From: a virus
IMG/VR virus record: IMGVR_UViG_3300045988_168418
Length of the DNA: 64,000 bases
Strand: one strand, 5' to 3'
Part shown: in pieces, positions 1-64,000 of the stretch
Position numbering within the stretch: position 1 is the stretch's first letter
Layout: each line of letters starts with the position of its first letter
The notes under the pieces: generated by a model
The model's input: the letters and a program-made list of their open reading frames with translations, nothing else
What the model was told of the DNA's origin: nothing
Databases searched by the model: none
Position numbers and translations under genes: made by a program

Positions 1-134
1 TATTTTCTTGAACAGAAATTACTCTTACAGGTTGACCAGATTTTAAAATTGGTGTCATTGATTGCCCAAAACCTACAATAATACACTCTTCACCATTCCT
101 TAAATGTTCTGCTGTTATTGCATTTTCTTTTCCT
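1..134 (-). CDS. hypothetical protein, N-terminal part (gene continues beyond window start); possible S24-peptidase-like G-x-SM-x-P motif
   Basis: Reverse complement of 1-134 opens with ATG and reads MFKGKENAITAEHLRNGEECIIVGFGQSMTPILKSGQPV... with no stop before the window edge. Confidence 0.3.
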
Positions 135-392
135 TTAAACATCTTTTTTTCCTTGTAAATTTTTTATTAAATCAATTATTTCTTTATTTTGAGCAATAAT
201 AATATTATTTTCCTCATGCAATTCTTCAATTTCATTTGAGATCGCTTTAATTACATTATTAATATAAGTTGTTTGCTGTTCATCTTGAGACATATTACTT
301 AACTGCGTGCAAAAACTTACTATAGTTAATATATCAAGAAACTCTAATTGCTGACCATCTCCATTATTATTGCCATTATTTCTCATAATCAT
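135..392 (-). CDS. hypothetical small coiled-coil protein
   Basis: 85-aa ORF on the dominant coding strand; Q/N/E-rich. Confidence 0.35.
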   Translation of the reverse strand: MIMRNNGNNNGDGQQLEFLDILTIVSFCTQLSNMSQDEQQTTYINNVIKAISNEIEELHEENNIIIAQNKEIIDLIKNLQGKKDV

Positions 393-514
393 TTTATTTC
401 TCCTTTTTATTAAATTATATCATTTTTTAAGAAAAAACTCAAATATGAAAAATTGAAACAAAAATTTCCAAAACCAATTTTGATTTTGAAAATCGGGCGT
501 AGACCGCCCGGTAG

Positions 515-2314
515 TTAAAAGTAATATTGACTAGAATCAACAATTTCATAATCTTCAATAAAAATTTGAGGATTTACATATCCTTGCCATTCATTCTTAT
601 TACATTTACCTACCAAATCAATAGCTACATATCCATCCTCTGAAAATAATTTTTCGTATTCCTCTTGAGAAGAATTGAATTTAATTAAAGAAATATTATT
701 TGGTAAAGTTATTTTTAAAGTAGGTTTTTTATCTGGTGACATTAAAGTTATCATGTCTTTTGTAATTGTTAAACCTTTAATCGCAACTAAAGGTTCTTCC
801 ATATCTTTTCCCCAAAGACAATCTAATGAAGCTATATCAAGAATATTTTCTGCTTTAACTTGATTTCCTTCGTAAATATAATCTACTAAATAAATTGGTT
901 CAGACGACATGAATTTAAGAACTTCATCTGTATAATCTAAAAACAAAAGTATAGATTCACCCCAAACTTCTTCATCATAGTCTTTTTGACCTAGATATAG
1001 ACTCAAACCAAATGCGTTTGGATGTCCTTCCGCGAATTCTACCCCTGGTGCGGATTCACACAATTTTTTAAAATTAGCAACTCCGCCTTTCTCATATCCT
1101 CTCGCAGAACCTTGATAAAAAATCTTATTTTCATCTTCAACTTGAGTTAAAATGCAACAAGGTCTTTGATACTTTGACATAAACTTATTTGCGATTAATC
1201 CAGCTATATTAGAATTAATCTCTCCTGGTTTAAGTAAAAACAATAGCACTTTGTGATCTAATAAATGCTTCTTTTCAATTTTATCTTCTAAGAGTGTCAT
1301 TCCTACATCTTGAGCTTTTGTCTGTCGATTTTTAACATTGATTGCAGTTCTAATTGCTTGAAGCACTAATGGCTCTTCTTCTCCTTCTTTATGTCCCCTT
1401 TTTGTAGAAGGTATTTTTTTTGAAGCTTCAAATTTAAGCATTGATTTAAAAACAATATGTTTTTCTTCTAAAGTACCGCTTCTAGCAATAGCATTAACAA
1501 AAGGTGCAATGTAAAACGCAGCTCCCATAGGAGTGATATTTTTTCCTAATGAATAACTATTTCTATCTGCTATATATACGATAAAAGGGTTCTGGATATT
1601 TTCATTTTTAAATCCCTTTGTAATTAAATGCCTAGTCTCAAAAGAAGTCATACTCATCATATCTGCCATTAGACCTAATGCAACTAAATCTACATAATCT
1701 TCGGCATAATTAGTTTTCATAATTAAATCTATATATCTGCAAAATTGCCATACTATACCAACACCAGATAGCTGTTTATTTGGATAGTCACTTAATTGAT
1801 TATTTATAACAATAGCATTTTCACTTATATGATCAGCTTTATGATGGTCTAGAACTAAAACATCTATTCCTTTCTCGTTTAACATTTTATGTTCTTCAAA
1901 ATTGTTACTTGAAGAATCTGGGCAAATGACTAAAGAATAGTCTTTTTCAAGAATTATATCTTTACAATCCTTTAATCCATGCTGTTTCCCGCTATGAACT
2001 AACCACTCTACTTTTGAAAGAGTATATCGCGGAAAATGGTCATATAAAAAGTTAATTAAAACAGCACTGCTGGTAAAACCATCACAGTCAGAATCTACTA
2101 TGATTAAAGTTTTTGTATTATTATAAATTGCTTTTAAAAGTACAGCAACGCCTTCTTTTAATACCTTTTCTCCTAACTCTAAAGGCGAATAAATGTCATT
2201 ATCAGTAGTATTCAAATAATGTTTAATATCTTCATGTTTGATTCCACGATTTGTTAAAATTTGCTCTATCGCGGAATATTTTAAATTAACAGGTTTAATT
2301 AACTGGTATTTCAT
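515..2314 (-). CDS. DHH-family phosphoesterase (RecJ-like ssDNA exonuclease or nanoRNase)
   Basis: DHH motifs IVDSDCDG and VLVLDHHKADH; C-terminal DHHA1-like GHPNAFG. Confidence 0.6.
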   Translation of the reverse strand: MKYQLIKPVNLKYSAIEQILTNRGIKHEDIKHYLNTTDNDIYSPLELGEKVLKEGVAVLLKAIYNNTKTLIIVDSDCDGFTSSAVLINFLYDHFPRYTLSKVEWLVHSGKQHGLKDCKDIILEKDYSLVICPDSSSNNFEEHKMLNEKGIDVLVLDHHKADHISENAIVINNQLSDYPNKQLSGVGIVWQFCRYIDLIMKTNYAEDYVDLVALGLMADMMSMTSFETRHLITKGFKNENIQNPFIVYIADRNSYSLGKNITPMGAAFYIAPFVNAIARSGTLEEKHIVFKSMLKFEASKKIPSTKRGHKEGEEEPLVLQAIRTAINVKNRQTKAQDVGMTLLEDKIEKKHLLDHKVLLFLLKPGEINSNIAGLIANKFMSKYQRPCCILTQVEDENKIFYQGSARGYEKGGVANFKKLCESAPGVEFAEGHPNAFGLSLYLGQKDYDEEVWGESILLFLDYTDEVLKFMSSEPIYLVDYIYEGNQVKAENILDIASLDCLWGKDMEEPLVAIKGLTITKDMITLMSPDKKPTLKITLPNNISLIKFNSSQEEYEKLFSEDGYVAIDLVGKCNKNEWQGYVNPQIFIEDYEIVDSSQYYF

Positions 2315-2499
2315 TTAATTTCCTCCAAAGTAATATTTTTTTTACATTGAGGACAATTAATATATTTTTCATAATAAACTGGCATGATGCCCAAACAGTC
2401 TGATTTTGTTTTTACATCCTCTTCTTCATAACTAAATAAACATCCACATTCCTTACATTCTTGAATTTTTCTTGTTCCTTTTCTTATTATTTTAATCAT
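2311..2499 (-). CDS. small zinc-ribbon protein
   Basis: 62 aa with two CxxC pairs (CKECGC ... CPQCKK). Confidence 0.35.
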   Translation of the reverse strand: MIKIIRKGTRKIQECKECGCLFSYEEEDVKTKSDCLGIMPVYYEKYINCPQCKKNITLEEIK

Positions 2500-2766
2500 A
2501 ATACTCTCCTTATAAATAATAAACTAAAATTTCAACATCTATATTTTTAAAATACATTAAATAATATTTCTTTTACTTTATTCCATTTTAATTTATCTAA
2601 TTCACATCCAATTTTTGGCATTGCTATTTTTTTTAATATTATTTTCTCTAATAATAATAATAATTTTCATCCAAGACAAAGAACTCTCTAATGACTCATA
2701 AGATGGCTTACTATAGTATCTTTCTTTAATAAACTATATAAAAGTACCCAAATCTATCGGACATCG

Positions 2767-3903
2767 CTACAACATAATTCTATTTTTAAATAATTTTAAA
2801 AAAGTTTCCTTTCCTTTGTCAACTGGACTATCTTTGTAATCTAATAAGTCTTTTTTATCAAACAAATAGCTAATTTGAACATATGCACTATATTTTGTAT
2901 GAATATCATAAAGTTTTTTTGTCCATCTCTCCCATTCTTTGTCCCCGATCTCTTTAAATTGTTTATCAAAAGCAATAATTATTTCTTCGACTCCTAAAGA
3001 TAACAATAGCTTGACTTGGTAGGTAATTAAAGAGCTGCCGCAAACTGCGACACTAATATCATTCTCTTCGCCAAAAAAACTTGCGTATAGAAGAGATGAT
3101 TTTTCTCCTTCATAAACAATAACTTTTTTAATTATTTTTATATTATTTTTACTATTGTTAAGATTATATAAGTTAAAGCCTAGAGGGTGGTTATACATAA
3201 CTCCATTTAGAATAGCTGGTCGATATTTTCCAAAATTTTCTTCTTCTTTAATTAAAGTTCTTTCTCTTATTCCAACTAGTTGATTATTTATATCATAATG
3301 CGGAATTACTATACCTTGGTTTTTAGGATCATAGGCGATGCCCCTATGATCCATTACCTCCTTTTTTATTCCCTCTTGTTCCCAAGTTATTATTCGCGGA
3401 TGAGGTAAATGTCGTAAAATTTTATTATCAAAAATTCTTAATTCTACTCTTTGCTCTTGTTCATCTTTGTTTATTTGCTCATAATTATTAAGAACTTCCC
3501 AATCTTTTAATTTCTCTTGAGTCTTTTGAAAATCAAATGTTTTTGGTGAATATCCATAATATATTGCAACAAATTCAACAGCATCAAAAAGTTCCCATTC
3601 TCTATAACAAACTTTTCCTTCTTTGTTATAATAACTTTTTAAGTCCTTACTATTATTTTTTATCTTTCTTACAAGTTCATATATATCAAAGCTAGTCCCA
3701 CAATCAGTATAGCATCTAAATAATTTAGTATTGTCATAATAATATAATTTATAAGAGCCTTCTCCAGCATGATTATGACATATTGTTTTAGAAATAAAAA
3801 AACCACTTTCCATTCGCGGCTCTCCACCCAATTCCGCGACCAGATCAAAAACTTGCTCTATTGAAAGATTTAATTTTAATTCGTCTTTATCATACTTATA
3901 CAA
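2767..3903 (-). CDS. DNA primase (DnaG-like: zinc-binding domain + TOPRIM)
   Basis: CHNH...CYTDCG zinc-finger motif; TOPRIM YEGEKS ... IIIAFDKQ. Confidence 0.65.
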   Translation of the reverse strand: MYKYDKDELKLNLSIEQVFDLVAELGGEPRMESGFFISKTICHNHAGEGSYKLYYYDNTKLFRCYTDCGTSFDIYELVRKIKNNSKDLKSYYNKEGKVCYREWELFDAVEFVAIYYGYSPKTFDFQKTQEKLKDWEVLNNYEQINKDEQEQRVELRIFDNKILRHLPHPRIITWEQEGIKKEVMDHRGIAYDPKNQGIVIPHYDINNQLVGIRERTLIKEEENFGKYRPAILNGVMYNHPLGFNLYNLNNSKNNIKIIKKVIVYEGEKSSLLYASFFGEENDISVAVCGSSLITYQVKLLLSLGVEEIIIAFDKQFKEIGDKEWERWTKKLYDIHTKYSAYVQISYLFDKKDLLDYKDSPVDKGKETFLKLFKNRIML

Positions 3904-3932
3904 GACTCTTTATTCCTTTCTTTCTTTTTAAA

Positions 3933-5483
3933 TTAAAAAGCACTAACATCAGCCTTTTTTTCTTCTTTTGGCTTAACAGTGATTTTTAAATCTTCAATAG
4001 GAATCAACTCATACTGGTAATTAGTTGCAAACATAGGAATAATTTTACAAGTACCTCTATTCGCCTTACACCACAATAAAATTCCTTTATATCTACCCCT
4101 ACGATTTTTATAAATAGATATTTTAATTTGAGGAGTCTCAAATCCGCCTTGAGCTAAAACATTTTCTAAAGCCGTACGATCATCATTATCAACTTCAAGC
4201 ATAATCATACCACAATCAATTTTATCAGCAATAGACTTAGCTCCTCTTAAAAGATTTTGGTCATATTGCTGAGCTGTTATATAACTACTATTTAACTGAG
4301 TTGCTGTCATAATAAAAATACCATACTGGTTACACATATCTTTTAAACGGATTGAAATCATAAAAAGGATATTATCCTCTCTCAATCCTCTCACTCCAGT
4401 TTTAGACGAAACTTCACTTAGAATTTTCATGCTTGTATGGATGTAATCGAAGAACACATATTTAACATCATATTCTCTAACTCCACGTTTAATAGTATTT
4501 TCAATATCTTTTAGAGAAAAATCTGGTAATTGTTCTATATATAATGGACATCTCTTTAAAAGATTTGCCGCGTAAATAACACGCTCCCATTCTCCAGCAT
4601 AATATTCTCCAGAAATAATATGCTCTTCATCTACATCAGATAAAAAAGCAATTATCATAGTCTGAATTTCATCTTTCTCTTGTTCTGTTGAAATAAAGAT
4701 TGTTGGTTCTTTAGTTCCATTTGAAATCCATTTTTCTTCTTTAGAATCATAAATTTCATCGCAAGCAATAGAGCATGCGTCTGCGATCATCGCTCTTGTT
4801 TTTCCTACTCCAGTTGCGGCTGATCGCAAATAAAATTTCTTTAATCTAGCCCCTCTAGTTACAGTATTTATCAAGGGTCCGAATAAAGGATATCCTGCTT
4901 CAGGGGTCTCTCTTAAGCGTTCGAGCAGTTCTAATGCCCCATTGCCTGCTAGTTCCGCACCATTAGAAGCATCATCTACATACTTTAATCTTATATCAGT
5001 AATTTTTTTGTCAATGATCTCTGCGATATCTTCAATAGATGAGTTGTCTAACCAATCTTCTTGAGCTTGTTTCTTTTTAACATCCATGATGTTATCTATA
5101 TCATATAGCCATGATAAGTCCATTCCTATACTTTGATACATTCTTAGCAGAGTCATCTTTTTCATTCTATTATAATAGAAATCAAAAGCCGCTAATTGTA
5201 CTGATTTACTTAATTTTTGAAGATATTCTTGTCCCTTATTAGTCTTATAAACTGCATAGCTTTTTGGTCTTTGCTCTAAATAATCTTCTATCGCATTGAT
5301 AGAAATTTCTTTAGCACCTAATTCATGTAAATTATATATAGACCCAAAAAGAATTTTATGAAATTCTTCTGTAAAATCTTCTTCATTAAAAAAGTATTTT
5401 CCATCTTCATCTAGTAAATTAGGGTTTAAATAAATTCCCCCAATAACTTGAATAATAGATGGGATATCTACATATTTTCCCAC
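3933..5483 (-). CDS. replicative DNA helicase (DnaB family)
   Basis: Walker A RSAATGVGKT, DnaB-like N-domain, Walker B LFISTEQ. Confidence 0.7.
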   Translation of the reverse strand: MGKYVDIPSIIQVIGGIYLNPNLLDEDGKYFFNEEDFTEEFHKILFGSIYNLHELGAKEISINAIEDYLEQRPKSYAVYKTNKGQEYLQKLSKSVQLAAFDFYYNRMKKMTLLRMYQSIGMDLSWLYDIDNIMDVKKKQAQEDWLDNSSIEDIAEIIDKKITDIRLKYVDDASNGAELAGNGALELLERLRETPEAGYPLFGPLINTVTRGARLKKFYLRSAATGVGKTRAMIADACSIACDEIYDSKEEKWISNGTKEPTIFISTEQEKDEIQTMIIAFLSDVDEEHIISGEYYAGEWERVIYAANLLKRCPLYIEQLPDFSLKDIENTIKRGVREYDVKYVFFDYIHTSMKILSEVSSKTGVRGLREDNILFMISIRLKDMCNQYGIFIMTATQLNSSYITAQQYDQNLLRGAKSIADKIDCGMIMLEVDNDDRTALENVLAQGGFETPQIKISIYKNRRGRYKGILLWCKANRGTCKIIPMFATNYQYELIPIEDLKITVKPKEEKKADVSAF

Positions 5484-5484
5484 T

Positions 5485-6000
5485 TCATTCTTCCTCCTTA
5501 CTGTCTAAATTAAATAGCCTTTTCATCTTTCGAATCGCGGAAGGAGGGGTAATTTCTATATATTTTATTTTAGGTTTGTATTCTTCAATATTCTTATTTT
5601 CATTTGATAATTTCGCTAAATACAAGCTATAATAATATTGTAAAGCATCCTTGTATATAAAAGGGATAATACCAATCCCGCCGTTCGCTTTTTCTATTGA
5701 ATTTCCTTTAATTTCATAAAACCAAATCAAAGATTTTAACATTCCACTATAAGTATAATTATACATAGCTTTGTAATCTTTAATTTGTTTTTTAATTCTA
5801 GCGTTAATATAGGGTTCATCAAACAATTTCATAATATATTGCTCTAATTTTTCTAAGTCTTGCTCTTCCTGGCTTTTTTCTTTTTGATTCTTTTCCGCAC
5901 ATTCTTTATGTGCATATCTCCTTGCAGAAATTTGAGTTGTTTCTATTTTATCTCTATCAAAACGTTTTTTACAATAAATACACGTTACAAAATGGCTCAT
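5485..6000 (-). CDS. zinc-ribbon protein, function unknown (N-terminus paralogous to ORF 34257..34541)
   Basis: CIYCKKRFDRD...RRYAHKEC matches CYFCGERFDRD...KRYAHECC in 34257..34541. Confidence 0.4.
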   Translation of the reverse strand: MSHFVTCIYCKKRFDRDKIETTQISARRYAHKECAEKNQKEKSQEEQDLEKLEQYIMKLFDEPYINARIKKQIKDYKAMYNYTYSGMLKSLIWFYEIKGNSIEKANGGIGIIPFIYKDALQYYYSLYLAKLSNENKNIEEYKPKIKYIEITPPSAIRKMKRLFNLDSKEEE

Positions 6001-6051
6001 TTAAAACTCCTTATTTCTTTCTACAAATATTATAACATATTTTTTAATAAA

Positions 6052-6085
6052 TATCAAAAAAGTGTGGACTAATCCACACTTTTTA
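6052..6085. terminator. bidirectional rho-independent terminator
   Basis: AAAAAAG-AGTGTGGACTAATCCACACT-TTTT. Confidence 0.5.
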
Positions 6086-8093
6086 TTAATTCTTTTAAAT
6101 CAGTGACAATCAAATCTAAAGCCTCAACTTGATCTCTTGAACATTGACTAACTTTCATACCTTTTCCCAAATATCTATCTGTAATTTGAACGATTCTAGG
6201 CTGCCAATATTCTTTAAATTCCTCATTAGATTTTTGCATGATTAAATCATTTACAATAGTATTGAAACTATTCAATAATTCATCAAAATCTAATTCCGCT
6301 CTTGTGTCTTTATATAAGTTTGATCTTTCGTCTGTAAAATACTCACTTCCATCTTCTTCCATTTGTTTATCAATAGCCATGCCAATAGCATCAACTAAGC
6401 TTTGATAATTAAAATCAATGTAATCTGGAGTATATTTAAAACGAGAACCTGCAATATATCTTGGCGTTCCACGCATAAATAATTTGGTTGAAGTTTTACC
6501 TTCTTCATCTTGAACACTACGAGAATAGCCTATAATATCGCACATTCGAGATATAATCGCTCTAGGTTTATTTCCTAAGGTAGGAACGATCTGATTATAC
6601 TCTTGACCTTGCTCATCTTTAAAAGTTTTATCTACTGAGTGACTAATTAAAACTAAACCGTAATCCATTTGAATAATAGAACGTAAACATTCATCATATT
6701 CTTTAGCGACTTGAGTATACCCCTTCCCGAATGGGATATCACTAACAGAATCTACTCCGAATCCGCCATCTGGTCTTTTCGCATTAGCACAAATATACTT
6801 CTCGCATAAATCATATGCGATGTCTGCCGTGTCTATAATAACTGTTTCGAACTGTTCTTTTACTTTTTCATCTTTTAATTGTCTCAGTACTTTTCTAAAT
6901 TCCGCCCAGGTGTTAATTGGCTGAGCCATTGCTCCAGGAATCGCATTGTATCCTTTCTCAAAAGCCAGTAACAGGTGGCGGGGAAACTTGGTTGCGATCG
7001 TCGTTTTCATATATTATATAATATAATACATCAGACTATATCTTCAAATATTTATAAAGGAATATCAGAAAAAACAAAACCTTTTAATTTACGAATACCT
7101 TTTAAATATCGGCAAATAGATGAAGGTGCAACTCCAAAAGCTTTAGCACACTCTTTTTGTGAATTATAAGAGTTAATAAAATTACCATTATTATCATATA
7201 CATAAACTATTTTCTTGTTTGAATTACTCCAACAGTTGATCTTATCTTTTTTATACGATTTAAACTGATATTGTTTATAATGCTGCTGTTGTTCTGTTAT
7301 ACATCTCCATATACTAGTGTAATCCAAATTAAGCTTTTGTGCAGCTTCATAACCATTTACAAAAGACTGAATGTAATTGCCACTTAAATCATATTGATGA
7401 CATTCTTTCATTTCATGTTGTTGTAAATTACTAGTATAACTATGACGCATATTCTCTAATGCTGTTGACCACTCTAAATTATCTATATTATTATTTAATT
7501 TATTTCCATCTATATGATTAACTTGCAATTCATCCATCTCTTCACAAGGTTTAAATGCTTTCATAACCAATCTATGAACTGAGCAATTCTTATCTATTCG
7601 ATAACGTAAATGCACCATACGATAACCATTATTAGTAACTGATCCTCCTAATAAGGTTTTAGTTGAATCATTACGCACATTACCATAATTAGATACACTA
7701 TAAAAAGTTTCTTGACCGTTAATTAAAATTTTTTTCCAAATTTCTTGTTTTTCCATAATTATTCCTCCTAAATACCTACGGGTATTTCGATTATAAAATC
7801 TACGGTTATAAAACCTAGTCGTTGAACCTTTGTCTCCGTGAGACACTTGGCTGCGGATTGGAACTACAATAAACGTTTTACTATACCAAGCACATTACTA
7901 CTTGCCATTATAATATCGCTATTATAACTTAGTCTTTATTGATTATATTCTATCCCCGCAATTTCCCCATATTATCGTGGCAAAAATTCTCTCTCTATTC
8001 ACCACTCTTAGGCTCTCCATAGAAGAATACACTGTATCCTCTTAAATCTCTTGATACTTGATGCGGTTTAATGTTAAGTAAATCAATTCCCAT
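6069..8093 (-). CDS. AAA_24/Sak4-like recombination ATPase, intron-containing: exon1 8093..8001, exon2 7007..6069
   Basis: Exon1 encodes MGIDLLNIKPHQVSRDLRGYSVFFYGEPKSG. Exon2 starts KTTIATKF. Splicing restores the Walker A GEPKSGKTT. Walker B/sensor VIIDTAD ... LVLISH. Confidence 0.65.
7008..8000 (-). mobile_element. group I intron (about 993 nt) carrying an HNH homing endonuclease gene, inserted within the Walker-A codons of the AAA_24 ATPase gene
   Basis: 5' exon ends in U (ggT|gaatag). Intron ends in G (..tatatG|aaaacg). Exon2 restarts the frame exactly, with an internal HNH ORF. Confidence 0.6.
7052..7756 (-). CDS. HNH homing endonuclease (NUMOD4/HNH_3 type) encoded inside the group I intron
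   Basis: NYGNVRN ... HRLV ... VNHIDGNKLNNNIDNLEW HNH motif. Likely start MEKQEIW preceded by AGGAGG. The track ORF extends upstream to 7846. Confidence 0.65.
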   Translation of the reverse strand: MEKQEIWKKILINGQETFYSVSNYGNVRNDSTKTLLGGSVTNNGYRMVHLRYRIDKNCSVHRLVMKAFKPCEEMDELQVNHIDGNKLNNNIDNLEWSTALENMRHSYTSNLQQHEMKECHQYDLSGNYIQSFVNGYEAAQKLNLDYTSIWRCITEQQQHYKQYQFKSYKKDKINCWSNSNKKIVYVYDNNGNFINSYNSQKECAKAFGVAPSSICRYLKGIRKLKGFVFSDIPL

Positions 8094-8161
8094 AATTATC
8101 TTTCCTCTAACTTTCTTTATTTAATTTATTATTTATTATTCGCCATTATTAAGTTAAATAA

Positions 8162-8182
8162 ATTGGGAGCTAAGCTCCCAAT
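8162..8182 (-). terminator. rho-independent terminator after gene 8185..9135
   Basis: TTGGGAGC-TAA-GCTCCCAA hairpin with A/T flank. Confidence 0.45.
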
Positions 8183-8184
8183 CA

Positions 8185-9135
8185 TTAAAAATTAAAACCG
8201 CCATTGCTTACTGAAACAGTTGAAGTTTTAGGAGAAGAAGAATTACCATTAGCAGCTTTCTGAGCCAAATATTCCTCTCTTCTCTTCTTAACCTCGGCAA
8301 GATGAACCTCTCTATTCTGCATAGCCTGAGTAACTTCTTCCGCGGTTAAAACATTTTCATCTCCAAAATCATATGGCACAAGAGATACTCCAATAATCTC
8401 CCATTCTTTTGATTTCTTCTCATAGCTTTTTACTGCTACTTCTCCGCCAAAAGCTGATTCTTCTCTCTGCTCTACTACAATAGTTCTGCAATTAATTCTT
8501 CCCCACACTTTTGTAAATAAAGGTTCTGAAGAAGAAAAATCTAAATTTTCAAAGTACTTAATACCTTCTGGATTTTTTAATACAAACTCCACTGGTAAAA
8601 TATCATTTTTGAAATTAAAAATTGCCCCTCTGATTGTTAAGTAATCATTTAAAATACCTTTTTCCTCATCTGCTTCCACTCTATTCATGGAAGTCATAAG
8701 CATATCTGTTGTAAAGGTATTTCTTTCATTTTCTTTACATAAATTACTAACAATAGTAACAAATCCACCCTCATTCACTTTCTGTGATACTAAAGTGTCT
8801 TCATTAACATAGAAATCATTTAAAGCAAGAGCAGTATCAATTTTTACTTTTGTTGCTTCATCTTTTCCATCTGTAATCCATGCTTTTCCTTCATCAATAA
8901 TTTTCTTCAAAGCTGTATAAGTAGCGTTTTTCTTACCAGCTTTTGTTGTTTCTGTCACGTATGTAAAGTGTACTTCTACAATATTCATACCCTCTTCATC
9001 TACAGCTACACTTAATGTACCTGAAATGAATTCTTTTCCATAATTACTTGACTGCTGATTTTGAACTGTTTTAATTGTCAATTCATGTTCGTATACTCTA
9101 CCCTCGATATGCTCTGTATTAATTGCTTTACGCAT
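8185..9135 (-). CDS. putative ssDNA-binding/annealing-accessory protein (very tentative)
   Basis: Lies directly upstream of the Sak4-like ATPase, where Sak4 modules usually carry an SSB. Gly-rich C-terminal tail ending GGFNF. Confidence 0.25.
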   Translation of the reverse strand: MRKAINTEHIEGRVYEHELTIKTVQNQQSSNYGKEFISGTLSVAVDEEGMNIVEVHFTYVTETTKAGKKNATYTALKKIIDEGKAWITDGKDEATKVKIDTALALNDFYVNEDTLVSQKVNEGGFVTIVSNLCKENERNTFTTDMLMTSMNRVEADEEKGILNDYLTIRGAIFNFKNDILPVEFVLKNPEGIKYFENLDFSSSEPLFTKVWGRINCRTIVVEQREESAFGGEVAVKSYEKKSKEWEIIGVSLVPYDFGDENVLTAEEVTQAMQNREVHLAEVKKRREEYLAQKAANGNSSSPKTSTVSVSNGGFNF

Positions 9136-9153
9136 ATTTTTGTTCTCCTACTC

Positions 9154-9184
9154 TTTATTTATTTATTTATTTATTTATTTATTC
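9154..9184. repeat. (ATTT)n microsatellite, about 7 units
   Basis: tttatttatttatttatttatttattc; shorter copies at about 37205-37235 and 37458-37478. Confidence 0.8.
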
Positions 9185-9236
9185 AAAATCTTTATATAAC
9201 TATTATATCAAAAATTTTAAACTTTGTCAATCTATA

Positions 9237-9614
9237 CTAATCTATCTGTTTATTTCTTCCTTCATCAGTTAAACTATAAGTTACTGGATCTTTACCAACT
9301 TTTTCAACAAAACCATTTACAATAATTTTTCTCATTGAACCAGAAACTGAACGAGATGACATAAAAAGTCCCTCTCCAATTTCTTTTGAAGTAAAAAGAT
9401 TATTATATTTATCTTCATTAGATTGCATATATTTTAAAATCTTTGAGCCATTCTCTGTCATTTCACTATTGCTAGAGTTTTTCTTATCGTTTAAAAACTG
9501 GCTCCAAAAATTTTTAATATCTTCCCAATCTTTACCGCATTGTCTCATATATATATCTTCTCTTTCAAAAATCTCTGATTGAATAAAATTTATAAATTTT
9601 TCTTTTTTTGTCAT
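9237..9614 (-). CDS. winged-helix DNA-binding protein (paralogue family with 11451..11726 and 58575..58958)
   Basis: C-terminal MRKIIVNGFVEKVGKDPVTYSLTDEG wHTH-like segment shared with the two paralogues. Confidence 0.35.
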   Translation of the reverse strand: MTKKEKFINFIQSEIFEREDIYMRQCGKDWEDIKNFWSQFLNDKKNSSNSEMTENGSKILKYMQSNEDKYNNLFTSKEIGEGLFMSSRSVSGSMRKIIVNGFVEKVGKDPVTYSLTDEGRNKQID

Positions 9615-9696
9615 AATTTTATATAACCTTTCTTTCTCTTTTATTATTATACAATAATTATAACATTTATTTTAATAAAATTCAAATAAGTATATT

Positions 9697-10377
9697 TTAT
9701 TTAAGAGGTTTTCTTCCGCAACTTCTCTCGCCTTCATTGCAATAGCCAAGATACTCACATTTAGGACAAAAATAATTTGTAACTAAATATTCCCATTCTT
9801 CAGAATATTGTTTTAAAGCTTTAATTAAATCATTAAATAATTCACGATACTCCCAATAGGCACAAGTACACATTCTTTGATGGGACATATCTATTAAAGT
9901 TCTTAAGTTAATTTTACAAGAAACAACAGTAGTCATTCCAAGCGGAAGTCCATTCGCAGTGTCCTCATGTGGGATATTATAAACTTGCTCTAAAGTTAAT
10001 AGCGTTTCATTTATAATAGCCATTAATTCATCCCACAATAAACTAGCACCTTTTTCTTTTTTAATACTATGCGGGGTAATGTATTTAAAATTATTTTTTG
10101 CGTAGTCTATATATCTAGTGGAAGCCTGAACTCTTGTAGGCATTCCGCCAATATGCGTATACAATTCTCTAATGACTCTTGCAGAATATCCATCTAAAGT
10201 TAAATACACATCGGGAAATTCCCAAGTTCTTCCATGCCCACTTTTTAAGTTGTGAATACCTCTTTTGTAATTTTTCTCTTTATTATCTATAGGAGCGTTA
10301 TAACAAACTCCAGACATTTCTCCAATTAATGTAATTGGATCTTTAGTAGTTCTTTCGTTAATGATAATTTGTCCCAT
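9697..10377 (-). CDS. ThyX-like (flavin-dependent thymidylate synthase family) protein with altered active-site motif
   Basis: SGHGRTWEFPDVYLTLDGYSARVIRELYTHIGG...QASTRY aligns to the ThyX GHxSVxEH...SRA..HQLVRHR...SQRY core, with RHR replaced by THI. Cys-rich C-terminus. Confidence 0.5.
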   Translation of the reverse strand: MGQIIINERTTKDPITLIGEMSGVCYNAPIDNKEKNYKRGIHNLKSGHGRTWEFPDVYLTLDGYSARVIRELYTHIGGMPTRVQASTRYIDYAKNNFKYITPHSIKKEKGASLLWDELMAIINETLLTLEQVYNIPHEDTANGLPLGMTTVVSCKINLRTLIDMSHQRMCTCAYWEYRELFNDLIKALKQYSEEWEYLVTNYFCPKCEYLGYCNEGERSCGRKPLK

Positions 10378-10399
10378 TTATTACTCCTTTATTCTTACT

Positions 10400-11212
10400 T
10401 TATTTATTTCCAGAAGTGCTATTATAGCCATAAATATCACTTTGATACATTTGAATCCAAAATTTTTCTTTTTCGTTTAATTCTGTTCTTGAACATTCTT
10501 CCATCAACTCAAAAGAAAAATTCCAAACACCCTCCTGTTGCATTGCTTTATAGAGCTTATTTGTTGCGGAAGCGTCTATTCCTAATCCGCATTTAACGTG
10601 CTGCTTAAATCTATCTTGAATATTAACGCTTTGTCCAATATAACATTGTTTAGTTAATAAATTTGTAATTTTATAAATTCCGCATTTAGTAGTAGTTCCT
10701 AGTATCCTATTGCACATTTCAGTTGTTTGTTTTTGAAAATAAGTTGACCAAATAATTTTATTTAAAACAACAGGTTGATGAAAAGAAACTTTTATTTTAT
10801 TTAATGTCATAATATCTGATAATTCATTATCAGTAATAGTTAATTTGTAAAAGTTAATCGCTTCTTCTTTTTCTCTTTCGCGGAGTTGAGCTTGAACGCC
10901 TGCACTTAATGATTCTTTTAATTTACATAAAGATTCAGTGATTTCTTTCTTCTCTTTATCAGTTTTGACTTTATATAAATCATATCTTAATTCCATATCT
11001 TCATATGCTTTTTCTAATTCTATAACATATTGTTCTTTTGCATACTTAATTTTATCTTTATAACTATTATATTCTTTTAATTGATTTTCTTTAAAAATGT
11101 TTAATTGTTCCAATATATCATCTTTCTTTTGACAGAAAGATTCAAAAGCATCAGATTGTTGCTCTGTAAGTAAAGATAATTCTCTTTGCTTGCCTTTGAT
11201 TTGCATTATCAA
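10400..11212 (-). CDS. coiled-coil protein with C-terminal GIY-YIG nuclease domain; the frame stays open upstream to about 11416 and encodes a TM helix
   Basis: C-terminal GIYKITN...YIGQS...NIQDRFKQH. N-terminal heptad-like region. Upstream in-frame IVYIIFFLFISIIFLSYGIYLAI follows a strong AAGGAGG but has no ATG/GTG/TTG. Confidence 0.45.
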   Translation of the reverse strand: MIMQIKGKQRELSLLTEQQSDAFESFCQKKDDILEQLNIFKENQLKEYNSYKDKIKYAKEQYVIELEKAYEDMELRYDLYKVKTDKEKKEITESLCKLKESLSAGVQAQLREREKEEAINFYKLTITDNELSDIMTLNKIKVSFHQPVVLNKIIWSTYFQKQTTEMCNRILGTTTKCGIYKITNLLTKQCYIGQSVNIQDRFKQHVKCGLGIDASATNKLYKAMQQEGVWNFSFELMEECSRTELNEKEKFWIQMYQSDIYGYNSTSGNK

Positions 11213-11450
11213 ATTACGTTTTTGAAAAGCTAAAGAATTTAATTCTTTTAATAAGGCTTCTTTTTCTTTCTCTTCCTTTTTATTATTATATATAATAGTA
11301 TTTTTTGATTTTATTGCTAAATATATTCCATAAGATAAAAAAATAATACTAATAAATAAAAAGAATATTATATAAACAATATCGGTAGCCTCCTTAAATA
11401 AAAAGAATGGGTTAAACTAATAATTAGCTTAACCCTTTTAAAATTTATGA

Positions 11451-11726
11451 TTACTCAGCCTGTTCTGTTACGTCTGGATCGAAAGCACGACCTTCGTCGG
11501 TCAAGCGAATAAATTTAACTGCTTTATGAGTACCATCTTCAAGCTCAATCTCTGACGGAACTCTTTCCATTAGACCTTTTCTCTGGAAAGCAGAAGTTAC
11601 GATACCATTTACGCTTCTTACTTCGAGACCAGTTGCTTCTGCGATATCTGCCGCTGTTACATTCTGTCCATCTACACTCTTTACATAATCAAATACTTTT
11701 CTTGAATTTTCTTTTAATGCTGCCAT
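11451..11726 (-). CDS. winged-helix DNA-binding protein, GC-rich codon usage
   Basis: ...FIRLTDEG C-terminus like 9237..9614. Visibly higher GC than its neighbours. Confidence 0.35.
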   Translation of the reverse strand: MAALKENSRKVFDYVKSVDGQNVTAADIAEATGLEVRSVNGIVTSAFQRKGLMERVPSEIELEDGTHKAVKFIRLTDEGRAFDPDVTEQAE

Positions 11727-11822
11727 TTTTTTTCTCCTTTAATTTTAAAACATAGTATATTTTATTTTTATTATTAGATGATTTCATCTTATATTTTATA
11801 TAAATATTATACCAAAAATTTT

Positions 11823-12005
11823 TTAATTTGTCAATAATTTATTTTTGGTTATATAATCATCTATCATAAACATATCTTCTAAAGATAACGTTTTCGATAT
11901 TTCTTGAATTTCTTTCATATTCTCTTGAACATTTTTACCCTTAGAAAGTTCTTGTTCCATCTTCACTATTTTAAGTGCTAAATTTTTTATTTCTTTATTC
12001 TTCAT
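11823..12005 (-). CDS. hypothetical small protein
   Basis: 60-aa ORF between two promoter motifs. Confidence 0.25.
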   Translation of the reverse strand: MKNKEIKNLALKIVKMEQELSKGKNVQENMKEIQEISKTLSLEDMFMIDDYITKNKLLTN

Positions 12006-12036
12006 ATTTATATTATATCAAAAATTTTTTAAAAAA

Positions 12037-13146
12037 TCAAAAAATGCTACTTATTGTGCAGTCTTTTACATCTTTATCTTCTCTTAAACCTTTCCAGAAA
12101 CCATGCCTAATTGTCCTTTCCTTAGAGTCTAGCTCCATACATTGTATCTTTACTACATGATTAAGATAATTTTCTGGATTCTTAGACATATCTTCTTTTA
12201 ATTCATCAGAAATTCCAGAATGAATAGTACCTATATCAATAATAGTTCCCTTATCATCATATGCCCCTATTTTTATTCTAGCATTATGCCAATTATAATA
12301 ATAAGGTTTTGTCACTGGAATTATTTCTTTCCCCATTTTAAGAAGTTCTTTATAAGTTCCTTGCATCCTAACACCATTTTTATTAATGCAAAAACCCCAA
12401 GAGTCTAATTCTTTTCCATAGTATTCTTTTGTAGGCTCCTCGAATCCTATAATAATAGCATCTATAAAATCTACCTTTTTCGCTTTTAAATTGCTGTCTG
12501 GGCGTTTTCCAGGCTGATATATCCCATTTTTCTTTTTTAAAACCATTCCCTCTTCACCTGCGGATAGGGCATTTCCAACTCTTTCATATAAATTATTTTC
12601 CCACACCTCCGCAAGCTCAAGAAAATTATATTTTTTCAAATTATATTTTTTCCAGACTTCTTTTAATATACTATATCTAACTAAACTGCCAGTATTTAAT
12701 AAGTTATAGCCATTATATATTAAAATATCATGGATATAATAATGAATCAATCCATACGAACCATTTTGTCTTTCTATTGCTTTACCAGCCAAACTTCCCA
12801 TAATGGGGGTAACATTTTTAGAACTTCCTCCTGGATAATAAATTTCTCCAATTAAAACAGTCTTGTCTGGCAAACACTCTAAAGCATTAACTATATGAGG
12901 AACATTATCATGCTTCTCTGTCAAAAGTCCAGTCTTCTTACTTACTGTTCGCCCAAATAAATAACAATTTTCATTTTTAACAAACTGATAGAAAGCTCCA
13001 TCTTTTTTAAGCTGACCAAAATATTCTCCACTTGAACAAGCTCTCTTTAATTGTTCTTTTGTAGAAGAATGAATTAGCATAGGCTCAATCATCAATTCTC
13101 CTGCCCCTGGATATAAAGATTCAATTTTTTCCTTACTAAAAACCAA
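12037..13146 (-). CDS. ATP-dependent DNA ligase
   Basis: Motif I QLKKDGAF (KxDG); motif V EGMVLKKKNGIYQPGKRPDSNLKAK. Confidence 0.7.
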   Translation of the reverse strand: MVFSKEKIESLYPGAGELMIEPMLIHSSTKEQLKRACSSGEYFGQLKKDGAFYQFVKNENCYLFGRTVSKKTGLLTEKHDNVPHIVNALECLPDKTVLIGEIYYPGGSSKNVTPIMGSLAGKAIERQNGSYGLIHYYIHDILIYNGYNLLNTGSLVRYSILKEVWKKYNLKKYNFLELAEVWENNLYERVGNALSAGEEGMVLKKKNGIYQPGKRPDSNLKAKKVDFIDAIIIGFEEPTKEYYGKELDSWGFCINKNGVRMQGTYKELLKMGKEIIPVTKPYYYNWHNARIKIGAYDDKGTIIDIGTIHSGISDELKEDMSKNPENYLNHVVKIQCMELDSKERTIRHGFWKGLREDKDVKDCTISSIF

Positions 13147-13179
13147 TATAAACCTCCTTTATTCTTCTATTGTTAAGTT

Positions 13180-15528
13180 TTATAACTTAACAATAGAAGA
13201 GATCAAACTATTTTTTAACATAATATTTCCTATACTTGTGCGGCTCAACTTAGGAATATCTTTTGTAGATATACATATTGATTTTGGCTTTCCTACAATT
13301 AACAAATTATCTGAATCATCGACCATACCTCCGCCAACAATCACTCCAGAAGTATCCGTAGTTTTATAAATGATAACTCCCTTTCCCGCTCTTTGCTGAA
13401 GCGGCAATTCCTCTAAAGATATCTTCTTTCCTAGACCTCTTGTTGTAACAATAGCTAAACAATTATCCTTCTTATTAATTGGTAATCCCGCAATAACTTC
13501 ATCATTCTTATCTAGCTTAATAGCTTTAACACCCGCAGTAACTCGTCCAATAGGGTTGATTTCATCTGTAGGAAAATGGATAGCCATACCATTCTTTGTT
13601 ATAACTATCATTTCTTCTTTTTCTATGAAAGTTACGTTAGCTAGAGAATCATTATTTTTTAAATTTATCGCGGCAATACCTGTACTTCTTTTTACTTTTG
13701 TATATTCCTCTAAAGAAGTTTTCTTAATTAAACCTTGCTTAGTTATGAAAATAACATATTTTGCCTTTGTCTTTCTGTGCAAAGAAGTAATAGCAATAAC
13801 TTTTTCATCTTTTTCTATATTTATTAAAGTATTGATATTTATTCCTTTTGATAAATTAGTTCCAGTTGGCACGTTATCTACTAAAAATCTATACATTTTA
13901 CCTTTAGATGTAAAAATCATAAGAGTATCAATAGTATTTGTAGATATAACATTTAATGTGGCGTCATTTTCGCTTTTGACTCCTTTTCCATTTTTCTTTT
14001 GAACTTTAAAAGATTTCAAAGGAACTCTTTTGATGTCTCCATTTTGAGTCGCAATAACAACTACATCTTCTGGAATAATTTCTGCAACTTCTTTTTCTTC
14101 TGGTTTAATATCAAGATGAATTAATTCAGTCCTTCTATTATCACCATATTTTTTTACTAATGATTCTAATTTAGTTTTAATATCAGATAATTGTAAATCT
14201 CTATTTAAAATATGTAATTCCAATTCCGCAATCTTAATTAATAAGTCTTTCTTTTCATTTTCAAGGGTTATTTTTTCTAAACGAGCTAAACTAGATAATC
14301 TCATTGCTAAAATAGATTTAGCCTGAATCTCAGATAACTTATAGATTTCAATTAACTTATTTTTTGCAGCTTCTGAATTTTCTGATTTTTTAATTAAAAA
14401 AATTACATTATCAATATCTTCCAAAGCTATCAAAAGACCTTCTATAATATGCAATCTATCTTTTGCTTTCTTTAAATCAAAGGTTAATTCTTTTTTTAAA
14501 CATTCAATATTGTGTTCTATATATATCTTACAGCAGTCAGATAAATTTAACTCAGTTGGTACTTTATCAACTAATGCGACTTGATTATATGATATGCTTG
14601 TTTGAAGGTTTGTTTTAGAATAAAGCTTTTTTGCTATTGAATCTAAGTTCGAATCTTTTTTACACTCGATTACAAGTCTAATTCCTTTTTTGTTTGTTTC
14701 ATCGCGGATTTCAGAAATTCCTTCTATCTCTTTTGAATCACAAACCTCACCTATTTCAGTCAGTAATCCTTCAATAGTAGTTCCATAAGGAATTTCATAA
14801 AAGATAATGTTATTTTTTTCAATTTTATATTTTCCGCGGACTTTAACAGAACCATGTCCAGTTTTCATAATCTGCGGAATATCTTTACTATTTATTATAA
14901 TTCCACCTGTTGGAAAATCCGGTCCTGGCAAAGAAGGTTCTTTCCCTTCCATATAATCATAGATAGCTTGTGCAACTTCTTTAAGATTGTGCGGAAGCCA
15001 GTTACAGGCGATGGCAACTCCAATTCCAGTATTTGGGTTACACAGTAAGTTTGGAAAAATGGCTGGTAAAGTTACTGGTTCATCCAGAGTTTCATCATAA
15101 TTTTGAATAAAATCAACATTTTTCTTTTTTAATCCAGATAATAAGCCATCTTCCGCAATTTTACTTAATCTTGCTTCTGTATAACGAGATGCAGCAGGTC
15201 CATCCCCTGCAATATTTCCGTTGTTACCATGCCAGTCAATAAGAGGGTATCGCAATACCCAGTTTTGAGAGAGACGGACTAGAGCACCGTAGATTGAGCT
15301 GTCCCCATGCGGATGATACTTGCCCATAACATCTCCTACTATTCTAGCACTTTTAATATGAGGTTTATTAAAACTACGCCCTTCTTCATAAGAAGACCAG
15401 AGGATACGCTTTGCTACAGGCTTCAACCCTGACTTGGCATCGGGGATCGCTCTATCTGTGTTTACCGCGACTGCGTATTCTATAAAGTTCTTCTTCAGTT
15501 CATTTGTTACATCATTTATACTATGCAT
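13180..15528 (-). CDS. type II DNA topoisomerase, A subunit (GyrA/ParC/T4 gp52-like)
   Basis: DAKSGLKPVAKRILW, YHPHGDSSIYGALVRLSQNW, catalytic Tyr context AASRYTEARL. Confidence 0.8.
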   Translation of the reverse strand: MHSINDVTNELKKNFIEYAVAVNTDRAIPDAKSGLKPVAKRILWSSYEEGRSFNKPHIKSARIVGDVMGKYHPHGDSSIYGALVRLSQNWVLRYPLIDWHGNNGNIAGDGPAASRYTEARLSKIAEDGLLSGLKKKNVDFIQNYDETLDEPVTLPAIFPNLLCNPNTGIGVAIACNWLPHNLKEVAQAIYDYMEGKEPSLPGPDFPTGGIIINSKDIPQIMKTGHGSVKVRGKYKIEKNNIIFYEIPYGTTIEGLLTEIGEVCDSKEIEGISEIRDETNKKGIRLVIECKKDSNLDSIAKKLYSKTNLQTSISYNQVALVDKVPTELNLSDCCKIYIEHNIECLKKELTFDLKKAKDRLHIIEGLLIALEDIDNVIFLIKKSENSEAAKNKLIEIYKLSEIQAKSILAMRLSSLARLEKITLENEKKDLLIKIAELELHILNRDLQLSDIKTKLESLVKKYGDNRRTELIHLDIKPEEKEVAEIIPEDVVVIATQNGDIKRVPLKSFKVQKKNGKGVKSENDATLNVISTNTIDTLMIFTSKGKMYRFLVDNVPTGTNLSKGININTLINIEKDEKVIAITSLHRKTKAKYVIFITKQGLIKKTSLEEYTKVKRSTGIAAINLKNNDSLANVTFIEKEEMIVITKNGMAIHFPTDEINPIGRVTAGVKAIKLDKNDEVIAGLPINKKDNCLAIVTTRGLGKKISLEELPLQQRAGKGVIIYKTTDTSGVIVGGGMVDDSDNLLIVGKPKSICISTKDIPKLSRTSIGNIMLKNSLISSIVKL

Positions 15529-15751
15529 TGAATCTCGCTCCTGTATCTTTGTTTAAAATCATTATATTTAATAATTTGATTCTTATAATACTATTATAAC
15601 ATATTTTTTTATTATTTCCAAGTTTAATTAACTTTTTAAAGAGAAAGCATAATTCTATGTATAAATTATCTTTTATCTATTTGTTAATAGTAAAATAAGA
15701 AAGATACTTATACAAAAGCATCTTTCTTTTATTTTACTTATAGTCATTAAA

Positions 15752-18700
15752 TTATTCTGCATTGTAAGTAGCTTCTTGGCTATGACTCTTAATATAAGAC
15801 TTTCTTGCGGTAACTCCCGCACCCATTAGCTGATTAAATAGAATATCTGTTACAGAAACATCTTCAACTGTAATTTGTCTGATAATTCTTTTCTCAGGAT
15901 CTGTTAGAGTTTCTTCTGTCTCGTCTACTGACATTTCACCTACGTGTTACTCCACTATCACTAGTGGCACTGACTATTTCTTCTCTCAGGCTAACGTATT
16001 AACTGCCTTCTTCGAGTCCACCTTTTTGAAATGCGTATCAATAGCATCTCTACTCTCCAGCAACGGAGATAGTCGATACAGGATTATACCATAATAGATT
16101 TCCAATTTTGATATGACCAAACATTTTTAAAAGAACCTTTTGTTATTTTATCTTTATAATCTTCATATACTACTTTTAATTGTTCTCCATTTTTTCTTCT
16201 AAGTCTTATTGTCCTTACATCTTCTTCTGTAAGTTTAGATCGTCCATTTTGAGAACCAAAATTTCCAGTGTTATGAGCATGAAAATCTTTATTTTCTTTT
16301 GTGTAAACTTCTGGCATTATATTTTTCCAGGTTTCACCCTTCCATATTTTATTAAAACCAGATTCTCCTATTCTTTGATTATAAAGTAAATAAACATTTT
16401 TCTTTCTTTCTAAATTAGCATATCTTGTTCTAATATCAATAATATCTTGCTCAGTTAATTTATGTCCTGGATGATTTTCTCCAAAGTTTGTTTCTCCACC
16501 ACAGGTTAAATTATATCCATTTTTGTAAGAATCATAATAATCAATCCAATATTGTTCTTTTATATCTAATTGTTCTTGGTTACACTCCTCTATTATTTCA
16601 AAAGTGAAATTTTCTAATCCATATTTTTGAAAAGCTAAATATAAAGGTTTATTACTTTCTCGTTGCCAATTATATTTATTTTTATGCTCTTCCCATCTTT
16701 TTTCAATATGAATACTTTGTCCTATGTAGCAATGTTTATTGATATTATTAGTTATTTTATATATTCCTATCATATAAATATCTCCTTTTTAAATTCAAAA
16801 TAGGAGACAATCTCAATTATGGTAATTTCCCACGAGACCATCTTCAATATTTTTTAATTTAAAGTCACTTCAAATTAACTTAAAATGACCATTCTTATTA
16901 AAAATATTAAAGACTCCCTCGTTAGCTATCTATTTTTTTAGATAACCCCTCTGATAAAAGGAAAAGTGGATAGGGACCAGACTACCTCGTATCCCTTCAT
17001 ACGCCCAACCAAATACTTCTTTCCTGTATTGGCTTTTTTAAATACCTCTAATTCTTCATCATTTTTTAAGTATCTATATTCTTTTCCAATAGTAATTTTA
17101 TATAAAGGTGGAACTCCCGCGTAAACGTATCCATCTTTTATAAGTTCTGGACAAAAGTTCCATATAAATGTATAAAAAAGATTTTTAATGTGAGCCATAC
17201 TCTCTTATATTTCTATAAGTACTGACTATCTCTTACTACCAATATTTTGTAGAATACCCATTTCGAATTGCGTATCAATAGCAATCCTACGTAGCCGATC
17301 CGCTACTAGTCGATACAGGATTAAACGTTTTTCCATGTTATGTAATTTACTACTCTTTTAATTGTTCCTCTTGTACAAACACCAAGAAACTTATCATATA
17401 TTTCACTAATGTTCAAATTTTCTTGTTCTGCTAATCTTCTAATTTCTTTAACATCCTCTTTAGTTAATTTAGCTTTTTTATTTCCTTTTCGTTTTACTTC
17501 CGAAGATATATCTCTTATCATTGATGTATCAACATTTTTCCAAGTATTTCCTCGATAAGCTTTACAAAAAGCATCATAACTAATTTCAGTAGAATATATT
17601 TTATATACTTCCGCAGGAGGAATATTTTGAAGAAAAATCATTTCTCTAATATTTAAAACTTTTTCTTCATTTAATCTCGCTTTATTGTTTCTGCTTCCTA
17701 TTGAATATTCCTCTCCAGGAGTATCCCCAGCATCTAATATATTATACCCAAAATTTTTATCTTTAGAATTATAAAAATCAATCCAATATTGCTCTCTTTC
17801 TAATATTTCTTGATTAGTTAAAGAATCACATATTTCAACAATTTCAAAATTAAAATTTTCAAATCCGTATTTTCTAATTGCAGAAATTATAGGTCGTTGT
17901 TTATTTTTTTTAACTTCATCTCTATAATTTCTTAATCTCCTTGCAACATCTACAGATTTACCTATATAAATTTTATTATTTTGAAGATTAGTCCATTTGT
18001 AAATTGCTTTCATGTTTTACGTCCTTCCCACGGGACTACCATATCTTCTGACTTAGGCTCCCCCGTTAGCTATTTTTCTTTTATAATATATGAATTCCAA
18101 ATGGAACTCATTTTATTATATTGTCCAAATAACCCCTGTGATGAGCAGGAAAAGGTATAACAGGCACTGTTACATACCATCGACGTCCGCATCTGACATT
18201 ATAATTATTTTACCATATCTTAAATCTTCTTTATCGTAAGTTACTTTCATAGTTTTAGGATCAATTTTAAGTCCAAAAGCATCAATCATAGTCATAATTT
18301 CAGCATTTTTCTGAATTTGAGTTAGTGTAGCTTTTTGACAATTTAAAATTTTTCCTCTCACAGGCATAACCGCTTGGAATTCATTATTTCGTGCAGTTTT
18401 CAGATTACCTGAAGCACTATCCGTGTATATCCCATATTTCTATAGGCACTGACTATCTCTTCACTCCGATTTGTCAAATCTTCAACGTGTCCTCTATTTC
18501 CACTTTTGTATCAATAAAAAGTGTACTTCCAATCTCACTTGGAATAGTCGATACAGCTTATTTTATATCTTTGTATGTTTGTCGAGTTATTATATTATAT
18601 ATAGTACTCCAGGCAGAATTTGGAGCATACTTTTTCCAAACTTCTTTTGGAGTCATTCCCTTATCATAATCTTTTCTCATATTTTTTACTTCTTCATTAG

Positions 18701-20771
18701 AAAATTTTCTTTTGTTATTTGAAGCTATTTCAAAGCTATTAGCTTTAGCTTGGTGAGAATGCCAATATCTATTTTCTTCAGAATGATATTCTGGATGGAT
18801 ATCTTTCCAAGTTTCAAACCACCAAACTTTTTGTAAACCTCTTTTAGATATTTTATTTTTATATTCTTCATAAACTTGTTTAAAAGAAATATGATTATTA
18901 TAACATTCTCTTATATATTCTACATCTTCCTTGGATAATAAAGCTCTTCCATTTTTTTCACCATACTGAGATCTATTAGGATTATCTTCTCCTCCAGGAG
19001 TTGCATTATATCCTTCTTTATAAGAGTTATAATATTTAATAAAATATTTTTCAAGATCGTTTAGCATATCTTTAGAATATTCTTCATTAGATATTTCTGC
19101 AATTATTTCATAATCAAAATTTTCTAATCCATATTTTCTTATTGCTTGATGTAACTGGCTATTATAATCTTTTGCTTTTTCGTTAAAAGCTGATGATTTA
19201 TGTGCCATTTTTCTTTGTTTTAAATTAATACTTTGTCCTATATAGACTTTTTTATTAATTTTATTTTGATATTTATATATACCTATCATATCCACTGTCT
19301 CCTTATAATTTATTCATTACAATATGAAGGAGACTCTATTTTCATTAATAACCTTTGACAAAAATATAAAATCTTGCCACGGGATTGACTTCACCTAAAC
19401 ATGTTTTGACTTTCATGTGTAATGGTCAGTTTTCCCCGTTAGCACGCAATTTGCGTACCCCGCTGATAAACGGTAAAAAGGATTAGGGCAATATTTTTTT
19501 TACTTACCCTCAGTCACGTATATTTCGCACTTCATTCTATCCTTTGAGTAACAATCCGCAAGTTTAGAATCAAATTTTAAAACTTTTTCTTTTTTCTTCT
19601 TTTCTTTTTCTCTTGCAAGTTCTCTTGCCTTTTTTGCGGCTTCACTTGCCTTTTTCGCGGCGATTGCTTTATCAAAAATTACTTTAATCTCTTTTTCATT
19701 TGACAAGAGCCACTCTTGAATATTTTCCGCAATAATACCAGTAAAAGGCGTCATATCAAGCTTTACAATCCTAGATTTAGTCTGAGCGTCATAGGATACT
19801 CCTGGAGCTGTAATATTAAAAGCTACCATTAATCCCTCTTGTATGGCAGATCCTTCTAAGTTATCATCTTTAGTTTTCAACCACTTTTTCTCTCTAAAGA
19901 ATTTATTAAATTCTCTAGTAATTAAAGACTTAATCTGTGTAATATGCGGTCCTGCATCTGTTTCTCCTGTATTAACATAAGAAATCATATTAGTTGAATA
20001 ATTTTTTGTATATGTCAATACTAAATCAATTTTATTTTTACCATTACTATGTTTAATGCATAGTCTATTGTTAATAATTTCAGTATCTTTAACTTTATCT
20101 GAAACTAAGTCATCAAGACCATTTTTTGAAACATATTCAATAGCATCTTTTCCATTATGGGTTAAGTTAATTGTCAATCCTGGACATAAACAAACTAATA
20201 CATGAAATAATTCTTTTATTCTTTTCTCATCTATTTCCGCGTGATTAAAAAATTGTTTATCTGGTTTCCAGGAAACAATAGTTCCAGTATGATGATCTCC
20301 CTGCAATCCTGTCTCTCTTGATTTAAAAATTCCATCTTCAAAATAGATAGATTCAAAATGACCATCTCTAAAAGTTTTAACATTTAGATTACTTGAAAGA
20401 AAATTTGTTAATTTACTTCCAATTCCATTTAAACCTAAAGCTGTGCCTTCATACACACCATCTTCTGAAAACTTACCAGAAGTATTTAAAACATCAAAAG
20501 AAGCTTGCAAAACGCTTTCCCCATCTTCTCTCATAATATTCACTGGAAAGCCTTGAGCAAAATCTTCTACTGTACAAGAGCCATCATCTTTATAATCTAC
20601 ATTTATTATGTTTCCATTTCCCGCTTGAAACTCATCAATAGCATTAGATACAATCTCAATCAATAGCTGGGTTGAATACTCCGTGGACCCACAATAAACC
20701 CCAGGTCTAAGTCGTGTAAACTCCCGCGGGCTTAATGATTCTATTGACTTCTCATTATATAAATTGCCCAT
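15752..20771 (-). CDS. type II DNA topoisomerase B subunit (GyrB/T4 gp39-like), four exons: 20771..19506, 18421..18176, 17201..16991, 15942..15752
   Basis: Exon1 GHKL ATPase ...IYVTEG. Exon2 DSASGN...MPVRGKILNCQK...IIIMSDADVDG (TOPRIM). Exon3 SMAHIKNLF...ELIKDGYVYAGVPPLYKI...GRMKG. Exon4 (L)GEMSVDETEETLTDPE... Exons sum to 1914 nt, 637 codons. Confidence 0.8.
15943..16990 (-). mobile_element. group I intron 3 of the gyrB-like gene, with GIY-YIG HEG
   Basis: Exon3 ends ..aagggaT. Intron ends ..aacacG. Exon4 starts taggtgaaatg, rebuilding KG|LGEM (GyrB ...YKGLGEMN...). Introns 1 and 3 share 3' motifs. Confidence 0.65.
16084..16773 (-). CDS. GIY-YIG homing endonuclease (intron-encoded)
   Basis: MIGIYKITNNINKHCYIGQSIHIEKRWEEHKN... 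Confidence 0.7.
   Translation of the reverse strand: MIGIYKITNNINKHCYIGQSIHIEKRWEEHKNKYNWQRESNKPLYLAFQKYGLENFTFEIIEECNQEQLDIKEQYWIDYYDSYKNGYNLTCGGETNFGENHPGHKLTEQDIIDIRTRYANLERKKNVYLLYNQRIGESGFNKIWKGETWKNIMPEVYTKENKDFHAHNTGNFGSQNGRSKLTEEDVRTIRLRRKNGEQLKVVYEDYKDKITKGSFKNVWSYQNWKSIMV
17202..18175 (-). mobile_element. group I intron 2 of the gyrB-like gene, with GIY-YIG HEG
   Basis: Exon2 ends DADVDG (..gatggT). Intron ends ..agagaG before exon3 agtatggctcac (SMAH). Confidence 0.6.
17321..18013 (-). CDS. GIY-YIG homing endonuclease (intron-encoded)
   Basis: MKAIYKWTNLQNNKIYIGKS... Confidence 0.7.
   Translation of the reverse strand: MKAIYKWTNLQNNKIYIGKSVDVARRLRNYRDEVKKNKQRPIISAIRKYGFENFNFEIVEICDSLTNQEILEREQYWIDFYNSKDKNFGYNILDAGDTPGEEYSIGSRNNKARLNEEKVLNIREMIFLQNIPPAEVYKIYSTEISYDAFCKAYRGNTWKNVDTSMIRDISSEVKRKGNKKAKLTKEDVKEIRRLAEQENLNISEIYDKFLGVCTRGTIKRVVNYITWKNV
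18422..19505 (-). mobile_element. group I intron 1 of the gyrB-like gene, with GIY-YIG HEG
   Basis: Exon1 ends ..gagggT. Intron ends ..acacG immediately before exon2 gatagtgct (DSA). Internal ORF 18558..19295. Confidence 0.65.
18558..19295 (-). CDS. GIY-YIG homing endonuclease (intron-encoded)
   Basis: MDMIGIYKYQNKINKKVYIGQS... Confidence 0.7.
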   Translation of the reverse strand: MDMIGIYKYQNKINKKVYIGQSINLKQRKMAHKSSAFNEKAKDYNSQLHQAIRKYGLENFDYEIIAEISNEEYSKDMLNDLEKYFIKYYNSYKEGYNATPGGEDNPNRSQYGEKNGRALLSKEDVEYIRECYNNHISFKQVYEEYKNKISKRGLQKVWWFETWKDIHPEYHSEENRYWHSHQAKANSFEIASNNKRKFSNEEVKNMRKDYDKGMTPKEVWKKYAPNSAWSTIYNIITRQTYKDIK

Positions 20772-20867
20772 ATTTTCTCCTTATCATCTTTAATATCCAT
20801 ATTAAATACATTTTTTCTTTTTTTCTTTTCCTTAATATATTATAATATATTTTTTAAAATAAATCAA

Positions 20868-21368
20868 CTATAATAATCTTTCAACAGGATCATAATAATA
20901 ATCTTTTAACAGATTAGAAAATTTTTTAATGTTATTAGTAGCAAGAGCATCAGCAAGTTCATTTTTAATATTATTGCTATGACCTATACATTTACGGACT
21001 TGACAATTAAAAAAATCTATGTTAATATAATTATATAATTCCTTTATTAAATCAATATTTTCAATTTCTTTCTTTTTACTATTTTTCCAACCGTTCCTTG
21101 CCCATGTATGAATCCAATCGTTGCATATGTTTACACAATACGCGGAATCAGAATAAATAATACAAATTTTATTTTTATATTTGGTTTGGGATAATTTAAA
21201 AGCTGTTAAAATAGCTTTTAGTTCTTCTCTGTTGTTAGTTGTAATATTAGAATTTTGTTTTTTAATTACTTGAATAATTTTATTTTCATTAAAACAAATT
21301 ACTCCAAATCCGCCAGGACCTGGATTCTTTTTACAGCTTCCATCAGTATAAATTTCAATTTTTTCCAT
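20868..21368 (-). CDS. rnhA: ribonuclease HI
   Basis: YTDGSCKKNPGPGGFGVI...TNNREEL...YSDSAY...GHSNNIKNELADALA follows the RNase HI catalytic framework. Confidence 0.8.
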   Translation of the reverse strand: MEKIEIYTDGSCKKNPGPGGFGVICFNENKIIQVIKKQNSNITTNNREELKAILTAFKLSQTKYKNKICIIYSDSAYCVNICNDWIHTWARNGWKNSKKKEIENIDLIKELYNYINIDFFNCQVRKCIGHSNNIKNELADALATNNIKKFSNLLKDYYYDPVERLL

Positions 21369-21371
21369 TTT

Positions 21372-21917
21372 TTACTCCTTTTGTTTATTACACCTTTCAT
21401 AGAGTTGAAGAGATCTTTCTTTTCTTAGACAATCATTAGAATTTTCAAAAGCCATAGTAGCTAACATTAAGTCAACAAAAGAAAGAGTATCTGGGTGCAT
21501 AACAATATTTTCTTTTCTTTTCATCCACCATGAATATTCATTATTATAACTAAAATTCTCTTTCATATAGGCTTTTCCAGCACCAATATAATCGCAAACT
21601 AATTCTAATGCGTATTTATATGGCATTTTAATTGGTTTACCTCCGCAATCCGCATTATCAATCCAATATTCATAATGATGCAGATTTCTGCCTTTATGGT
21701 GCAACCATGCTTTTGAATATCCGTTTTCTTTTTTACATTTATTTATTGGACTATCTGTTCCAGTATAATATTTAACTGATTCAAAAAATTCTGTAGGAGA
21801 AAATTTTGACATATCATGCTTAATTCCTTGCCAAAACAATCCAGCTTTTTGACAATTTAAAAATACATAACATTTATGAGTTAATATAGTTTTAAAATGT
21901 GACATCATTTTATTCAT
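21372..21917 (-). CDS. hypothetical protein, His-rich (possible metal-dependent hydrolase)
   Basis: 181 aa with clustered His: KHDMSKF, LHHKGRNLHHYEYW. Confidence 0.25.
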   Translation of the reverse strand: MNKMMSHFKTILTHKCYVFLNCQKAGLFWQGIKHDMSKFSPTEFFESVKYYTGTDSPINKCKKENGYSKAWLHHKGRNLHHYEYWIDNADCGGKPIKMPYKYALELVCDYIGAGKAYMKENFSYNNEYSWWMKRKENIVMHPDTLSFVDLMLATMAFENSNDCLRKERSLQLYERCNKQKE

Positions 21918-22059
21918 TATTATTTTCCTCTCCTTGAGCTATATTGTTTATTATTATAATAATATTATAATATATTTTTTGAAGAAACTCAAGTGCTTTA
22001 ACAAAAAAAGAGCAAAAAAATAAAGATAAGCTAATGCTTATCTTTATTTTAAAAATTTT

Positions 22060-23565
22060 TTAAAGTTTTTTAGTGTAGCTTAAATAAATCCAACCTGCTC
22101 CACTTAATAGTTTACCCCATTTTCCGCTTGTCTCAACAATAGTGTAGATGCCCTTATCAGTAATATGACCAACTATTGGATAAGATGTTCCCGCACCTTT
22201 TCGAATTTTTAGATTACTTGTTGTAACTTGGACTTTATATCGTTTATTCGCAGAAGTTGTAGAGGTTGTGTCACCTACTATACAGTTTGTATTTTTTAAA
22301 TAAATCCAACCTGCTCCACTTAATAGTTTACCCCATTTTCCGCTTGTCTCAACAACAGTATAAGTACCTTTTTTAATTTCTCCTAATTCCTTACGATTTT
22401 TTCCTTTTGAGTCAAAGTACTTCATAGTTCCTGTGATTTGAACAGCAAAAGGTGCTTTTGGATAAGTAGAGTTAGATGTAGTGTGTTTTGGCGTTGAAGA
22501 TGAAGTAGTAGATTTTTTTAATTTTTTTGTAACTTTTTCCGCGAGTTCTCCCATTCTTGAATACATCCAATCTCCTGGACAACTCTTATTAGCAAACCAG
22601 CGGTGAACGGTTAAAAGCATCTCATTTGAAGCAGGAGTGTAATTTAATGCTTTTTCCTTGTTACTAATCCATAATAGTTTATTTTTACCATTTCTCCTAC
22701 AAATATCAACACATAACTCTACTAGCTTATTGTAAACTGTGCTATTAAAAGTATATGGTTGACTGCTATCACAAGCACATTCAATAGTTACTGCTCTTTG
22801 GTCATTTGCATTACTAGAACTACACCATGAGCGATTTTTTTCCTCTACAATTAAAGCTACCCCGCCTTCAGTACCGATTCCATAATTACATGAAGCTTGT
22901 ACACCAGGGTTAGTGAAACATCCTGCGATTCCGCTTGCGGATAATTGACCAACAACGCAGTGAGGAGTAATTCTATCAATAGTATGAGTTCTTGCTCCTG
23001 AATGATTAGGACTTAATTTAGTATAAGTTACTAAAGAACTATTTGTATATCCCATATTAATGTCTCCTTTTATATCGTATTTAGTTAAATTCCATTTCTC
23101 AATAAGATTACATATTTTTTGTACATAAGAATTATCAGTAGCATATCCACCATTTTTAATAATTTGTATCGCGGTTTTGTAGTTTTGTTCTTCCACAAGT
23201 CCGGGGTACCGTAGTTTAGAACCATTTTTAGCTTGAGACAGATATAAAGAATGATCTTCTACACTTTTGTCTATGGATGGATATTTTCTAAAGTCCGCAG
23301 TGATTGTTGTTATTATTCCAGGCTTGTATTCTTCTTTTGTCCTTTTAGTGTATTTAGATTTACCATCCCAAGCACTTTTCCAAGTATTGCCAGATAATGT
23401 AGTTTTCATTCCAAATAAATTATTTGCGTTTATTGCTAAGTCAGTTGTTCCATAGCCAGATTCTAAGCAAGCTTGTGCAATAGTGATAGAAGCTAAGATT
23501 CCACTCTGTTGATAATCTAGAGTAGCTTTTGAGCCAATATACTCAATAAATTCTTTTTCTGTCAT
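22060..23565 (-). CDS. endolysin: N-acetylglucosaminidase + Amidase_2/PGRP-like amidase + 2x SH3b cell-wall-binding repeats
   Basis: N-terminal LESGYGTTDLAINANNLFGMK (glucosaminidase). Middle NYGIGTEGGVALIV...NDQRAVTIECA. Two C-terminal repeats GKWGKLLSGAGWIYL. Confidence 0.7.
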   Translation of the reverse strand: MTEKEFIEYIGSKATLDYQQSGILASITIAQACLESGYGTTDLAINANNLFGMKTTLSGNTWKSAWDGKSKYTKRTKEEYKPGIITTITADFRKYPSIDKSVEDHSLYLSQAKNGSKLRYPGLVEEQNYKTAIQIIKNGGYATDNSYVQKICNLIEKWNLTKYDIKGDINMGYTNSSLVTYTKLSPNHSGARTHTIDRITPHCVVGQLSASGIAGCFTNPGVQASCNYGIGTEGGVALIVEEKNRSWCSSSNANDQRAVTIECACDSSQPYTFNSTVYNKLVELCVDICRRNGKNKLLWISNKEKALNYTPASNEMLLTVHRWFANKSCPGDWMYSRMGELAEKVTKKLKKSTTSSSTPKHTTSNSTYPKAPFAVQITGTMKYFDSKGKNRKELGEIKKGTYTVVETSGKWGKLLSGAGWIYLKNTNCIVGDTTSTTSANKRYKVQVTTSNLKIRKGAGTSYPIVGHITDKGIYTIVETSGKWGKLLSGAGWIYLSYTKKL

Positions 23566-23591
23566 ATCTCTTTATCTCTCCTTTATAATTA

Positions 23592-23626
23592 AAAAGAAAG
23601 CTCTCATATGAGAGAGCTTTCTTTTT
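23592..23626. terminator. bidirectional rho-independent terminator
   Basis: AAAGAAAGCTCTCATATGAGAGAGCTTTCTTTTT. Confidence 0.55.
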
Positions 23627-23636
23627 AATTTATTTA

Positions 23637-24893
23637 TTACATTAACTGAGCTAATTGAGCTATTCTGCTACGATGAATATTTTTTAAAGTGACTTCACCA
23701 TAAATAGGTTCTCCTTTAAAAATCTCTGATACTCTTCTCATTCCATTATTATTTCCTGCATATAAAGAAGAATCGACTTGAGTTTCGCTGTCTCCATCTA
23801 AAATACAGATTGAATCTTCTCCAATTCTTTGTAATGCAAGTCTCATTAGTTCTATATCCATATTCTGTGCTTCAGAAATATAAATACCCGCTTTCATATT
23901 AGTAGTGTCATAACCTCTAATATCTGACATTGGAAGCAAAACAATTTTTCCTTCCTCTATCATTTTTTCAGCGGCAATTTTGTCTCCCAATTTACTAGAT
24001 AGTAGATTTCCTATTTGAGAGTCCAGAAGCTTTTCATCCTTACTTCCAGGATAAAAACCAAGCTTTGCCGAACCCGCAGTTGCCACTGTGTTACAGAAAA
24101 TAATAATCTTTTCAATTTCATGTTTTTCTAGTTTATCAAAGAGGAAACCAAAAGATAGGTAGCTTTTACCAGTTCCCGCGGAACCTCTTATCATGGTAAT
24201 TTTGTTGCTGTTCAAACTATCCATAGCCAACTGTTGATATGCGTCTTTTGGCTTTATTTTTCCGAACATATTGCTATTGAAAGTTGTAAAAGGAACTTCT
24301 ATAAATCTATCCTGAGCTCTTTTATATTTGCTAATAATTTCATCTTTATTTTTGAGAATAAGATACTGGTTAATTAAAAACTCATTTAAAAACTCTGAAG
24401 AATTATAAATTTTATTATAGGCATCTGCTAGTTCTTCATCTGAATTACAGCAAATTTCTCTAAATCCGCAGTAGTCATTTTGCTTTTGGTCTAAGTATTC
24501 TACTTGTAAGCCAACCGATTTTGCGAGTTGTTTACAGCATAAATCTTCAGTAACAAAAATTAAATTTTTGTCTTTTTGCTTTAATGCGGTTAAGATAATT
24601 CTACTATCATTGTTGTCAGATAAAACTAAATATTTTTTTAATTCAGAATCCCATTTAGTTTTATAATTGATAACACAATAACTATTATCATATTTGTTTA
24701 AAAGTTGAATCAATCTTCTAGCTCTAAATTTGATTTCAGAATCTTTAGATGCAGATATTTTTATGTTTTCTAATTCTTTAAGAGTAATATTGCTAATATA
24801 AAAATAGTTATTAAACGCATGATGTAATTCATTTAATAACGCACAAGTATCATAAAAATACATATTATTCTCCTTCTTCATCATCTTCTTCAT
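23637..24893 (-). CDS. PIN-domain + PhoH-like ATPase (YlaK-like)
   Basis: N-terminal PIN region YFYDTCALLNEL; Walker A RGSAGTGKSY. Confidence 0.65.
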   Translation of the reverse strand: MKKMMKKENNMYFYDTCALLNELHHAFNNYFYISNITLKELENIKISASKDSEIKFRARRLIQLLNKYDNSYCVINYKTKWDSELKKYLVLSDNNDSRIILTALKQKDKNLIFVTEDLCCKQLAKSVGLQVEYLDQKQNDYCGFREICCNSDEELADAYNKIYNSSEFLNEFLINQYLILKNKDEIISKYKRAQDRFIEVPFTTFNSNMFGKIKPKDAYQQLAMDSLNSNKITMIRGSAGTGKSYLSFGFLFDKLEKHEIEKIIIFCNTVATAGSAKLGFYPGSKDEKLLDSQIGNLLSSKLGDKIAAEKMIEEGKIVLLPMSDIRGYDTTNMKAGIYISEAQNMDIELMRLALQRIGEDSICILDGDSETQVDSSLYAGNNNGMRRVSEIFKGEPIYGEVTLKNIHRSRIAQLAQLM

Positions 24894-25168
24894 TTAAGAT
24901 ATTCGGTATTTGAAAACCAATTACAGAATCATTCTTTTGATCTGATGATTGTATATTTTGTTGCAACTGATAAGTCCAATAAGTAATAATTGTACATAGG
25001 TATTGATTAAACTGACTTATTAGTGTAATGATTTCATTTATAACTGGGAGTAAAAATGAAATAAAGAGAACTCCTTTTAAAAATTTTTTCATAAGTTGTT
25101 TTTCCTTTTTGATAATACTTTTATTGTCCTAAATAATATTAAAATTTTAATAAAGAAATTGATATTTT

Positions 25169-25609
25169 CTACCCATTTTTCTTTTTCTTTTTAATTTTAT
25201 CTACTTTTTTTAGAAGATCTTCTCTTTCATTAATGATATTGGATAAATTATTTTCTAAAAGGTTAATTGCAACTAAGATACTTTTTCTTTTGCTTTCAAG
25301 AATATAAATTTGTTTTCTCATAGCTTTAGCTTCATAAGATTTTTCATTAAAAGCTTTTGACTGAGAAATATTAGAATAGCAATCTTTCAAAGCTTTTATT
25401 TTATTTTTTGTATCTTTAAGTATTTGCTTTTGACATCTGATTCTAGCTTTTATTAAGGCACATTCGCACCCAAAATAACGAGAAGCTTCTTTTTTATCTT
25501 CTTCTTTTAACTGAGATTGACCATAAAACTTTCCATATTTAGTGGTTATAATGACAGTTGAAAGTCCTATGTCTTTATTGTAATTAGAATATATAAGCTT
25601 TTCCTTCAT
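25169..25609 (-). CDS. hypothetical coiled-coil protein
   Basis: Start set at MKEKLIY (AAGGAG RBS). The longer track ORF reads through the promoter motif. Confidence 0.35.
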   Translation of the reverse strand: MKEKLIYSNYNKDIGLSTVIITTKYGKFYGQSQLKEEDKKEASRYFGCECALIKARIRCQKQILKDTKNKIKALKDCYSNISQSKAFNEKSYEAKAMRKQIYILESKRKSILVAINLLENNLSNIINEREDLLKKVDKIKKKKKNG

Positions 25610-25678
25610 ATTATTTCTCCTTAAAAATATTATTTTTATTATTATAACATAAAATATTAAAAAAAGCAAGTTGATTAT

Positions 25679-25945
25679 TCAACTTGCTTTTTTATCAGCT
25701 TTTTTAAAACTAACGGCTGATTTAAAAAATGAACTTATAACTCCTATAGTTCCACAAAATAAAGGTATCATTGCAGGTGAAATATTAATTCCTAACAAAG
25801 CTAATCCTTGACAAAATACTGCCCCAAAAGTAATCTTAATTAACCAGCCTACAAAAAATGCAAGTCCAAAATTGATTAAAGGGGAAAAAATTACTAATAA
25901 AATTGCTAAACTTATGACACCCAAAAAGCCAAATACATCTTCCAT
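25679..25945 (-). CDS. small membrane protein (2-3 TM; holin-like, speculative)
   Basis: 88 aa, hydrophobic stretches, Lys-rich C-terminus. Confidence 0.3.
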   Translation of the reverse strand: MEDVFGFLGVISLAILLVIFSPLINFGLAFFVGWLIKITFGAVFCQGLALLGINISPAMIPLFCGTIGVISSFFKSAVSFKKADKKAS

Positions 25946-25946
25946 A

Positions 25947-26483
25947 TTATTCTCCTTTCTTCATCTTAATTTCTTTAACAATAGTTTCTAATAATACAGG
26001 GGTACAATCATGTGAGTCTACGCCTACATGGTACATATATGACTTATCTTCAAAAAAATTATCTTTTTGGTGAGTATGTCCGTATAAATTGATTACTCTA
26101 AGATCATCTCCATTCGCGGTTATCGTTGGATAATGGGTTAAGATAAACATATGTTTTTTATATTTTAATCTGTATCCCATTTGAATATCTTCAAAAAAGC
26201 GATTAGTTTTAAATGCTTTTAAGCGGGCTTCGGTATCATGGTTTCCATAAGCCAGATATTTCTTACCTTTGAGTCTGTTGATTAGTCTTAAATTAGCCTG
26301 AAGATCAGAGCCCATCGCCACGTCTCCTAAAAGATAAACAATATCATCATCAGACACAGTATCATTCCAATTTTTAACAATAGCTTCATTCATTTCATTT
26401 ACATTAGAAAAACCACGCTTTTTCCAGATAAAATCTTTATTATGATTAAAATGTAAATCACTTGTAATAAAAATATTAGACAT
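25947..26483 (-). CDS. calcineurin-like metallophosphoesterase
   Basis: SDLHFNH ... LLGDVAMG ... GNHD ... GHTH. Confidence 0.6.
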   Translation of the reverse strand: MSNIFITSDLHFNHNKDFIWKKRGFSNVNEMNEAIVKNWNDTVSDDDIVYLLGDVAMGSDLQANLRLINRLKGKKYLAYGNHDTEARLKAFKTNRFFEDIQMGYRLKYKKHMFILTHYPTITANGDDLRVINLYGHTHQKDNFFEDKSYMYHVGVDSHDCTPVLLETIVKEIKMKKGE

Positions 26484-26492
26484 TTTCTTCTC

Positions 26493-26984
26493 CTATTCTG
26501 CTTTAACTTTAAGATGAAGTTTTCCATTTGCATCAACAATGTAAATTTTTTCAATTCCTTCTTCAAAAGAAGGTTTTTCTAAATTAAAATACATATTTTT
26601 AATTACTTCTGGCGGAACATAAGAACGAGTACCTTTTCTATTTTCATTTCTTTTTAGACACTCTTCAAGAGATGTTTTCATCCAGATTACATTTATATGC
26701 GGATTTCCGCAAATATTTCTTAAAAGTTTATTTCTTGAAGCTCTATTCAAATGAGTAGCATCTGCAAAGACATTTTTTTCTTCTAATAAATACTGATTGA
26801 TTTGATATATAAAGAGCTTAAATACTTCTTTTTCTTTTGAGAAGTATTCTTCGCCTTCTTTAACTAACGAAAATCTAATATCGTCTCTTGAAACATACTT
26901 ATCAAAATATGGATTGATATGATTCTTTACCCAGGTACTTTTTCCTGAACCTGGACATCCTGACAAAATATATAAGTTAGCCAT
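26493..26984 (-). CDS. polynucleotide 5'-kinase-like P-loop kinase (T4 Pnk kinase-domain-like)
   Basis: N-terminus ILSGCPGSGKSTWVKNHI...SRDDIRF close to T4 Pnk IGCPGSGKSTWAREFI...NRDDYR. Confidence 0.55.
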   Translation of the reverse strand: MANLYILSGCPGSGKSTWVKNHINPYFDKYVSRDDIRFSLVKEGEEYFSKEKEVFKLFIYQINQYLLEEKNVFADATHLNRASRNKLLRNICGNPHINVIWMKTSLEECLKRNENRKGTRSYVPPEVIKNMYFNLEKPSFEEGIEKIYIVDANGKLHLKVKAE

Positions 26985-27000
26985 AATATACCTCCTTTAG

Positions 27001-27357
27001 TTAGATTCTATGACCACAATTATAATCTCTTTTAGAGTTCCAACATTTACCGCTCTTGTTATATTTGCAATCTTGTTTAGTACAGCTTGTTAAATCAGCT
27101 ATTGGAAATTTTTTTCCATTTACAAATCTACCAAGTTCAAATTCCTCAAGAAAATCTTCATATCTATAAGATCCAAAAGGTTTAATCTCAGCATGATTTG
27201 TTTGTTTTCCACAATATAAGCAGAATAAATTTTTTAAATGTCCAGCTTCTCTCTGTTGCCCTACACGCCTAGCGATAGGAATACCCCTTTTTCCACACTC
27301 TACACAATAAAAGTCACTTTTTGTAATTTTTTTATTTCTTGACATAATTATTACCAA
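27001..27357 (-). CDS. zinc-finger protein, unknown function
   Basis: CVECGK...CLYCGK...C..C clusters. Confidence 0.3.
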   Translation of the reverse strand: MVIIMSRNKKITKSDFYCVECGKRGIPIARRVGQQREAGHLKNLFCLYCGKQTNHAEIKPFGSYRYEDFLEEFELGRFVNGKKFPIADLTSCTKQDCKYNKSGKCWNSKRDYNCGHRI

Positions 27358-27458
27358 CTCTCTTTCTTTTTATATATTTATTATATCATATTTTTATAAA
27401 AATATAAAGATAGATCTTTTATTTAATCTATCTTTATATTGTTTTATATTGATAAAGT

Positions 27459-27686
27459 TTATTTAAACGTAAACCTTGTCAAAAATACTTTAAAATCCGT
27501 GGCAGTTGGAGGGAAAAAGACTTCTATTCCAGAAAACACATCAATAGACATCATTCCCATGATAGATTTTCCATCAATTACGTATCTTCCTTTGTGAACA
27601 TCCACTTCGCCATCAACTTTCATAGCTTCATTAACAAATTCTCTAATTTCATCAATGTCAATTAACTTAATTTTTACGCTTTCCAT
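27459..27686 (-). CDS. hypothetical protein
   Basis: 75-aa ORF with promoter motif and RBS. Confidence 0.3.
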   Translation of the reverse strand: MESVKIKLIDIDEIREFVNEAMKVDGEVDVHKGRYVIDGKSIMGMMSIDVFSGIEVFFPPTATDFKVFLTRFTFK

Positions 27687-27742
27687 ATTATTCCCTTCCT
27701 TTTTATCTATTTATCTTATTATTTTAAAGTTTTACCACAGTA

Positions 27743-27777
27743 TTTCCTATACTTTATAAAATTATAAAGTATAGGAA
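27743..27777 (-). terminator. rho-independent terminator after the RNA-ligase gene
   Basis: TTTCCTATACTTTATAA-AAT-TATAAAGTATAGGAA. Confidence 0.5.
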
Positions 27778-27801
27778 TAATAAAAGTTTTATTTAATGCT
27801 C

Positions 27802-29046
27802 TTAAGAGTGATAGCGAAGCAAAAACTCATTGCTTACAGCTTTAAAGCTATTAGCTCCGTCGTAAGAACGAAATACAAGACCTTCTCTCATTCCGCCATC
27901 AATAGCAGATTTCCCAGTTGCAATTTTCAACAGCTCATCTACAGTATCTGGTAAAATAAAATGCTCACTTACAATAGGAACACAAGGAACATTGTATTTC
28001 TCTAATATATCAGTCATTTCTCTTGGATTGAATCTTTTTGTAAGACCTCCCTTAAAACCAATAATAAGATTAAAAGCCATAAAGTCATGGTTATCCATAT
28101 CATAGTCCCTCTTTTGAATATCCTTACCATAAGTCTCTCCCTGCACAGTTACAAAGGAGATGGTCTTATATTTTTCATTGAAATCTTCAAATAATTTTTC
28201 AAGTACTTCTTCCATATTGTATCTTTTGGACATGGCAAGATATACGTTAGTATCATAATAGCAAGCCTTGCTTGGATCATCAAAAGATACGTTACGAGAG
28301 CAGACACGATAATCTTTTTTCCAGGCTTCCTTTTTCAAGGTAAAAGTGGTAGAAGTTCCATCAATTTTTTCTGTTGCAAATAATTCATCTTTGTTAGCAA
28401 GAATCCAAGGCATATTCTGAATTCTTTCCTCATCAGTCTTTTTAACCCAAGCTGGGAATCCGCCTTTCTTATCCTTAGCTTTTCCAAAGATGAAAAACAT
28501 TACTTTTTTACCCCAGTCTCTGTTCATCATCCAGCGTGCCCAAGATTTAGAAAAGAGTTTTGGATTACGTTGAACCATTTTTTTATACTTATCTGCGGAA
28601 GCTGCTTTTCTCTTATTGTCGTCTGCATCAGAGTATTTTACGCCTAACTCAGTTGTTAAGAAATATCCCTGTGGATAAGAAACTCCTTTTTCTGGATTAA
28701 AGATGCAACAAACCCCTTCTTCATTCACGTAAGTATCCCAATTAAAATCTTTTGGATGCATAAGTAAACCTTGAGATACAAAGTTACCTTTTCCGCCAAA
28801 AGTATACTTCTGGGTTTTTACCTTATAATGTTTTTTCTCTAAGAAAGCAAAAACTTCAGTTTCTGGAACTTTAGAATCAATCTCAAAATAAATTGCGAGA
28901 TCGCCAGGTTTAAAAGTATTTTTTCTGGTCATAATACGCCATCCACCTACGACCGCGGCTTCACAATTATCAGAACCTGTAATTGGCTCAATTTTATCAA
29001 TAGCTACAACATAGCAAAGTTCTCTTTGTCCATTTTTATTTAACAT
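27802..29046 (-). CDS. nucleotidyltransferase-superfamily ligase, probable RNA ligase (Rnl-like)
   Basis: Motif I EKIDGTS (KxDG, Rnl2-like EKIHGTN); motif IV/V-like EGLVFRSYDG...FKAV. Confidence 0.5.
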   Translation of the reverse strand: MLNKNGQRELCYVVAIDKIEPITGSDNCEAAVVGGWRIMTRKNTFKPGDLAIYFEIDSKVPETEVFAFLEKKHYKVKTQKYTFGGKGNFVSQGLLMHPKDFNWDTYVNEEGVCCIFNPEKGVSYPQGYFLTTELGVKYSDADDNKRKAASADKYKKMVQRNPKLFSKSWARWMMNRDWGKKVMFFIFGKAKDKKGGFPAWVKKTDEERIQNMPWILANKDELFATEKIDGTSTTFTLKKEAWKKDYRVCSRNVSFDDPSKACYYDTNVYLAMSKRYNMEEVLEKLFEDFNEKYKTISFVTVQGETYGKDIQKRDYDMDNHDFMAFNLIIGFKGGLTKRFNPREMTDILEKYNVPCVPIVSEHFILPDTVDELLKIATGKSAIDGGMREGLVFRSYDGANSFKAVSNEFLLRYHS

Positions 29047-29074
29047 ATACTACTTCTCCTTTATTTTATTTTAT

Positions 29075-29362
29075 TTAGTCTGAGAGAAAAATTTCCAGAA
29101 CAAGAAAAAGTAATCCTACTACGATTTTTTCTCTTGTTGAAAAATCGGTTAATAAAGACATAATGAAAATCATAGTTAAAAAATAAATAAAACAGAAAAA
29201 TCCATCTGCGATTACGTCCTTAGACTCCTCCTTAGACTCCTTTTCTTTTGTTTCTTTAAATGTTTCTTTTTTATTTTTAGTTTTAACTCTTTTAGGTTTC
29301 TGATTAGGTGTATTTGTTTTAGTTTCAATACAGACTTTATTATTTCTTGTGTATGTTTTCAT
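29075..29362 (-). CDS. small membrane protein with basic N-terminus
   Basis: TM helix FFCFIYFLTMIFIMSLL; K/E-rich N-terminus. Confidence 0.3.
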   Translation of the reverse strand: MKTYTRNNKVCIETKTNTPNQKPKRVKTKNKKETFKETKEKESKEESKDVIADGFFCFIYFLTMIFIMSLLTDFSTREKIVVGLLFLVLEIFLSD

Positions 29363-29383
29363 TATTTTTCCCTCTTTTCTTTT

Positions 29384-29428
29384 CTTTTGATATAATAATT
29401 ATATCATATTTTTTTAAAAAAATAAAGC
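29384..29428 (-). promoter_or_regulatory. conserved phage promoter/5'UTR motif (minus strand TTTATT-N17-TGATATAAT + leader TATTATATCAAAAGAAAAG + RBS)
   Basis: One of more than 40 near-identical copies upstream of minus-strand genes. Confidence 0.5.
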
Positions 29429-29449
29429 AAGTTTTCTTAACTTGCTTTA

Positions 29450-30253
29450 TTAGTATTTAATCGCAATAGAATCATTGGAATTTTCAATATATTCGTTTAA
29501 TTGAACAAAAGCATCATTAAAAAGCATCAATCTTTTCTTTCCGTCTGTTCTAGGATAATCTCTAAATTGATGATAATGTCCCCATAAATAAGCTTTATAA
29601 TCTAATTTATACTCTATTTCTCCCAAATACCGCTCCATAGATTTATCTACAGTAGCCTGATCTACGACAGATAAAAATAAATCTGTTGGTTCAAAGATAA
29701 TTGGACAAGTATGTGACAGCACTAAATCGCACTGCCAGTGTTTTTTATCTAACAGTTTCCTACCATCTTCTTTTTCTTCTTCTGATAATTGCTCATTTTC
29801 AAACCAAGACCATCCAGAAGATAAGCGTTTATACTTATCTACTGAATATGCTCCTGGTAAAATAAGAGTCTTGTATACAACATTACCCGCCTCTATCTGA
29901 TAAAAAGATACATTATCCATAGCATACTTTATATGCGGATAATTATTTTCTACCCAGACATCATTCTCCCAGAATTGTTCCTTATGCCATTCATTTGGAG
30001 CTTTTTCCGCACATAAGCTAGGTCTTTCTTCGTGATTTCCGCGAATAATAAAGTATGTAAAAGGATATTTTTCTAATTTTTCTTTTAAATTTTTATCTCT
30101 GTGATTAAAAAAGAAATTTAACCCTGCATCTCCAAGAACTATAATTGCATCTGTTTCTCTTGAAAAGGTATATTTTTCTTTATTTCTTAGTTCAAAATCG
30201 CGGATTGGTTTAAAAGATCCGTGTATATCTCCACATACCCAAACTCTTTTCAT
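29450..30253 (-). CDS. calcineurin-like metallophosphoesterase
   Basis: VWVCGDIHGS ... LGDAG ... RGNHE ... GHYH. Confidence 0.6.
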   Translation of the reverse strand: MKRVWVCGDIHGSFKPIRDFELRNKEKYTFSRETDAIIVLGDAGLNFFFNHRDKNLKEKLEKYPFTYFIIRGNHEERPSLCAEKAPNEWHKEQFWENDVWVENNYPHIKYAMDNVSFYQIEAGNVVYKTLILPGAYSVDKYKRLSSGWSWFENEQLSEEEKEDGRKLLDKKHWQCDLVLSHTCPIIFEPTDLFLSVVDQATVDKSMERYLGEIEYKLDYKAYLWGHYHQFRDYPRTDGKKRLMLFNDAFVQLNEYIENSNDSIAIKY

Positions 30254-30486
30254 TTGGCATCCTCCTCTTCTTTTTCTTTATTTTCTAAGAAAAAATGTTC
30301 TAAATTTCTCTTAATATCTTCGTATTTTCCTAATTCATTAATAATCTCTTCAAAAGGGCAATTTTTACAGACTGAACCTTCGCCTGGATATTTACCATAA
30401 ATTTCATACAGCCAATCTTCTGCTGGACATCCGCCTGCGATTCTACATTCAAAGTTATCCTTTTCTCTAGTAAAGTATTTAGTCAT
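30250..30486 (-). CDS. hypothetical Cys-containing small protein
   Basis: 78 aa; CRIAGGC...CKNC. Confidence 0.3.
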   Translation of the reverse strand: MTKYFTREKDNFECRIAGGCPAEDWLYEIYGKYPGEGSVCKNCPFEEIINELGKYEDIKRNLEHFFLENKEKEEEDAK

Positions 30487-30646
30487 TTATTTTCCTTCTT
30501 TCTTCTTTTTATTATATATAAATTATATCATTTTTTTTAAAAAAAATCAATTTTTTAAATTTTGGAATTAGAAAAAGCTAAGACCCTTTTTAAATCAAGA
30601 ATCGGCTGCCTACGCCCCAGTGGAGTAAGGATTTTTTAACAAAAAA

Positions 30647-30680
30647 AAAGAGAGATGATTTTTAAATCATCTCTCTTTTT
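30647..30680. terminator. bidirectional terminator downstream of the MVP-like gene
   Basis: AAAAAAAAG-AGAGAGATGATTT-TTAA-ATCATCTCTCT-TTTT. Confidence 0.55.
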
Positions 30681-30719
30681 AAGATTATATTCCTCTTTTT
30701 AAGACTATAGTAATATAAA

Positions 30720-33206
30720 TTACTCTTTTACTTTACCCAAGTTTTCAATTAGTTTCTCAAGATTGGTTCCTCTTAACAATCTATCTGTTACTTCTGCGAC
30801 AGATTCATTACCTCGAGCGATTGCGTATGGAGCCATTGATTTTGTTACAGTTTCAAGCATAGAAGCGTTTGACGTAGATGTGAGTGCAGCTACTAGATCT
30901 GGGCTAATTGCTGTCATAATTTTACCGACAGTCTCTGCATAAGCTTCTTGCTTAGCTTTTTCAATATCAGCCTTAGTTTTATCATACTCTAACTGAGCAG
31001 CATCTACTTTTTTACTTCTTTCCAATTTAGCTTCGGTGATAGAATCAATAAGAATCTGCATATCACATTCCGCCTGTGTTTTAGCTTCAAGTAGCTCTTG
31101 GTTTTTTCTATCTAACTCTTCTTTTGTTTTAAGTTCTTCCATTTCAAGAGTTTTCTTGAGTTCAAGTTTATGGATTTGGTTATCGTGTTTAATCTTAGCT
31201 TCCTCTTTTTCAAAAGCGGCTAACTTAGTTACGACTTCCATTTTTCTTGTCGCATCAGATAATTCAAGACATTTACGAATCATTTCTTCTTGATGCTCAT
31301 TAAGAATATCAGCAACATTTTGTTCAACAGCTATTTTTAATACTTCTACATCATGTACAAGCATACCATTTTCTTTAAAGAAGCGTCCTTCTCTTCCAAT
31401 TTCTGATTCTCCTCTTTCTTCATTTTCATCTGGAAGAGCTAAGCAAACTTTTCTAACAATATCAGAAGCATTTGTATAAAAATCTTCAATATTATATTTT
31501 TTTGCTTCTCTTTTTAGTAAGCTTCTCTGGCGGTCGCACATATACTTAACATAGTTCTCAACAGAAAACCATTTATCTTTATACTTCTCCAAGAAGTCTA
31601 CGCAGTAAGATACTTTAATTTGAACATTAACAAAATCTTTTGTCTGAACGTTGATTAAATCAGAAATTTTGTTATTCTCAACCCGTAAGAAAACAGTCTT
31701 AATTAAGTTATCTGTTGTTTTAGGGCGTCCTGTTGATAATTCTAAAACTTCAAGAGTTTCATCATAATTAAGTAGTTTTGTTTTTGGTCCAACTACTACT
31801 TCTCTCGTGCCAGATTTAGAAGTTACATTGATTGCATATCCAGTCCAAACATCAATAGTAACAACTCCATCAAATCTGTTGTCTATTGTGATAGTTCTAG
31901 GTTTAGTGTAAGAAGTTCCTCTACTAATACCAGCATTGCTTTCAAGACAATCCATTGAAGCTACATCTGAAAATGCTGAATTAAAAACGAAATTCTTAAT
32001 ATCAGAAACTCCATTAAGTTTTTTAATATTTTTCTCTAAAGATTTCTCATTTAAAGATTTATTGTATTCAATAGCATCAACGTTACCTGGATACCATAAC
32101 TGACACTCTTTTGAAGTTAATTTTCTTTTTACGACTACTTCTTTACGCGGATCTGGTAAATACATCTTAGGTCCAACTACAGTCTTAATTTCACCAGTTT
32201 CACGATTCATCACATACCGACCTTCGCCTTCCGGGATAGCAATAGCGTGATGCATATGTTTTCCATCATAAGAAATAATTGCGTGCTCCGGTCTTGGATA
32301 ATAAATCATCTGCTCATTTCCGGTGATGAATAATTCTTCTCCGATTGGATGAGTAACTCCATTTTCAGTGTATTCTGCGATAACTTTTACATAGATACCA
32401 GAAATTTTTGATAACTCGATAGCTCTAAAACAATAGCCGCCATGTGAAGTTTTAACAAATGTTTCTGTTGGTTTTGGAAAAACTACATCTGGTCCATGTA
32501 GATACCTCTTATTTCCATTTTCATCTTTTAAAATACAATATTCGAGTCTTTCAAGAGTAACTGCATCTCTAATATAGTTCTTTTCATCGACAGGAATAAC
32601 TTCAATACCTGTTGGTGGAATGTAGAAAGATACTTTTGTTCCTTCAATAACAAGCATTTGACCTGGAAAGAACTTATTTGAAGTTTTCTGCTCTTTTCCA
32701 TCTGTATCTGTAACTACGCCTTCATTTTTATTTGCGGCGTCTGCATCATAAACTCTAGCTAAAAGATACTGATTACTTCTAAGGCGGTGTCCTTGAATTA
32801 CTTTCGCCATCTGTCCAGGATAAAGAGCAAAAGATTCTGGACCGAAGATGTTTACTTTCTTACCAATCTCAAGATTAGATGGAGACTGATTTGGTCTGCC
32901 TGCCTGTGGATGCTGTCCATCTGCTGTTGGATTTTTTAATACCACATACCAACCTTCTGGGGCTGAAATAAAAAGTTGCTTGGCTTTATCATAATCTCCG
33001 CACTCTTCAAAACGTTTATTTACAGTATTGAAAACAACTGGAGTTTCCTGCTGAGAAAGTGAAGTCTGAAAAGGTCCGACTGCACATTTGATATTACCAT
33101 CTGTTTTACTTAAAATATGAGCAAATTCATTCATATTTAAAACAAAATCTCTCTGGCGAGGAGCTACTGCCCTTCCGTCATTTTCGTATTCATCATATCT
33201 TCCCAT
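30720..33206 (-). CDS. major vault protein (MVP) homologue
   Basis: Repeated MVP-repeat signatures NIFGPESFALYPGQ, YLHGPDVVFPKPTE, GRYVMNRETGEIKTVVGPKMYLPDPRKEV (MVP: [27 protein letters not shown]). Shoulder region LELSTGRPKTTDN (MVP: LSLSAGRPKRPHA). Long E/K-rich cap-helix coiled coil. C-terminal TAISPDLVAAL (MVP: EAIGPSTIRDLAVA). Confidence 0.7.
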   Translation of the reverse strand: MGRYDEYENDGRAVAPRQRDFVLNMNEFAHILSKTDGNIKCAVGPFQTSLSQQETPVVFNTVNKRFEECGDYDKAKQLFISAPEGWYVVLKNPTADGQHPQAGRPNQSPSNLEIGKKVNIFGPESFALYPGQMAKVIQGHRLRSNQYLLARVYDADAANKNEGVVTDTDGKEQKTSNKFFPGQMLVIEGTKVSFYIPPTGIEVIPVDEKNYIRDAVTLERLEYCILKDENGNKRYLHGPDVVFPKPTETFVKTSHGGYCFRAIELSKISGIYVKVIAEYTENGVTHPIGEELFITGNEQMIYYPRPEHAIISYDGKHMHHAIAIPEGEGRYVMNRETGEIKTVVGPKMYLPDPRKEVVVKRKLTSKECQLWYPGNVDAIEYNKSLNEKSLEKNIKKLNGVSDIKNFVFNSAFSDVASMDCLESNAGISRGTSYTKPRTITIDNRFDGVVTIDVWTGYAINVTSKSGTREVVVGPKTKLLNYDETLEVLELSTGRPKTTDNLIKTVFLRVENNKISDLINVQTKDFVNVQIKVSYCVDFLEKYKDKWFSVENYVKYMCDRQRSLLKREAKKYNIEDFYTNASDIVRKVCLALPDENEERGESEIGREGRFFKENGMLVHDVEVLKIAVEQNVADILNEHQEEMIRKCLELSDATRKMEVVTKLAAFEKEEAKIKHDNQIHKLELKKTLEMEELKTKEELDRKNQELLEAKTQAECDMQILIDSITEAKLERSKKVDAAQLEYDKTKADIEKAKQEAYAETVGKIMTAISPDLVAALTSTSNASMLETVTKSMAPYAIARGNESVAEVTDRLLRGTNLEKLIENLGKVKE

Positions 33207-33334
33207 TCATTTACCTCTTTTATTTTTTTTATTTTCTTTTATGTATTTATTATATCATAAATTTTTAATTTTTTCAATTTATGTAAATATATCTGATCAT
33301 TTTTAATAATGTTGAGGAATTGAAACTATGAAAA

Positions 33335-34297
33335 CTACTTAGCTTTCATAGCTTTAACATATTTATTACCCTCAAGCTCTTTATCTTTTGCTAATTCTTT
33401 ATTTATGATATTTAAGTCATCAACATCCATTCCTTTTAAAAGAGAAATCTGAATTACCTCTTTTAAGTTTGAAAATACCTGCTCTAATTTTGCGATACGG
33501 TTAATGGTTCTATAAGAAAATAAACATTCAATTCCCATAGAATCAGTTGCTTTTCTAAAAGCATGAGCAAAGTTTACTAAGTCCATATTGTTTAAAGCCA
33601 TAGCCTTCTCAATTTTTGGAGAATAATCAATATTAATTAAGACGAATCTATCAAGAGAAGCTCTATCAAGACAATAGCGTCCAGTGTAATTATTATCTGC
33701 ACCTGTACCTAATGTATTACCTGCCGCGATAATTCGAAAATTTGGATGTGCTTCTACTTTGCCAATAGGAAAATCAAAATACCTATTAGCGATTGCCGCG
33801 TTTAATATAATTAAAACTTCTGGAATAGAACCATCCATTTCATCAAGGAAGAAAACTCCGCCTTTAGTAAATGCTTTGTAGAATTGAGTTTCTTGATATT
33901 TACCATTTGCATCAATAAAACCAGTCAGTTTATACTCTTGAGTTACAGCATTGGTAAAATAAAAATCTAAACCAAGAGCTTCTGCAACCTGCTTGCAGAT
34001 AACGTTTTTACCAGTTCCTGCCTTGCCAGTCAGATATACTGGGATATCAAGATTAACAATCTGTAATACCTCGTCAAATTTCTCATGTAAAGTACCTTCG
34101 ATTTTGCGGGTTCCTGTTGGAGTCTTAATTTCATGCTTCTCTGGAAGAAAACCATAAACTTCTTTAATTCTTGCATCAATTTTAGGTACAACAATATTCA
34201 TAATTTCGTTTTCACTTGCTTTTGCAATAGTAGACATCATAAACTTCTGCATTTCTTTAATCATCTGGGCAGTAGTTTGAGTCATAGCATCTGTCAT
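33335..34297 (-). CDS. AAA+ ATPase, MoxR/AAA_5 family
   Basis: Walker A GKAGTGKN, Walker B FFLDEMD, sensor IIAAGN. Confidence 0.7.
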   Translation of the reverse strand: MTDAMTQTTAQMIKEMQKFMMSTIAKASENEIMNIVVPKIDARIKEVYGFLPEKHEIKTPTGTRKIEGTLHEKFDEVLQIVNLDIPVYLTGKAGTGKNVICKQVAEALGLDFYFTNAVTQEYKLTGFIDANGKYQETQFYKAFTKGGVFFLDEMDGSIPEVLIILNAAIANRYFDFPIGKVEAHPNFRIIAAGNTLGTGADNNYTGRYCLDRASLDRFVLINIDYSPKIEKAMALNNMDLVNFAHAFRKATDSMGIECLFSYRTINRIAKLEQVFSNLKEVIQISLLKGMDVDDLNIINKELAKDKELEGNKYVKAMKAK

Positions 34298-34541
34298 TAA
34301 ATTTGCATTTTTTTGATTCTACTCTTGGCATAGTTTTATCTACCTCTTTCTTCTCTTTTTCGATATTAATAAAGGAACCATTTTTAAAAGTGATCGCAGC
34401 GTCAGAAGTTTCTAACATTTTCTTCTTGGCTTTTGTTGCACAACATTCATGTGCATACCTTTTTGTATTTACTTTAATAAAAGGCTCAAAATCACGATCA
34501 AATCTTTCACCACAAAAATAACATTTTACTGGATGTCCCAT
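34257..34541 (-). CDS. zinc-ribbon protein (paralogue of the N-terminus of 5485..6000)
   Basis: CYFCGERFDRD...KRYAHECC...C..C. Confidence 0.35.
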   Translation of the reverse strand: MGHPVKCYFCGERFDRDFEPFIKVNTKRYAHECCATKAKKKMLETSDAAITFKNGSFINIEKEKKEVDKTMPRVESKKCKFNDRCYDSNYCPDD

Positions 34542-34548
34542 ACGCTAA

Positions 34549-35388
34549 TCAACTCCTTCGCCTATCTTGTAATTTTTCAATAATCTTTTTAACATCATAT
34601 CCATTTTCTCTAATCCAATAACTATTTAAAACTACAACCGAACTATTTTTACATTTAAGATTTTTTTTGATTATATCTAAGTCTTGAATTGGAGCTCCAT
34701 ATGAGAGAGCGAAAAGAGTTTCTTTAAGATCTGGACAAGTTTCTAAGTATTTAAAGCCAAATCTTCTAAGCATGGACGGATGTGCTATTGGAAAACAAAG
34801 TTTTTGTAAGTCTAATTCTTGTCCATAGCTCTTTACTTTTACTATTGGAAAAACTGCTTCACTTTTATTCATAGTTATTGCTCCAATAAAACCTACTGAT
34901 AATTCTACTGAGGTGCCTTGAGATTCAAGAAGTTTAATTACAGTAAGCAATGTAGCACCAGCTCTTATAAAAAAATCTTGTGACTCACCACAACTTCCAG
35001 CAATAGAATAAATAATTGAGATTGTTTTTTTCTTTTGCGGAATTTTATTAATAGTAATCATTGAATTAGGAAGATTCCTGATTGCATTTGGAATATTTGG
35101 CACATATCCAATAACAGCGTTTGTAGGAACTCTTTTGTTTATAGTAATTAGATTACTATAACTTTTGCTTTGTTCCTTCACTTGTTTTTTTATATCTGGT
35201 AAAATTTCAGTATATCCTTTTCTAATTAAAGAACTCGCCTCTGTATAGGATTCCGTTCCGTACCATGTTGGTTTTCTTTCAGGTTTTTCTGAACTATTGC
35301 AGTTCCTCATTATTTGATTATTAGGGCGAGAATCTAAGACTTTAATCATTTCATCAATGCTTTTAAAATTCTCAGTAATAAATCTCAT
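34549..35388 (-). CDS. hypothetical protein in the flotillin-MoxR-MVP operon
   Basis: 279 aa, no recognisable motif; lies between the flotillin and MoxR genes. Confidence 0.35.
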   Translation of the reverse strand: MRFITENFKSIDEMIKVLDSRPNNQIMRNCNSSEKPERKPTWYGTESYTEASSLIRKGYTEILPDIKKQVKEQSKSYSNLITINKRVPTNAVIGYVPNIPNAIRNLPNSMITINKIPQKKKTISIIYSIAGSCGESQDFFIRAGATLLTVIKLLESQGTSVELSVGFIGAITMNKSEAVFPIVKVKSYGQELDLQKLCFPIAHPSMLRRFGFKYLETCPDLKETLFALSYGAPIQDLDIIKKNLKCKNSSVVVLNSYWIRENGYDVKKIIEKLQDRRRS

Positions 35389-35556
35389 ATCTTATCAAAC
35401 CCTTTCTTTTTCTTTATATATCTATTATATCATATTATATCATAATTTTTATAAAAAATAAAAGATGCTTTTTTATATTTAGCCTTTATAAGATATAAAA
35501 AAGAGAAGTTTTTTCTTTTTCATATATATAATTATATCAAAAAATTATAAAAAAAT

Positions 35557-35584
35557 AAAGGTTACATTATAAAATGTAACCTTT
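35557..35584. terminator. bidirectional terminator downstream of the flotillin gene
   Basis: AAAGGTTACATT-ATAA-AATGTAACCTTT. Confidence 0.5.
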
Positions 35585-35610
35585 TATATAACTTATTTAA
35601 AATAATTATT

Positions 35611-37080
35611 TTATTTAGCTTCATCAATAGTAGGCTCAATATTAACGGTAACATCTTTGCCTTTTACTATTTTAGCTCCAAGGATTCCTGACAGTAAACC
35701 TTTAAGATCTAACCCCATAGACTCACTCAATCCTTCTGATACCTGAGTAATGTTTTTCATCACATTCTCAGTTAACTTAGAGCTATCTCCGCCATACATA
35801 TAGATTTTATCTACGTTTGTATAAGCTTTACCTGCGGCTTCCGCGATAGCTGGCATCTGTTCAAATAATGTTTTGATAGCCTGTAATTGCATATCCATCT
35901 GTGCGGCTTCGCCATACTGTTTCATAGCTTCAGCTTTCTTTAAAATACCTTCAGCTTCCGCCAGAGCTTTAGCCTGAACTGCGGCAGCTTCAGCTTCTCC
36001 TTTAGCTTTAATACCTGCGGCTTCATTTTCCATTGCAACCTTCTGAGCTTCTGCGGCAGCCTTGGTTGCTTCCGCTTGCTGTTCAGCTTCAAATTTTTCA
36101 GCTTCAGCTTTTTTCTGTCTCTCGAATAATTCAGCTTCAGAAGCTTTCTGAATTTCATAAAGCTTAGCATCTGCGTCCTGCTGAGCCGCGTATTTACGAG
36201 CTTCCGCCTCTTTCTTAACTTCTGCTTCAAGTGTTTTCTCTTTGATTGCAACTGCCCGCTCTTTCAACTCGATTGCTTTCTCTTGTCTAGCTAAGTTAGC
36301 GTTGGCTGTTGTAATTTCAATAGTCTTACGCTGTTCTTCCTGTTGAATCTGATAAGCTGCATCTGCTTCAGCTTTCTTTGTATCAGCTTCTTTCTGTAAT
36401 TCAGCTTTCTGAATAGAAAGTTCATTCTGTTTCTTAGCGATTTCTAAATCAGCTTTTACTTTTGCATCATTTGCTGCTTGAGCTGCTTCCGCCTTAGCAA
36501 CCGCGATCTCTTTTTCTGCTTTTGCTTTTGAAATAGCTGCATCTTTACTAATCTGAACAGTATTTTCCAGACCTAAGTTTTCAATAACTCCATTGCGGTC
36601 TTTAAAGTTCTGGATATTAAAAGTTGTTAAATCAAGTCCCATATCATTAAGATTAGGAGTGACGTTATCAATAACCTTTTCAGCAAAAGCCTTCTTATCT
36701 CCTTGAATCAATTCTTTTAAAGTTGTTTGAGAAATGATTTCTCGAATATTACCTTCAAAGACAGGAGTGATAATCTCTTTAATTTGATTAGGACTATAAC
36801 CTAAAAACTTTGAAGCTGCGATTTTTAGTTTTTCTGAATCCTGAGAAATAGATACGTTTGCTACTGCGTCTACAAGAATATTGATTGCATCGCTTGTAGG
36901 GATTTCATCTCTTGATGTAAAATCTGATTGAATGTTTTCAAGAGACAAGTAATCTACTCTTTGAATAATTGGAATTACAAAACAGCCTTTTCCAATAGCA
37001 GTTCTACATCCTCTCGGACCTGTAATTACCATTGCTGTGTTAGGCGGAGCTTTTTTATACATTGTCTTACTGATTCCCAC
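35611..37080 (-). CDS. floT: flotillin (SPFH/band-7 domain + EA-rich flotillin domain; FloT/YqiK-like)
   Basis: N-terminal SPFH. NFKDRNGVIENLG + long A/E/K repeats + QYGEAAQMDMQ...VDKIYMYGGDSS closely track B. subtilis FloT (KDVRDKNGYLESLG ... EQYGQAAIFDM...IDKITVVDTGGSG). Confidence 0.7.
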   Translation of the reverse strand: MGISKTMYKKAPPNTAMVITGPRGCRTAIGKGCFVIPIIQRVDYLSLENIQSDFTSRDEIPTSDAINILVDAVANVSISQDSEKLKIAASKFLGYSPNQIKEIITPVFEGNIREIISQTTLKELIQGDKKAFAEKVIDNVTPNLNDMGLDLTTFNIQNFKDRNGVIENLGLENTVQISKDAAISKAKAEKEIAVAKAEAAQAANDAKVKADLEIAKKQNELSIQKAELQKEADTKKAEADAAYQIQQEEQRKTIEITTANANLARQEKAIELKERAVAIKEKTLEAEVKKEAEARKYAAQQDADAKLYEIQKASEAELFERQKKAEAEKFEAEQQAEATKAAAEAQKVAMENEAAGIKAKGEAEAAAVQAKALAEAEGILKKAEAMKQYGEAAQMDMQLQAIKTLFEQMPAIAEAAGKAYTNVDKIYMYGGDSSKLTENVMKNITQVSEGLSESMGLDLKGLLSGILGAKIVKGKDVTVNIEPTIDEAK

Positions 37081-37233
37081 AATAGCGGCAATAACAATAG
37101 CAAGAATTACGATTGTTGTAAGAACAGGTGCATATTTAAGTAAAAAGAATTGCGTTTCCTATATTTCCCATGTTTTTCTCCTTTAATATAATATTTAATT
37201 GTCAATGTTCATTATTTTATTTATTTATTTATT

Positions 37234-37449
37234 TTAATCGTTTGGTACAATTTTTTCGCCAATAGGCTGATTTGATCCATCTACCTCTTGAATAAAGTTA
37301 ATAGTATTCTTTTTTAAATTGCCAAAATTTTTCATAAAGGCATCTGTTGCGGTTTTAGCATCAGTCGCCTTAATCTTAGTGTTACGAGTTACATTTGGAT
37401 CATACCTCTTATTTGTCTGCCAGTTAAAAATAAAAGTTTTCATCAACAA
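37234..37449 (-). CDS. hypothetical small protein
   Basis: 71-aa ORF. Confidence 0.25.
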   Translation of the reverse strand: MLMKTFIFNWQTNKRYDPNVTRNTKIKATDAKTATDAFMKNFGNLKKNTINFIQEVDGSNQPIGEKIVPND

Positions 37450-37483
37450 TCTCCTTTTTATTTATTTATTTATTATAAAAATA

Positions 37484-38542
37484 TTATATAATATTTTTTA
37501 ATTCAAATGCTTCCGCTTTTAATTCAGGATGAGTAATTTTAATATAAGTACCTTTCATGCCCATACTAGTAATATCTGCTACTTTATTCTCTTTCATTTT
37601 ACTTAAAAGATTATTATAAACAGAACGTGAAATTTTGTTTTTTTCAACCAGCTTAACGATACTTATGCTACCCTCGCCGCCAATTTCTTCAATAATAGAA
37701 TAATAAGCTCTCTCTTCTGCATGAGTTAATTGTCTAAAGAAATTTTTTTTTGAAATAAATTCTTTTTTAACTCCATCAAAAGAGCTTCTTAAAATTTCAA
37801 TAGTACCAATATCCAAAGCGGCTTCCGCGTTTTCATGCTCTGGAGATTTTCTATTTCGATATCTTGTTACAAATCTATCTACATCATACATAAGAGTTTC
37901 CGCGAGATATAATTTTTTTTCTGGATTTGAGCATACTTTTAATAAACCATACTTTAAATTCCAAAGCATAGTAAAGTTCTCTTCTTTTGGTTGAATACAT
38001 TCTAAGTAAGGTTTATTTTGAACGTATTGTTCTAAGAAATAAAACAATCTTTTTGCATTATACAATTTTTTATTATCTGTAGGATTCTGCTTTAATGTAT
38101 AAACTAACTGACCGCTAATGGATTGTATTGCCCTAAGTTCATCATATCTTGCAATAGATTCTCTTGAAGCGATAAAATATTTATGAAATAAATCTTTATA
38201 TTTTGGATTTATAATACAATATTCTGTAAATAAAATCTCTGTATAGTTGATATTTTGTCTCATTAGCTGAATCCGCAGAGAACGAAAGTCTTTTAAATCA
38301 ATATGTTCACCATTTTTATAATGGATTTCTTTAGAAAGCAGTGAAGTGTTTAAACACAAATCAGAAAAAGATGGTAAAATAAATACTTTACTATCAACAT
38401 CACTAGTTTCTGTCGCAAAACCATAGTTTTGAGAGCCATAAAGAAAAATACCTAAAATTCTATCTTCATTATAGCCTAAGTCGATTACATAGTCTAAATG
38501 CTCTTGAAGTCTTTTCATTATTTTTTCTTTTTGTACAGCCAT
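37484..38542 (-). CDS. nucleotidyltransferase (Pol-beta superfamily) with C-terminal winged-helix-like region
   Basis: GIFLYGSQNYGFATETSDVDSKV = GS-x9-13-[DE]h[DE]h NTase motif. Confidence 0.45.
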   Translation of the reverse strand: MAVQKEKIMKRLQEHLDYVIDLGYNEDRILGIFLYGSQNYGFATETSDVDSKVFILPSFSDLCLNTSLLSKEIHYKNGEHIDLKDFRSLRIQLMRQNINYTEILFTEYCIINPKYKDLFHKYFIASRESIARYDELRAIQSISGQLVYTLKQNPTDNKKLYNAKRLFYFLEQYVQNKPYLECIQPKEENFTMLWNLKYGLLKVCSNPEKKLYLAETLMYDVDRFVTRYRNRKSPEHENAEAALDIGTIEILRSSFDGVKKEFISKKNFFRQLTHAEERAYYSIIEEIGGEGSISIVKLVEKNKISRSVYNNLLSKMKENKVADITSMGMKGTYIKITHPELKAEAFELKNII

Positions 38543-38559
38543 ATAATTCCTCCTTTCAT

Positions 38560-39285
38560 TTAAAGAATAAATTTTCTATCATAAAAATATTTTTCTACTT
38601 TCATTTCATCTAAGTCAAATAAAGCGGCTTTTCCTGAATTAACAGAATTTAAGTCTAAATCTATTTTATGACCATCAGCGTATGTTAAAATTTCTGCTTT
38701 AGCGGTCTGACCTAAAACAGAAGATACCCATTGGACTGGAGAATGTCCATGAATGATATACCAGTTTTCATATTTCTTTGTTTTATTCCAATCTTCAAAA
38801 ATATGGTTTCTACCCCATATATAAGGTAATTCAGTTTTTTCGATTACTTTCATTTCTTCTTTAGTTTTATCTATATTTGTTCCAGCGTGAGATAGAAAAA
38901 TTTTCTGACCTTTCGTATTCGTATAATTTATATATTCTGGTAAATTATTTAATTTTTTTACAAGGTCAGCTAAAGGATCATCACTCCATAGAGAAAGAGA
39001 GTCCCAGGTAGGTCTTCCGCCATTGGCAAACCAAAAAAGCAGAAATTCAGTATCTCCATGAAGATAGTCTGAAATACAGGATGCTGCGGCATGCTCATGA
39101 TTTCCCTTTAAATAAATAACTCTTTTATCTTTTAAAAGTTCTTCCATGAGAACTACTCCATCTGGACCGCGGTCTATTGCATCTCCAAGGAAGTATAATG
39201 TATCTGTTTCATCGCAATAATTTTTAATTTGGCTCCATAAATCATAGCAACCATGTAAATCTGTAAAACAATAATGTTTATTCAT
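38560..39285 (-). CDS. Ser/Thr-phosphatase-like (PPP/ApaH-type) metallophosphoesterase
   Basis: CFTDLHGCYD...FLGDAIDRGPDG...GNHEHAA...HGHS. Confidence 0.6.
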   Translation of the reverse strand: MNKHYCFTDLHGCYDLWSQIKNYCDETDTLYFLGDAIDRGPDGVVLMEELLKDKRVIYLKGNHEHAAASCISDYLHGDTEFLLFWFANGGRPTWDSLSLWSDDPLADLVKKLNNLPEYINYTNTKGQKIFLSHAGTNIDKTKEEMKVIEKTELPYIWGRNHIFEDWNKTKKYENWYIIHGHSPVQWVSSVLGQTAKAEILTYADGHKIDLDLNSVNSGKAALFDLDEMKVEKYFYDRKFIL

Positions 39286-39463
39286 ATCTATTCCTCACTT
39301 CTCTTTTATTATAAATATATTATATAATAATTTTAATGAAAAATCAATTTTTATTCTATTGGACAAAACAAAATAATTTTAAAATTAGATTTTTAATAAA
39401 TTTTATAGAAGAAAATAATTTTGTTTATATAAAAAATTTTTAAGAAAGGAATAGATAATATAA

Positions 39464-41086
39464 ATGGCAGATACAAATAATATTTTATCATCTTGGAATA
39501 GTAAGAAAGATGATACTAATAATATCAGAATAAAAAATCTTGAAGACAGAGTAAGATATTTGGAAAGCTATGCGATTCAGGATCTTAATACTTATATTAA
39601 AGAAACTTTTTTAATGCAACGTACTGGGAAAGTATTTACTTCAAAATTTCCTTTATTTTCAGTTTCTCAAAGTTCAAAAGGCATAAAAATAGACGACAAC
39701 GCAGATATGCAATGTAATCTTTCTACTCAACACCAGAAAAATAAAAATGATTATGAAAATGAACCAATGTTTAAACCTATTGATTGTAATTGGAAATTGG
39801 ACGATACTACTGGAAAAATTATAATTACAGCTATTGATGGGCAAGGCTCTTTTTCAAGAAATGGTTCTAATGGGCAAGTTGGAGTTATAAACATGCCTTG
39901 GTATGTTAGAACCTGGAAAGATGAAAATTATTGGTACATTTCTGTCACCGATTCTCCAAAAGCTAATTATGATCTATTGACAGAATGTTTTACTCCTCAA
40001 AAAGAAAATCAAGGCTTTATGGTTCATAGTAAATATCTTATGGGAGATATTGGTGGAAAGCCATACAGTGCGAGTGGATTAATTCCATTATGTAATGATA
40101 ATTCTTTATTAAATACCTCATCAATAAAACCTTCTTTTAAGACTTTGATTGACTATTGTCATAAACTTAGTAGTTATTATTGTGCAGAAACTAATTATGA
40201 CTTATTTTTTATTCAATTACAATTTTTAATTAAATTTGCTAATTTGAATATGACACAGGCATTAAATTCAGCTATAGGAATAAATCTAGAACCTTTTGTT
40301 AGAATTAATGAAAATATTGTTAATGATAAAATAACTATTTTTGATTCTATAGATATGTATAAATTAGCTTCTAAAACTTCAATTTCTGGAGTGACAAATA
40401 ATTTTGGTACTTATACTACTGCATCTACAGGAGATGATTTTTGGTATAAAACAATTTCTAGCGTTAATTATAATGACAACTCTATAAATGTTGAAGATAT
40501 TGGAAATATATCTGTTGCTAGTGGTGATGGTTTTATAATAATGCCATGGAAAACAGGTATATGCGATAATATTCTGAGTTGTGACGGATGTTACTCAGGA
40601 GGAAGAACTAACAACGTCCCTTTACTTATTGGTGGAATTGAATGTTTTTCTGGAGGAAGAGAAGTATTGGGAAATGTTTTTTCTGTAACACAAGATGATA
40701 CTACAAGAATTATTAGAAAAAGTTTAGCTAATAAATTAACTTCAGATGAAGTTGATTTAAAAACTTATTCAGATAGAATCGCATCAATTCCAATTCAAGG
40801 TGGATATATATCAGAATGCACAATTCAAGTTGCTCAAAGTTTTATTTCTCCATTAAAATATGAAGCAACTTCTTCAACTGGTTTCTCTAGTACTATTATA
40901 TATGATCCTGCTTACAATCAAGGACAAGTTAGAGAAGTTATTTGTTTATACAATAATTTTTGGGAGTTGGATTTAAGTAGACAATTAGATAATGGTTTTA
41001 TTCTTCCAACTGGCTATCCTGATAGACATAGCTATAATATAGTATCTAGGCTTAGTCCAAATGGAATGTGTCAAAGACCAAGTTAG
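39464..41086 (+). CDS. hypothetical N/S/T/G-rich protein (possible structural or receptor-binding protein), plus strand
   Basis: 540 aa, own RBS AAGGAATAG...ATG; one of only two plus-strand genes. Confidence 0.45.
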   Translation: MADTNNILSSWNSKKDDTNNIRIKNLEDRVRYLESYAIQDLNTYIKETFLMQRTGKVFTSKFPLFSVSQSSKGIKIDDNADMQCNLSTQHQKNKNDYENEPMFKPIDCNWKLDDTTGKIIITAIDGQGSFSRNGSNGQVGVINMPWYVRTWKDENYWYISVTDSPKANYDLLTECFTPQKENQGFMVHSKYLMGDIGGKPYSASGLIPLCNDNSLLNTSSIKPSFKTLIDYCHKLSSYYCAETNYDLFFIQLQFLIKFANLNMTQALNSAIGINLEPFVRINENIVNDKITIFDSIDMYKLASKTSISGVTNNFGTYTTASTGDDFWYKTISSVNYNDNSINVEDIGNISVASGDGFIIMPWKTGICDNILSCDGCYSGGRTNNVPLLIGGIECFSGGREVLGNVFSVTQDDTTRIIRKSLANKLTSDEVDLKTYSDRIASIPIQGGYISECTIQVAQSFISPLKYEATSSTGFSSTIIYDPAYNQGQVREVICLYNNFWELDLSRQLDNGFILPTGYPDRHSYNIVSRLSPNGMCQRPS

Positions 41087-48717: not shown

Positions 48718-48796
48718 AAATGAAGAGTGTTAAACTCTTCAGTTTGTTAATTTATTATAAGGGAATTAACACCCTAAAGGAAGGAAAACAGTTTCA

Positions 48797-48878
48797 TGAA
48801 CAGTGGGCGTGATGAGATTCGAACTCACATGACTCTAAGTCAGCGGATTTTAAGTCCGCCACGTATACCTTTCCGTCA
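48797..48878 (-). tRNA. tRNA-Leu(TAA), second copy with different acceptor
   Basis: Acceptor GGGCGTG/CACGCCC; identical anticodon arm GCGGA-CTTAAAA-TCCGC; variable arm TGACTTAGAGTCAT. Confidence 0.7.
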
Positions 48879-49130
48879 CACGCCCAAAATGAATAGATTC
48901 AAAGGCTCTTTACTCCAAGAGGATAAAACCTTATATTAAGCATTGACATTAAAGGCTTTGCTAATAGAAAGTTATATCTATCCAACTTTCAAAGACAAAA
49001 GATTTAATTTATCAGTCTGCAAAATTATTTAATTATTTGATACTTTAATTACAATGGACGTCCGCAGTACTTTTTAACAGGCACTTCTGCCTCCACGATT
49101 TAACCGAATCGCTCGGACAAGAAAATTCAC

Positions 49131-49150
49131 TTGCATTGCATTGCATTGCA
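49131..49150. repeat. (TTGCA)4 tandem repeat
   Basis: ttgcattgcattgcattgca. Confidence 0.85.
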
Positions 49151-49216
49151 TATCTATTGTCTGCCCATATGCTTTTGACTATCGTAGGTTTTTAAAAAGT
49201 AAGCCTATAAACTTGA

Positions 49217-49290
49217 TGCTTAAGAATGGACTTGAACCACCGACCTCATGCTTATCAGACATGTGCTCTAACCAACTGAGCTACTTAAGC
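49217..49290 (-). tRNA. tRNA-Ile(GAT)
   Basis: Acceptor GCTTAAG/CTTAAGC; anticodon arm CATGT-CTGATAA-GCATG; T-arm GGTGGTTCAAGTCCATT. Confidence 0.75.
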
Positions 49291-49316
49291 TTATATTTCT
49301 TTTTTCTTTTCTTTTC

Positions 49317-49358
49317 TTTTGATATATTTATTATATCATAATTTTTTATTTTTTTCAA
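49317..49358 (-). promoter_or_regulatory. conserved promoter/5'UTR motif
   Basis: ttttgatatatttattatatcataatttttt. Confidence 0.45.
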
Positions 49359-49762
49359 ATTATTTTTAGAGCCTATGCTATATGCTTACACCACCGCCAC
49401 CTAAATAGTCGCTACCTTGCTCAGAAAGAGGAATTTAATATTTTGTTTTTACAGAAAGGCACAAAATAAACCTATGTAATTTTTACAATACATTTTAAAG
49501 AAAGAGATGTGCAACACTGGTTTCTTGCACTCGCGGCGTTTGGTATCCGCGTTTCATATGACGTCACCCAGCTTTTACCACGCTTCTATTTTTTAGCTAT
49601 ATTAGCAAAAGATAAGAGAAGCACTAACGAATCTTACTTTCACCCACATTCGGGAACGGTTTCCTTATTCAAACCACTAAAGTCACTTCATCTCCGCATG
49701 AAGAACGTTTGTTCTTATTTACTAATAACTTCCTAGGTTTATCTGTAAATAAAAGACAAAAT

Positions 49763-49836
49763 TGCGGCGGGTGGGATTCGAACCCACGACCTCTTGGTTA
49801 TGAGCCAAGCGAGCTTCCAGGCTGCTCTACCCCGCG
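49763..49836 (-). tRNA. tRNA-Met(CAT)-like, D-arm close to E. coli tRNA-fMet; acceptor stem pairs poorly (possible pseudogene or non-canonical)
   Basis: CGCGGGG-TA-GAGCAGCCTGGAAGCTC-G-CTTGG-CTCATAA-CCAAG-AGGTC-GTGGGTTCGAATCCCAC-CCGCCGC; acceptor 1-7 vs 66-72 mostly unpaired. Confidence 0.45.
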
Positions 49837-49839
49837 ATA

Positions 49840-50067
49840 TTAAAATCTTCCGAGAAAATTTCCCAATTCATCAAAATCAAAACCTACTGGTTCTCTTTCA
49901 TAACCATTCGCAATTATAAAAGAAACTCTGGAAGCGGGTAAGGAAGAATACTGTTTTTTTAATTCAGTAAAATCCTCATCAAGAAAATCTTCTACAATAA
50001 AAGGACTATTGTGACAAGCAGATTGAATCAATTTGATTCCACCAAGTAATTTTTCTTTGTCAGTCAT
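49840..50067 (-). CDS. hypothetical protein
   Basis: 75-aa ORF. Confidence 0.3.
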   Translation of the reverse strand: MTDKEKLLGGIKLIQSACHNSPFIVEDFLDEDFTELKKQYSSLPASRVSFIIANGYEREPVGFDFDELGNFLGRF

Positions 50068-50169
50068 AAAAAATTTTCTCCTTTTTTACAAGACAGTTTA
50101 TTTTAGATTTATAAGAATTAAAAGTTCTTTCCTTGAAATAATATAATTGTTTGCTGTTTCTGTCTTAAA

Positions 50170-50242
50170 TGACCCCGGCGGGACTTGAACCCAGCATTAC
50201 GACCTTGAAAGGGTCGTATCCTAACCCTTAGACCACGGAGCC
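50170..50242 (-). tRNA. tRNA-Glu(TTC)
   Basis: Acceptor GGCTCCG/CGGGGTC (two G-U pairs); D-arm GTCTAAGGGTTAGGAT; anticodon arm CGACC-CTTTCAA-GGTCG. Confidence 0.65.
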
Positions 50243-50246
50243 GCAT

Positions 50247-50330
50247 ATTTGTACTGGGATTCAAACCCAGGTTCTCAGAATTAGTCTTAGACTGCTTAAC
50301 TATAAAGCTAAAAAACTTATTACTCTTCTT
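50247..50330 (-). other. orphan T-arm-like perfect hairpin (CTGGGTTTGAATCCCAG) with partial tRNA-like context, directly 5' of tRNA-Glu; no pairing acceptor found
   Basis: T-arm and 3' acceptor-like TACAAAT present, but no complementary 5' acceptor or anticodon arm. Confidence 0.35.
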
Positions 50331-50442
50331 CTATTGGCTCCTCGTTCATAATGAATTCCCAATATTTGGACTCATCATAAAATTCTTCACACTGTGTACC
50401 TAAGTCAAAATCATCAAACATAAATATCATTTCCTTTCTTCT

Positions 50443-50486
50443 TTTGATATATTTATTATATCATATATTTTTTAAAAAATCAATTA
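50443..50486 (-). promoter_or_regulatory. conserved promoter/5'UTR motif
   Basis: ttttgatatatttattatatcatatattttttaaaaaatcaa. Confidence 0.45.
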
Positions 50487-50497
50487 AGATTTTTTAA

Positions 50498-50571
50498 TCA
50501 CTCTTAACAGACTCGAACTGTTATCTTTACCTTGAGAGGGTAATATCCTATTCCTTTTAGACGAAAGAGTG
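50498..50571 (-). tRNA. tRNA-Glu(CTC)
   Basis: Acceptor CACTCTT/AAGAGTG; D-arm GTCTAAAAGGAATAGGAT; anticodon arm TTACC-CTCTCAA-GGTAA. Confidence 0.75.
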
Positions 50572-50799
50572 TTATAATATGTACGATCAGCTTTAACGCA
50601 CTTGATGCTTATTAAGTTGGTATTATAAGCATCTTTCACATAAATGGTATTACCAACGATCATTTATATAAAGTTTTCCCTTTGATCTAATGATTAGCTT
50701 GACATTCAAGTCTACCGCATCCTCGCGGACTAACTTCATTAGCTTTTAACCAGGTCTATCACAGTTAAGGAGTTTTATGTGTGTTCCTTCGCCACAGCG

Positions 50800-50883
50800 T
50801 GGGAGTGGAGGGAATCGAACCCACTCGATGCAAATGCCACCTGATTTACAGTCAGGTCGGACTCCTTAGCCGTTTACACTCCC
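50800..50883 (-). tRNA. tRNA-Tyr(GTA)
   Basis: Acceptor GGGAGTG/CACTCCC; anticodon arm CCTGA-CTGTAAA-TCAGG; long variable arm. Confidence 0.7.
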
Positions 50884-50890
50884 TCATTTT

Positions 50891-51241
50891 CTAAACAAAA
50901 TCAACTTTATCAAACATTGGTGCATAACTTTTAACATGATTATGAGTTAAAACGCCCATCAAAACTTCATTTTCATTTTCTTCTACGATAAAGATACGAG
51001 CCGTATCTGTCGTAACTGCTTGTCTACCTCTTGGAGCAGTTAATAGTTTAGCACATCTTTCAACTCTTTGCATGTCAGTAGTATTAACTTCCATTCTTCC
51101 TCTAGAACTAACTACTACAAAGACAGGCATATTATTTTTAATCTTTGGTCTTACATCAAGAATCCTACCGCACCAGTTGATATCATATTCTTCGTGCACA
51201 TCTGTTACTACTAAATGAGTTTTTACTAATACTTCCGCCAT
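50891..51241 (-). CDS. hypothetical protein
   Basis: 116-aa ORF immediately upstream of tRNA-Tyr. Confidence 0.35.
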   Translation of the reverse strand: MAEVLVKTHLVVTDVHEEYDINWCGRILDVRPKIKNNMPVFVVVSSRGRMEVNTTDMQRVERCAKLLTAPRGRQAVTTDTARIFIVEENENEVLMGVLTHNHVKSYAPMFDKVDFV

Positions 51242-51245
51242 CTTG

Positions 51246-51437
51246 TCACTCCTTAAAAGAATTAAAGAACTTTATAATATCTTTATTTACCTTTCTAGTT
51301 TCAGTATTCTCACTCCTTGGGGCGGATTTAGAAACATGAGATGGATGTTGCTCTTTCCAACAGGAAAGAAAATGTTTTGTAAGATTTTCTTCTTTTTCAA
51401 ATCCTTTTTTACAAGTAGGACAAATATACATATTCAA
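51246..51437 (-). CDS. small C2H2-like zinc-finger protein
   Basis: CPTCKKGFEKEENLTKHFLSC. Confidence 0.3.
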   Translation of the reverse strand: MNMYICPTCKKGFEKEENLTKHFLSCWKEQHPSHVSKSAPRSENTETRKVNKDIIKFFNSFKE

Positions 51438-51790
51438 TCTCCTTTATCAGCCTTTTCATTAACCGTTCCTGTAGAAATAGTGTGCTTAAAAAGACAGGAT
51501 AAAATAGCTAGATACTGAAATATTCTTTCTTAGCAGGAAAGTGCCCTATATGAGCAGTATAATTGCTGTATGTATCTATTTTTCCACTTCATTAAAAGAT
51601 GACGCTTTTAATGAAATTAGCTTTCGATACCATCTCTGTCAAGTCCTTAGCTTACAAGGACGGCGAAGTGTAAGCCCTTCATCCCGTACTCATACTTCCC
51701 ATTGATTTACAAGGCTGATAGTACGAAACAACCTTGGAAGAATTTCATAGGTCATCTATGACTGAGGTTCTTCAATTTCTCAGATTTGAG

Positions 51791-51862
51791 CTGGGGTAGC
51801 TGGATTTGAACCAGCGTATTTCGGAGTCAAAGTCCGATGCCTTACCGCTTGGCGATACCCCA
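51791..51862 (-). tRNA. tRNA-Gln(TTG)
   Basis: Acceptor TGGGGTA/TACCCCA (U1:A72); anticodon arm TCGGA-CTTTGAC-TCCGA; T-arm GCTGGTTCAAATCCAGC. Confidence 0.75.
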
Positions 51863-51871
51863 TTATAAACT

Positions 51872-51931
51872 GCCCCGGTGGGAATTGAACCCACAACACG
51901 CTGGTTAATCAGAAGTTGAGATTTGAACTCA
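51872..51931 (-). other. truncated tRNA remnants: two T-arm-like hairpins (GTGGGAATTGAACCCAC, TTGAGATTTGAACTCAA) with 3'-acceptor-like flank and no 5' halves
   Basis: T-arms and the 3' acceptor GCCCCGG present, no complementary 5' acceptor. They abut the 3' end of the frameshifted HNH gene. Confidence 0.4.
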
Positions 51932-52546
51932 AATATTTTCCCATTGCTCATCAGTGTATTTATCAATCTCAGATTTTTTTCGAGGGAGATTTTCTTTATC
52001 GCACCATTTTCTAATTGTATTATCACTACAATTATATTTTTCTGCAATTTTAGTAAAAGGTAACTCTCGAATTAATTTTTTTAATTCTTCTCTATCAGGT
52101 CTTTCAATAATTCGTCTTTTTAATTGAGCACATGATGGACATAAACCAGTTTTAGAAAAACGACTAATTTTTATTCCGCAATTAGAACATTTTCGTTCTT
52201 CTTTTTTATTTTCTTGTATCAATTCATTCGCATAATTATCATTATAAACTTGATATTTCCATAAATCAATTCCTTCATACAAATTAGTTGTATGAATTTC
52301 TCTATGACAATTTGAACAGACTAAAAGACATTTTTTTTTACTTCTTCTAAATCTTCTTCAATATTATGACAATTTCCACTGGATAATTGATACTTTTTAT
52401 CTTCTGGATTTATATATATGATGAAACTCTAAAGCTCCAACACATTTATTATATCCACATAAGCTACAACAAGAACCTAATACTTTTACTAAGTTTTCCT
52501 TTCTTCTCTTTCTAAAATCTGTAACAGCTTTAATATTATTACTCAT
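51929..52546 (-). pseudogene. HNH homing endonuclease gene interrupted by a frameshift in an A9 tract (+strand T9 at 52331-52339); downstream frame = ORF 51929..52282
   Basis: Upstream frame MSNNIKAVTDF...CCSLCGYNKCVGALEFHHIYINPEDKKYQLSSGNCHNIEEDLEEVKK stops after the A-run. The other frame continues CLLVCSNCHREIHTTNLYEGIDLWKYQ... (HNH + zinc ribbon + HTH). Confidence 0.55.
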
Positions 52547-52614
52547 AATTTTTCTCCTTTTCTATTTTATAAATAGAAAGAATTAACATTATGAGTTAAT
52601 CACTGTTGACCATA

Positions 52615-52676
52615 GTTCAAATGCATTACTTATGCTACTCCCGCACAGCCAGCCGTTCTACCATTGGACTACAGGG
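52615..52676 (-). other. tRNA-like 5'-half fragment (acceptor + D-arm-like GCCCTGT-AG-TCCAATGGTAGAAC...) without T-arm
   Basis: Minus strand GCCCTGTAGTCCAATGGTAGAACGGCTGG...; no 3' partner found. Confidence 0.25.
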
Positions 52677-53082
52677 CATTAAAACGTTGATTTACAAGAT
52701 GCTCTTATTATAAAAACTCCTTTTATCTATACAGAAATTCATTGCTGTAATGCATCTTTAATACTTTGTTTTCATGTATTTATTATATCATATATTTTTT
52801 AAAAAATCAATTAAGATTTTTTGCCTAGCGTTTCAGGTACTTTTTAACCCTAACTTGCTCAAAACAAGGTCTGATATTCACGCATACTCCTATAGTACCA
52901 TGGGGTTTAGGTCTCGATCAAGTAGTTGTACTCTTTTCATAGCCTGGACTCTTGAAAGATGGTTTAGTTCGTTTTATACCGCCTACTCCTTACGGCGGTC
53001 TGGCTGTCTCTCAAAGTCCATTTAACCGTTTCATAACACCCATCAGATTTAATCTGGATTAAGTGACTGCGGCACCATAGTC

Positions 53083-53106
53083 CCGTGGGGCTGGAATCGA
53101 ACCACC
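53083..53106 (-). other. isolated T-arm + 3'-acceptor-like tRNA fragment
   Basis: +strand CCGTGGG-GCTGGAATCGAACCACC; no 5' half within 100 nt. Confidence 0.25.
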
Positions 53107-53433
53107 CTAATAGTTATATACTTTAGCTCGTACTTATTAAATTACTTATAGTATTTTTTCTAGCTCATTATTACTACTTTCATAAAACAGTGACTTACTA
53201 CTCCTCAAACCTTGTCTCAGCGATTACCCAATTTTTCTTAATAAAATTTAGCTAGTTAAATAAAATTAAGATCAAATCGCACACGGGTTATAAATATTTA
53301 ATTATTTTGTTATAATGCAGTTTCTTTTCAATTAACCACTACTCAGACTTACAATTATAACAAGGTTATTAACCTAATGGATAGCACCGTTTAAAGCTCC
53401 TGAACTGCTTACCATCATATTGTAACTTGTTCA

Positions 53434-53513
53434 TAGGCGAGGCGAGATTCGAACCCGCACACACGAGGCACCAGTTCCTAAGACTGGCGTGGCTACCATT
53501 ACACCACTCACCC
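53434..53513 (-). tRNA. tRNA-Leu(TAG), 12-nt variable region
   Basis: Acceptor GGGTGAG/CTCGCCT (G1.U72, U4.G69); D-arm GTGTAATGGTAGCCAC; anticodon arm CCAGT-CTTAGGA-ACTGG; T-arm GCGGGTTCGAATCTCGC. Confidence 0.6.
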
Positions 53514-53557
53514 TTAAAATACTCTAAGTAAAACTCGAACCCACAGCAGCTTAAATA

Positions 53558-53578
53558 TTGTGTTGTGTTGTGTTGTGT
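53558..53578. repeat. (TTGTG)4 tandem repeat next to a tRNA fragment
   Basis: ttgtgttgtgttgtgttgtg. Confidence 0.8.
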
Positions 53579-53636
53579 TTACCAATTTCATCACTAGAGC
53601 TTATTTAGCCACGTGAGAAAAATTTGCACGTGTTAG

Positions 53637-53707
53637 TAGAATATGTGCGATTTGAACGCCGCCTCAAGTTCCCAAAACTCGTGTGCTACCATTACACCAC
53701 ATACTCT
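53637..53707 (-). tRNA. degenerate tRNA-like gene with UGG (Pro) anticodon loop; weak T-stem; likely pseudogene related to the 53434 tRNA
   Basis: GAGTATG-TG-GTGTAATGGTAGCAC-A-CGAGT-TTTGGGA-ACTTG...; T-loop TTCAAAT on only a 3-bp stem. Confidence 0.35.
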
Positions 53708-53928
53708 TTATTGTAGTAGACTATTGCGAACTTGCCGTCTACCATGGCGACTCATTTAATTTCTCCTTTTCGGATATGTTACAGTGATATAACTATAAAA
53801 TTGTGGGTGCGATCTTGCCTAGGTTCAAGCCTTTACCCCGGCGGAGCTAGTACAGGTACCTTTTCCGCTGTGCCCTACACTCTATTGCTGTGTATGCCGT
53901 TCACCGCATTTAATAAAGGATTTGCGAG

Positions 53929-53999
53929 CGGCTCCTACGGGATTCGAACCCATGCCGTCGCAGTCAAAGTGCGATGTGCTACCACTACACCAAGGAGCA
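53929..53999 (-). tRNA. tRNA-Gln(TTG), second copy; U1xC72 unpaired
   Basis: Acceptor TGCTCCT/AGGAGCC; D-arm GTGTAGTGGTAGCAC; anticodon arm TCGCA-CTTTGAC-TGCGA; T-arm ATGGGTTCGAATCCCGT. Confidence 0.65.
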
Positions 54000-54185
54000 T
54001 TATCCGAGACGCATACTCTCCTTGAGATTTGATTTACAGTCAAATTTTTGAAATTGCTTTTAGCGTCTCTTTATTTTTATTACTTATATATTATATAATA
54101 ATTTTTTATAAAAATCAAATTTAAGTAACCTATCGTTCCGTTCTTCAGTTACTTGGCTTTGCAATGCAAAGACGGAAACAAAGCG

Positions 54186-54259
54186 TGGAGTTAGAGAGGC
54201 TCGAACTCCCGACCTCTTGTTTGCAAAACAAGCGTTCATCCCGACTGAACTATAACCCC
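54186..54259 (-). tRNA. tRNA-Ala(TGC), second copy (G3:U70 present)
   Basis: Acceptor GGGGTTA/TAACTCC; anticodon arm CTTGT-TTTGCAA-ACAAG; T-arm GGGAGTTCGAGCCTCTC. Confidence 0.7.
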
Positions 54260-54367
54260 AAAATTAAAGTGCCGGCAAATATCCAACCTTTAATTTATAA
54301 AAAATATGAATGACAAGTTCATAAAAAATGTATGTTGTCATCATACATTTTGGCTTTGTTAGCCAAA

Positions 54368-54442
54368 CGACTCTGACGGGACTCGAACCCGTGTTATTCC
54401 ACTGTGACAGAGTGGTACCATAACCAACTAGGCTACAGAGCC
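54368..54442 (-). tRNA. tRNA-Asp(GTC)
   Basis: Acceptor GGCTCTG/CAGAGTC; anticodon arm CCACT-CTGTCAC-AGTGG; T-arm ACGGGTTCGAGTCCCGT. Confidence 0.7.
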
Positions 54443-54511
54443 AAAACAAGATGGAATTATTTTTGCACTTAATATCCCCAATATTACGCAACATTGCTGT
54501 GTCCATCTTAA

Positions 54512-54593
54512 TTGGGGAGGTAGGACTCGAACCTACGACGTTTCTTTGTCACGGTTTTACAGACCGCTACCCTCGCCGCTGGGTTACTCCCCA
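54512..54593 (-). tRNA. tRNA-Tyr(GTA), second copy
   Basis: Acceptor TGGGGAG/CTCCCCA; anticodon arm GCGGT-CTGTAAA-ACCGT; variable arm GACAAAGAAACGTC. Confidence 0.7.
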
Positions 54594-54913
54594 TCATTAT
54601 TAAGTTGGACAGCTATCCTTTAGAAGACGATGCTTCTGGAGCCTTAATAGTACCCCAAGTAATTTACCATCTCTACAAATTACCAAAGATTAGAACAATT
54701 TTCTCGTTTTGTTCATTAACGTCAGATTTTTCCGCTACGAGGTATCTGAAATATACCTTTATTTTTATATATTTATTATAGCATAATTTTTTTAAAAAAT
54801 CAAATGTTATAATAAATATTTTATGATGCACTCCCAATCTAAAAAACCTGTGGTTTCCTAGGAAGGATCTTCGAGTTCTCATCACAGTGGGCGGTAACTT
54901 CTGCATCTTTTCT

Positions 54914-54955
54914 TATGATATAATAATTATATCATAATTTTTTTAAAAAATCAAA
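54914..54955 (-). promoter_or_regulatory. conserved promoter/5'UTR motif
   Basis: tatgatataataattatatcataatttttttaaaaaatcaa. Confidence 0.45.
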
Positions 54956-55308
54956 TTGTTTTAAACTTAGGAACAATTTTAACCCCTACCATGGTATCTA
55001 GGTCTATTTTTTTCAGCCAGGTTTAACCTAGTTTATTTTTTTCCTTCTAAGTACGCAGACATCTTTTAGTTCATTTAATTACTTACAGGCTAACTAAGTG
55101 AGGAATACGCACTTTCCGCAATCTCTAAACGCCTAGGTTTTTAAAGTACAAAACCCTAAACTCGAAATTTCCTAGCTTGTTTTCTGGCACAACCTTGGAT
55201 TCATTCTTGCTAAAAAAGTTTAAGCCATATGTTTTTCTTTATTTCTTATGTATTTATTATATCATAAATTTTTCAAAAAATCAATTTAAGATTTTTGTCA
55301 TAACTTTT

Positions 55309-55632
55309 TTATTTACATCCTAAAAAATATCCATAATGACAAAGTAAATCTTCAATATTAGACCTTCCAACAGGATTCATTGAATGACAAACAAAACCGT
55401 ATAAAGGAATTTTATTTTCTACAATATATTTTGCAATGTCATATCCTGTTTTCTTTTGACCTAAGTCATGGTCTAAACTAAGAAAGACATTACCTTGATA
55501 ACAATAAGTTTTTAAAGCTTTAATTGCCTGTCTATAAGTTCTACAAACAACTTTTTCTTCACCCAACCACATTAAATTTTTTGGAATAGGTCTTTCATCG
55601 TCAACCCAAATAAAAGTTTTAACTTTGCTCAT
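55309..55632 (-). CDS. hypothetical protein with receiver(REC)-like N-terminus
   Basis: FIWVDDE...LSLDHDLG...GYDIAKYI resembles a CheY-like receiver core. Confidence 0.3.
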   Translation of the reverse strand: MSKVKTFIWVDDERPIPKNLMWLGEEKVVCRTYRQAIKALKTYCYQGNVFLSLDHDLGQKKTGYDIAKYIVENKIPLYGFVCHSMNPVGRSNIEDLLCHYGYFLGCK

Positions 55633-55702
55633 ATTTTATTCCCTCTTTCTCATTTCTTATATAAATATTATATCATAATTTTTATAAAAAATCAAAAGAA
55701 AA

Positions 55703-55773
55703 CAGGCAGTTTAGGAATCGAACCTAAATCTAAAATTTTGGAGACTTTTATGCTGCCATTGCACTAACTGCCT
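55703..55773 (-). tRNA. tRNA-Trp(CCA)
   Basis: Acceptor AGGCAGT/ACTGCCT; anticodon arm AAAGT-CTCCAAA-ATTTT; T-arm TTAGGTTCGATTCCTAA. Confidence 0.7.
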
Positions 55774-55782
55774 TCTTACTAT

Positions 55783-56445
55783 TTAATACCAGCCATTAGC
55801 ATCCCAAAAAGCTAACGCCGCATCCCAGCTTCCGTATCTTTCCGCTACATATTGCTCTGCAACTCGCTCTTGATTTTCTGCGGAATAATCTCCATTTAAC
55901 ATAGTATATGTTAATTGATACCTTCCTATATACTCTCCTGTTGGGCTAACAGCATTGTAATCGCCACCAGATTCTCTCTGAGCAATAATTTCTTTTGCAG
56001 AATTAGTATATTCATATACATACTCAACTACATTATCTTCTATAGGTAAATCTATATAATCTTGCTCTGTACTTAAATATTCGCTCCATGCAAAATATTG
56101 TTTACCATCTATTTCAATGATATCCCAACCATATTCTCCACTTATTCCAATTCTATGCACTTCAGTATTTGACGTTAATACCATTATTCGCTCTGAGTCG
56201 ATAGAAGGAATATTTCGAATATTCAAATTTGCTGTAGTATATACTTCTTCATCTACTCTTTCAGATGAAAAAAGTACATTCTGATTTTCTGAATCTACTA
56301 TTTGAAAATCGTTATTTTCATCAACAGCAATAAGAACTGGCTCTGAATTAAATTTATTTTGATATTCAACGTTTGCTGCGGAAACTGGCAAACTTAAGCT
56401 GAACGTCATTCCGCCAATTATTAACACTTTTGTAAGATTTTTCAT
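55783..56445 (-). CDS. secreted protein: signal peptide + SH3b-like domain + Rpf/lytic-transglycosylase-like domain
   Basis: MKNLTKVLIIGGMTFSLSLPVSAANV signal peptide; C-terminal RESGGDYNAVSPTGEYIGRYQL transglycosylase-like motif. Confidence 0.5.
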   Translation of the reverse strand: MKNLTKVLIIGGMTFSLSLPVSAANVEYQNKFNSEPVLIAVDENNDFQIVDSENQNVLFSSERVDEEVYTTANLNIRNIPSIDSERIMVLTSNTEVHRIGISGEYGWDIIEIDGKQYFAWSEYLSTEQDYIDLPIEDNVVEYVYEYTNSAKEIIAQRESGGDYNAVSPTGEYIGRYQLTYTMLNGDYSAENQERVAEQYVAERYGSWDAALAFWDANGWY

Positions 56446-56612
56446 TGTTTTCTCGCTCTCTTTCTAGTTTTTTTATTTCTATAAAGAACAGTTTGAAAAT
56501 AATTAAGAATCATTTTCAAATAAAAATTTTCAAATGAGAAAATTCTTTATAATAAAACCATAGGATCTTTTACTCTAAAATAGATTTTAAAGTAATTATT
56601 TCATTGTTACAA

Positions 56613-56690
56613 TGCGGAATCTGGGATTCGAACCCAGGACAAACATCGCTTATAAGGCGACCGCTCTAACCTTGACTGAGCTAATCCCGC
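56613..56690 (-). tRNA. tRNA-Ile(TAT), reads AUA
   Basis: Acceptor GCGGGAT/ATTCCGC; D-arm GCTCAGTCAAGGTTAGAGC; anticodon arm GTCGC-CTTATAA-GCGAT; T-arm CTGGGTTCGAATCCCAG. Confidence 0.65.
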
Positions 56691-57005
56691 GTATCCCCCA
56701 ACTGAGCCTAGCCAATACTCTTCTGTGGGGGTAGTTGATAGCTTTTGCAGATTTCGCTGCAAAGGGAGTGCATCACTGGGCTTCAGAGGTGCGAATCTCC
56801 TCTACGCATTGAATTGGCTACTCTCCCGTCCTGCCCCTGCGGCTATGTCTTATTTTACAACGTATTGCCGATACGTTGGTTCTTTATTTCTTCATTTCTT
56901 ATGTATTTATTATATCATAATTTTTTCAAAAAATCAATTTAAGATTTTTGTCCTATATTATAAAAATATTTTATAACATTATTATGATATAATATTTTAT
57001 AAAAT

Positions 57006-57296
57006 TCAAACAATAAAGTTAATCTTTCTTGACATAGAATTTATCCATAGTAAGTATTTATGACAATCCGCATAATTTTCCCAATAAAAAATCAATACGT
57101 CAGTTTTATCATTATAGCTTTCAATAGTAGCATGAAACGAATCCCTCAAAAGAAGAATGTATTTTTCTAAAGACATTTTTAATAGCCTCGCGGGAATCCA
57201 CCATTTACCAGCTATCCCCGCTAAATCAGAAGTATCATTACAATACCATTTACCCGAAGCTCCTTGCCATTCGCTAACCTTATATACATGACTCAT
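57006..57296 (-). CDS. hypothetical protein
   Basis: 96-aa ORF. Confidence 0.35.
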   Translation of the reverse strand: MSHVYKVSEWQGASGKWYCNDTSDLAGIAGKWWIPARLLKMSLEKYILLLRDSFHATIESYNDKTDVLIFYWENYADCHKYLLWINSMSRKINFIV

Positions 57297-57320
57297 AATG
57301 ATACCTCTTTCTTTTATCTT

Positions 57321-64000: not shown

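What the first reader, a model, noticed from the sequence alone, without database searches (positions are those of the whole stretch)
6069..8093. Group I intron with an HNH endonuclease gene splitting the Walker A motif of the Sak4/AAA_24 ATPase gene
The 313-aa ORF starting MKTTIATKF lacks a P-loop. About 1 kb upstream in the same orientation a short ORF ends ...YSVFFYGEPKSG. Joining exon1 (8093..8001, ends in U) to exon2 (7007.., preceded by an intron-terminal G) yields the contiguous P-loop GEPKSGKTT. The 993-nt intervening sequence contains a complete HNH endonuclease ORF. An insertion that splits the most conserved catalytic motif is typical homing-intron behaviour.
Basis: partly seen in the sequence, partly recalled or inferred. 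Interest (0 to 1): 0.75.

Follow-up and report, generated by a model that had tools for sequence, protein, structure and literature searches.

The report
Mobile intron splitting a phage ATPase gene
A 993-base self-splicing (group I) intron that carries its own DNA-cutting enzyme gene sits inside the ATP-binding motif of a phage recombination ATPase gene; it is real and probably still mobile, but it is an ordinary example of a well-known kind of selfish element.

Summary
The observation and the interpretation both hold.

On the minus strand, exon 1 (8093..8001) and exon 2 (7007..6069) are separated by exactly 993 nt (8000..7008).
- **Host gene:** joining the exons restores GEPKSG|KTT and gives a 343-aa protein that matches AAA_24 end to end (E 8.5e-38) and PHROG 124, "Sak4-like".
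- **Boundaries:** a metagenomic relative about 95% identical (L004) has the same gene uninterrupted, with exactly the predicted junction.
- **Ribozyme:** the intervening RNA has a U·G pair in P1, a P10 pairing, a terminal G, the P/Q/R/S core elements and P7.1/P7.2 hairpins. Rfam's Intron_gpI matches its ORF-free 5' half (E 8e-6).
- **Covariation:** diverged copies at the same site in other viral contigs show many compensatory changes, and the guide sequence tracks synonymous exon changes.
- **Endonuclease:** the P8 loop holds an intact I-HmuI-type HNH gene under purifying selection.

Splicing itself is not shown.

New here: an unrelated insert with a LAGLIDADG ORF occupies a site 3 nt upstream in other relatives, and the same window has a gyrB-like gene split by three inserts carrying GIY-YIG ORFs.

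Verdict: a new member of a known kind, in a host gene family I did not find reported as intron-bearing. Moderate to low interest.

The parts
8001..8093 (-). Exon 1 of the Sak4-like AAA_24 ATPase gene (31 codons, MGIDLL...YGEPKSG). Its last base is the U that forms the U·G pair in P1.
   Evidence: It matches the first 93 nt of the uninterrupted gene in L004 with 2 mismatches. A ribosome-binding site AGAGGAAAG lies just upstream, at about 8107-8115.
7008..8000 (-). Group I intron of 993 nt, subgroup IA-like, with the ORF in the P8 loop.
   Evidence: The exact boundaries come from the intron-less allele L004. Rfam RF00028 gives a truncated hit on the 5' half. The MFE fold of the ORF-deleted RNA recovers P1, P4-P6, P7, P7.1, P7.2 and P9.
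7977..7985 (-). Internal guide sequence. GCCAC (7981..7977) pairs with the exon 1 end GUGGU (P1, with U·G at the splice site). UUUU (7985..7982) pairs with the exon 2 start AAAA (P10).
   Evidence: The guide covaries with the exon in relatives: GCGGU/GCCGC in L087 and GCGGGU/GCUCGC in L089 and L085.
7849..7971 (-). P3 5' strand (UAUGGG, 7971..7966), the P element / P4 5' strand (AAUUGCGGGG, 7963..7954), the extended P5 domain, and the Q element / P4 3' strand (AAUCCGCAGCC, 7859..7849).
   Evidence: Motif positions are and the Rfam alignment. RNAalifold on the P4-P6 domain of 4 sequences gives 14 of 40 pairs with double compensatory change and 3 positions with a non-pair.
7777..7828 (-). R element / P7 5' strand (GGUUCAACGACUAG, 7828..7815), the P7.1 hairpin (GGUUUUAUAACC, 7815..7804), the P7.2 hairpin (GAUUUUAUAAUC, 7800..7789) and the P3 3' strand (CCCGUA, 7782..7777).
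   Evidence: P3 shows two double compensatory changes between the window (UAUGGG/CCCGUA) and L089 (AUUGGGU/GCCCGAU).
7052..7756 (-). Intron-encoded HNH homing endonuclease gene (234 aa plus stop), I-HmuI-like. Its Shine-Dalgarno sequence AGGAGG lies next to the P8 5' strand (GGUAUUUA, 7776..7769). Its stop codon lies inside the P8 3' strand (UAAAUAUU, 7054..7047).
   Evidence: Pfam NUMOD4, HNH_3, NUMOD1 and I-HmuI_NUMOD-like. The only PDB match is I-HmuI 1U3E, E 1.4e-8. PHROG 59, E 1.6e-44. The ORF is intact in 3 diverged lineages, with dN/dS of about 0.11-0.14.
7008..7044 (-). S element / P7 3' strand (AAGAUAUAGUCU, 7044..7033), an AU-rich P9 hairpin, and the terminal G (omega-G) at 7008.
   Evidence: P7 GACUA/UAGUC is invariant in all copies, and every copy ends in G.
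6069..7007 (-). Exon 2 of the ATPase gene (KTTIATKF... to the stop codon). It holds the rest of the AAA_24 domain and a C-terminal extension of about 120 aa.

Best explanation
This is a mobile group I intron of the kind common in large phages of Firmicutes. It is inserted between the G and K codons of the Walker A motif (GEPKSG|KT) of a phage Sak4-like AAA_24 ATPase gene, which lies in the replication/recombination module.

**Splicing (inferred).** After transcription the intron RNA folds into the P1-P9 ribozyme. Its guide sequence GCCAC pairs with the last bases of exon 1, with the U·G wobble marking the 5' splice site. A free guanosine attacks there. The UUUU next to the guide then aligns exon 2 (P10). 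The terminal G docks, and the exons are ligated to ...AGU GGU|AAA ACG..., which restores one 343-codon reading frame.

**Homing (inferred).** The P8 loop carries a gene for an I-HmuI-type HNH endonuclease. By analogy with I-HmuI and I-BasI, this enzyme nicks or cuts intron-less alleles of the same gene in a co-infecting phage. Recombinational repair from the intron-bearing genome then copies the intron in.

**What is shown here:**
- the exact boundaries;
- the restored full-length ATPase;
- the ribozyme core and its covariation;
- an intact endonuclease ORF under selection;
- presence/absence polymorphism of the intron among close relatives.

**What is inferred:** actual splicing, whether splicing is autonomous or needs factors in the cell, and the cleavage specificity and activity of the endonuclease.
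For: 1. **Boundaries.** The intron-less allele L004 (IMG/VR 3300045988_162193) differs from the spliced window gene at 46 of 1032 nt. It reads ...CCTAAGAGTGGT|AAAACGACG... across the site. Shifting either boundary by one base would not reproduce this sequence. The two genomes are collinear at 94-96% identity over more than 8 kb around the gene.
2. **Host gene.** The joined protein matches AAA_24 at E 8.5e-38 over the whole profile and PHROG 124 at E 1.8e-50. It is colinear with uninterrupted homologues, for example Enterococcus phage VRE9_4 at 52-53% identity, with GEPKSGKTT aligned. Synteny is also conserved: phrog_2367, Sak4-like, phrog_4680, DnaB-like helicase.
3. **Ribozyme.** Rfam Intron_gpI matches the 5' half at 28.9 bits, E 8.4e-6. 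P1 with U·G, P10, P3, P4, P6, P7, P7.1, P7.2, P8 and the terminal G are all present.
4. **Comparative evidence.** The same intron and HNH gene sit at the same site in L087 (core about 77% identical) and in L084/L086/L089 and L085 (about 75%).
   - The guide sequence changes in step with exon changes: GUGGU/GCCAC, GCGGU/GCCGC, GCGGGU/GCUCGC.
   - There are double compensatory changes in P3 and P8.
   - In the P4-P6 domain, 14 of 40 pairs show double compensatory change.
5. **Endonuclease.** It has NUMOD4 + HNH_3 + NUMOD1, matches I-HmuI 1U3E, and has dN/dS of about 0.11-0.14, including the unsaturated pair L089/L085.
6. **Distribution.** Of the 80 closest loci, 74 are uninterrupted. L005 and L008 carry this intron. 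L006 and L023-25 carry a different insert 3 nt upstream.
Against: - There are no RNA data, so splicing is not demonstrated.
- The Rfam match is below the family's gathering score (28.9 against 50) and covers only the 5' half. The full region gives no hit, which is expected with a 705-nt ORF in P8.
- No clear P2 helix was identified, so the subgroup assignment (IA-like) rests on hairpins seen by eye.
- The residue before the catalytic His is Asn (VNH), where the aligned I-HmuI sequence has Asp (VDH). The significance of this was not tested.
- No gene-conversion tract is evident around the site when the window is compared with L004.
Confidence: 0.9

Rival explanations
1. The ribozyme is real but not autonomous. 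It splices only inside the infected cell, with help from phage or host factors, or inefficiently, so that the intron acts as a brake or timer on production of the ATPase.
For: - In the Bastillevirinae survey, four of the eight genes that spliced did so only in infected bacteria (PMC11878797, abstract).
- Here P2 appears to be missing.
- In the relatives the 3' tail after P7 is very short: 10 nt in L087 and 5 nt in L089, including the terminal G.
- The endonuclease's Shine-Dalgarno sequence and stop codon overlap P8, so translation and folding may compete (inference).
Against: All core helices are present and they covary. Nothing in the sequence shows a defect.
Confidence: 0.25
2. The gene is dead. 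A free-standing HNH gene, or a decayed intron, was inserted into the P-loop, and the two ORFs are a pseudogene fragment plus a truncated protein with no splicing.
For: - Exon 2 happens to begin with an in-frame ATG (7010).
- The full-region Rfam scan is negative.
Against: - The intron core is conserved, with compensatory changes, across three lineages whose exons are 60-80% identical.
- In each lineage the exons keep frame and restore GEPK[SA]GKTT on joining.
- The guide sequence follows synonymous exon changes. That is expected only if P1 pairing is under selection.
- The ATG at 7010 consists of the last two intron bases plus the first exon base. It is not conserved: L087 has ...TCG|AAA and L089 has ...ACG|AAA.
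Confidence: 0.03
3. The endonuclease's main role is not homing. It serves mainly as a weapon against co-infecting relatives that lack the intron, which is interference competition. The intron is the vehicle that lets the gene sit harmlessly in an essential motif.
For: - Phage PhiPA3 gp210, an intron-encoded HNH enzyme, nicks a gene of the co-infecting phage PhiKZ and gives a competitive advantage (PMC11620839).
- Here, alleles without an insert, with the HNH intron and with the LAGLIDADG insert all come from contigs of one IMG/VR dataset, 3300045988 (L004; L005/L008; L006).
- The endonuclease is under purifying selection.
Against: Nothing here separates this reading from ordinary homing, because both start with the same cleavage. 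No activity data exist.
Confidence: 0.25

Closest known systems
The group I introns in the DNA polymerase genes of Bacillus phages SPO1/SP82 (I-HmuI, I-HmuII) and Bastille (I-BasI), and the PHROG 59 HNH-bearing introns surveyed in Bastillevirinae (PMC11878797)
   Same: - The endonuclease has the same architecture (NUMOD4 + HNH + NUMOD1/I-HmuI NUMOD-like). Its only PDB match is I-HmuI and its PHROG is 59.
- The ORF sits in a peripheral loop of an IA-type ribozyme.
- The insertion is in a highly conserved motif of a replication-related gene of a large Firmicute-type phage.
- As that survey also reports, general covariance models often detect only one side of the ORF.
   Different: - The host gene is a Sak4-like AAA_24 ATPase. 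The survey found introns only in DNA polymerase, terminase large subunit, thymidylate synthase and RNR genes.
- Sequence similarity of the ribozyme to deposited phages is only 71-81% over short core stretches.
The group I intron in the recA gene of Bacillus phage 0305phi8-36, which encodes I-Bth0305I (PMC3239194)
   Same: It is a mobile group I intron in a phage RecA-superfamily recombination gene, placed in a functionally critical conserved motif.
   Different: - That intron sits in the L2 DNA-binding loop, not the P-loop.
- Its endonuclease belongs to a different, Vsr-like family.
- Its host gene is a true recA, not an AAA_24 gene.
PhiPA3 gp210, an intron-encoded HNH endonuclease in the RNA polymerase gene of a jumbo phage (PMC11620839)
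   Same: It is an HNH nicking endonuclease inside a phage group I intron. The window's intron core gives a weak blastn match to an unannotated stretch of PhiPA3; I did not check whether that stretch is the gp210 intron.
   Different: The host gene and phage group are different. The competitive function was shown experimentally there and is not tested here.

Membership tests
Group I intron | The 5' exon ends in U, and that U forms a U·G wobble with an internal guide sequence (P1). | tested here: met
   GUGGU|/GCCAC has U8001·G7981. The pairing is kept by compensatory change in L087 and in L089/L085.
Group I intron | The last intron nucleotide is G (omega-G), and the 3' exon pairs with the guide sequence (P10). 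| tested here: met
   G at 7008. AAAA/UUUU in the window and AAAAC/GUUUU in relatives. Every copy ends in G.
Group I intron | A conserved catalytic core: P3-P4-P6 and P7-P8 with the P, Q, R and S elements and the P3/P7 pseudoknot topology. | tested here: met
   All elements were located. The Rfam alignment covers P1 to the 5' strand of P7. Helices were checked in four sequences and show compensatory changes.
Group I intron | The score reaches Rfam RF00028's gathering threshold. | tested here: inconclusive
   The 5' half alone gives 28.9 bits against a gathering score of 50 (E 8.4e-6). The full region gives no hit, because the 705-nt ORF interrupts P8. An ORF-deleted sequence could not be submitted to the Rfam tool.
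Group I intron | Guanosine-dependent self-splicing that yields ligated exons. | not testable with these tools
   This needs in vitro transcription and splicing, or RT-PCR.
Group I intron, subgroup IA | Extra hairpins P7.1 and P7.2 between the P7 5' strand and the P3 3' strand. | tested here: met
   GGUUUUAUAACC and GAUUUUAUAAUC are both recovered by MFE folding. P7.2 varies but is mostly kept paired in relatives. No subgroup-specific covariance models were available.
I-HmuI-like HNH homing endonuclease | An HNH (beta-beta-alpha-Me) catalytic domain flanked by NUMOD DNA-binding modules. | tested here: met
   Pfam NUMOD4 (2.8e-10), HNH_3 (6.5e-13), NUMOD1 (2.3e-14) and I-HmuI_NUMOD-like (2.2e-10), all above their cut-offs. 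PDB 1U3E matches at E 1.4e-8.
I-HmuI-like HNH homing endonuclease | Site-specific nicking of the host gene near the insertion site. | not testable with these tools
   This needs a cleavage assay on the L004-type target.
AAA_24 / Sak4-like ATPase (host gene) | A full-length match to PF13479 above the gathering score, with an intact Walker A motif GxxxxGK[ST]. | tested here: met
   130.6 bits against a cut-off of 27, over profile positions 2-195 of 195. GEPKSGKT exists only after the exons are joined. PHROG 124 matches at E 1.8e-50.
AAA_24 / Sak4-like ATPase (host gene) | Single-strand annealing or recombination activity. | not testable with these tools
   The name 'Sak4-like' comes from the PHROG and Pharokka annotation.
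Mobile (homing) intron | Precise presence/absence polymorphism at one site among closely related genomes. | tested here: met
   L004 lacks it. L005, L008 and the window have it. The flanks are 94-99% identical.
Mobile (homing) intron | The intron is transferred to intron-less alleles in mixed infection. | not testable with these tools
   This needs phage crosses.

The most novel reading that the evidence does not exclude
The Walker A codons of this phage ATPase gene may be a contested landing site. Two unrelated inserts occupy positions only 3 nt apart in related phages from one IMG/VR dataset: the IA-type intron with an HNH enzyme, after GGT, and a differently organised insert with a LAGLIDADG enzyme, after AGT. 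Each insertion destroys the other's P1 pairing and probably its target site, so the two should be mutually exclusive. In this reading, their endonucleases act as weapons between co-infecting strains, in the manner of PhiPA3 gp210, and not only as homing devices.
Probability: 0.25. Interest if true: 0.55.

Novelty: new member of a known kind. Interest (0 to 1): 0.33.

Why it matters
- **Annotation.** Gene callers will report a P-loop-less 313-aa "hypothetical protein", a 32-aa fragment and a stray HNH gene. The real product is one 343-aa Sak4-like ATPase. The same window also has a gyrB-like gene in four pieces.
- **Range of host genes.** This adds a recombination ATPase of the AAA_24 family to the phage genes known to be invaded by group I introns. 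The literature I could search does not link the two. A recent systematic survey of one phage subfamily found introns only in polymerase, terminase, thymidylate synthase and RNR genes.
- **A possible study system.** Alleles without an insert, with the HNH intron and with the LAGLIDADG insert occur in contigs of one IMG/VR dataset. That is a ready-made natural system for studying homing, competition between introns for overlapping sites, and endonuclease-mediated competition between phages.

None of this changes how such elements are thought to work.

Tried and rejected
- **Rfam with permissive thresholds on 5500-8700:** no group I hit. The ORF in P8 explains this. Restricting the search to the ORF-free 5' part gave the hit.
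- **Rfam gathering scan of the whole window:** only about 30 tRNAs and no introns. Rfam alone would miss every intron in this window.
- **Exact-protein look-up of the exon 2 product:** not on record.
- **Megablast of the locus against deposited phages:** only a 58-nt match, 91-93% identical, inside the HNH motif, to S. epidermidis phage HNH genes. No close deposited relative exists.
- **Rfam on either ORF-free half of the L006 insert and on the 5' part of one gyrB insert:** no hits. Their group I status rests on junction rules, P1 pairing and covariation only.
- **MAFFT alignment A2 of the ORF-deleted introns:** it put the P1/guide region out of register. I therefore evaluated the helices explicitly in Python and did not use the count of structure pairs.
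- **Search for a gene-conversion (co-conversion) tract around the site, window against L004:** none is evident. Divergence is if anything higher 100-300 nt downstream of the site.
- **A 60-row sample of the 233 deposited phage homologues:** none is split at the P-loop.
- **Intein:** considered and rejected, because a stop codon follows exon 1 and the insert has a ribozyme core.
- **Group II intron:** considered and rejected, because the insert matched only the group I model, its ORF has HNH/NUMOD domains rather than a reverse transcriptase, and it is only 993 nt long.
Full report
**What is in the sequence**

All features lie on the minus strand. A short ORF (8093..7995, MGIDLLNIKPHQVSRDLRGYSVFFYGEPKSGE*) is followed by a 234-codon ORF (ATG 7756, stop 7052). 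After that comes a 313-codon ORF (7010..6069, MKTTIATKF...).

**The host gene**

Joining 8001 to 7007 gives a 343-aa protein with the Walker A motif GEPKSG|KTT.
- It matches Pfam AAA_24 (PF13479) over the whole profile, 2-195 of 195, at 130.6 bits and E 8.5e-38.
- Its best PHROG is 124, "Sak4-like ssDNA annealing protein", E 1.8e-50.
- By tblastn, the closest deposited relatives are Enterococcus phages of about 134-142 kb (VRE9_1-4, H1, EF1, EF5). They are 52% identical and cover residues 3-341 in one uninterrupted piece.
- In a protein alignment the junction falls in GEPKSGKTT of the uninterrupted VRE9_4 protein.
- The neighbourhood is syntenic with VRE9_4: phrog_2367, Sak4-like, phrog_4680, DnaB-like helicase.

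The window comes from a large phage with about 30 tRNA genes.

**The boundaries are fixed by a natural intron-less allele**

Among the 80 best loci returned from a scan that found 409 IMG/VR homologues, L004 encodes a 99%-identical protein in one contiguous stretch. Its DNA differs from the spliced window gene at 46 of 1032 positions. Across the site it reads ...CCTAAGAGTGGT|AAAACGACGATC..., which is the predicted ligated sequence. Moving either boundary by one base would give a different sequence. L004 and the window are collinear at 94-96% identity over more than 8 kb. L005 and L008 carry the same intron, with a 100% identical core and an HNH ORF 99.6-99.7% identical. Of the 80 best loci, 74 are uninterrupted through the P-loop.

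**The intervening sequence is a group I ribozyme**

- A permissive Rfam scan of the whole region finds nothing. When the ORF is cut off (7770-8030), RF00028 Intron_gpI matches model positions 1-165 (P1 to the 5' strand of P7) as a 3'-truncated hit, at 28.9 bits and E 8.4e-6. This is below the gathering score of 50, as expected for half a model.
- The classical elements are present: P (AAUUGCGGGG, 7963..7954), Q (AAUCCGCAGCC, 7859..7849), R (GGUUCAACGACUAG, 7828..7815) and S (AAGAUAUAGUCU, 7044..7033).
- Plain MFE folding of the ORF-deleted RNA recovers P1, P4, the P5 extension, P6, P7, the P7.1 and P7.2 hairpins and P9.
- P1 is GUGGU|GAA paired with UUUGCCAC, with the U·G wobble exactly at the 5' splice site. 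P10 is AAAA (start of exon 2) paired with the UUUU just 5' of the guide. The intron ends in G.
- The ORF fills the P8 loop. Its Shine-Dalgarno sequence abuts the P8 5' strand and its stop codon lies in the P8 3' strand.

**Comparative support**

The 25-nt R/P7.1 string occurs in five further viral contigs. In all of them it belongs to a diverged copy of the same intron and HNH gene at the same site of the homologous gene. The core is 75-77% identical and the HNH ORF about 70% identical at the nucleotide level.

- **P1 tracks the exon.** The window has GUGGU/GCCAC. L087 has GCGGU/GCCGC, where the Ser codon is AGC instead of AGT. L089 and L085 have GCGGGU/GCUCGC, where Ser is replaced by Ala.
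- **P3** changes from UAUGGG/CCCGUA to AUUGGGU/GCCCGAU, which is two double compensatory changes.
- **P8** also covaries.
- **P4-P6.** RNAalifold on this domain gives 14 of 40 pairs with double compensatory change among only three lineages.

This is strong evidence that the RNA structure, including exon recognition, is under selection.

**The endonuclease**

- The ORF has NUMOD4, HNH_3, NUMOD1 and I-HmuI_NUMOD-like domains.
- Its only PDB match is I-HmuI (1U3E, E 1.4e-8).
- It falls in PHROG 59. That is the commonest intron-encoded protein family in the Bastillevirinae survey (PMC11878797).
- It is intact (232-234 aa) in all three lineages, with dN/dS of about 0.11-0.14. That includes the unsaturated pair L089/L085.

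**Mechanism**

The best-supported account is the standard one. Guanosine-initiated self-splicing restores the ATPase mRNA. The HNH enzyme nicks intron-less alleles such as L004 in mixed infection, and repair copies the intron in. Splicing and cleavage are inferred, not shown.

Two variants cannot be excluded:
- The ribozyme may need factors in vivo. In the Bastillevirinae study, four of the eight spliced genes spliced only in infected cells.
- The endonuclease may serve chiefly in competition between phages, as shown for PhiPA3 gp210 (PMC11620839).

The reading that the gene is simply broken is very unlikely, given the covariation and the conserved, frame-preserving exons. The ATG at 7010 is an accident of the intron's last two bases and is absent in relatives.

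**A second insert at the same motif**

L006 (exons 94-95% identical to the window) and L023-L025 (protein about 79% identical) carry an unrelated insert of 1114-1133 nt, 3 nt upstream (...AAGAGT|AAATAA...ATTG|GGTAAAAC). It has an ORF matching LAGLIDADG_3 (E 1.3e-16).
- It obeys the U|...G| rule and has a P1 pairing AGAGU/GCUCU.
- Its topology fits a group I intron: P3, P4-P6, P7 5' strand, ORF, P3 3' strand, P8, P7 3' strand, P9.
- L006 and L025 differ by 6 double compensatory changes with no broken pairs.
- Rfam scores neither half, so its status as a group I intron is inferred.

Because the two sites are 3 nt apart, each insertion disrupts the other's P1 pairing. The two inserts should therefore be mutually exclusive.

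**Comparison with what is known, and novelty**

Group I introns with HNH, GIY-YIG or LAGLIDADG endonucleases in conserved motifs of phage replication genes are well documented:
- T4 td, nrdB and nrdD;
- SPO1 and Bastille DNA polymerase;
- Twort;
- the Bastillevirinae survey (PMC11878797);
- recA of phage 0305phi8-36 (PMC3239194).

The first three items are from my own knowledge. I found no paper that links group I introns with Sak4 or AAA_24. None of a 60-row sample of the 233 deposited phage homologues is split at the P-loop. I therefore class this as a new member of a known kind, in a host gene family not yet reported as invaded. It is useful for annotation and as a natural three-allele system, but it is not mechanistically surprising.

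Noticed in passing
window 15752-20771, minus strand: A GyrB-like type II topoisomerase subunit gene is split into four exons by three inserts. Each insert carries a GIY-YIG ORF (18558..19295, 17321..18013, 16084..16773; Pfam GIY-YIG E 1e-5 to 5e-12). Removing the inserts restores the conserved motifs TEG|DSASG, DADVDG|AHI and KGL|GEM. Each exon ends in T and each insert ends in G. Insert 1 has a P1 pairing AGGGU/GCCCU. An S-like motif (AAGAGATAGTC or AAGAAATAGTC) lies about 100 nt below each ORF stop. Rfam gave no hit on the 5' part of the third insert.
   Followed up: partly
L006 2868-4000; L025 2887-4000 (also L023, L024): In relatives, an unrelated insert of about 1.1 kb with a LAGLIDADG_3 ORF sits 3 nt upstream of the window's intron site, in the same Walker A codons (AGT|...|GGT). 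It has group I-like topology and compensatory changes, but no Rfam hit.
   Followed up: partly
L005 about 6600-7590 (and L008); corresponds to about window 4454, inside ORF 3933..5483: The DnaB-like helicase gene is intact in the window. In L005 and L008 it is interrupted by an insert of about 1 kb with a 236-aa ORF that starts with a GIY-YIG-like motif. The insert falls at ...KYVF|FDYIH..., which looks like the Walker B region. L004 has a different extra segment of about 1 kb near the 3' end of that gene.
   Followed up: partly
L084 1375-1422, L086 1599-1646, L087 6348-6390, L089 12621-12668: In contigs that carry the diverged Sak4 intron, second weak matches to the Q-R core region of the intron lie about 4 kb from it. 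These suggest further group I introns in neighbouring genes.
   Followed up: no
window 43296-56690, minus strand: A block of about 30 tRNA genes (Rfam RF00005, 38-72 bits), typical of large virulent phages.
   Followed up: no
window 7468-7525: A 58-nt stretch of the HNH catalytic motif is 91-93% identical to HNH endonuclease genes of Staphylococcus epidermidis phages (Terranova, BE04, BE25, 80A/B). Nothing else in the locus matches deposited phages at that level.
   Followed up: no
window 44830-45504, minus strand: A 224-aa ORF shows weak similarity (32% over 71 aa, E 0.001) to the middle part of the HNH protein. It contains an exact copy of the Q-like decamer AATCCGCAGC at 45042..45033. This may be another endonuclease or intron remnant, or chance.
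   Followed up: no
L087 about 2470-2520 (exon 2 of its Sak4-like gene): A run of C and G homopolymers (TTTCCCCCCCCCCCTTTTCTTTCGGCGGGGGAAGG) disrupts similarity to the other homologues just after the P-loop. This is probably an assembly or sequencing artefact in that contig.
   Followed up: no

Follow-up and report, generated by a model that had tools for sequence, protein, structure and literature searches.

The genes described here lie in a 64,000-nucleotide stretch (the window) of IMG/VR record IMGVR_UViG_3300045988_168418, from a large uncultured phage whose host is probably among the gut Clostridia, and whose genome is about 125–150 kb as estimated from close relatives. The original prediction had proposed an RNA-repair toolkit here, and the open reading frames, motifs, and tRNA count on which it drew were all recovered from an open reading frame list and by motif and tRNA searches, with every cassette feature on the minus strand and at the coordinates predicted. 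A metallophosphoesterase gene, MPE2 (29450–30253), is separated by a terminator-like hairpin (29421–29451; a 13-bp stem and then a T-run) from a unit opened by orf95 (29075–29362), followed by the ligase gene RNL5 (27802–29046), a gene coding for an HPr-like protein (27459–27686), ZnR (27001–27345), the kinase gene PNK (26493–26984), a second metallophosphoesterase gene, MPE1 (25947–26483), and orf88. A further hairpin of the same type (25660–25693; 15-bp stem, then a T-run) ends the unit, such that terminator-like hairpins lie on both sides of it. Upstream of ZnR-PNK-MPE1 is a promoter-like site (27380–27408; TTTATA-17-TATAAT with TG), which is a consensus match only, the scan yielding no more sites than in shuffled sequence. 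PNK has a strong RBS after the ZnR stop codon, that of MPE1 overlaps the end of PNK at its stop codon, and PNK and MPE1 are translationally coupled.

The smaller genes of this unit differ in their conservation. ZnR codes for a 114-aa zinc-ribbon protein (true start, the ATG at 27345) with a bL33-like fold in its N-terminal half and a helix and Cys-rich tail in its C-terminal half, and is conserved as the immediate upstream neighbor of PNK. The 75-aa HPr-like protein is a partial match to Pfam PTS-HPr (E 8.7e-6); its gene adjoins that of the ligase in 8 of the 80 related loci, and L010 and L011 have it too. The 95-aa orf95 product is lysine-rich with a hydrophobic C-terminus and is poorly conserved, with 41% identity even in a near-identical phage and no detectable counterpart in the other related loci.

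RNL5 is a 414-aa protein that, from its sequence, is assigned to the Rnl5 (DraRnl/NgrRnl) family of ATP-dependent RNA ligases, with predicted N-terminal OB and adenylyltransferase domains. The ligase motifs noted originally are present as TEKIDGTS, including the predicted lysine nucleophile K227, and REGLVFR, and there are matches to Pfam RNA_ligase (PF09414, E 4.6e-20), the PHA02142 N-terminal OB domain (PF21189, E 2.8e-18), PHROG 968 (E 3e-57), and the Naegleria gruberi RNA ligase structure 5COT (E 5e-25, both domains aligned). Among six homologs, all of the nucleotidyltransferase motifs are invariant, including KTDxER (203–208), KxDG (227–230), SRN, QGE (302–304), EGxV (388–391), and SFK (400–402), with the C-terminus only 12 aa past motif V. 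Counting against this assignment, the score to TIGR02306 (the NCBIfam DRB0094 equivalog) is 80.6 bits, below the cut-off of 151. We also considered Rnl1 and DNA ligase identities, and rejected both: Pfam PF09511 gives no match, and RNL5 groups with the RNA ligases, the opposite of the clustering that the original prediction named as refuting it. Nor is RNL5 the replication ligase, because the phage codes for its own, separate ATP-dependent DNA ligase (12037–13146).

The enzymology of this family nonetheless raises the question of whether the cassette serves replication or DNA repair rather than translation, mending DNA or RNA-DNA junctions. PNK and a phosphoesterase would then clean the 5′-OH and 3′-phosphate ends of nicked phage DNA, and Rnl5 would seal nicks with 3′ ribonucleotides, such as those left over from primers or at breaks patched with ribonucleotides. 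Characterized Rnl5 enzymes are duplex-nick sealers that require RNA only on the 3′-OH side and tolerate DNA as both the 5′-PO4 strand and the template strand; their physiological role has been called uncharted and may include DNA repair, and the sole genetic result, that loss of DraRnl in Deinococcus radiodurans slows genome reassembly after irradiation, points the same way (PMC5397189). The nick preference, the uncharted role, and the knockout result all count against an RNA-repair reading. T4-type Pnk also acts on DNA (PMC3902929), and a replication block that includes gyrase, the ATP-dependent DNA ligase, and, in relatives, RNase H begins shortly downstream of the cassette. We nevertheless find this explanation improbable, in that the phage already has a DNA ligase, the nearest cultured relatives of the kinase all have RNA-ligase partners, and the variable neighbors of the cassette are RNA-themed (Thg1-like, YqeY, PIN-PhoH, Pol-beta nucleotidyltransferase, DUF2828/vWA, and tRNA arrays).

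PNK codes for a 163-aa protein, predicted to be a stand-alone 5′-OH polynucleotide kinase without a fused phosphatase domain. The T4 polynucleotide kinase N-terminal signature proposed for it is readily seen in its sequence (MANLYILSGCPGSGKSTWVKNHI...SRDDIR), and it matches Pfam AAA_33 (E 2.4e-17) and PHROG 505, annotated as polynucleotide kinase (E 4.6e-25). Its PDB matches are T4 Pnk (1LY1), the Clostridium thermocellum Pnkp (CthPnkp) kinase domain (4GP6), Pnkp1 (4XRP), and PSTK (3A4L), with E values from 1e-6 to 5e-8 against T4 Pnk, the CthPnkp kinase, and PSTK. Residues invariant across 121 family members are the P-loop G9-K15-T17, R33-D34-x-x-R37, T77, R116, and R120; the P-loop together with the Asp-x-x-Arg acceptor motif common to RNA-repair Pnks (PMC3902929) constitutes the signature that supports the assignment. 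A nucleoside- or NMP-kinase specificity had been named as evidence to the contrary, and by sequence PNK groups with polynucleotide kinases and not with NMP kinases. The nearest cultured relatives are the kinase-HD fusion of Bacillus phage Nate, which adjoins an Rnl1 ligase, and T4-like pseT genes. Elsewhere, then, the same kinase clade is paired with another phosphoesterase and another RNA ligase, which is the pattern expected of modular RNA repair.

Pfam, PHROG, and PDB matches identify both of the calcineurin-like phosphoesterases predicted to flank these genes, as well as the third at 38560. MPE1 is a 178-aa compact binuclear metallophosphoesterase of the YfcE/MJ0936/aq_1665 class that matches PHROG 547 (E 7.6e-47) and, at threshold, Pfam Metallophos_2; the best Foldseek match to its AF2 model (pLDDT 95) is 1XM7 (E 7e-10), with YfcE, MJ0936, and Rv0805 also among the top matches. 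MPE2 is a 267-aa calcineurin-like enzyme, predicted to be of diesterase type (Pfam Metallophos, E 5e-14; also PHROG 1649), which is co-transcribed with a 78-aa Cys-rich ORF (30250–30486) and is at most 10 kb from the ligase in 25 of the 80 related loci. The DxH/GD/GNH/H/GHxH motifs are intact in both, with D9, H11, D54, N81, H82, H117, H136, and H138 invariant among 32 MPE1 homologs, and D9, H11, GD42, N46, GNHE72–75, HTCP, and GHxH225–228 conserved among 28 MPE2 homologs. MPE3 (38560–39285, minus strand) is a 241-aa protein of the lambda-phosphatase/CthPnkp class (PDB 1G5B, E 1e-6; PHROG 246, E 4e-32), with D9, H11, GD35, D38, R39, G40, GNHE61–64, and GH180 conserved among 33 homologs. The E values obtained for the kinase, the ligase, and the phosphoesterases lie well outside what chance would produce.

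Mutagenesis of CthPnkp and lambda phosphatase has shown that the arginine of GDxxDR is needed for phosphomonoesterase activity and the GNH histidine for cyclic-phosphodiesterase activity (PMC2190708), roles that we transferred by motif to the MPE1, MPE2, and MPE3 families. The arginine position is occupied by Gly58 in MPE1, which retains the GNH His82, and by Asn46 in MPE2; MPE3 is the sole one of the three with the arginine, and is therefore the best candidate for a 3′-phosphomonoesterase. MPE1 is predicted to be a phosphodiesterase and is a candidate 2′,3′-cyclic phosphodiesterase, and on these motifs neither MPE1 nor MPE2 looks like more than a diesterase. Of the proposal that the flanking pair could act as a 2′,3′-cyclic/3′-phosphatase, the diesterase half fits the motifs, but the phosphomonoesterase half would fall to MPE3. 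MPE3 is tied to the pathway by that one motif and loose proximity (9.5 kb from the ligase in this phage, and no more than 10 kb from it in 33 of the 80 related loci), which counts against an RNA-repair reading. The closest characterized structural neighbors of MPE1 are without reported action on RNA ends, and MJ0936 is inactive on cyclic nucleotides; this too counts against it.

We examined linkage among these genes in 80 IMG/VR loci in which the ligase is 50–63% identical to RNL5. At distances of up to 10 kb from the ligase, 66 loci have PNK and 67 have MPE1; both are present in 34 of the 40 loci having at least 8 kb on each side and, after clustering at 80% ligase identity, in 32 of the 35 clusters that could be evaluated. 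All 64 loci with both genes have PNK followed by MPE1, with a gap of less than 150 nt in 49 of them, and the pair is found near the ligase in two arrangements, either downstream (54 loci) or upstream beside DUF2828 (10 loci). Kinase, phosphoesterase, and ligase are thus kept together across many diverged relatives, which lends partial support to the original reading, and in one lineage the ligase slot is filled by a Thg1-like enzyme (E 6e-29) together with YqeY. Thg1-family enzymes repair tRNA 5′ ends, and this occupant is thus a replacement that is also RNA repair. On the other side, in some relatives (for example, L003, L023, and L047) neither the kinase nor MPE1 occurs within 10 kb of the ligase, and the evidence is weaker than the raw counts because the phages share descent and the flanking lysin and gyrase genes are also syntenic.

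That shared descent allows for there being no common pathway at all, with the genes adjoining only as members of an accessory-gene island. The metallophosphoesterases might be protein phosphatases (lambda PPase/NinI-like) or degrade signaling nucleotides or Ap4A, the kinase might act elsewhere (for example, on a tRNA-linked hydroxyl, as PSTK does), and the ligase might work alone, as the phages lacking the other genes nearby suggest. MPE3 is nearest to lambda Ser/Thr phosphatase, PrpA/B, and ApaH, the top PDB match of the kinase is PSTK, marginally above T4 Pnk, the structural neighbors of MPE1 are either generic phosphodiesterases or functionally uncharacterized, and the island in relatives holds unrelated cargo (NAD salvage genes, adenylosuccinate synthase, and a pyrimidine-dimer excision enzyme). 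We consider this unlikely, however, given the translational coupling of PNK and MPE1, the constancy of their order despite rearrangements and gene insertions, and their proximity to the ligase in two distinct gene orders. Moreover, the kinase has the Pnk Asp-x-x-Arg and not the C-terminal tRNA-binding domain of PSTK/KTI12, and lambda phosphatase is itself known to have 2′,3′-cyclic phosphodiesterase activity (PMC2190708).

The tRNA array predicted to contain about 29 genes has 29 by ARAGORN and 30 by Rfam, and spans 43296–56690 in the same direction as the cassette; it covers 16 amino acids, with Lys, Asn, Thr, and Val absent within the window. Of 40 related loci, 16 have tRNA genes no more than 10 kb from the ligase, and in an unrelated Microbacterium phage an Rnl5-type ligase is located inside a tRNA array. 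This recurrent proximity is compatible with a role in maturing the phage's own RNAs, in which the cassette would join tRNA halves or process the array products, modeled on the healing-and-sealing tRNA splicing of fungi and plants; tRNA splicing in eukaryotes is the work of heal-and-seal enzymes (PMC6379707), and the genome is rich in mobile insertions, with three GIY-YIG insertions in gyrB. Such a role is very unlikely, as ARAGORN and Rfam call the tRNAs complete and uninterrupted, and several relatives keep the cassette without a tRNA gene within 10 kb. Group I introns, moreover, self-splice and need no ligase.

Several neighbors have RNA-related assignments. A PIN-PhoH fusion (23637–24893, minus strand; PhoH, E 4.8e-30; PIN_4, E 3.6e-9; Pfam), combining an RNase domain and an ATPase, is conserved downstream of the cassette; 25 of the 80 loci have it, as do four of the five lineages found via the kinase, and it is absent within 8 kb in L008 and L009. 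Adjoining MPE3 is a Pol-beta nucleotidyltransferase (37484–38542, minus strand; PF18765, E 4.9e-6; C-terminal HTH_CodY, E 1.8e-5), which possibly adds nucleotides to 3′ ends and is near the ligase in 20 of 80 related loci. The protein encoded at 41718–43199 (minus strand), described originally as Ro60 in a Ro60/Y-RNA module, is DUF2828 with a DUF7788/weak vWA-like region by Pfam, and directly adjoins PNK-MPE1 in the 10 loci with the order PNK-MPE1-DUF2828. The module itself is not borne out, since the protein has no TROVE match in Pfam and neither a Ro60 nor any other sequence match in the PDB, and the Y_RNA family has no match even at E ≤ 1.

Taken together, we regard a split heal-and-seal RNA repair pathway as the best reading of the cassette and as reasonably probable, the conserved set of 5′-kinase, phosphoesterases, and Rnl5-type ligase most likely healing and resealing cut RNA. 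The target is probably RNA that host nucleases have cut, either tRNA or another structured RNA, and the most likely purpose is to keep translation going despite such host defenses, a purpose that the 29–30 phage tRNA genes would share. RNA cut by a metal-independent ribonuclease, with 2′,3′-cyclic-phosphate and 5′-OH ends, would be the starting damage. MPE1 would open the cyclic phosphate and the lambda-phosphatase-like MPE3 would take off the remaining 2′/3′-phosphate, or MPE3 could do both in the manner of CthPnkp; PNK would then phosphorylate the 5′-OH, with Asp34 serving as the general base and the first phosphodiester held by Arg37, and RNL5, adenylylated on Lys227, would seal the 3′-OH/5′-PO4 break, probably in or adjoining duplex such as tRNA or rRNA stems. 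ZnR may be an RNA- or ribosome-binding accessory factor. The sequences directly show the family assignments, the intact catalytic residues, the operon structure, and the conserved linkage, whereas we infer the RNA substrate, the order of steps, the division of labor among the three phosphoesterases, and the counter-defense role; a link to anticodon nucleases (PrrC, RloC, or colicins) can likewise only be inferred, with no target identifiable in the sequence. That the cassette sequence does not identify a substrate, and that the window yielded neither a Hen1-like methyltransferase nor RtcB or RlaP, count against RNA repair.

Phage RNA-repair counter-defense is already known, and what is new here is the unusual combination of parts. 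The original analogy to a split T4 Pnkp/Rnl1 is apt for the Pnk-type kinase and the separate proteins: PNK has the same P-loop and Asp-x-x-Arg acceptor site, is 32% identical to pseT-type kinase domains, and is accompanied by a 3′-end-healing phosphoesterase and an ATP-dependent RNA ligase, with the same presumed purpose of restoring host-cut RNA, as T4 does in countering the PrrC anticodon nuclease (PMC3902929; PMC7824862). It does not extend to the ligase, which is Rnl5 with an N-terminal OB domain and not Rnl1, or to 3′ healing, since the T4 kinase is fused to a HAD-type phosphatase, whereas here a stand-alone kinase is followed by a separate metallophosphoesterase, and 3′ healing by an enzyme of this kind is more like that of CthPnkp. 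The bacterial Pnkp-Hen1 and Pnkp1-Rnl-Hen1 systems (C. thermocellum, Capnocytophaga) likewise combine binuclear metallophosphoesterase 2′,3′-healing with a Pnk-clade kinase, and MPE3 shares the DxH/GDxxDR/GNH(E) active-site class of the CthPnkp and lambda phosphatases. In Pnkp1-Rnl-Hen1, the ligase is a separate polypeptide as well. Here, in contrast, kinase, phosphoesterase, and ligase are three separate proteins, the kinase-coupled MPE1 is of the compact YfcE/MJ0936 class without the monoesterase arginine, the ligase is Rnl5 and not the Pnkp C-terminal ligase, and Hen1 is missing from the window.

RNL5 has the two-domain architecture and catalytic motifs of DraRnl and NgrRnl (N. gruberi), with a direct match to the NgrRnl structure, but is ~75 aa longer with a longer OB-adenylyltransferase linker. 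The occurrence of Rnl5 in bacterial viruses is already known (PMC5397189). The operon partner of DraRnl is a DEDDh-exonuclease-like protein and not Pnk and a phosphoesterase, and the literature we searched has no description of a conserved partnership of Rnl5 with end-healing enzymes. The kits of jumbo phages follow the same general plan, combining many tRNAs, one or more ATP-dependent RNA ligases, polynucleotide kinase, and phosphoesterases, which in a few of the phages are calcineurin-like; a Pol-beta nucleotidyltransferase is also part of these kits, and a ROT/TROVE-type protein is occasionally present (Iyer et al. 2021, PMC7824862). Here, by contrast, the genomes of close relatives fall short of the usual jumbo size, RlaP can be set aside as the identity of the nucleotidyltransferase (no match to PF10127 even at E ≤ 10), three metallophosphoesterases take the place of the usual HAD phosphatase, and the conserved core includes the bL33-like zinc-ribbon protein. 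Among cultured phages, the nearest PNK homolog (34% identity) is the kinase of the gp172-gp173 ligase and kinase pair of Bacillus phage vB_BanS_Nate, which differs in that the kinase is itself fused to an HD domain as the phosphoesterase, the ligase is of the Rnl1 type (PF09511), and homologs of ZnR and MPE1 are absent. The Nate kinase gene overlaps the end of an RNA ligase gene, and nearby genes code for another RNA ligase, an ATP-dependent DNA ligase, and a Pol-beta nucleotidyltransferase.

The ORFs named in the original prediction lie on the minus strand where it had placed them, and the ORF list, ARAGORN, and Rfam recovered the motifs and the tRNA array it described. A split heal-and-seal RNA repair pathway is the best-supported reading of the cassette; the original prediction is supported in part, being right on enzymology and general purpose and imprecise on the ligase family and the closest analogue. 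The RNA ligase RNL5 (27802-29046, minus strand; 414 aa) contains the motifs TEKIDGTS and REGLVFR and matches Pfam RNA_ligase PF09414 (E 4.6e-20), PHROG 968 'RNA ligase' (E 3e-57), and, over residues 13-77, the PHA02142 N-terminal OB domain PF21189 (E 2.8e-18). The only solved structures it matches are those of the Naegleria gruberi RNA ligase, NgrRnl (5COT and mutants, E 5e-25), in an alignment that covers both the N-terminal and adenylyltransferase domains; RNL5 residues 6-80 match the NgrRnl N-domain (E 7e-7), and its adenylyltransferase domain aligns with NgrRnl residues 136-337. Ligase motifs I (KxDG), Ia, III, IIIa, IV, and V are all present in the C-terminal adenylyltransferase domain, and KTDxER, K227xDG, SRN250-252, QGE302-304, F322/F325, EGxV388-391, and SFK400-402 are invariant in six homologs with 44-58% identity.

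The Rnl5 family, whose founder is Deinococcus DraRnl, has as its signature an N-terminal OB domain and a C-terminal adenylyltransferase with nothing beyond motif V (PMC5397189), and RNL5 has this architecture, lacking a C-terminal domain and stopping 12 aa past motif V. By Pfam thresholds RNL5 falls within the broader Rnl5 family, and we assign it to a diverged branch because it scores 80.6 bits against the NCBIfam equivalog TIGR02306 (RNA_lig_DRB0094), below the cut-off of 151.15, and is ~27% identical to Rnl5-type genes of isolate or cultured phages. The call of an RNA ligase was thus correct, and RNL5 groups with RNA ligases (NgrRnl, PF09414) and not with DNA ligases, the grouping that would have refuted the prediction; the analogy to T4 Rnl1 does not hold, as the protein is of Rnl5 type and RNA_lig_T4_1 (PF09511) is absent from its Pfam matches at E ≤ 0.01. 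RNL5 is also not the replicative ligase, because a separate ATP-dependent DNA ligase (PF01068) is encoded at 12037-13146.

PNK, the candidate polynucleotide kinase (26493-26984, minus strand; 163 aa), has the N-terminus MANLYILSGCPGSGKSTWVKNHI...SRDDIR and matches Pfam AAA_33 (E 2.4e-17) and PHROG 505 'polynucleotide kinase' (E 4.6e-25). Its PDB matches are archaeal PSTK, T4 Pnk, the C. thermocellum Pnkp kinase domain, and Pnkp1, with adenylate kinases appearing at E > 0.01 only. RNA-repair Pnks share an Asp-x-x-Arg element after the P-loop (DDYR in T4, DFCR in CthPnk), in which the Asp is the general base and the Arg grips the first phosphodiester (PMC3902929). PNK has both the P-loop (G9CPGSGKST17) and this element (34-DDIR-37), as well as a Thr predicted to anchor the first phosphodiester (T77) and putative lid arginines contacting the NTP phosphates (R116, R120); the P-loop, D34, R37, T77, R116, and R120 are invariant across 121 family members. 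The segment KRNENRKGTRSYVP aligns with T4 KRNSKRGTKAVP, the lid arginines being equated by alignment only.

A bifunctional Pnkp of the T4 type, with a fused HAD (DxDxT) domain, can be discounted, as PNK comprises a kinase domain only, and the 120 homologs listed are 143-179 aa long, with kinase-type P-loop Pfam domains only and no phosphatase domain. Membership of the bacterial Pnkp (Pnkp-Hen1) family is likewise ruled out; TIGR04075 covers the kinase part only, scoring 41 bits against a cut-off of 750, the kinase, metallophosphoesterase, and ligase are on separate genes, unlike the single polypeptide of Pnkp-Hen1, and no methyltransferase appears among the window ORFs scanned. Nor did 'Rosetta stone' fusions emerge among the best 120 homologs of PNK and of the phosphoesterase MPE1, all of which stand alone. 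The sole fusion encountered is in Bacillus phage Nate, whose gp173 (34% identity) is, together with the T4-family pseT genes (32%), the nearest cultured-phage relative of PNK; gp173 joins a kinase to an HD phosphohydrolase, and its gene overlaps the end of an Rnl1-type RNA ligase gene. Comparison of Nate, T4, CthPnkp, and PNK therefore points to one kinase clade partnered by a HAD (T4), an HD (Nate), or a metallophosphoesterase (CthPnkp and the window phage), and always accompanied by an RNA ligase.

The metallophosphoesterase of bacterial Pnkp-Hen1 is lambda-phosphatase-like. There are three calcineurin-like metallophosphoesterases in the window, all on the minus strand: MPE1 (25947-26483; 178 aa; PHROG 547, E 7.6e-47), MPE2 (29450-30253), and MPE3 (38560-39285; lambda phosphatase 1G5B, E 1e-6). 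Mutagenesis of CthPnkp and lambda phosphatase has shown that the Arg of GDxxDR is required for phosphomonoesterase activity and dispensable for diesterase activity, and that the His of GNH(D/E) is required for 2',3'-cyclic phosphodiesterase activity; MJ0936 has neither residue (PMC2190708). MPE3 alone carries the complete DxH, GDxxDR, and GNH(D/E) set of the lambda-phosphatase/CthPnkp class (D9xH11, GD35AID38R39G, and GNHE61-64, conserved in 33 homologs), whereas MPE1 has GDVAMG, with Gly58 in place of the Arg, and GNHD, and MPE2 has GNHE and GDAGLN, where Asn46 (conserved across 28 homologs) takes the place of the Arg. From these motifs MPE1 and MPE2 would be diesterases, with MPE1 able to open a 2',3'-cyclic phosphate in the pathway, and removal of the terminal phosphate is predicted for MPE3 alone. 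The metal ligands of MPE1 are all invariant in 32 homologs, and with RNL5 and PNK the three phosphoesterases make up five enzymes whose active sites are intact.

The predicted model of MPE1 (pLDDT 95) is closest to Aquifex aq_1665 (of unknown function), E. coli YfcE, M. jannaschii MJ0936, and M. tuberculosis Rv0805, all neighbours in the compact phosphodiesterase class. DNA-level similarity to known phages is confined to a 57-nt stretch of MPE1 that matches the metallophosphoesterase genes of PBS1 and AR9, and, as no kinase or ligase gene adjoins the one in AR9, the match is uninformative.

Between RNL5 and PNK lies a gene for a 114-aa zinc-ribbon protein, ZnR (27001-27345, minus strand), whose true start is the ATG at 27345. 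ZnR has no Pfam domain and belongs to a family with 92 members in a database of 5.8 billion proteins; among phages, Bacillus and Listeria myoviruses encode related zinc ribbons. A search of PDB sequences with the ZnR profile places T. thermophilus L33 first, at E 0.16 only, and hhalign gives the pair a probability of 85%, while Pfam Ribosomal_L33 finds nothing in ZnR at E ≤ 10. The likeness to bL33 is no more than suggestive. ZnR is twice the length of L33 and adds a C-terminal helix and a Cys-rich tail missing from L33. bL33 itself touches the E-site tRNA and is exchangeable, and genuine bL33 genes occur in viruses (PMC6375957).

Three terminator-like hairpins on the minus strand (30680-30645, 29451-29421, and 25693-25660) divide the region into two units, [orf78-MPE2] and [orf95-RNL5-HPr-like-ZnR-PNK-MPE1-orf88]. 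PNK and MPE1 are translationally coupled, the PNK stop codon overlapping the MPE1 ribosome-binding site (AATAGGAGAAGAAAATG), and 12 nt separate the end of ZnR from a strong PNK ribosome-binding site. A promoter-like TTTATA-17-TATAAT with an extended -10 precedes ZnR, which we put forward only as a suggestion because, overall, the scan yields no more promoter-like sites than shuffled sequence does.

The linkage of PNK, MPE1, and RNL5 is conserved among related phages. Metagenomic phage contigs of 63-151 kb encoding kinase homologs 54-65% identical to PNK have the same neighbourhood, with ZnR-PNK-MPE1 in five of the five lineages examined via the kinase, RNL5 upstream in four, and MPE2, the nucleotidyltransferase, and MPE3 in some. 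A ligase-alignment survey of IMG/VR yielded 80 loci with ligases 50-63% identical to RNL5, and inside the fetched flanks 66 of these have PNK and 67 have MPE1. Of the 40 loci whose flanks reach 8 kb or more on each side, 34 have both genes, as do 32 of 35 evaluable clusters (at 80% ligase identity); these counts overstate the independent support because these phages are related by descent and their flanking lysin and gyrase genes are syntenic too. PNK precedes MPE1 on the same strand in all 64 loci with both (gap <150 nt in 49), and the ligase is arranged with them either as RNL5-(HPr)-(ZnR)-PNK-MPE1 (54 loci) or as PNK-MPE1-DUF2828-...-RNL5-MPE3 (10 loci); this rearranged group and Bacillus phage Nate are the more independent observations. 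Homologs of MPE3, MPE2, and the nucleotidyltransferase lie within 10 kb of the ligase in 33, 25, and 20 of the 80 loci, respectively.

There are exceptions to this arrangement. A few relatives (for example, the metagenomic viral loci L003, L023, and L047) encode the ligase but neither PNK nor MPE1 in its vicinity. In the L006/L007 lineage there is no Rnl5 gene within 8 kb, and the ligase slot upstream of ZnR-PNK-MPE1 is filled by a Thg1-like enzyme (6485-7369; PF04446, tRNA-His guanylyltransferase family, E 6e-29) and YqeY (5856-6311). The Rnl5 genes of isolate phages (Pseudomonas phages ventosus and pf16) are flanked by unannotated hypotheticals, with no recognisable Pnk or phosphatase. In another related locus, L011, genes for a nicotinamidase-like isochorismatase, NAPRTase, and NAD synthase (10696-13320) sit between PNK and MPE1, with adenylosuccinate synthase near these NAD-salvage genes, and pf16 also has NAD-salvage genes close to its Rnl5-type ligase. 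Among species-representative genomes the sole match is to a 4-kb contig from a MAG of uncultured Clostridia, and the lysin, which combines glucosaminidase and amidase, is consistent with a Gram-positive host. PADLOC models gave no matches to PNK, the three phosphoesterases, RNL5, or ZnR, and thus no sign of a defence system rather than repair.

The tRNA array (43296-56690, minus strand; 29 genes by ARAGORN, 30 by Rfam) begins 14 kb upstream of RNL5 on the same strand. Sixteen amino acids are served by the 29 tRNAs, and more than one gene is present for each of Leu, Ala, Arg, Pro, Ser, Glu, Tyr, Gln, Met, and Ile; tRNAs for Lys, Asn, Thr, and Val are absent from the window and may lie outside it, because the arrays of relatives carry them. 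Of 40 related loci, 16 have tRNA genes at most 10 kb from the ligase, among them L003, with 13 directly upstream of it, and L045, with tRNAs on both sides. An unrelated 192-kb Microbacterium phage has an Rnl5-type ligase inside its tRNA array. Rfam also picks out a 57-nt element in the window array (43481-43537, minus strand), between tRNA-Cys and tRNA-Gly and ~280 nt from the DUF2828 gene on its upstream side; the match spans the whole tRNA model (41 bits), ARAGORN makes no call there, and the element may be a truncated or tRNA-like RNA.

We propose that the cassette would act on RNA and not on DNA and, among RNAs, on tRNA. Rnl5 enzymes carry out Mn-dependent sealing of 3'-OH/5'-PO4 nicks and require ribonucleotides at the 3'-OH end; those characterised seal duplex nicks, and the sole genetic evidence on the family points to DNA reassembly, with its authors leaving RNA, DNA, or both open (PMC5397189).

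The protein described in the original prediction as Ro60 (41718-43199, minus strand) has DUF2828 and DUF7788 domains, with a weak VWA_2 match (E 0.0056), no TROVE match in Pfam, and no PDB sequence match. Its proposed Y RNA partner did not materialise: Rfam reports none at the gathering threshold, and Y_RNA has no match at E ≤ 1 in 25.6-43.7 kb. The folding of 43369-43769 is unremarkable (z -1.6). Our literature search on DUF2828 found nothing relevant. The DUF2828 gene directly follows PNK-MPE1 in 10 related loci, and this adjacency suggests that its product could be functionally tied to the end-healing enzymes.

A Pol-beta nucleotidyltransferase is encoded at 37484-38542 (minus strand; PF18765, PF01909, HTH_CodY). 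It is not RlaP, the RNA-ligase-associated Pol-beta nucleotidyltransferase (PF10127; PMC12776372), as PF10127 is absent even at E ≤ 10. The protein ends in a CodY-like winged helix (residues 248-344; NCBIfam CodY, E 4e-11), an unusual fusion that relatives retain, with 54-56% identity. A scan of ten other ORFs (90 aa or longer, most of them in and past the tRNA array at 46-62 kb) turned up no additional RNA-repair enzyme, such as RtcB, Hen1, or a CCA-adding enzyme.

Between MPE2 and the nucleotidyltransferase is a four-gene block (30720-37080, minus strand) coding for an 828-aa major-vault-protein-like protein (MVP_shoulder, E 2.6e-22; Vault_3), a MoxR-like AAA_5 ATPase, a DUF7192 protein, and an SPFH/flotillin protein. 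Homologs of the vault-like and SPFH proteins occur near the ligase in 15 and 8 of the 80 related loci, respectively, and in some relatives DUF7192-AAA5 is directly upstream of the ligase. A phage vault-protein homolog beside a vWA protein and RNA repair enzymes is worth separate study.

RNA repair by phages is textbook counter-defence, the classic case being T4 Pnkp and Rnl1 acting against PrrC, and both this concept and the modular kits of large phages are established; the cassette described here would likewise serve counter-defence, with the anticodon nucleases named in the original prediction as possible opponents. A 2021 survey of jumbo phages reported that such kits combine tRNAs with RNA ligases, Pnk, RlaP nucleotidyltransferases, rare ROT/TROVE proteins, and phosphoesterases, which in a few of these phages are calcineurin-like (PMC7824862). 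The window cassette differs from known kits in four respects: sealing falls to an Rnl5 ligase, which is a conserved partner; the kinase stands entirely alone and is coupled to a YfcE-class phosphoesterase; three metallophosphoesterases are present where others use a HAD or HD phosphatase; and a bL33-like zinc-ribbon protein is conserved. Unlike the jumbo-phage kits, its nucleotidyltransferase is not RlaP, and its DUF2828/vWA protein has no demonstrable TROVE domain or Y RNA. What is new is that dozens of diverged phage genomes link an Rnl5-type ligase with a metallophosphoesterase and a 5'-kinase, a conserved partner set that provides a testable hypothesis for the uncharted in vivo role of Rnl5. 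New too are the fully split end healing, with active-site motifs predicting a division of labour between diesterase and monoesterase among three phosphoesterases, and ZnR, a previously unannotated core partner that hints at a ribosome or tRNA link. The cassette proteins are small and easily expressed, and these predictions are open to quick bench checks. If the cassette protects against RNA-cutting defences of gut Firmicutes, it would point to host defences still undiscovered.

We also entertain, as a long shot, a ribosome- or tRNA-directed role for the ZnR-PNK-MPE1 core, in which ZnR would dock near the ribosomal E site or bind the tRNA elbow and bring the end-healing enzymes to tRNAs cut on the ribosome, for sealing by Rnl5, perhaps with the DUF2828/vWA, vault-like, and SPFH proteins as a scaffold. 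Were this so, sealing healed RNA breaks in phage counter-defence would be the first defined job of the Rnl5 family.

Two further features lie downstream of the cassette. The gyrase B gene (15764-20762, minus strand), a single gene of 633-635 aa in relatives, is in four pieces, encoding aa 5-422 (20762-19506), 423-516 (18421-18143), 505-573 (17195-16992), and 574-633 (15943-15764), and each insertion holds one GIY-YIG endonuclease ORF (18558-19295, 17321-18013, and 16084-16773). These are probably three intron plus homing-endonuclease insertions; Rfam reports no group I intron. Just downstream of the cassette, a 418-aa protein (23637-24893, minus strand) fuses a PIN-domain RNase to a PhoH-like ATPase, and this fusion is present in four of the five kinase-found lineages and in 25 of the 80 ligase loci.
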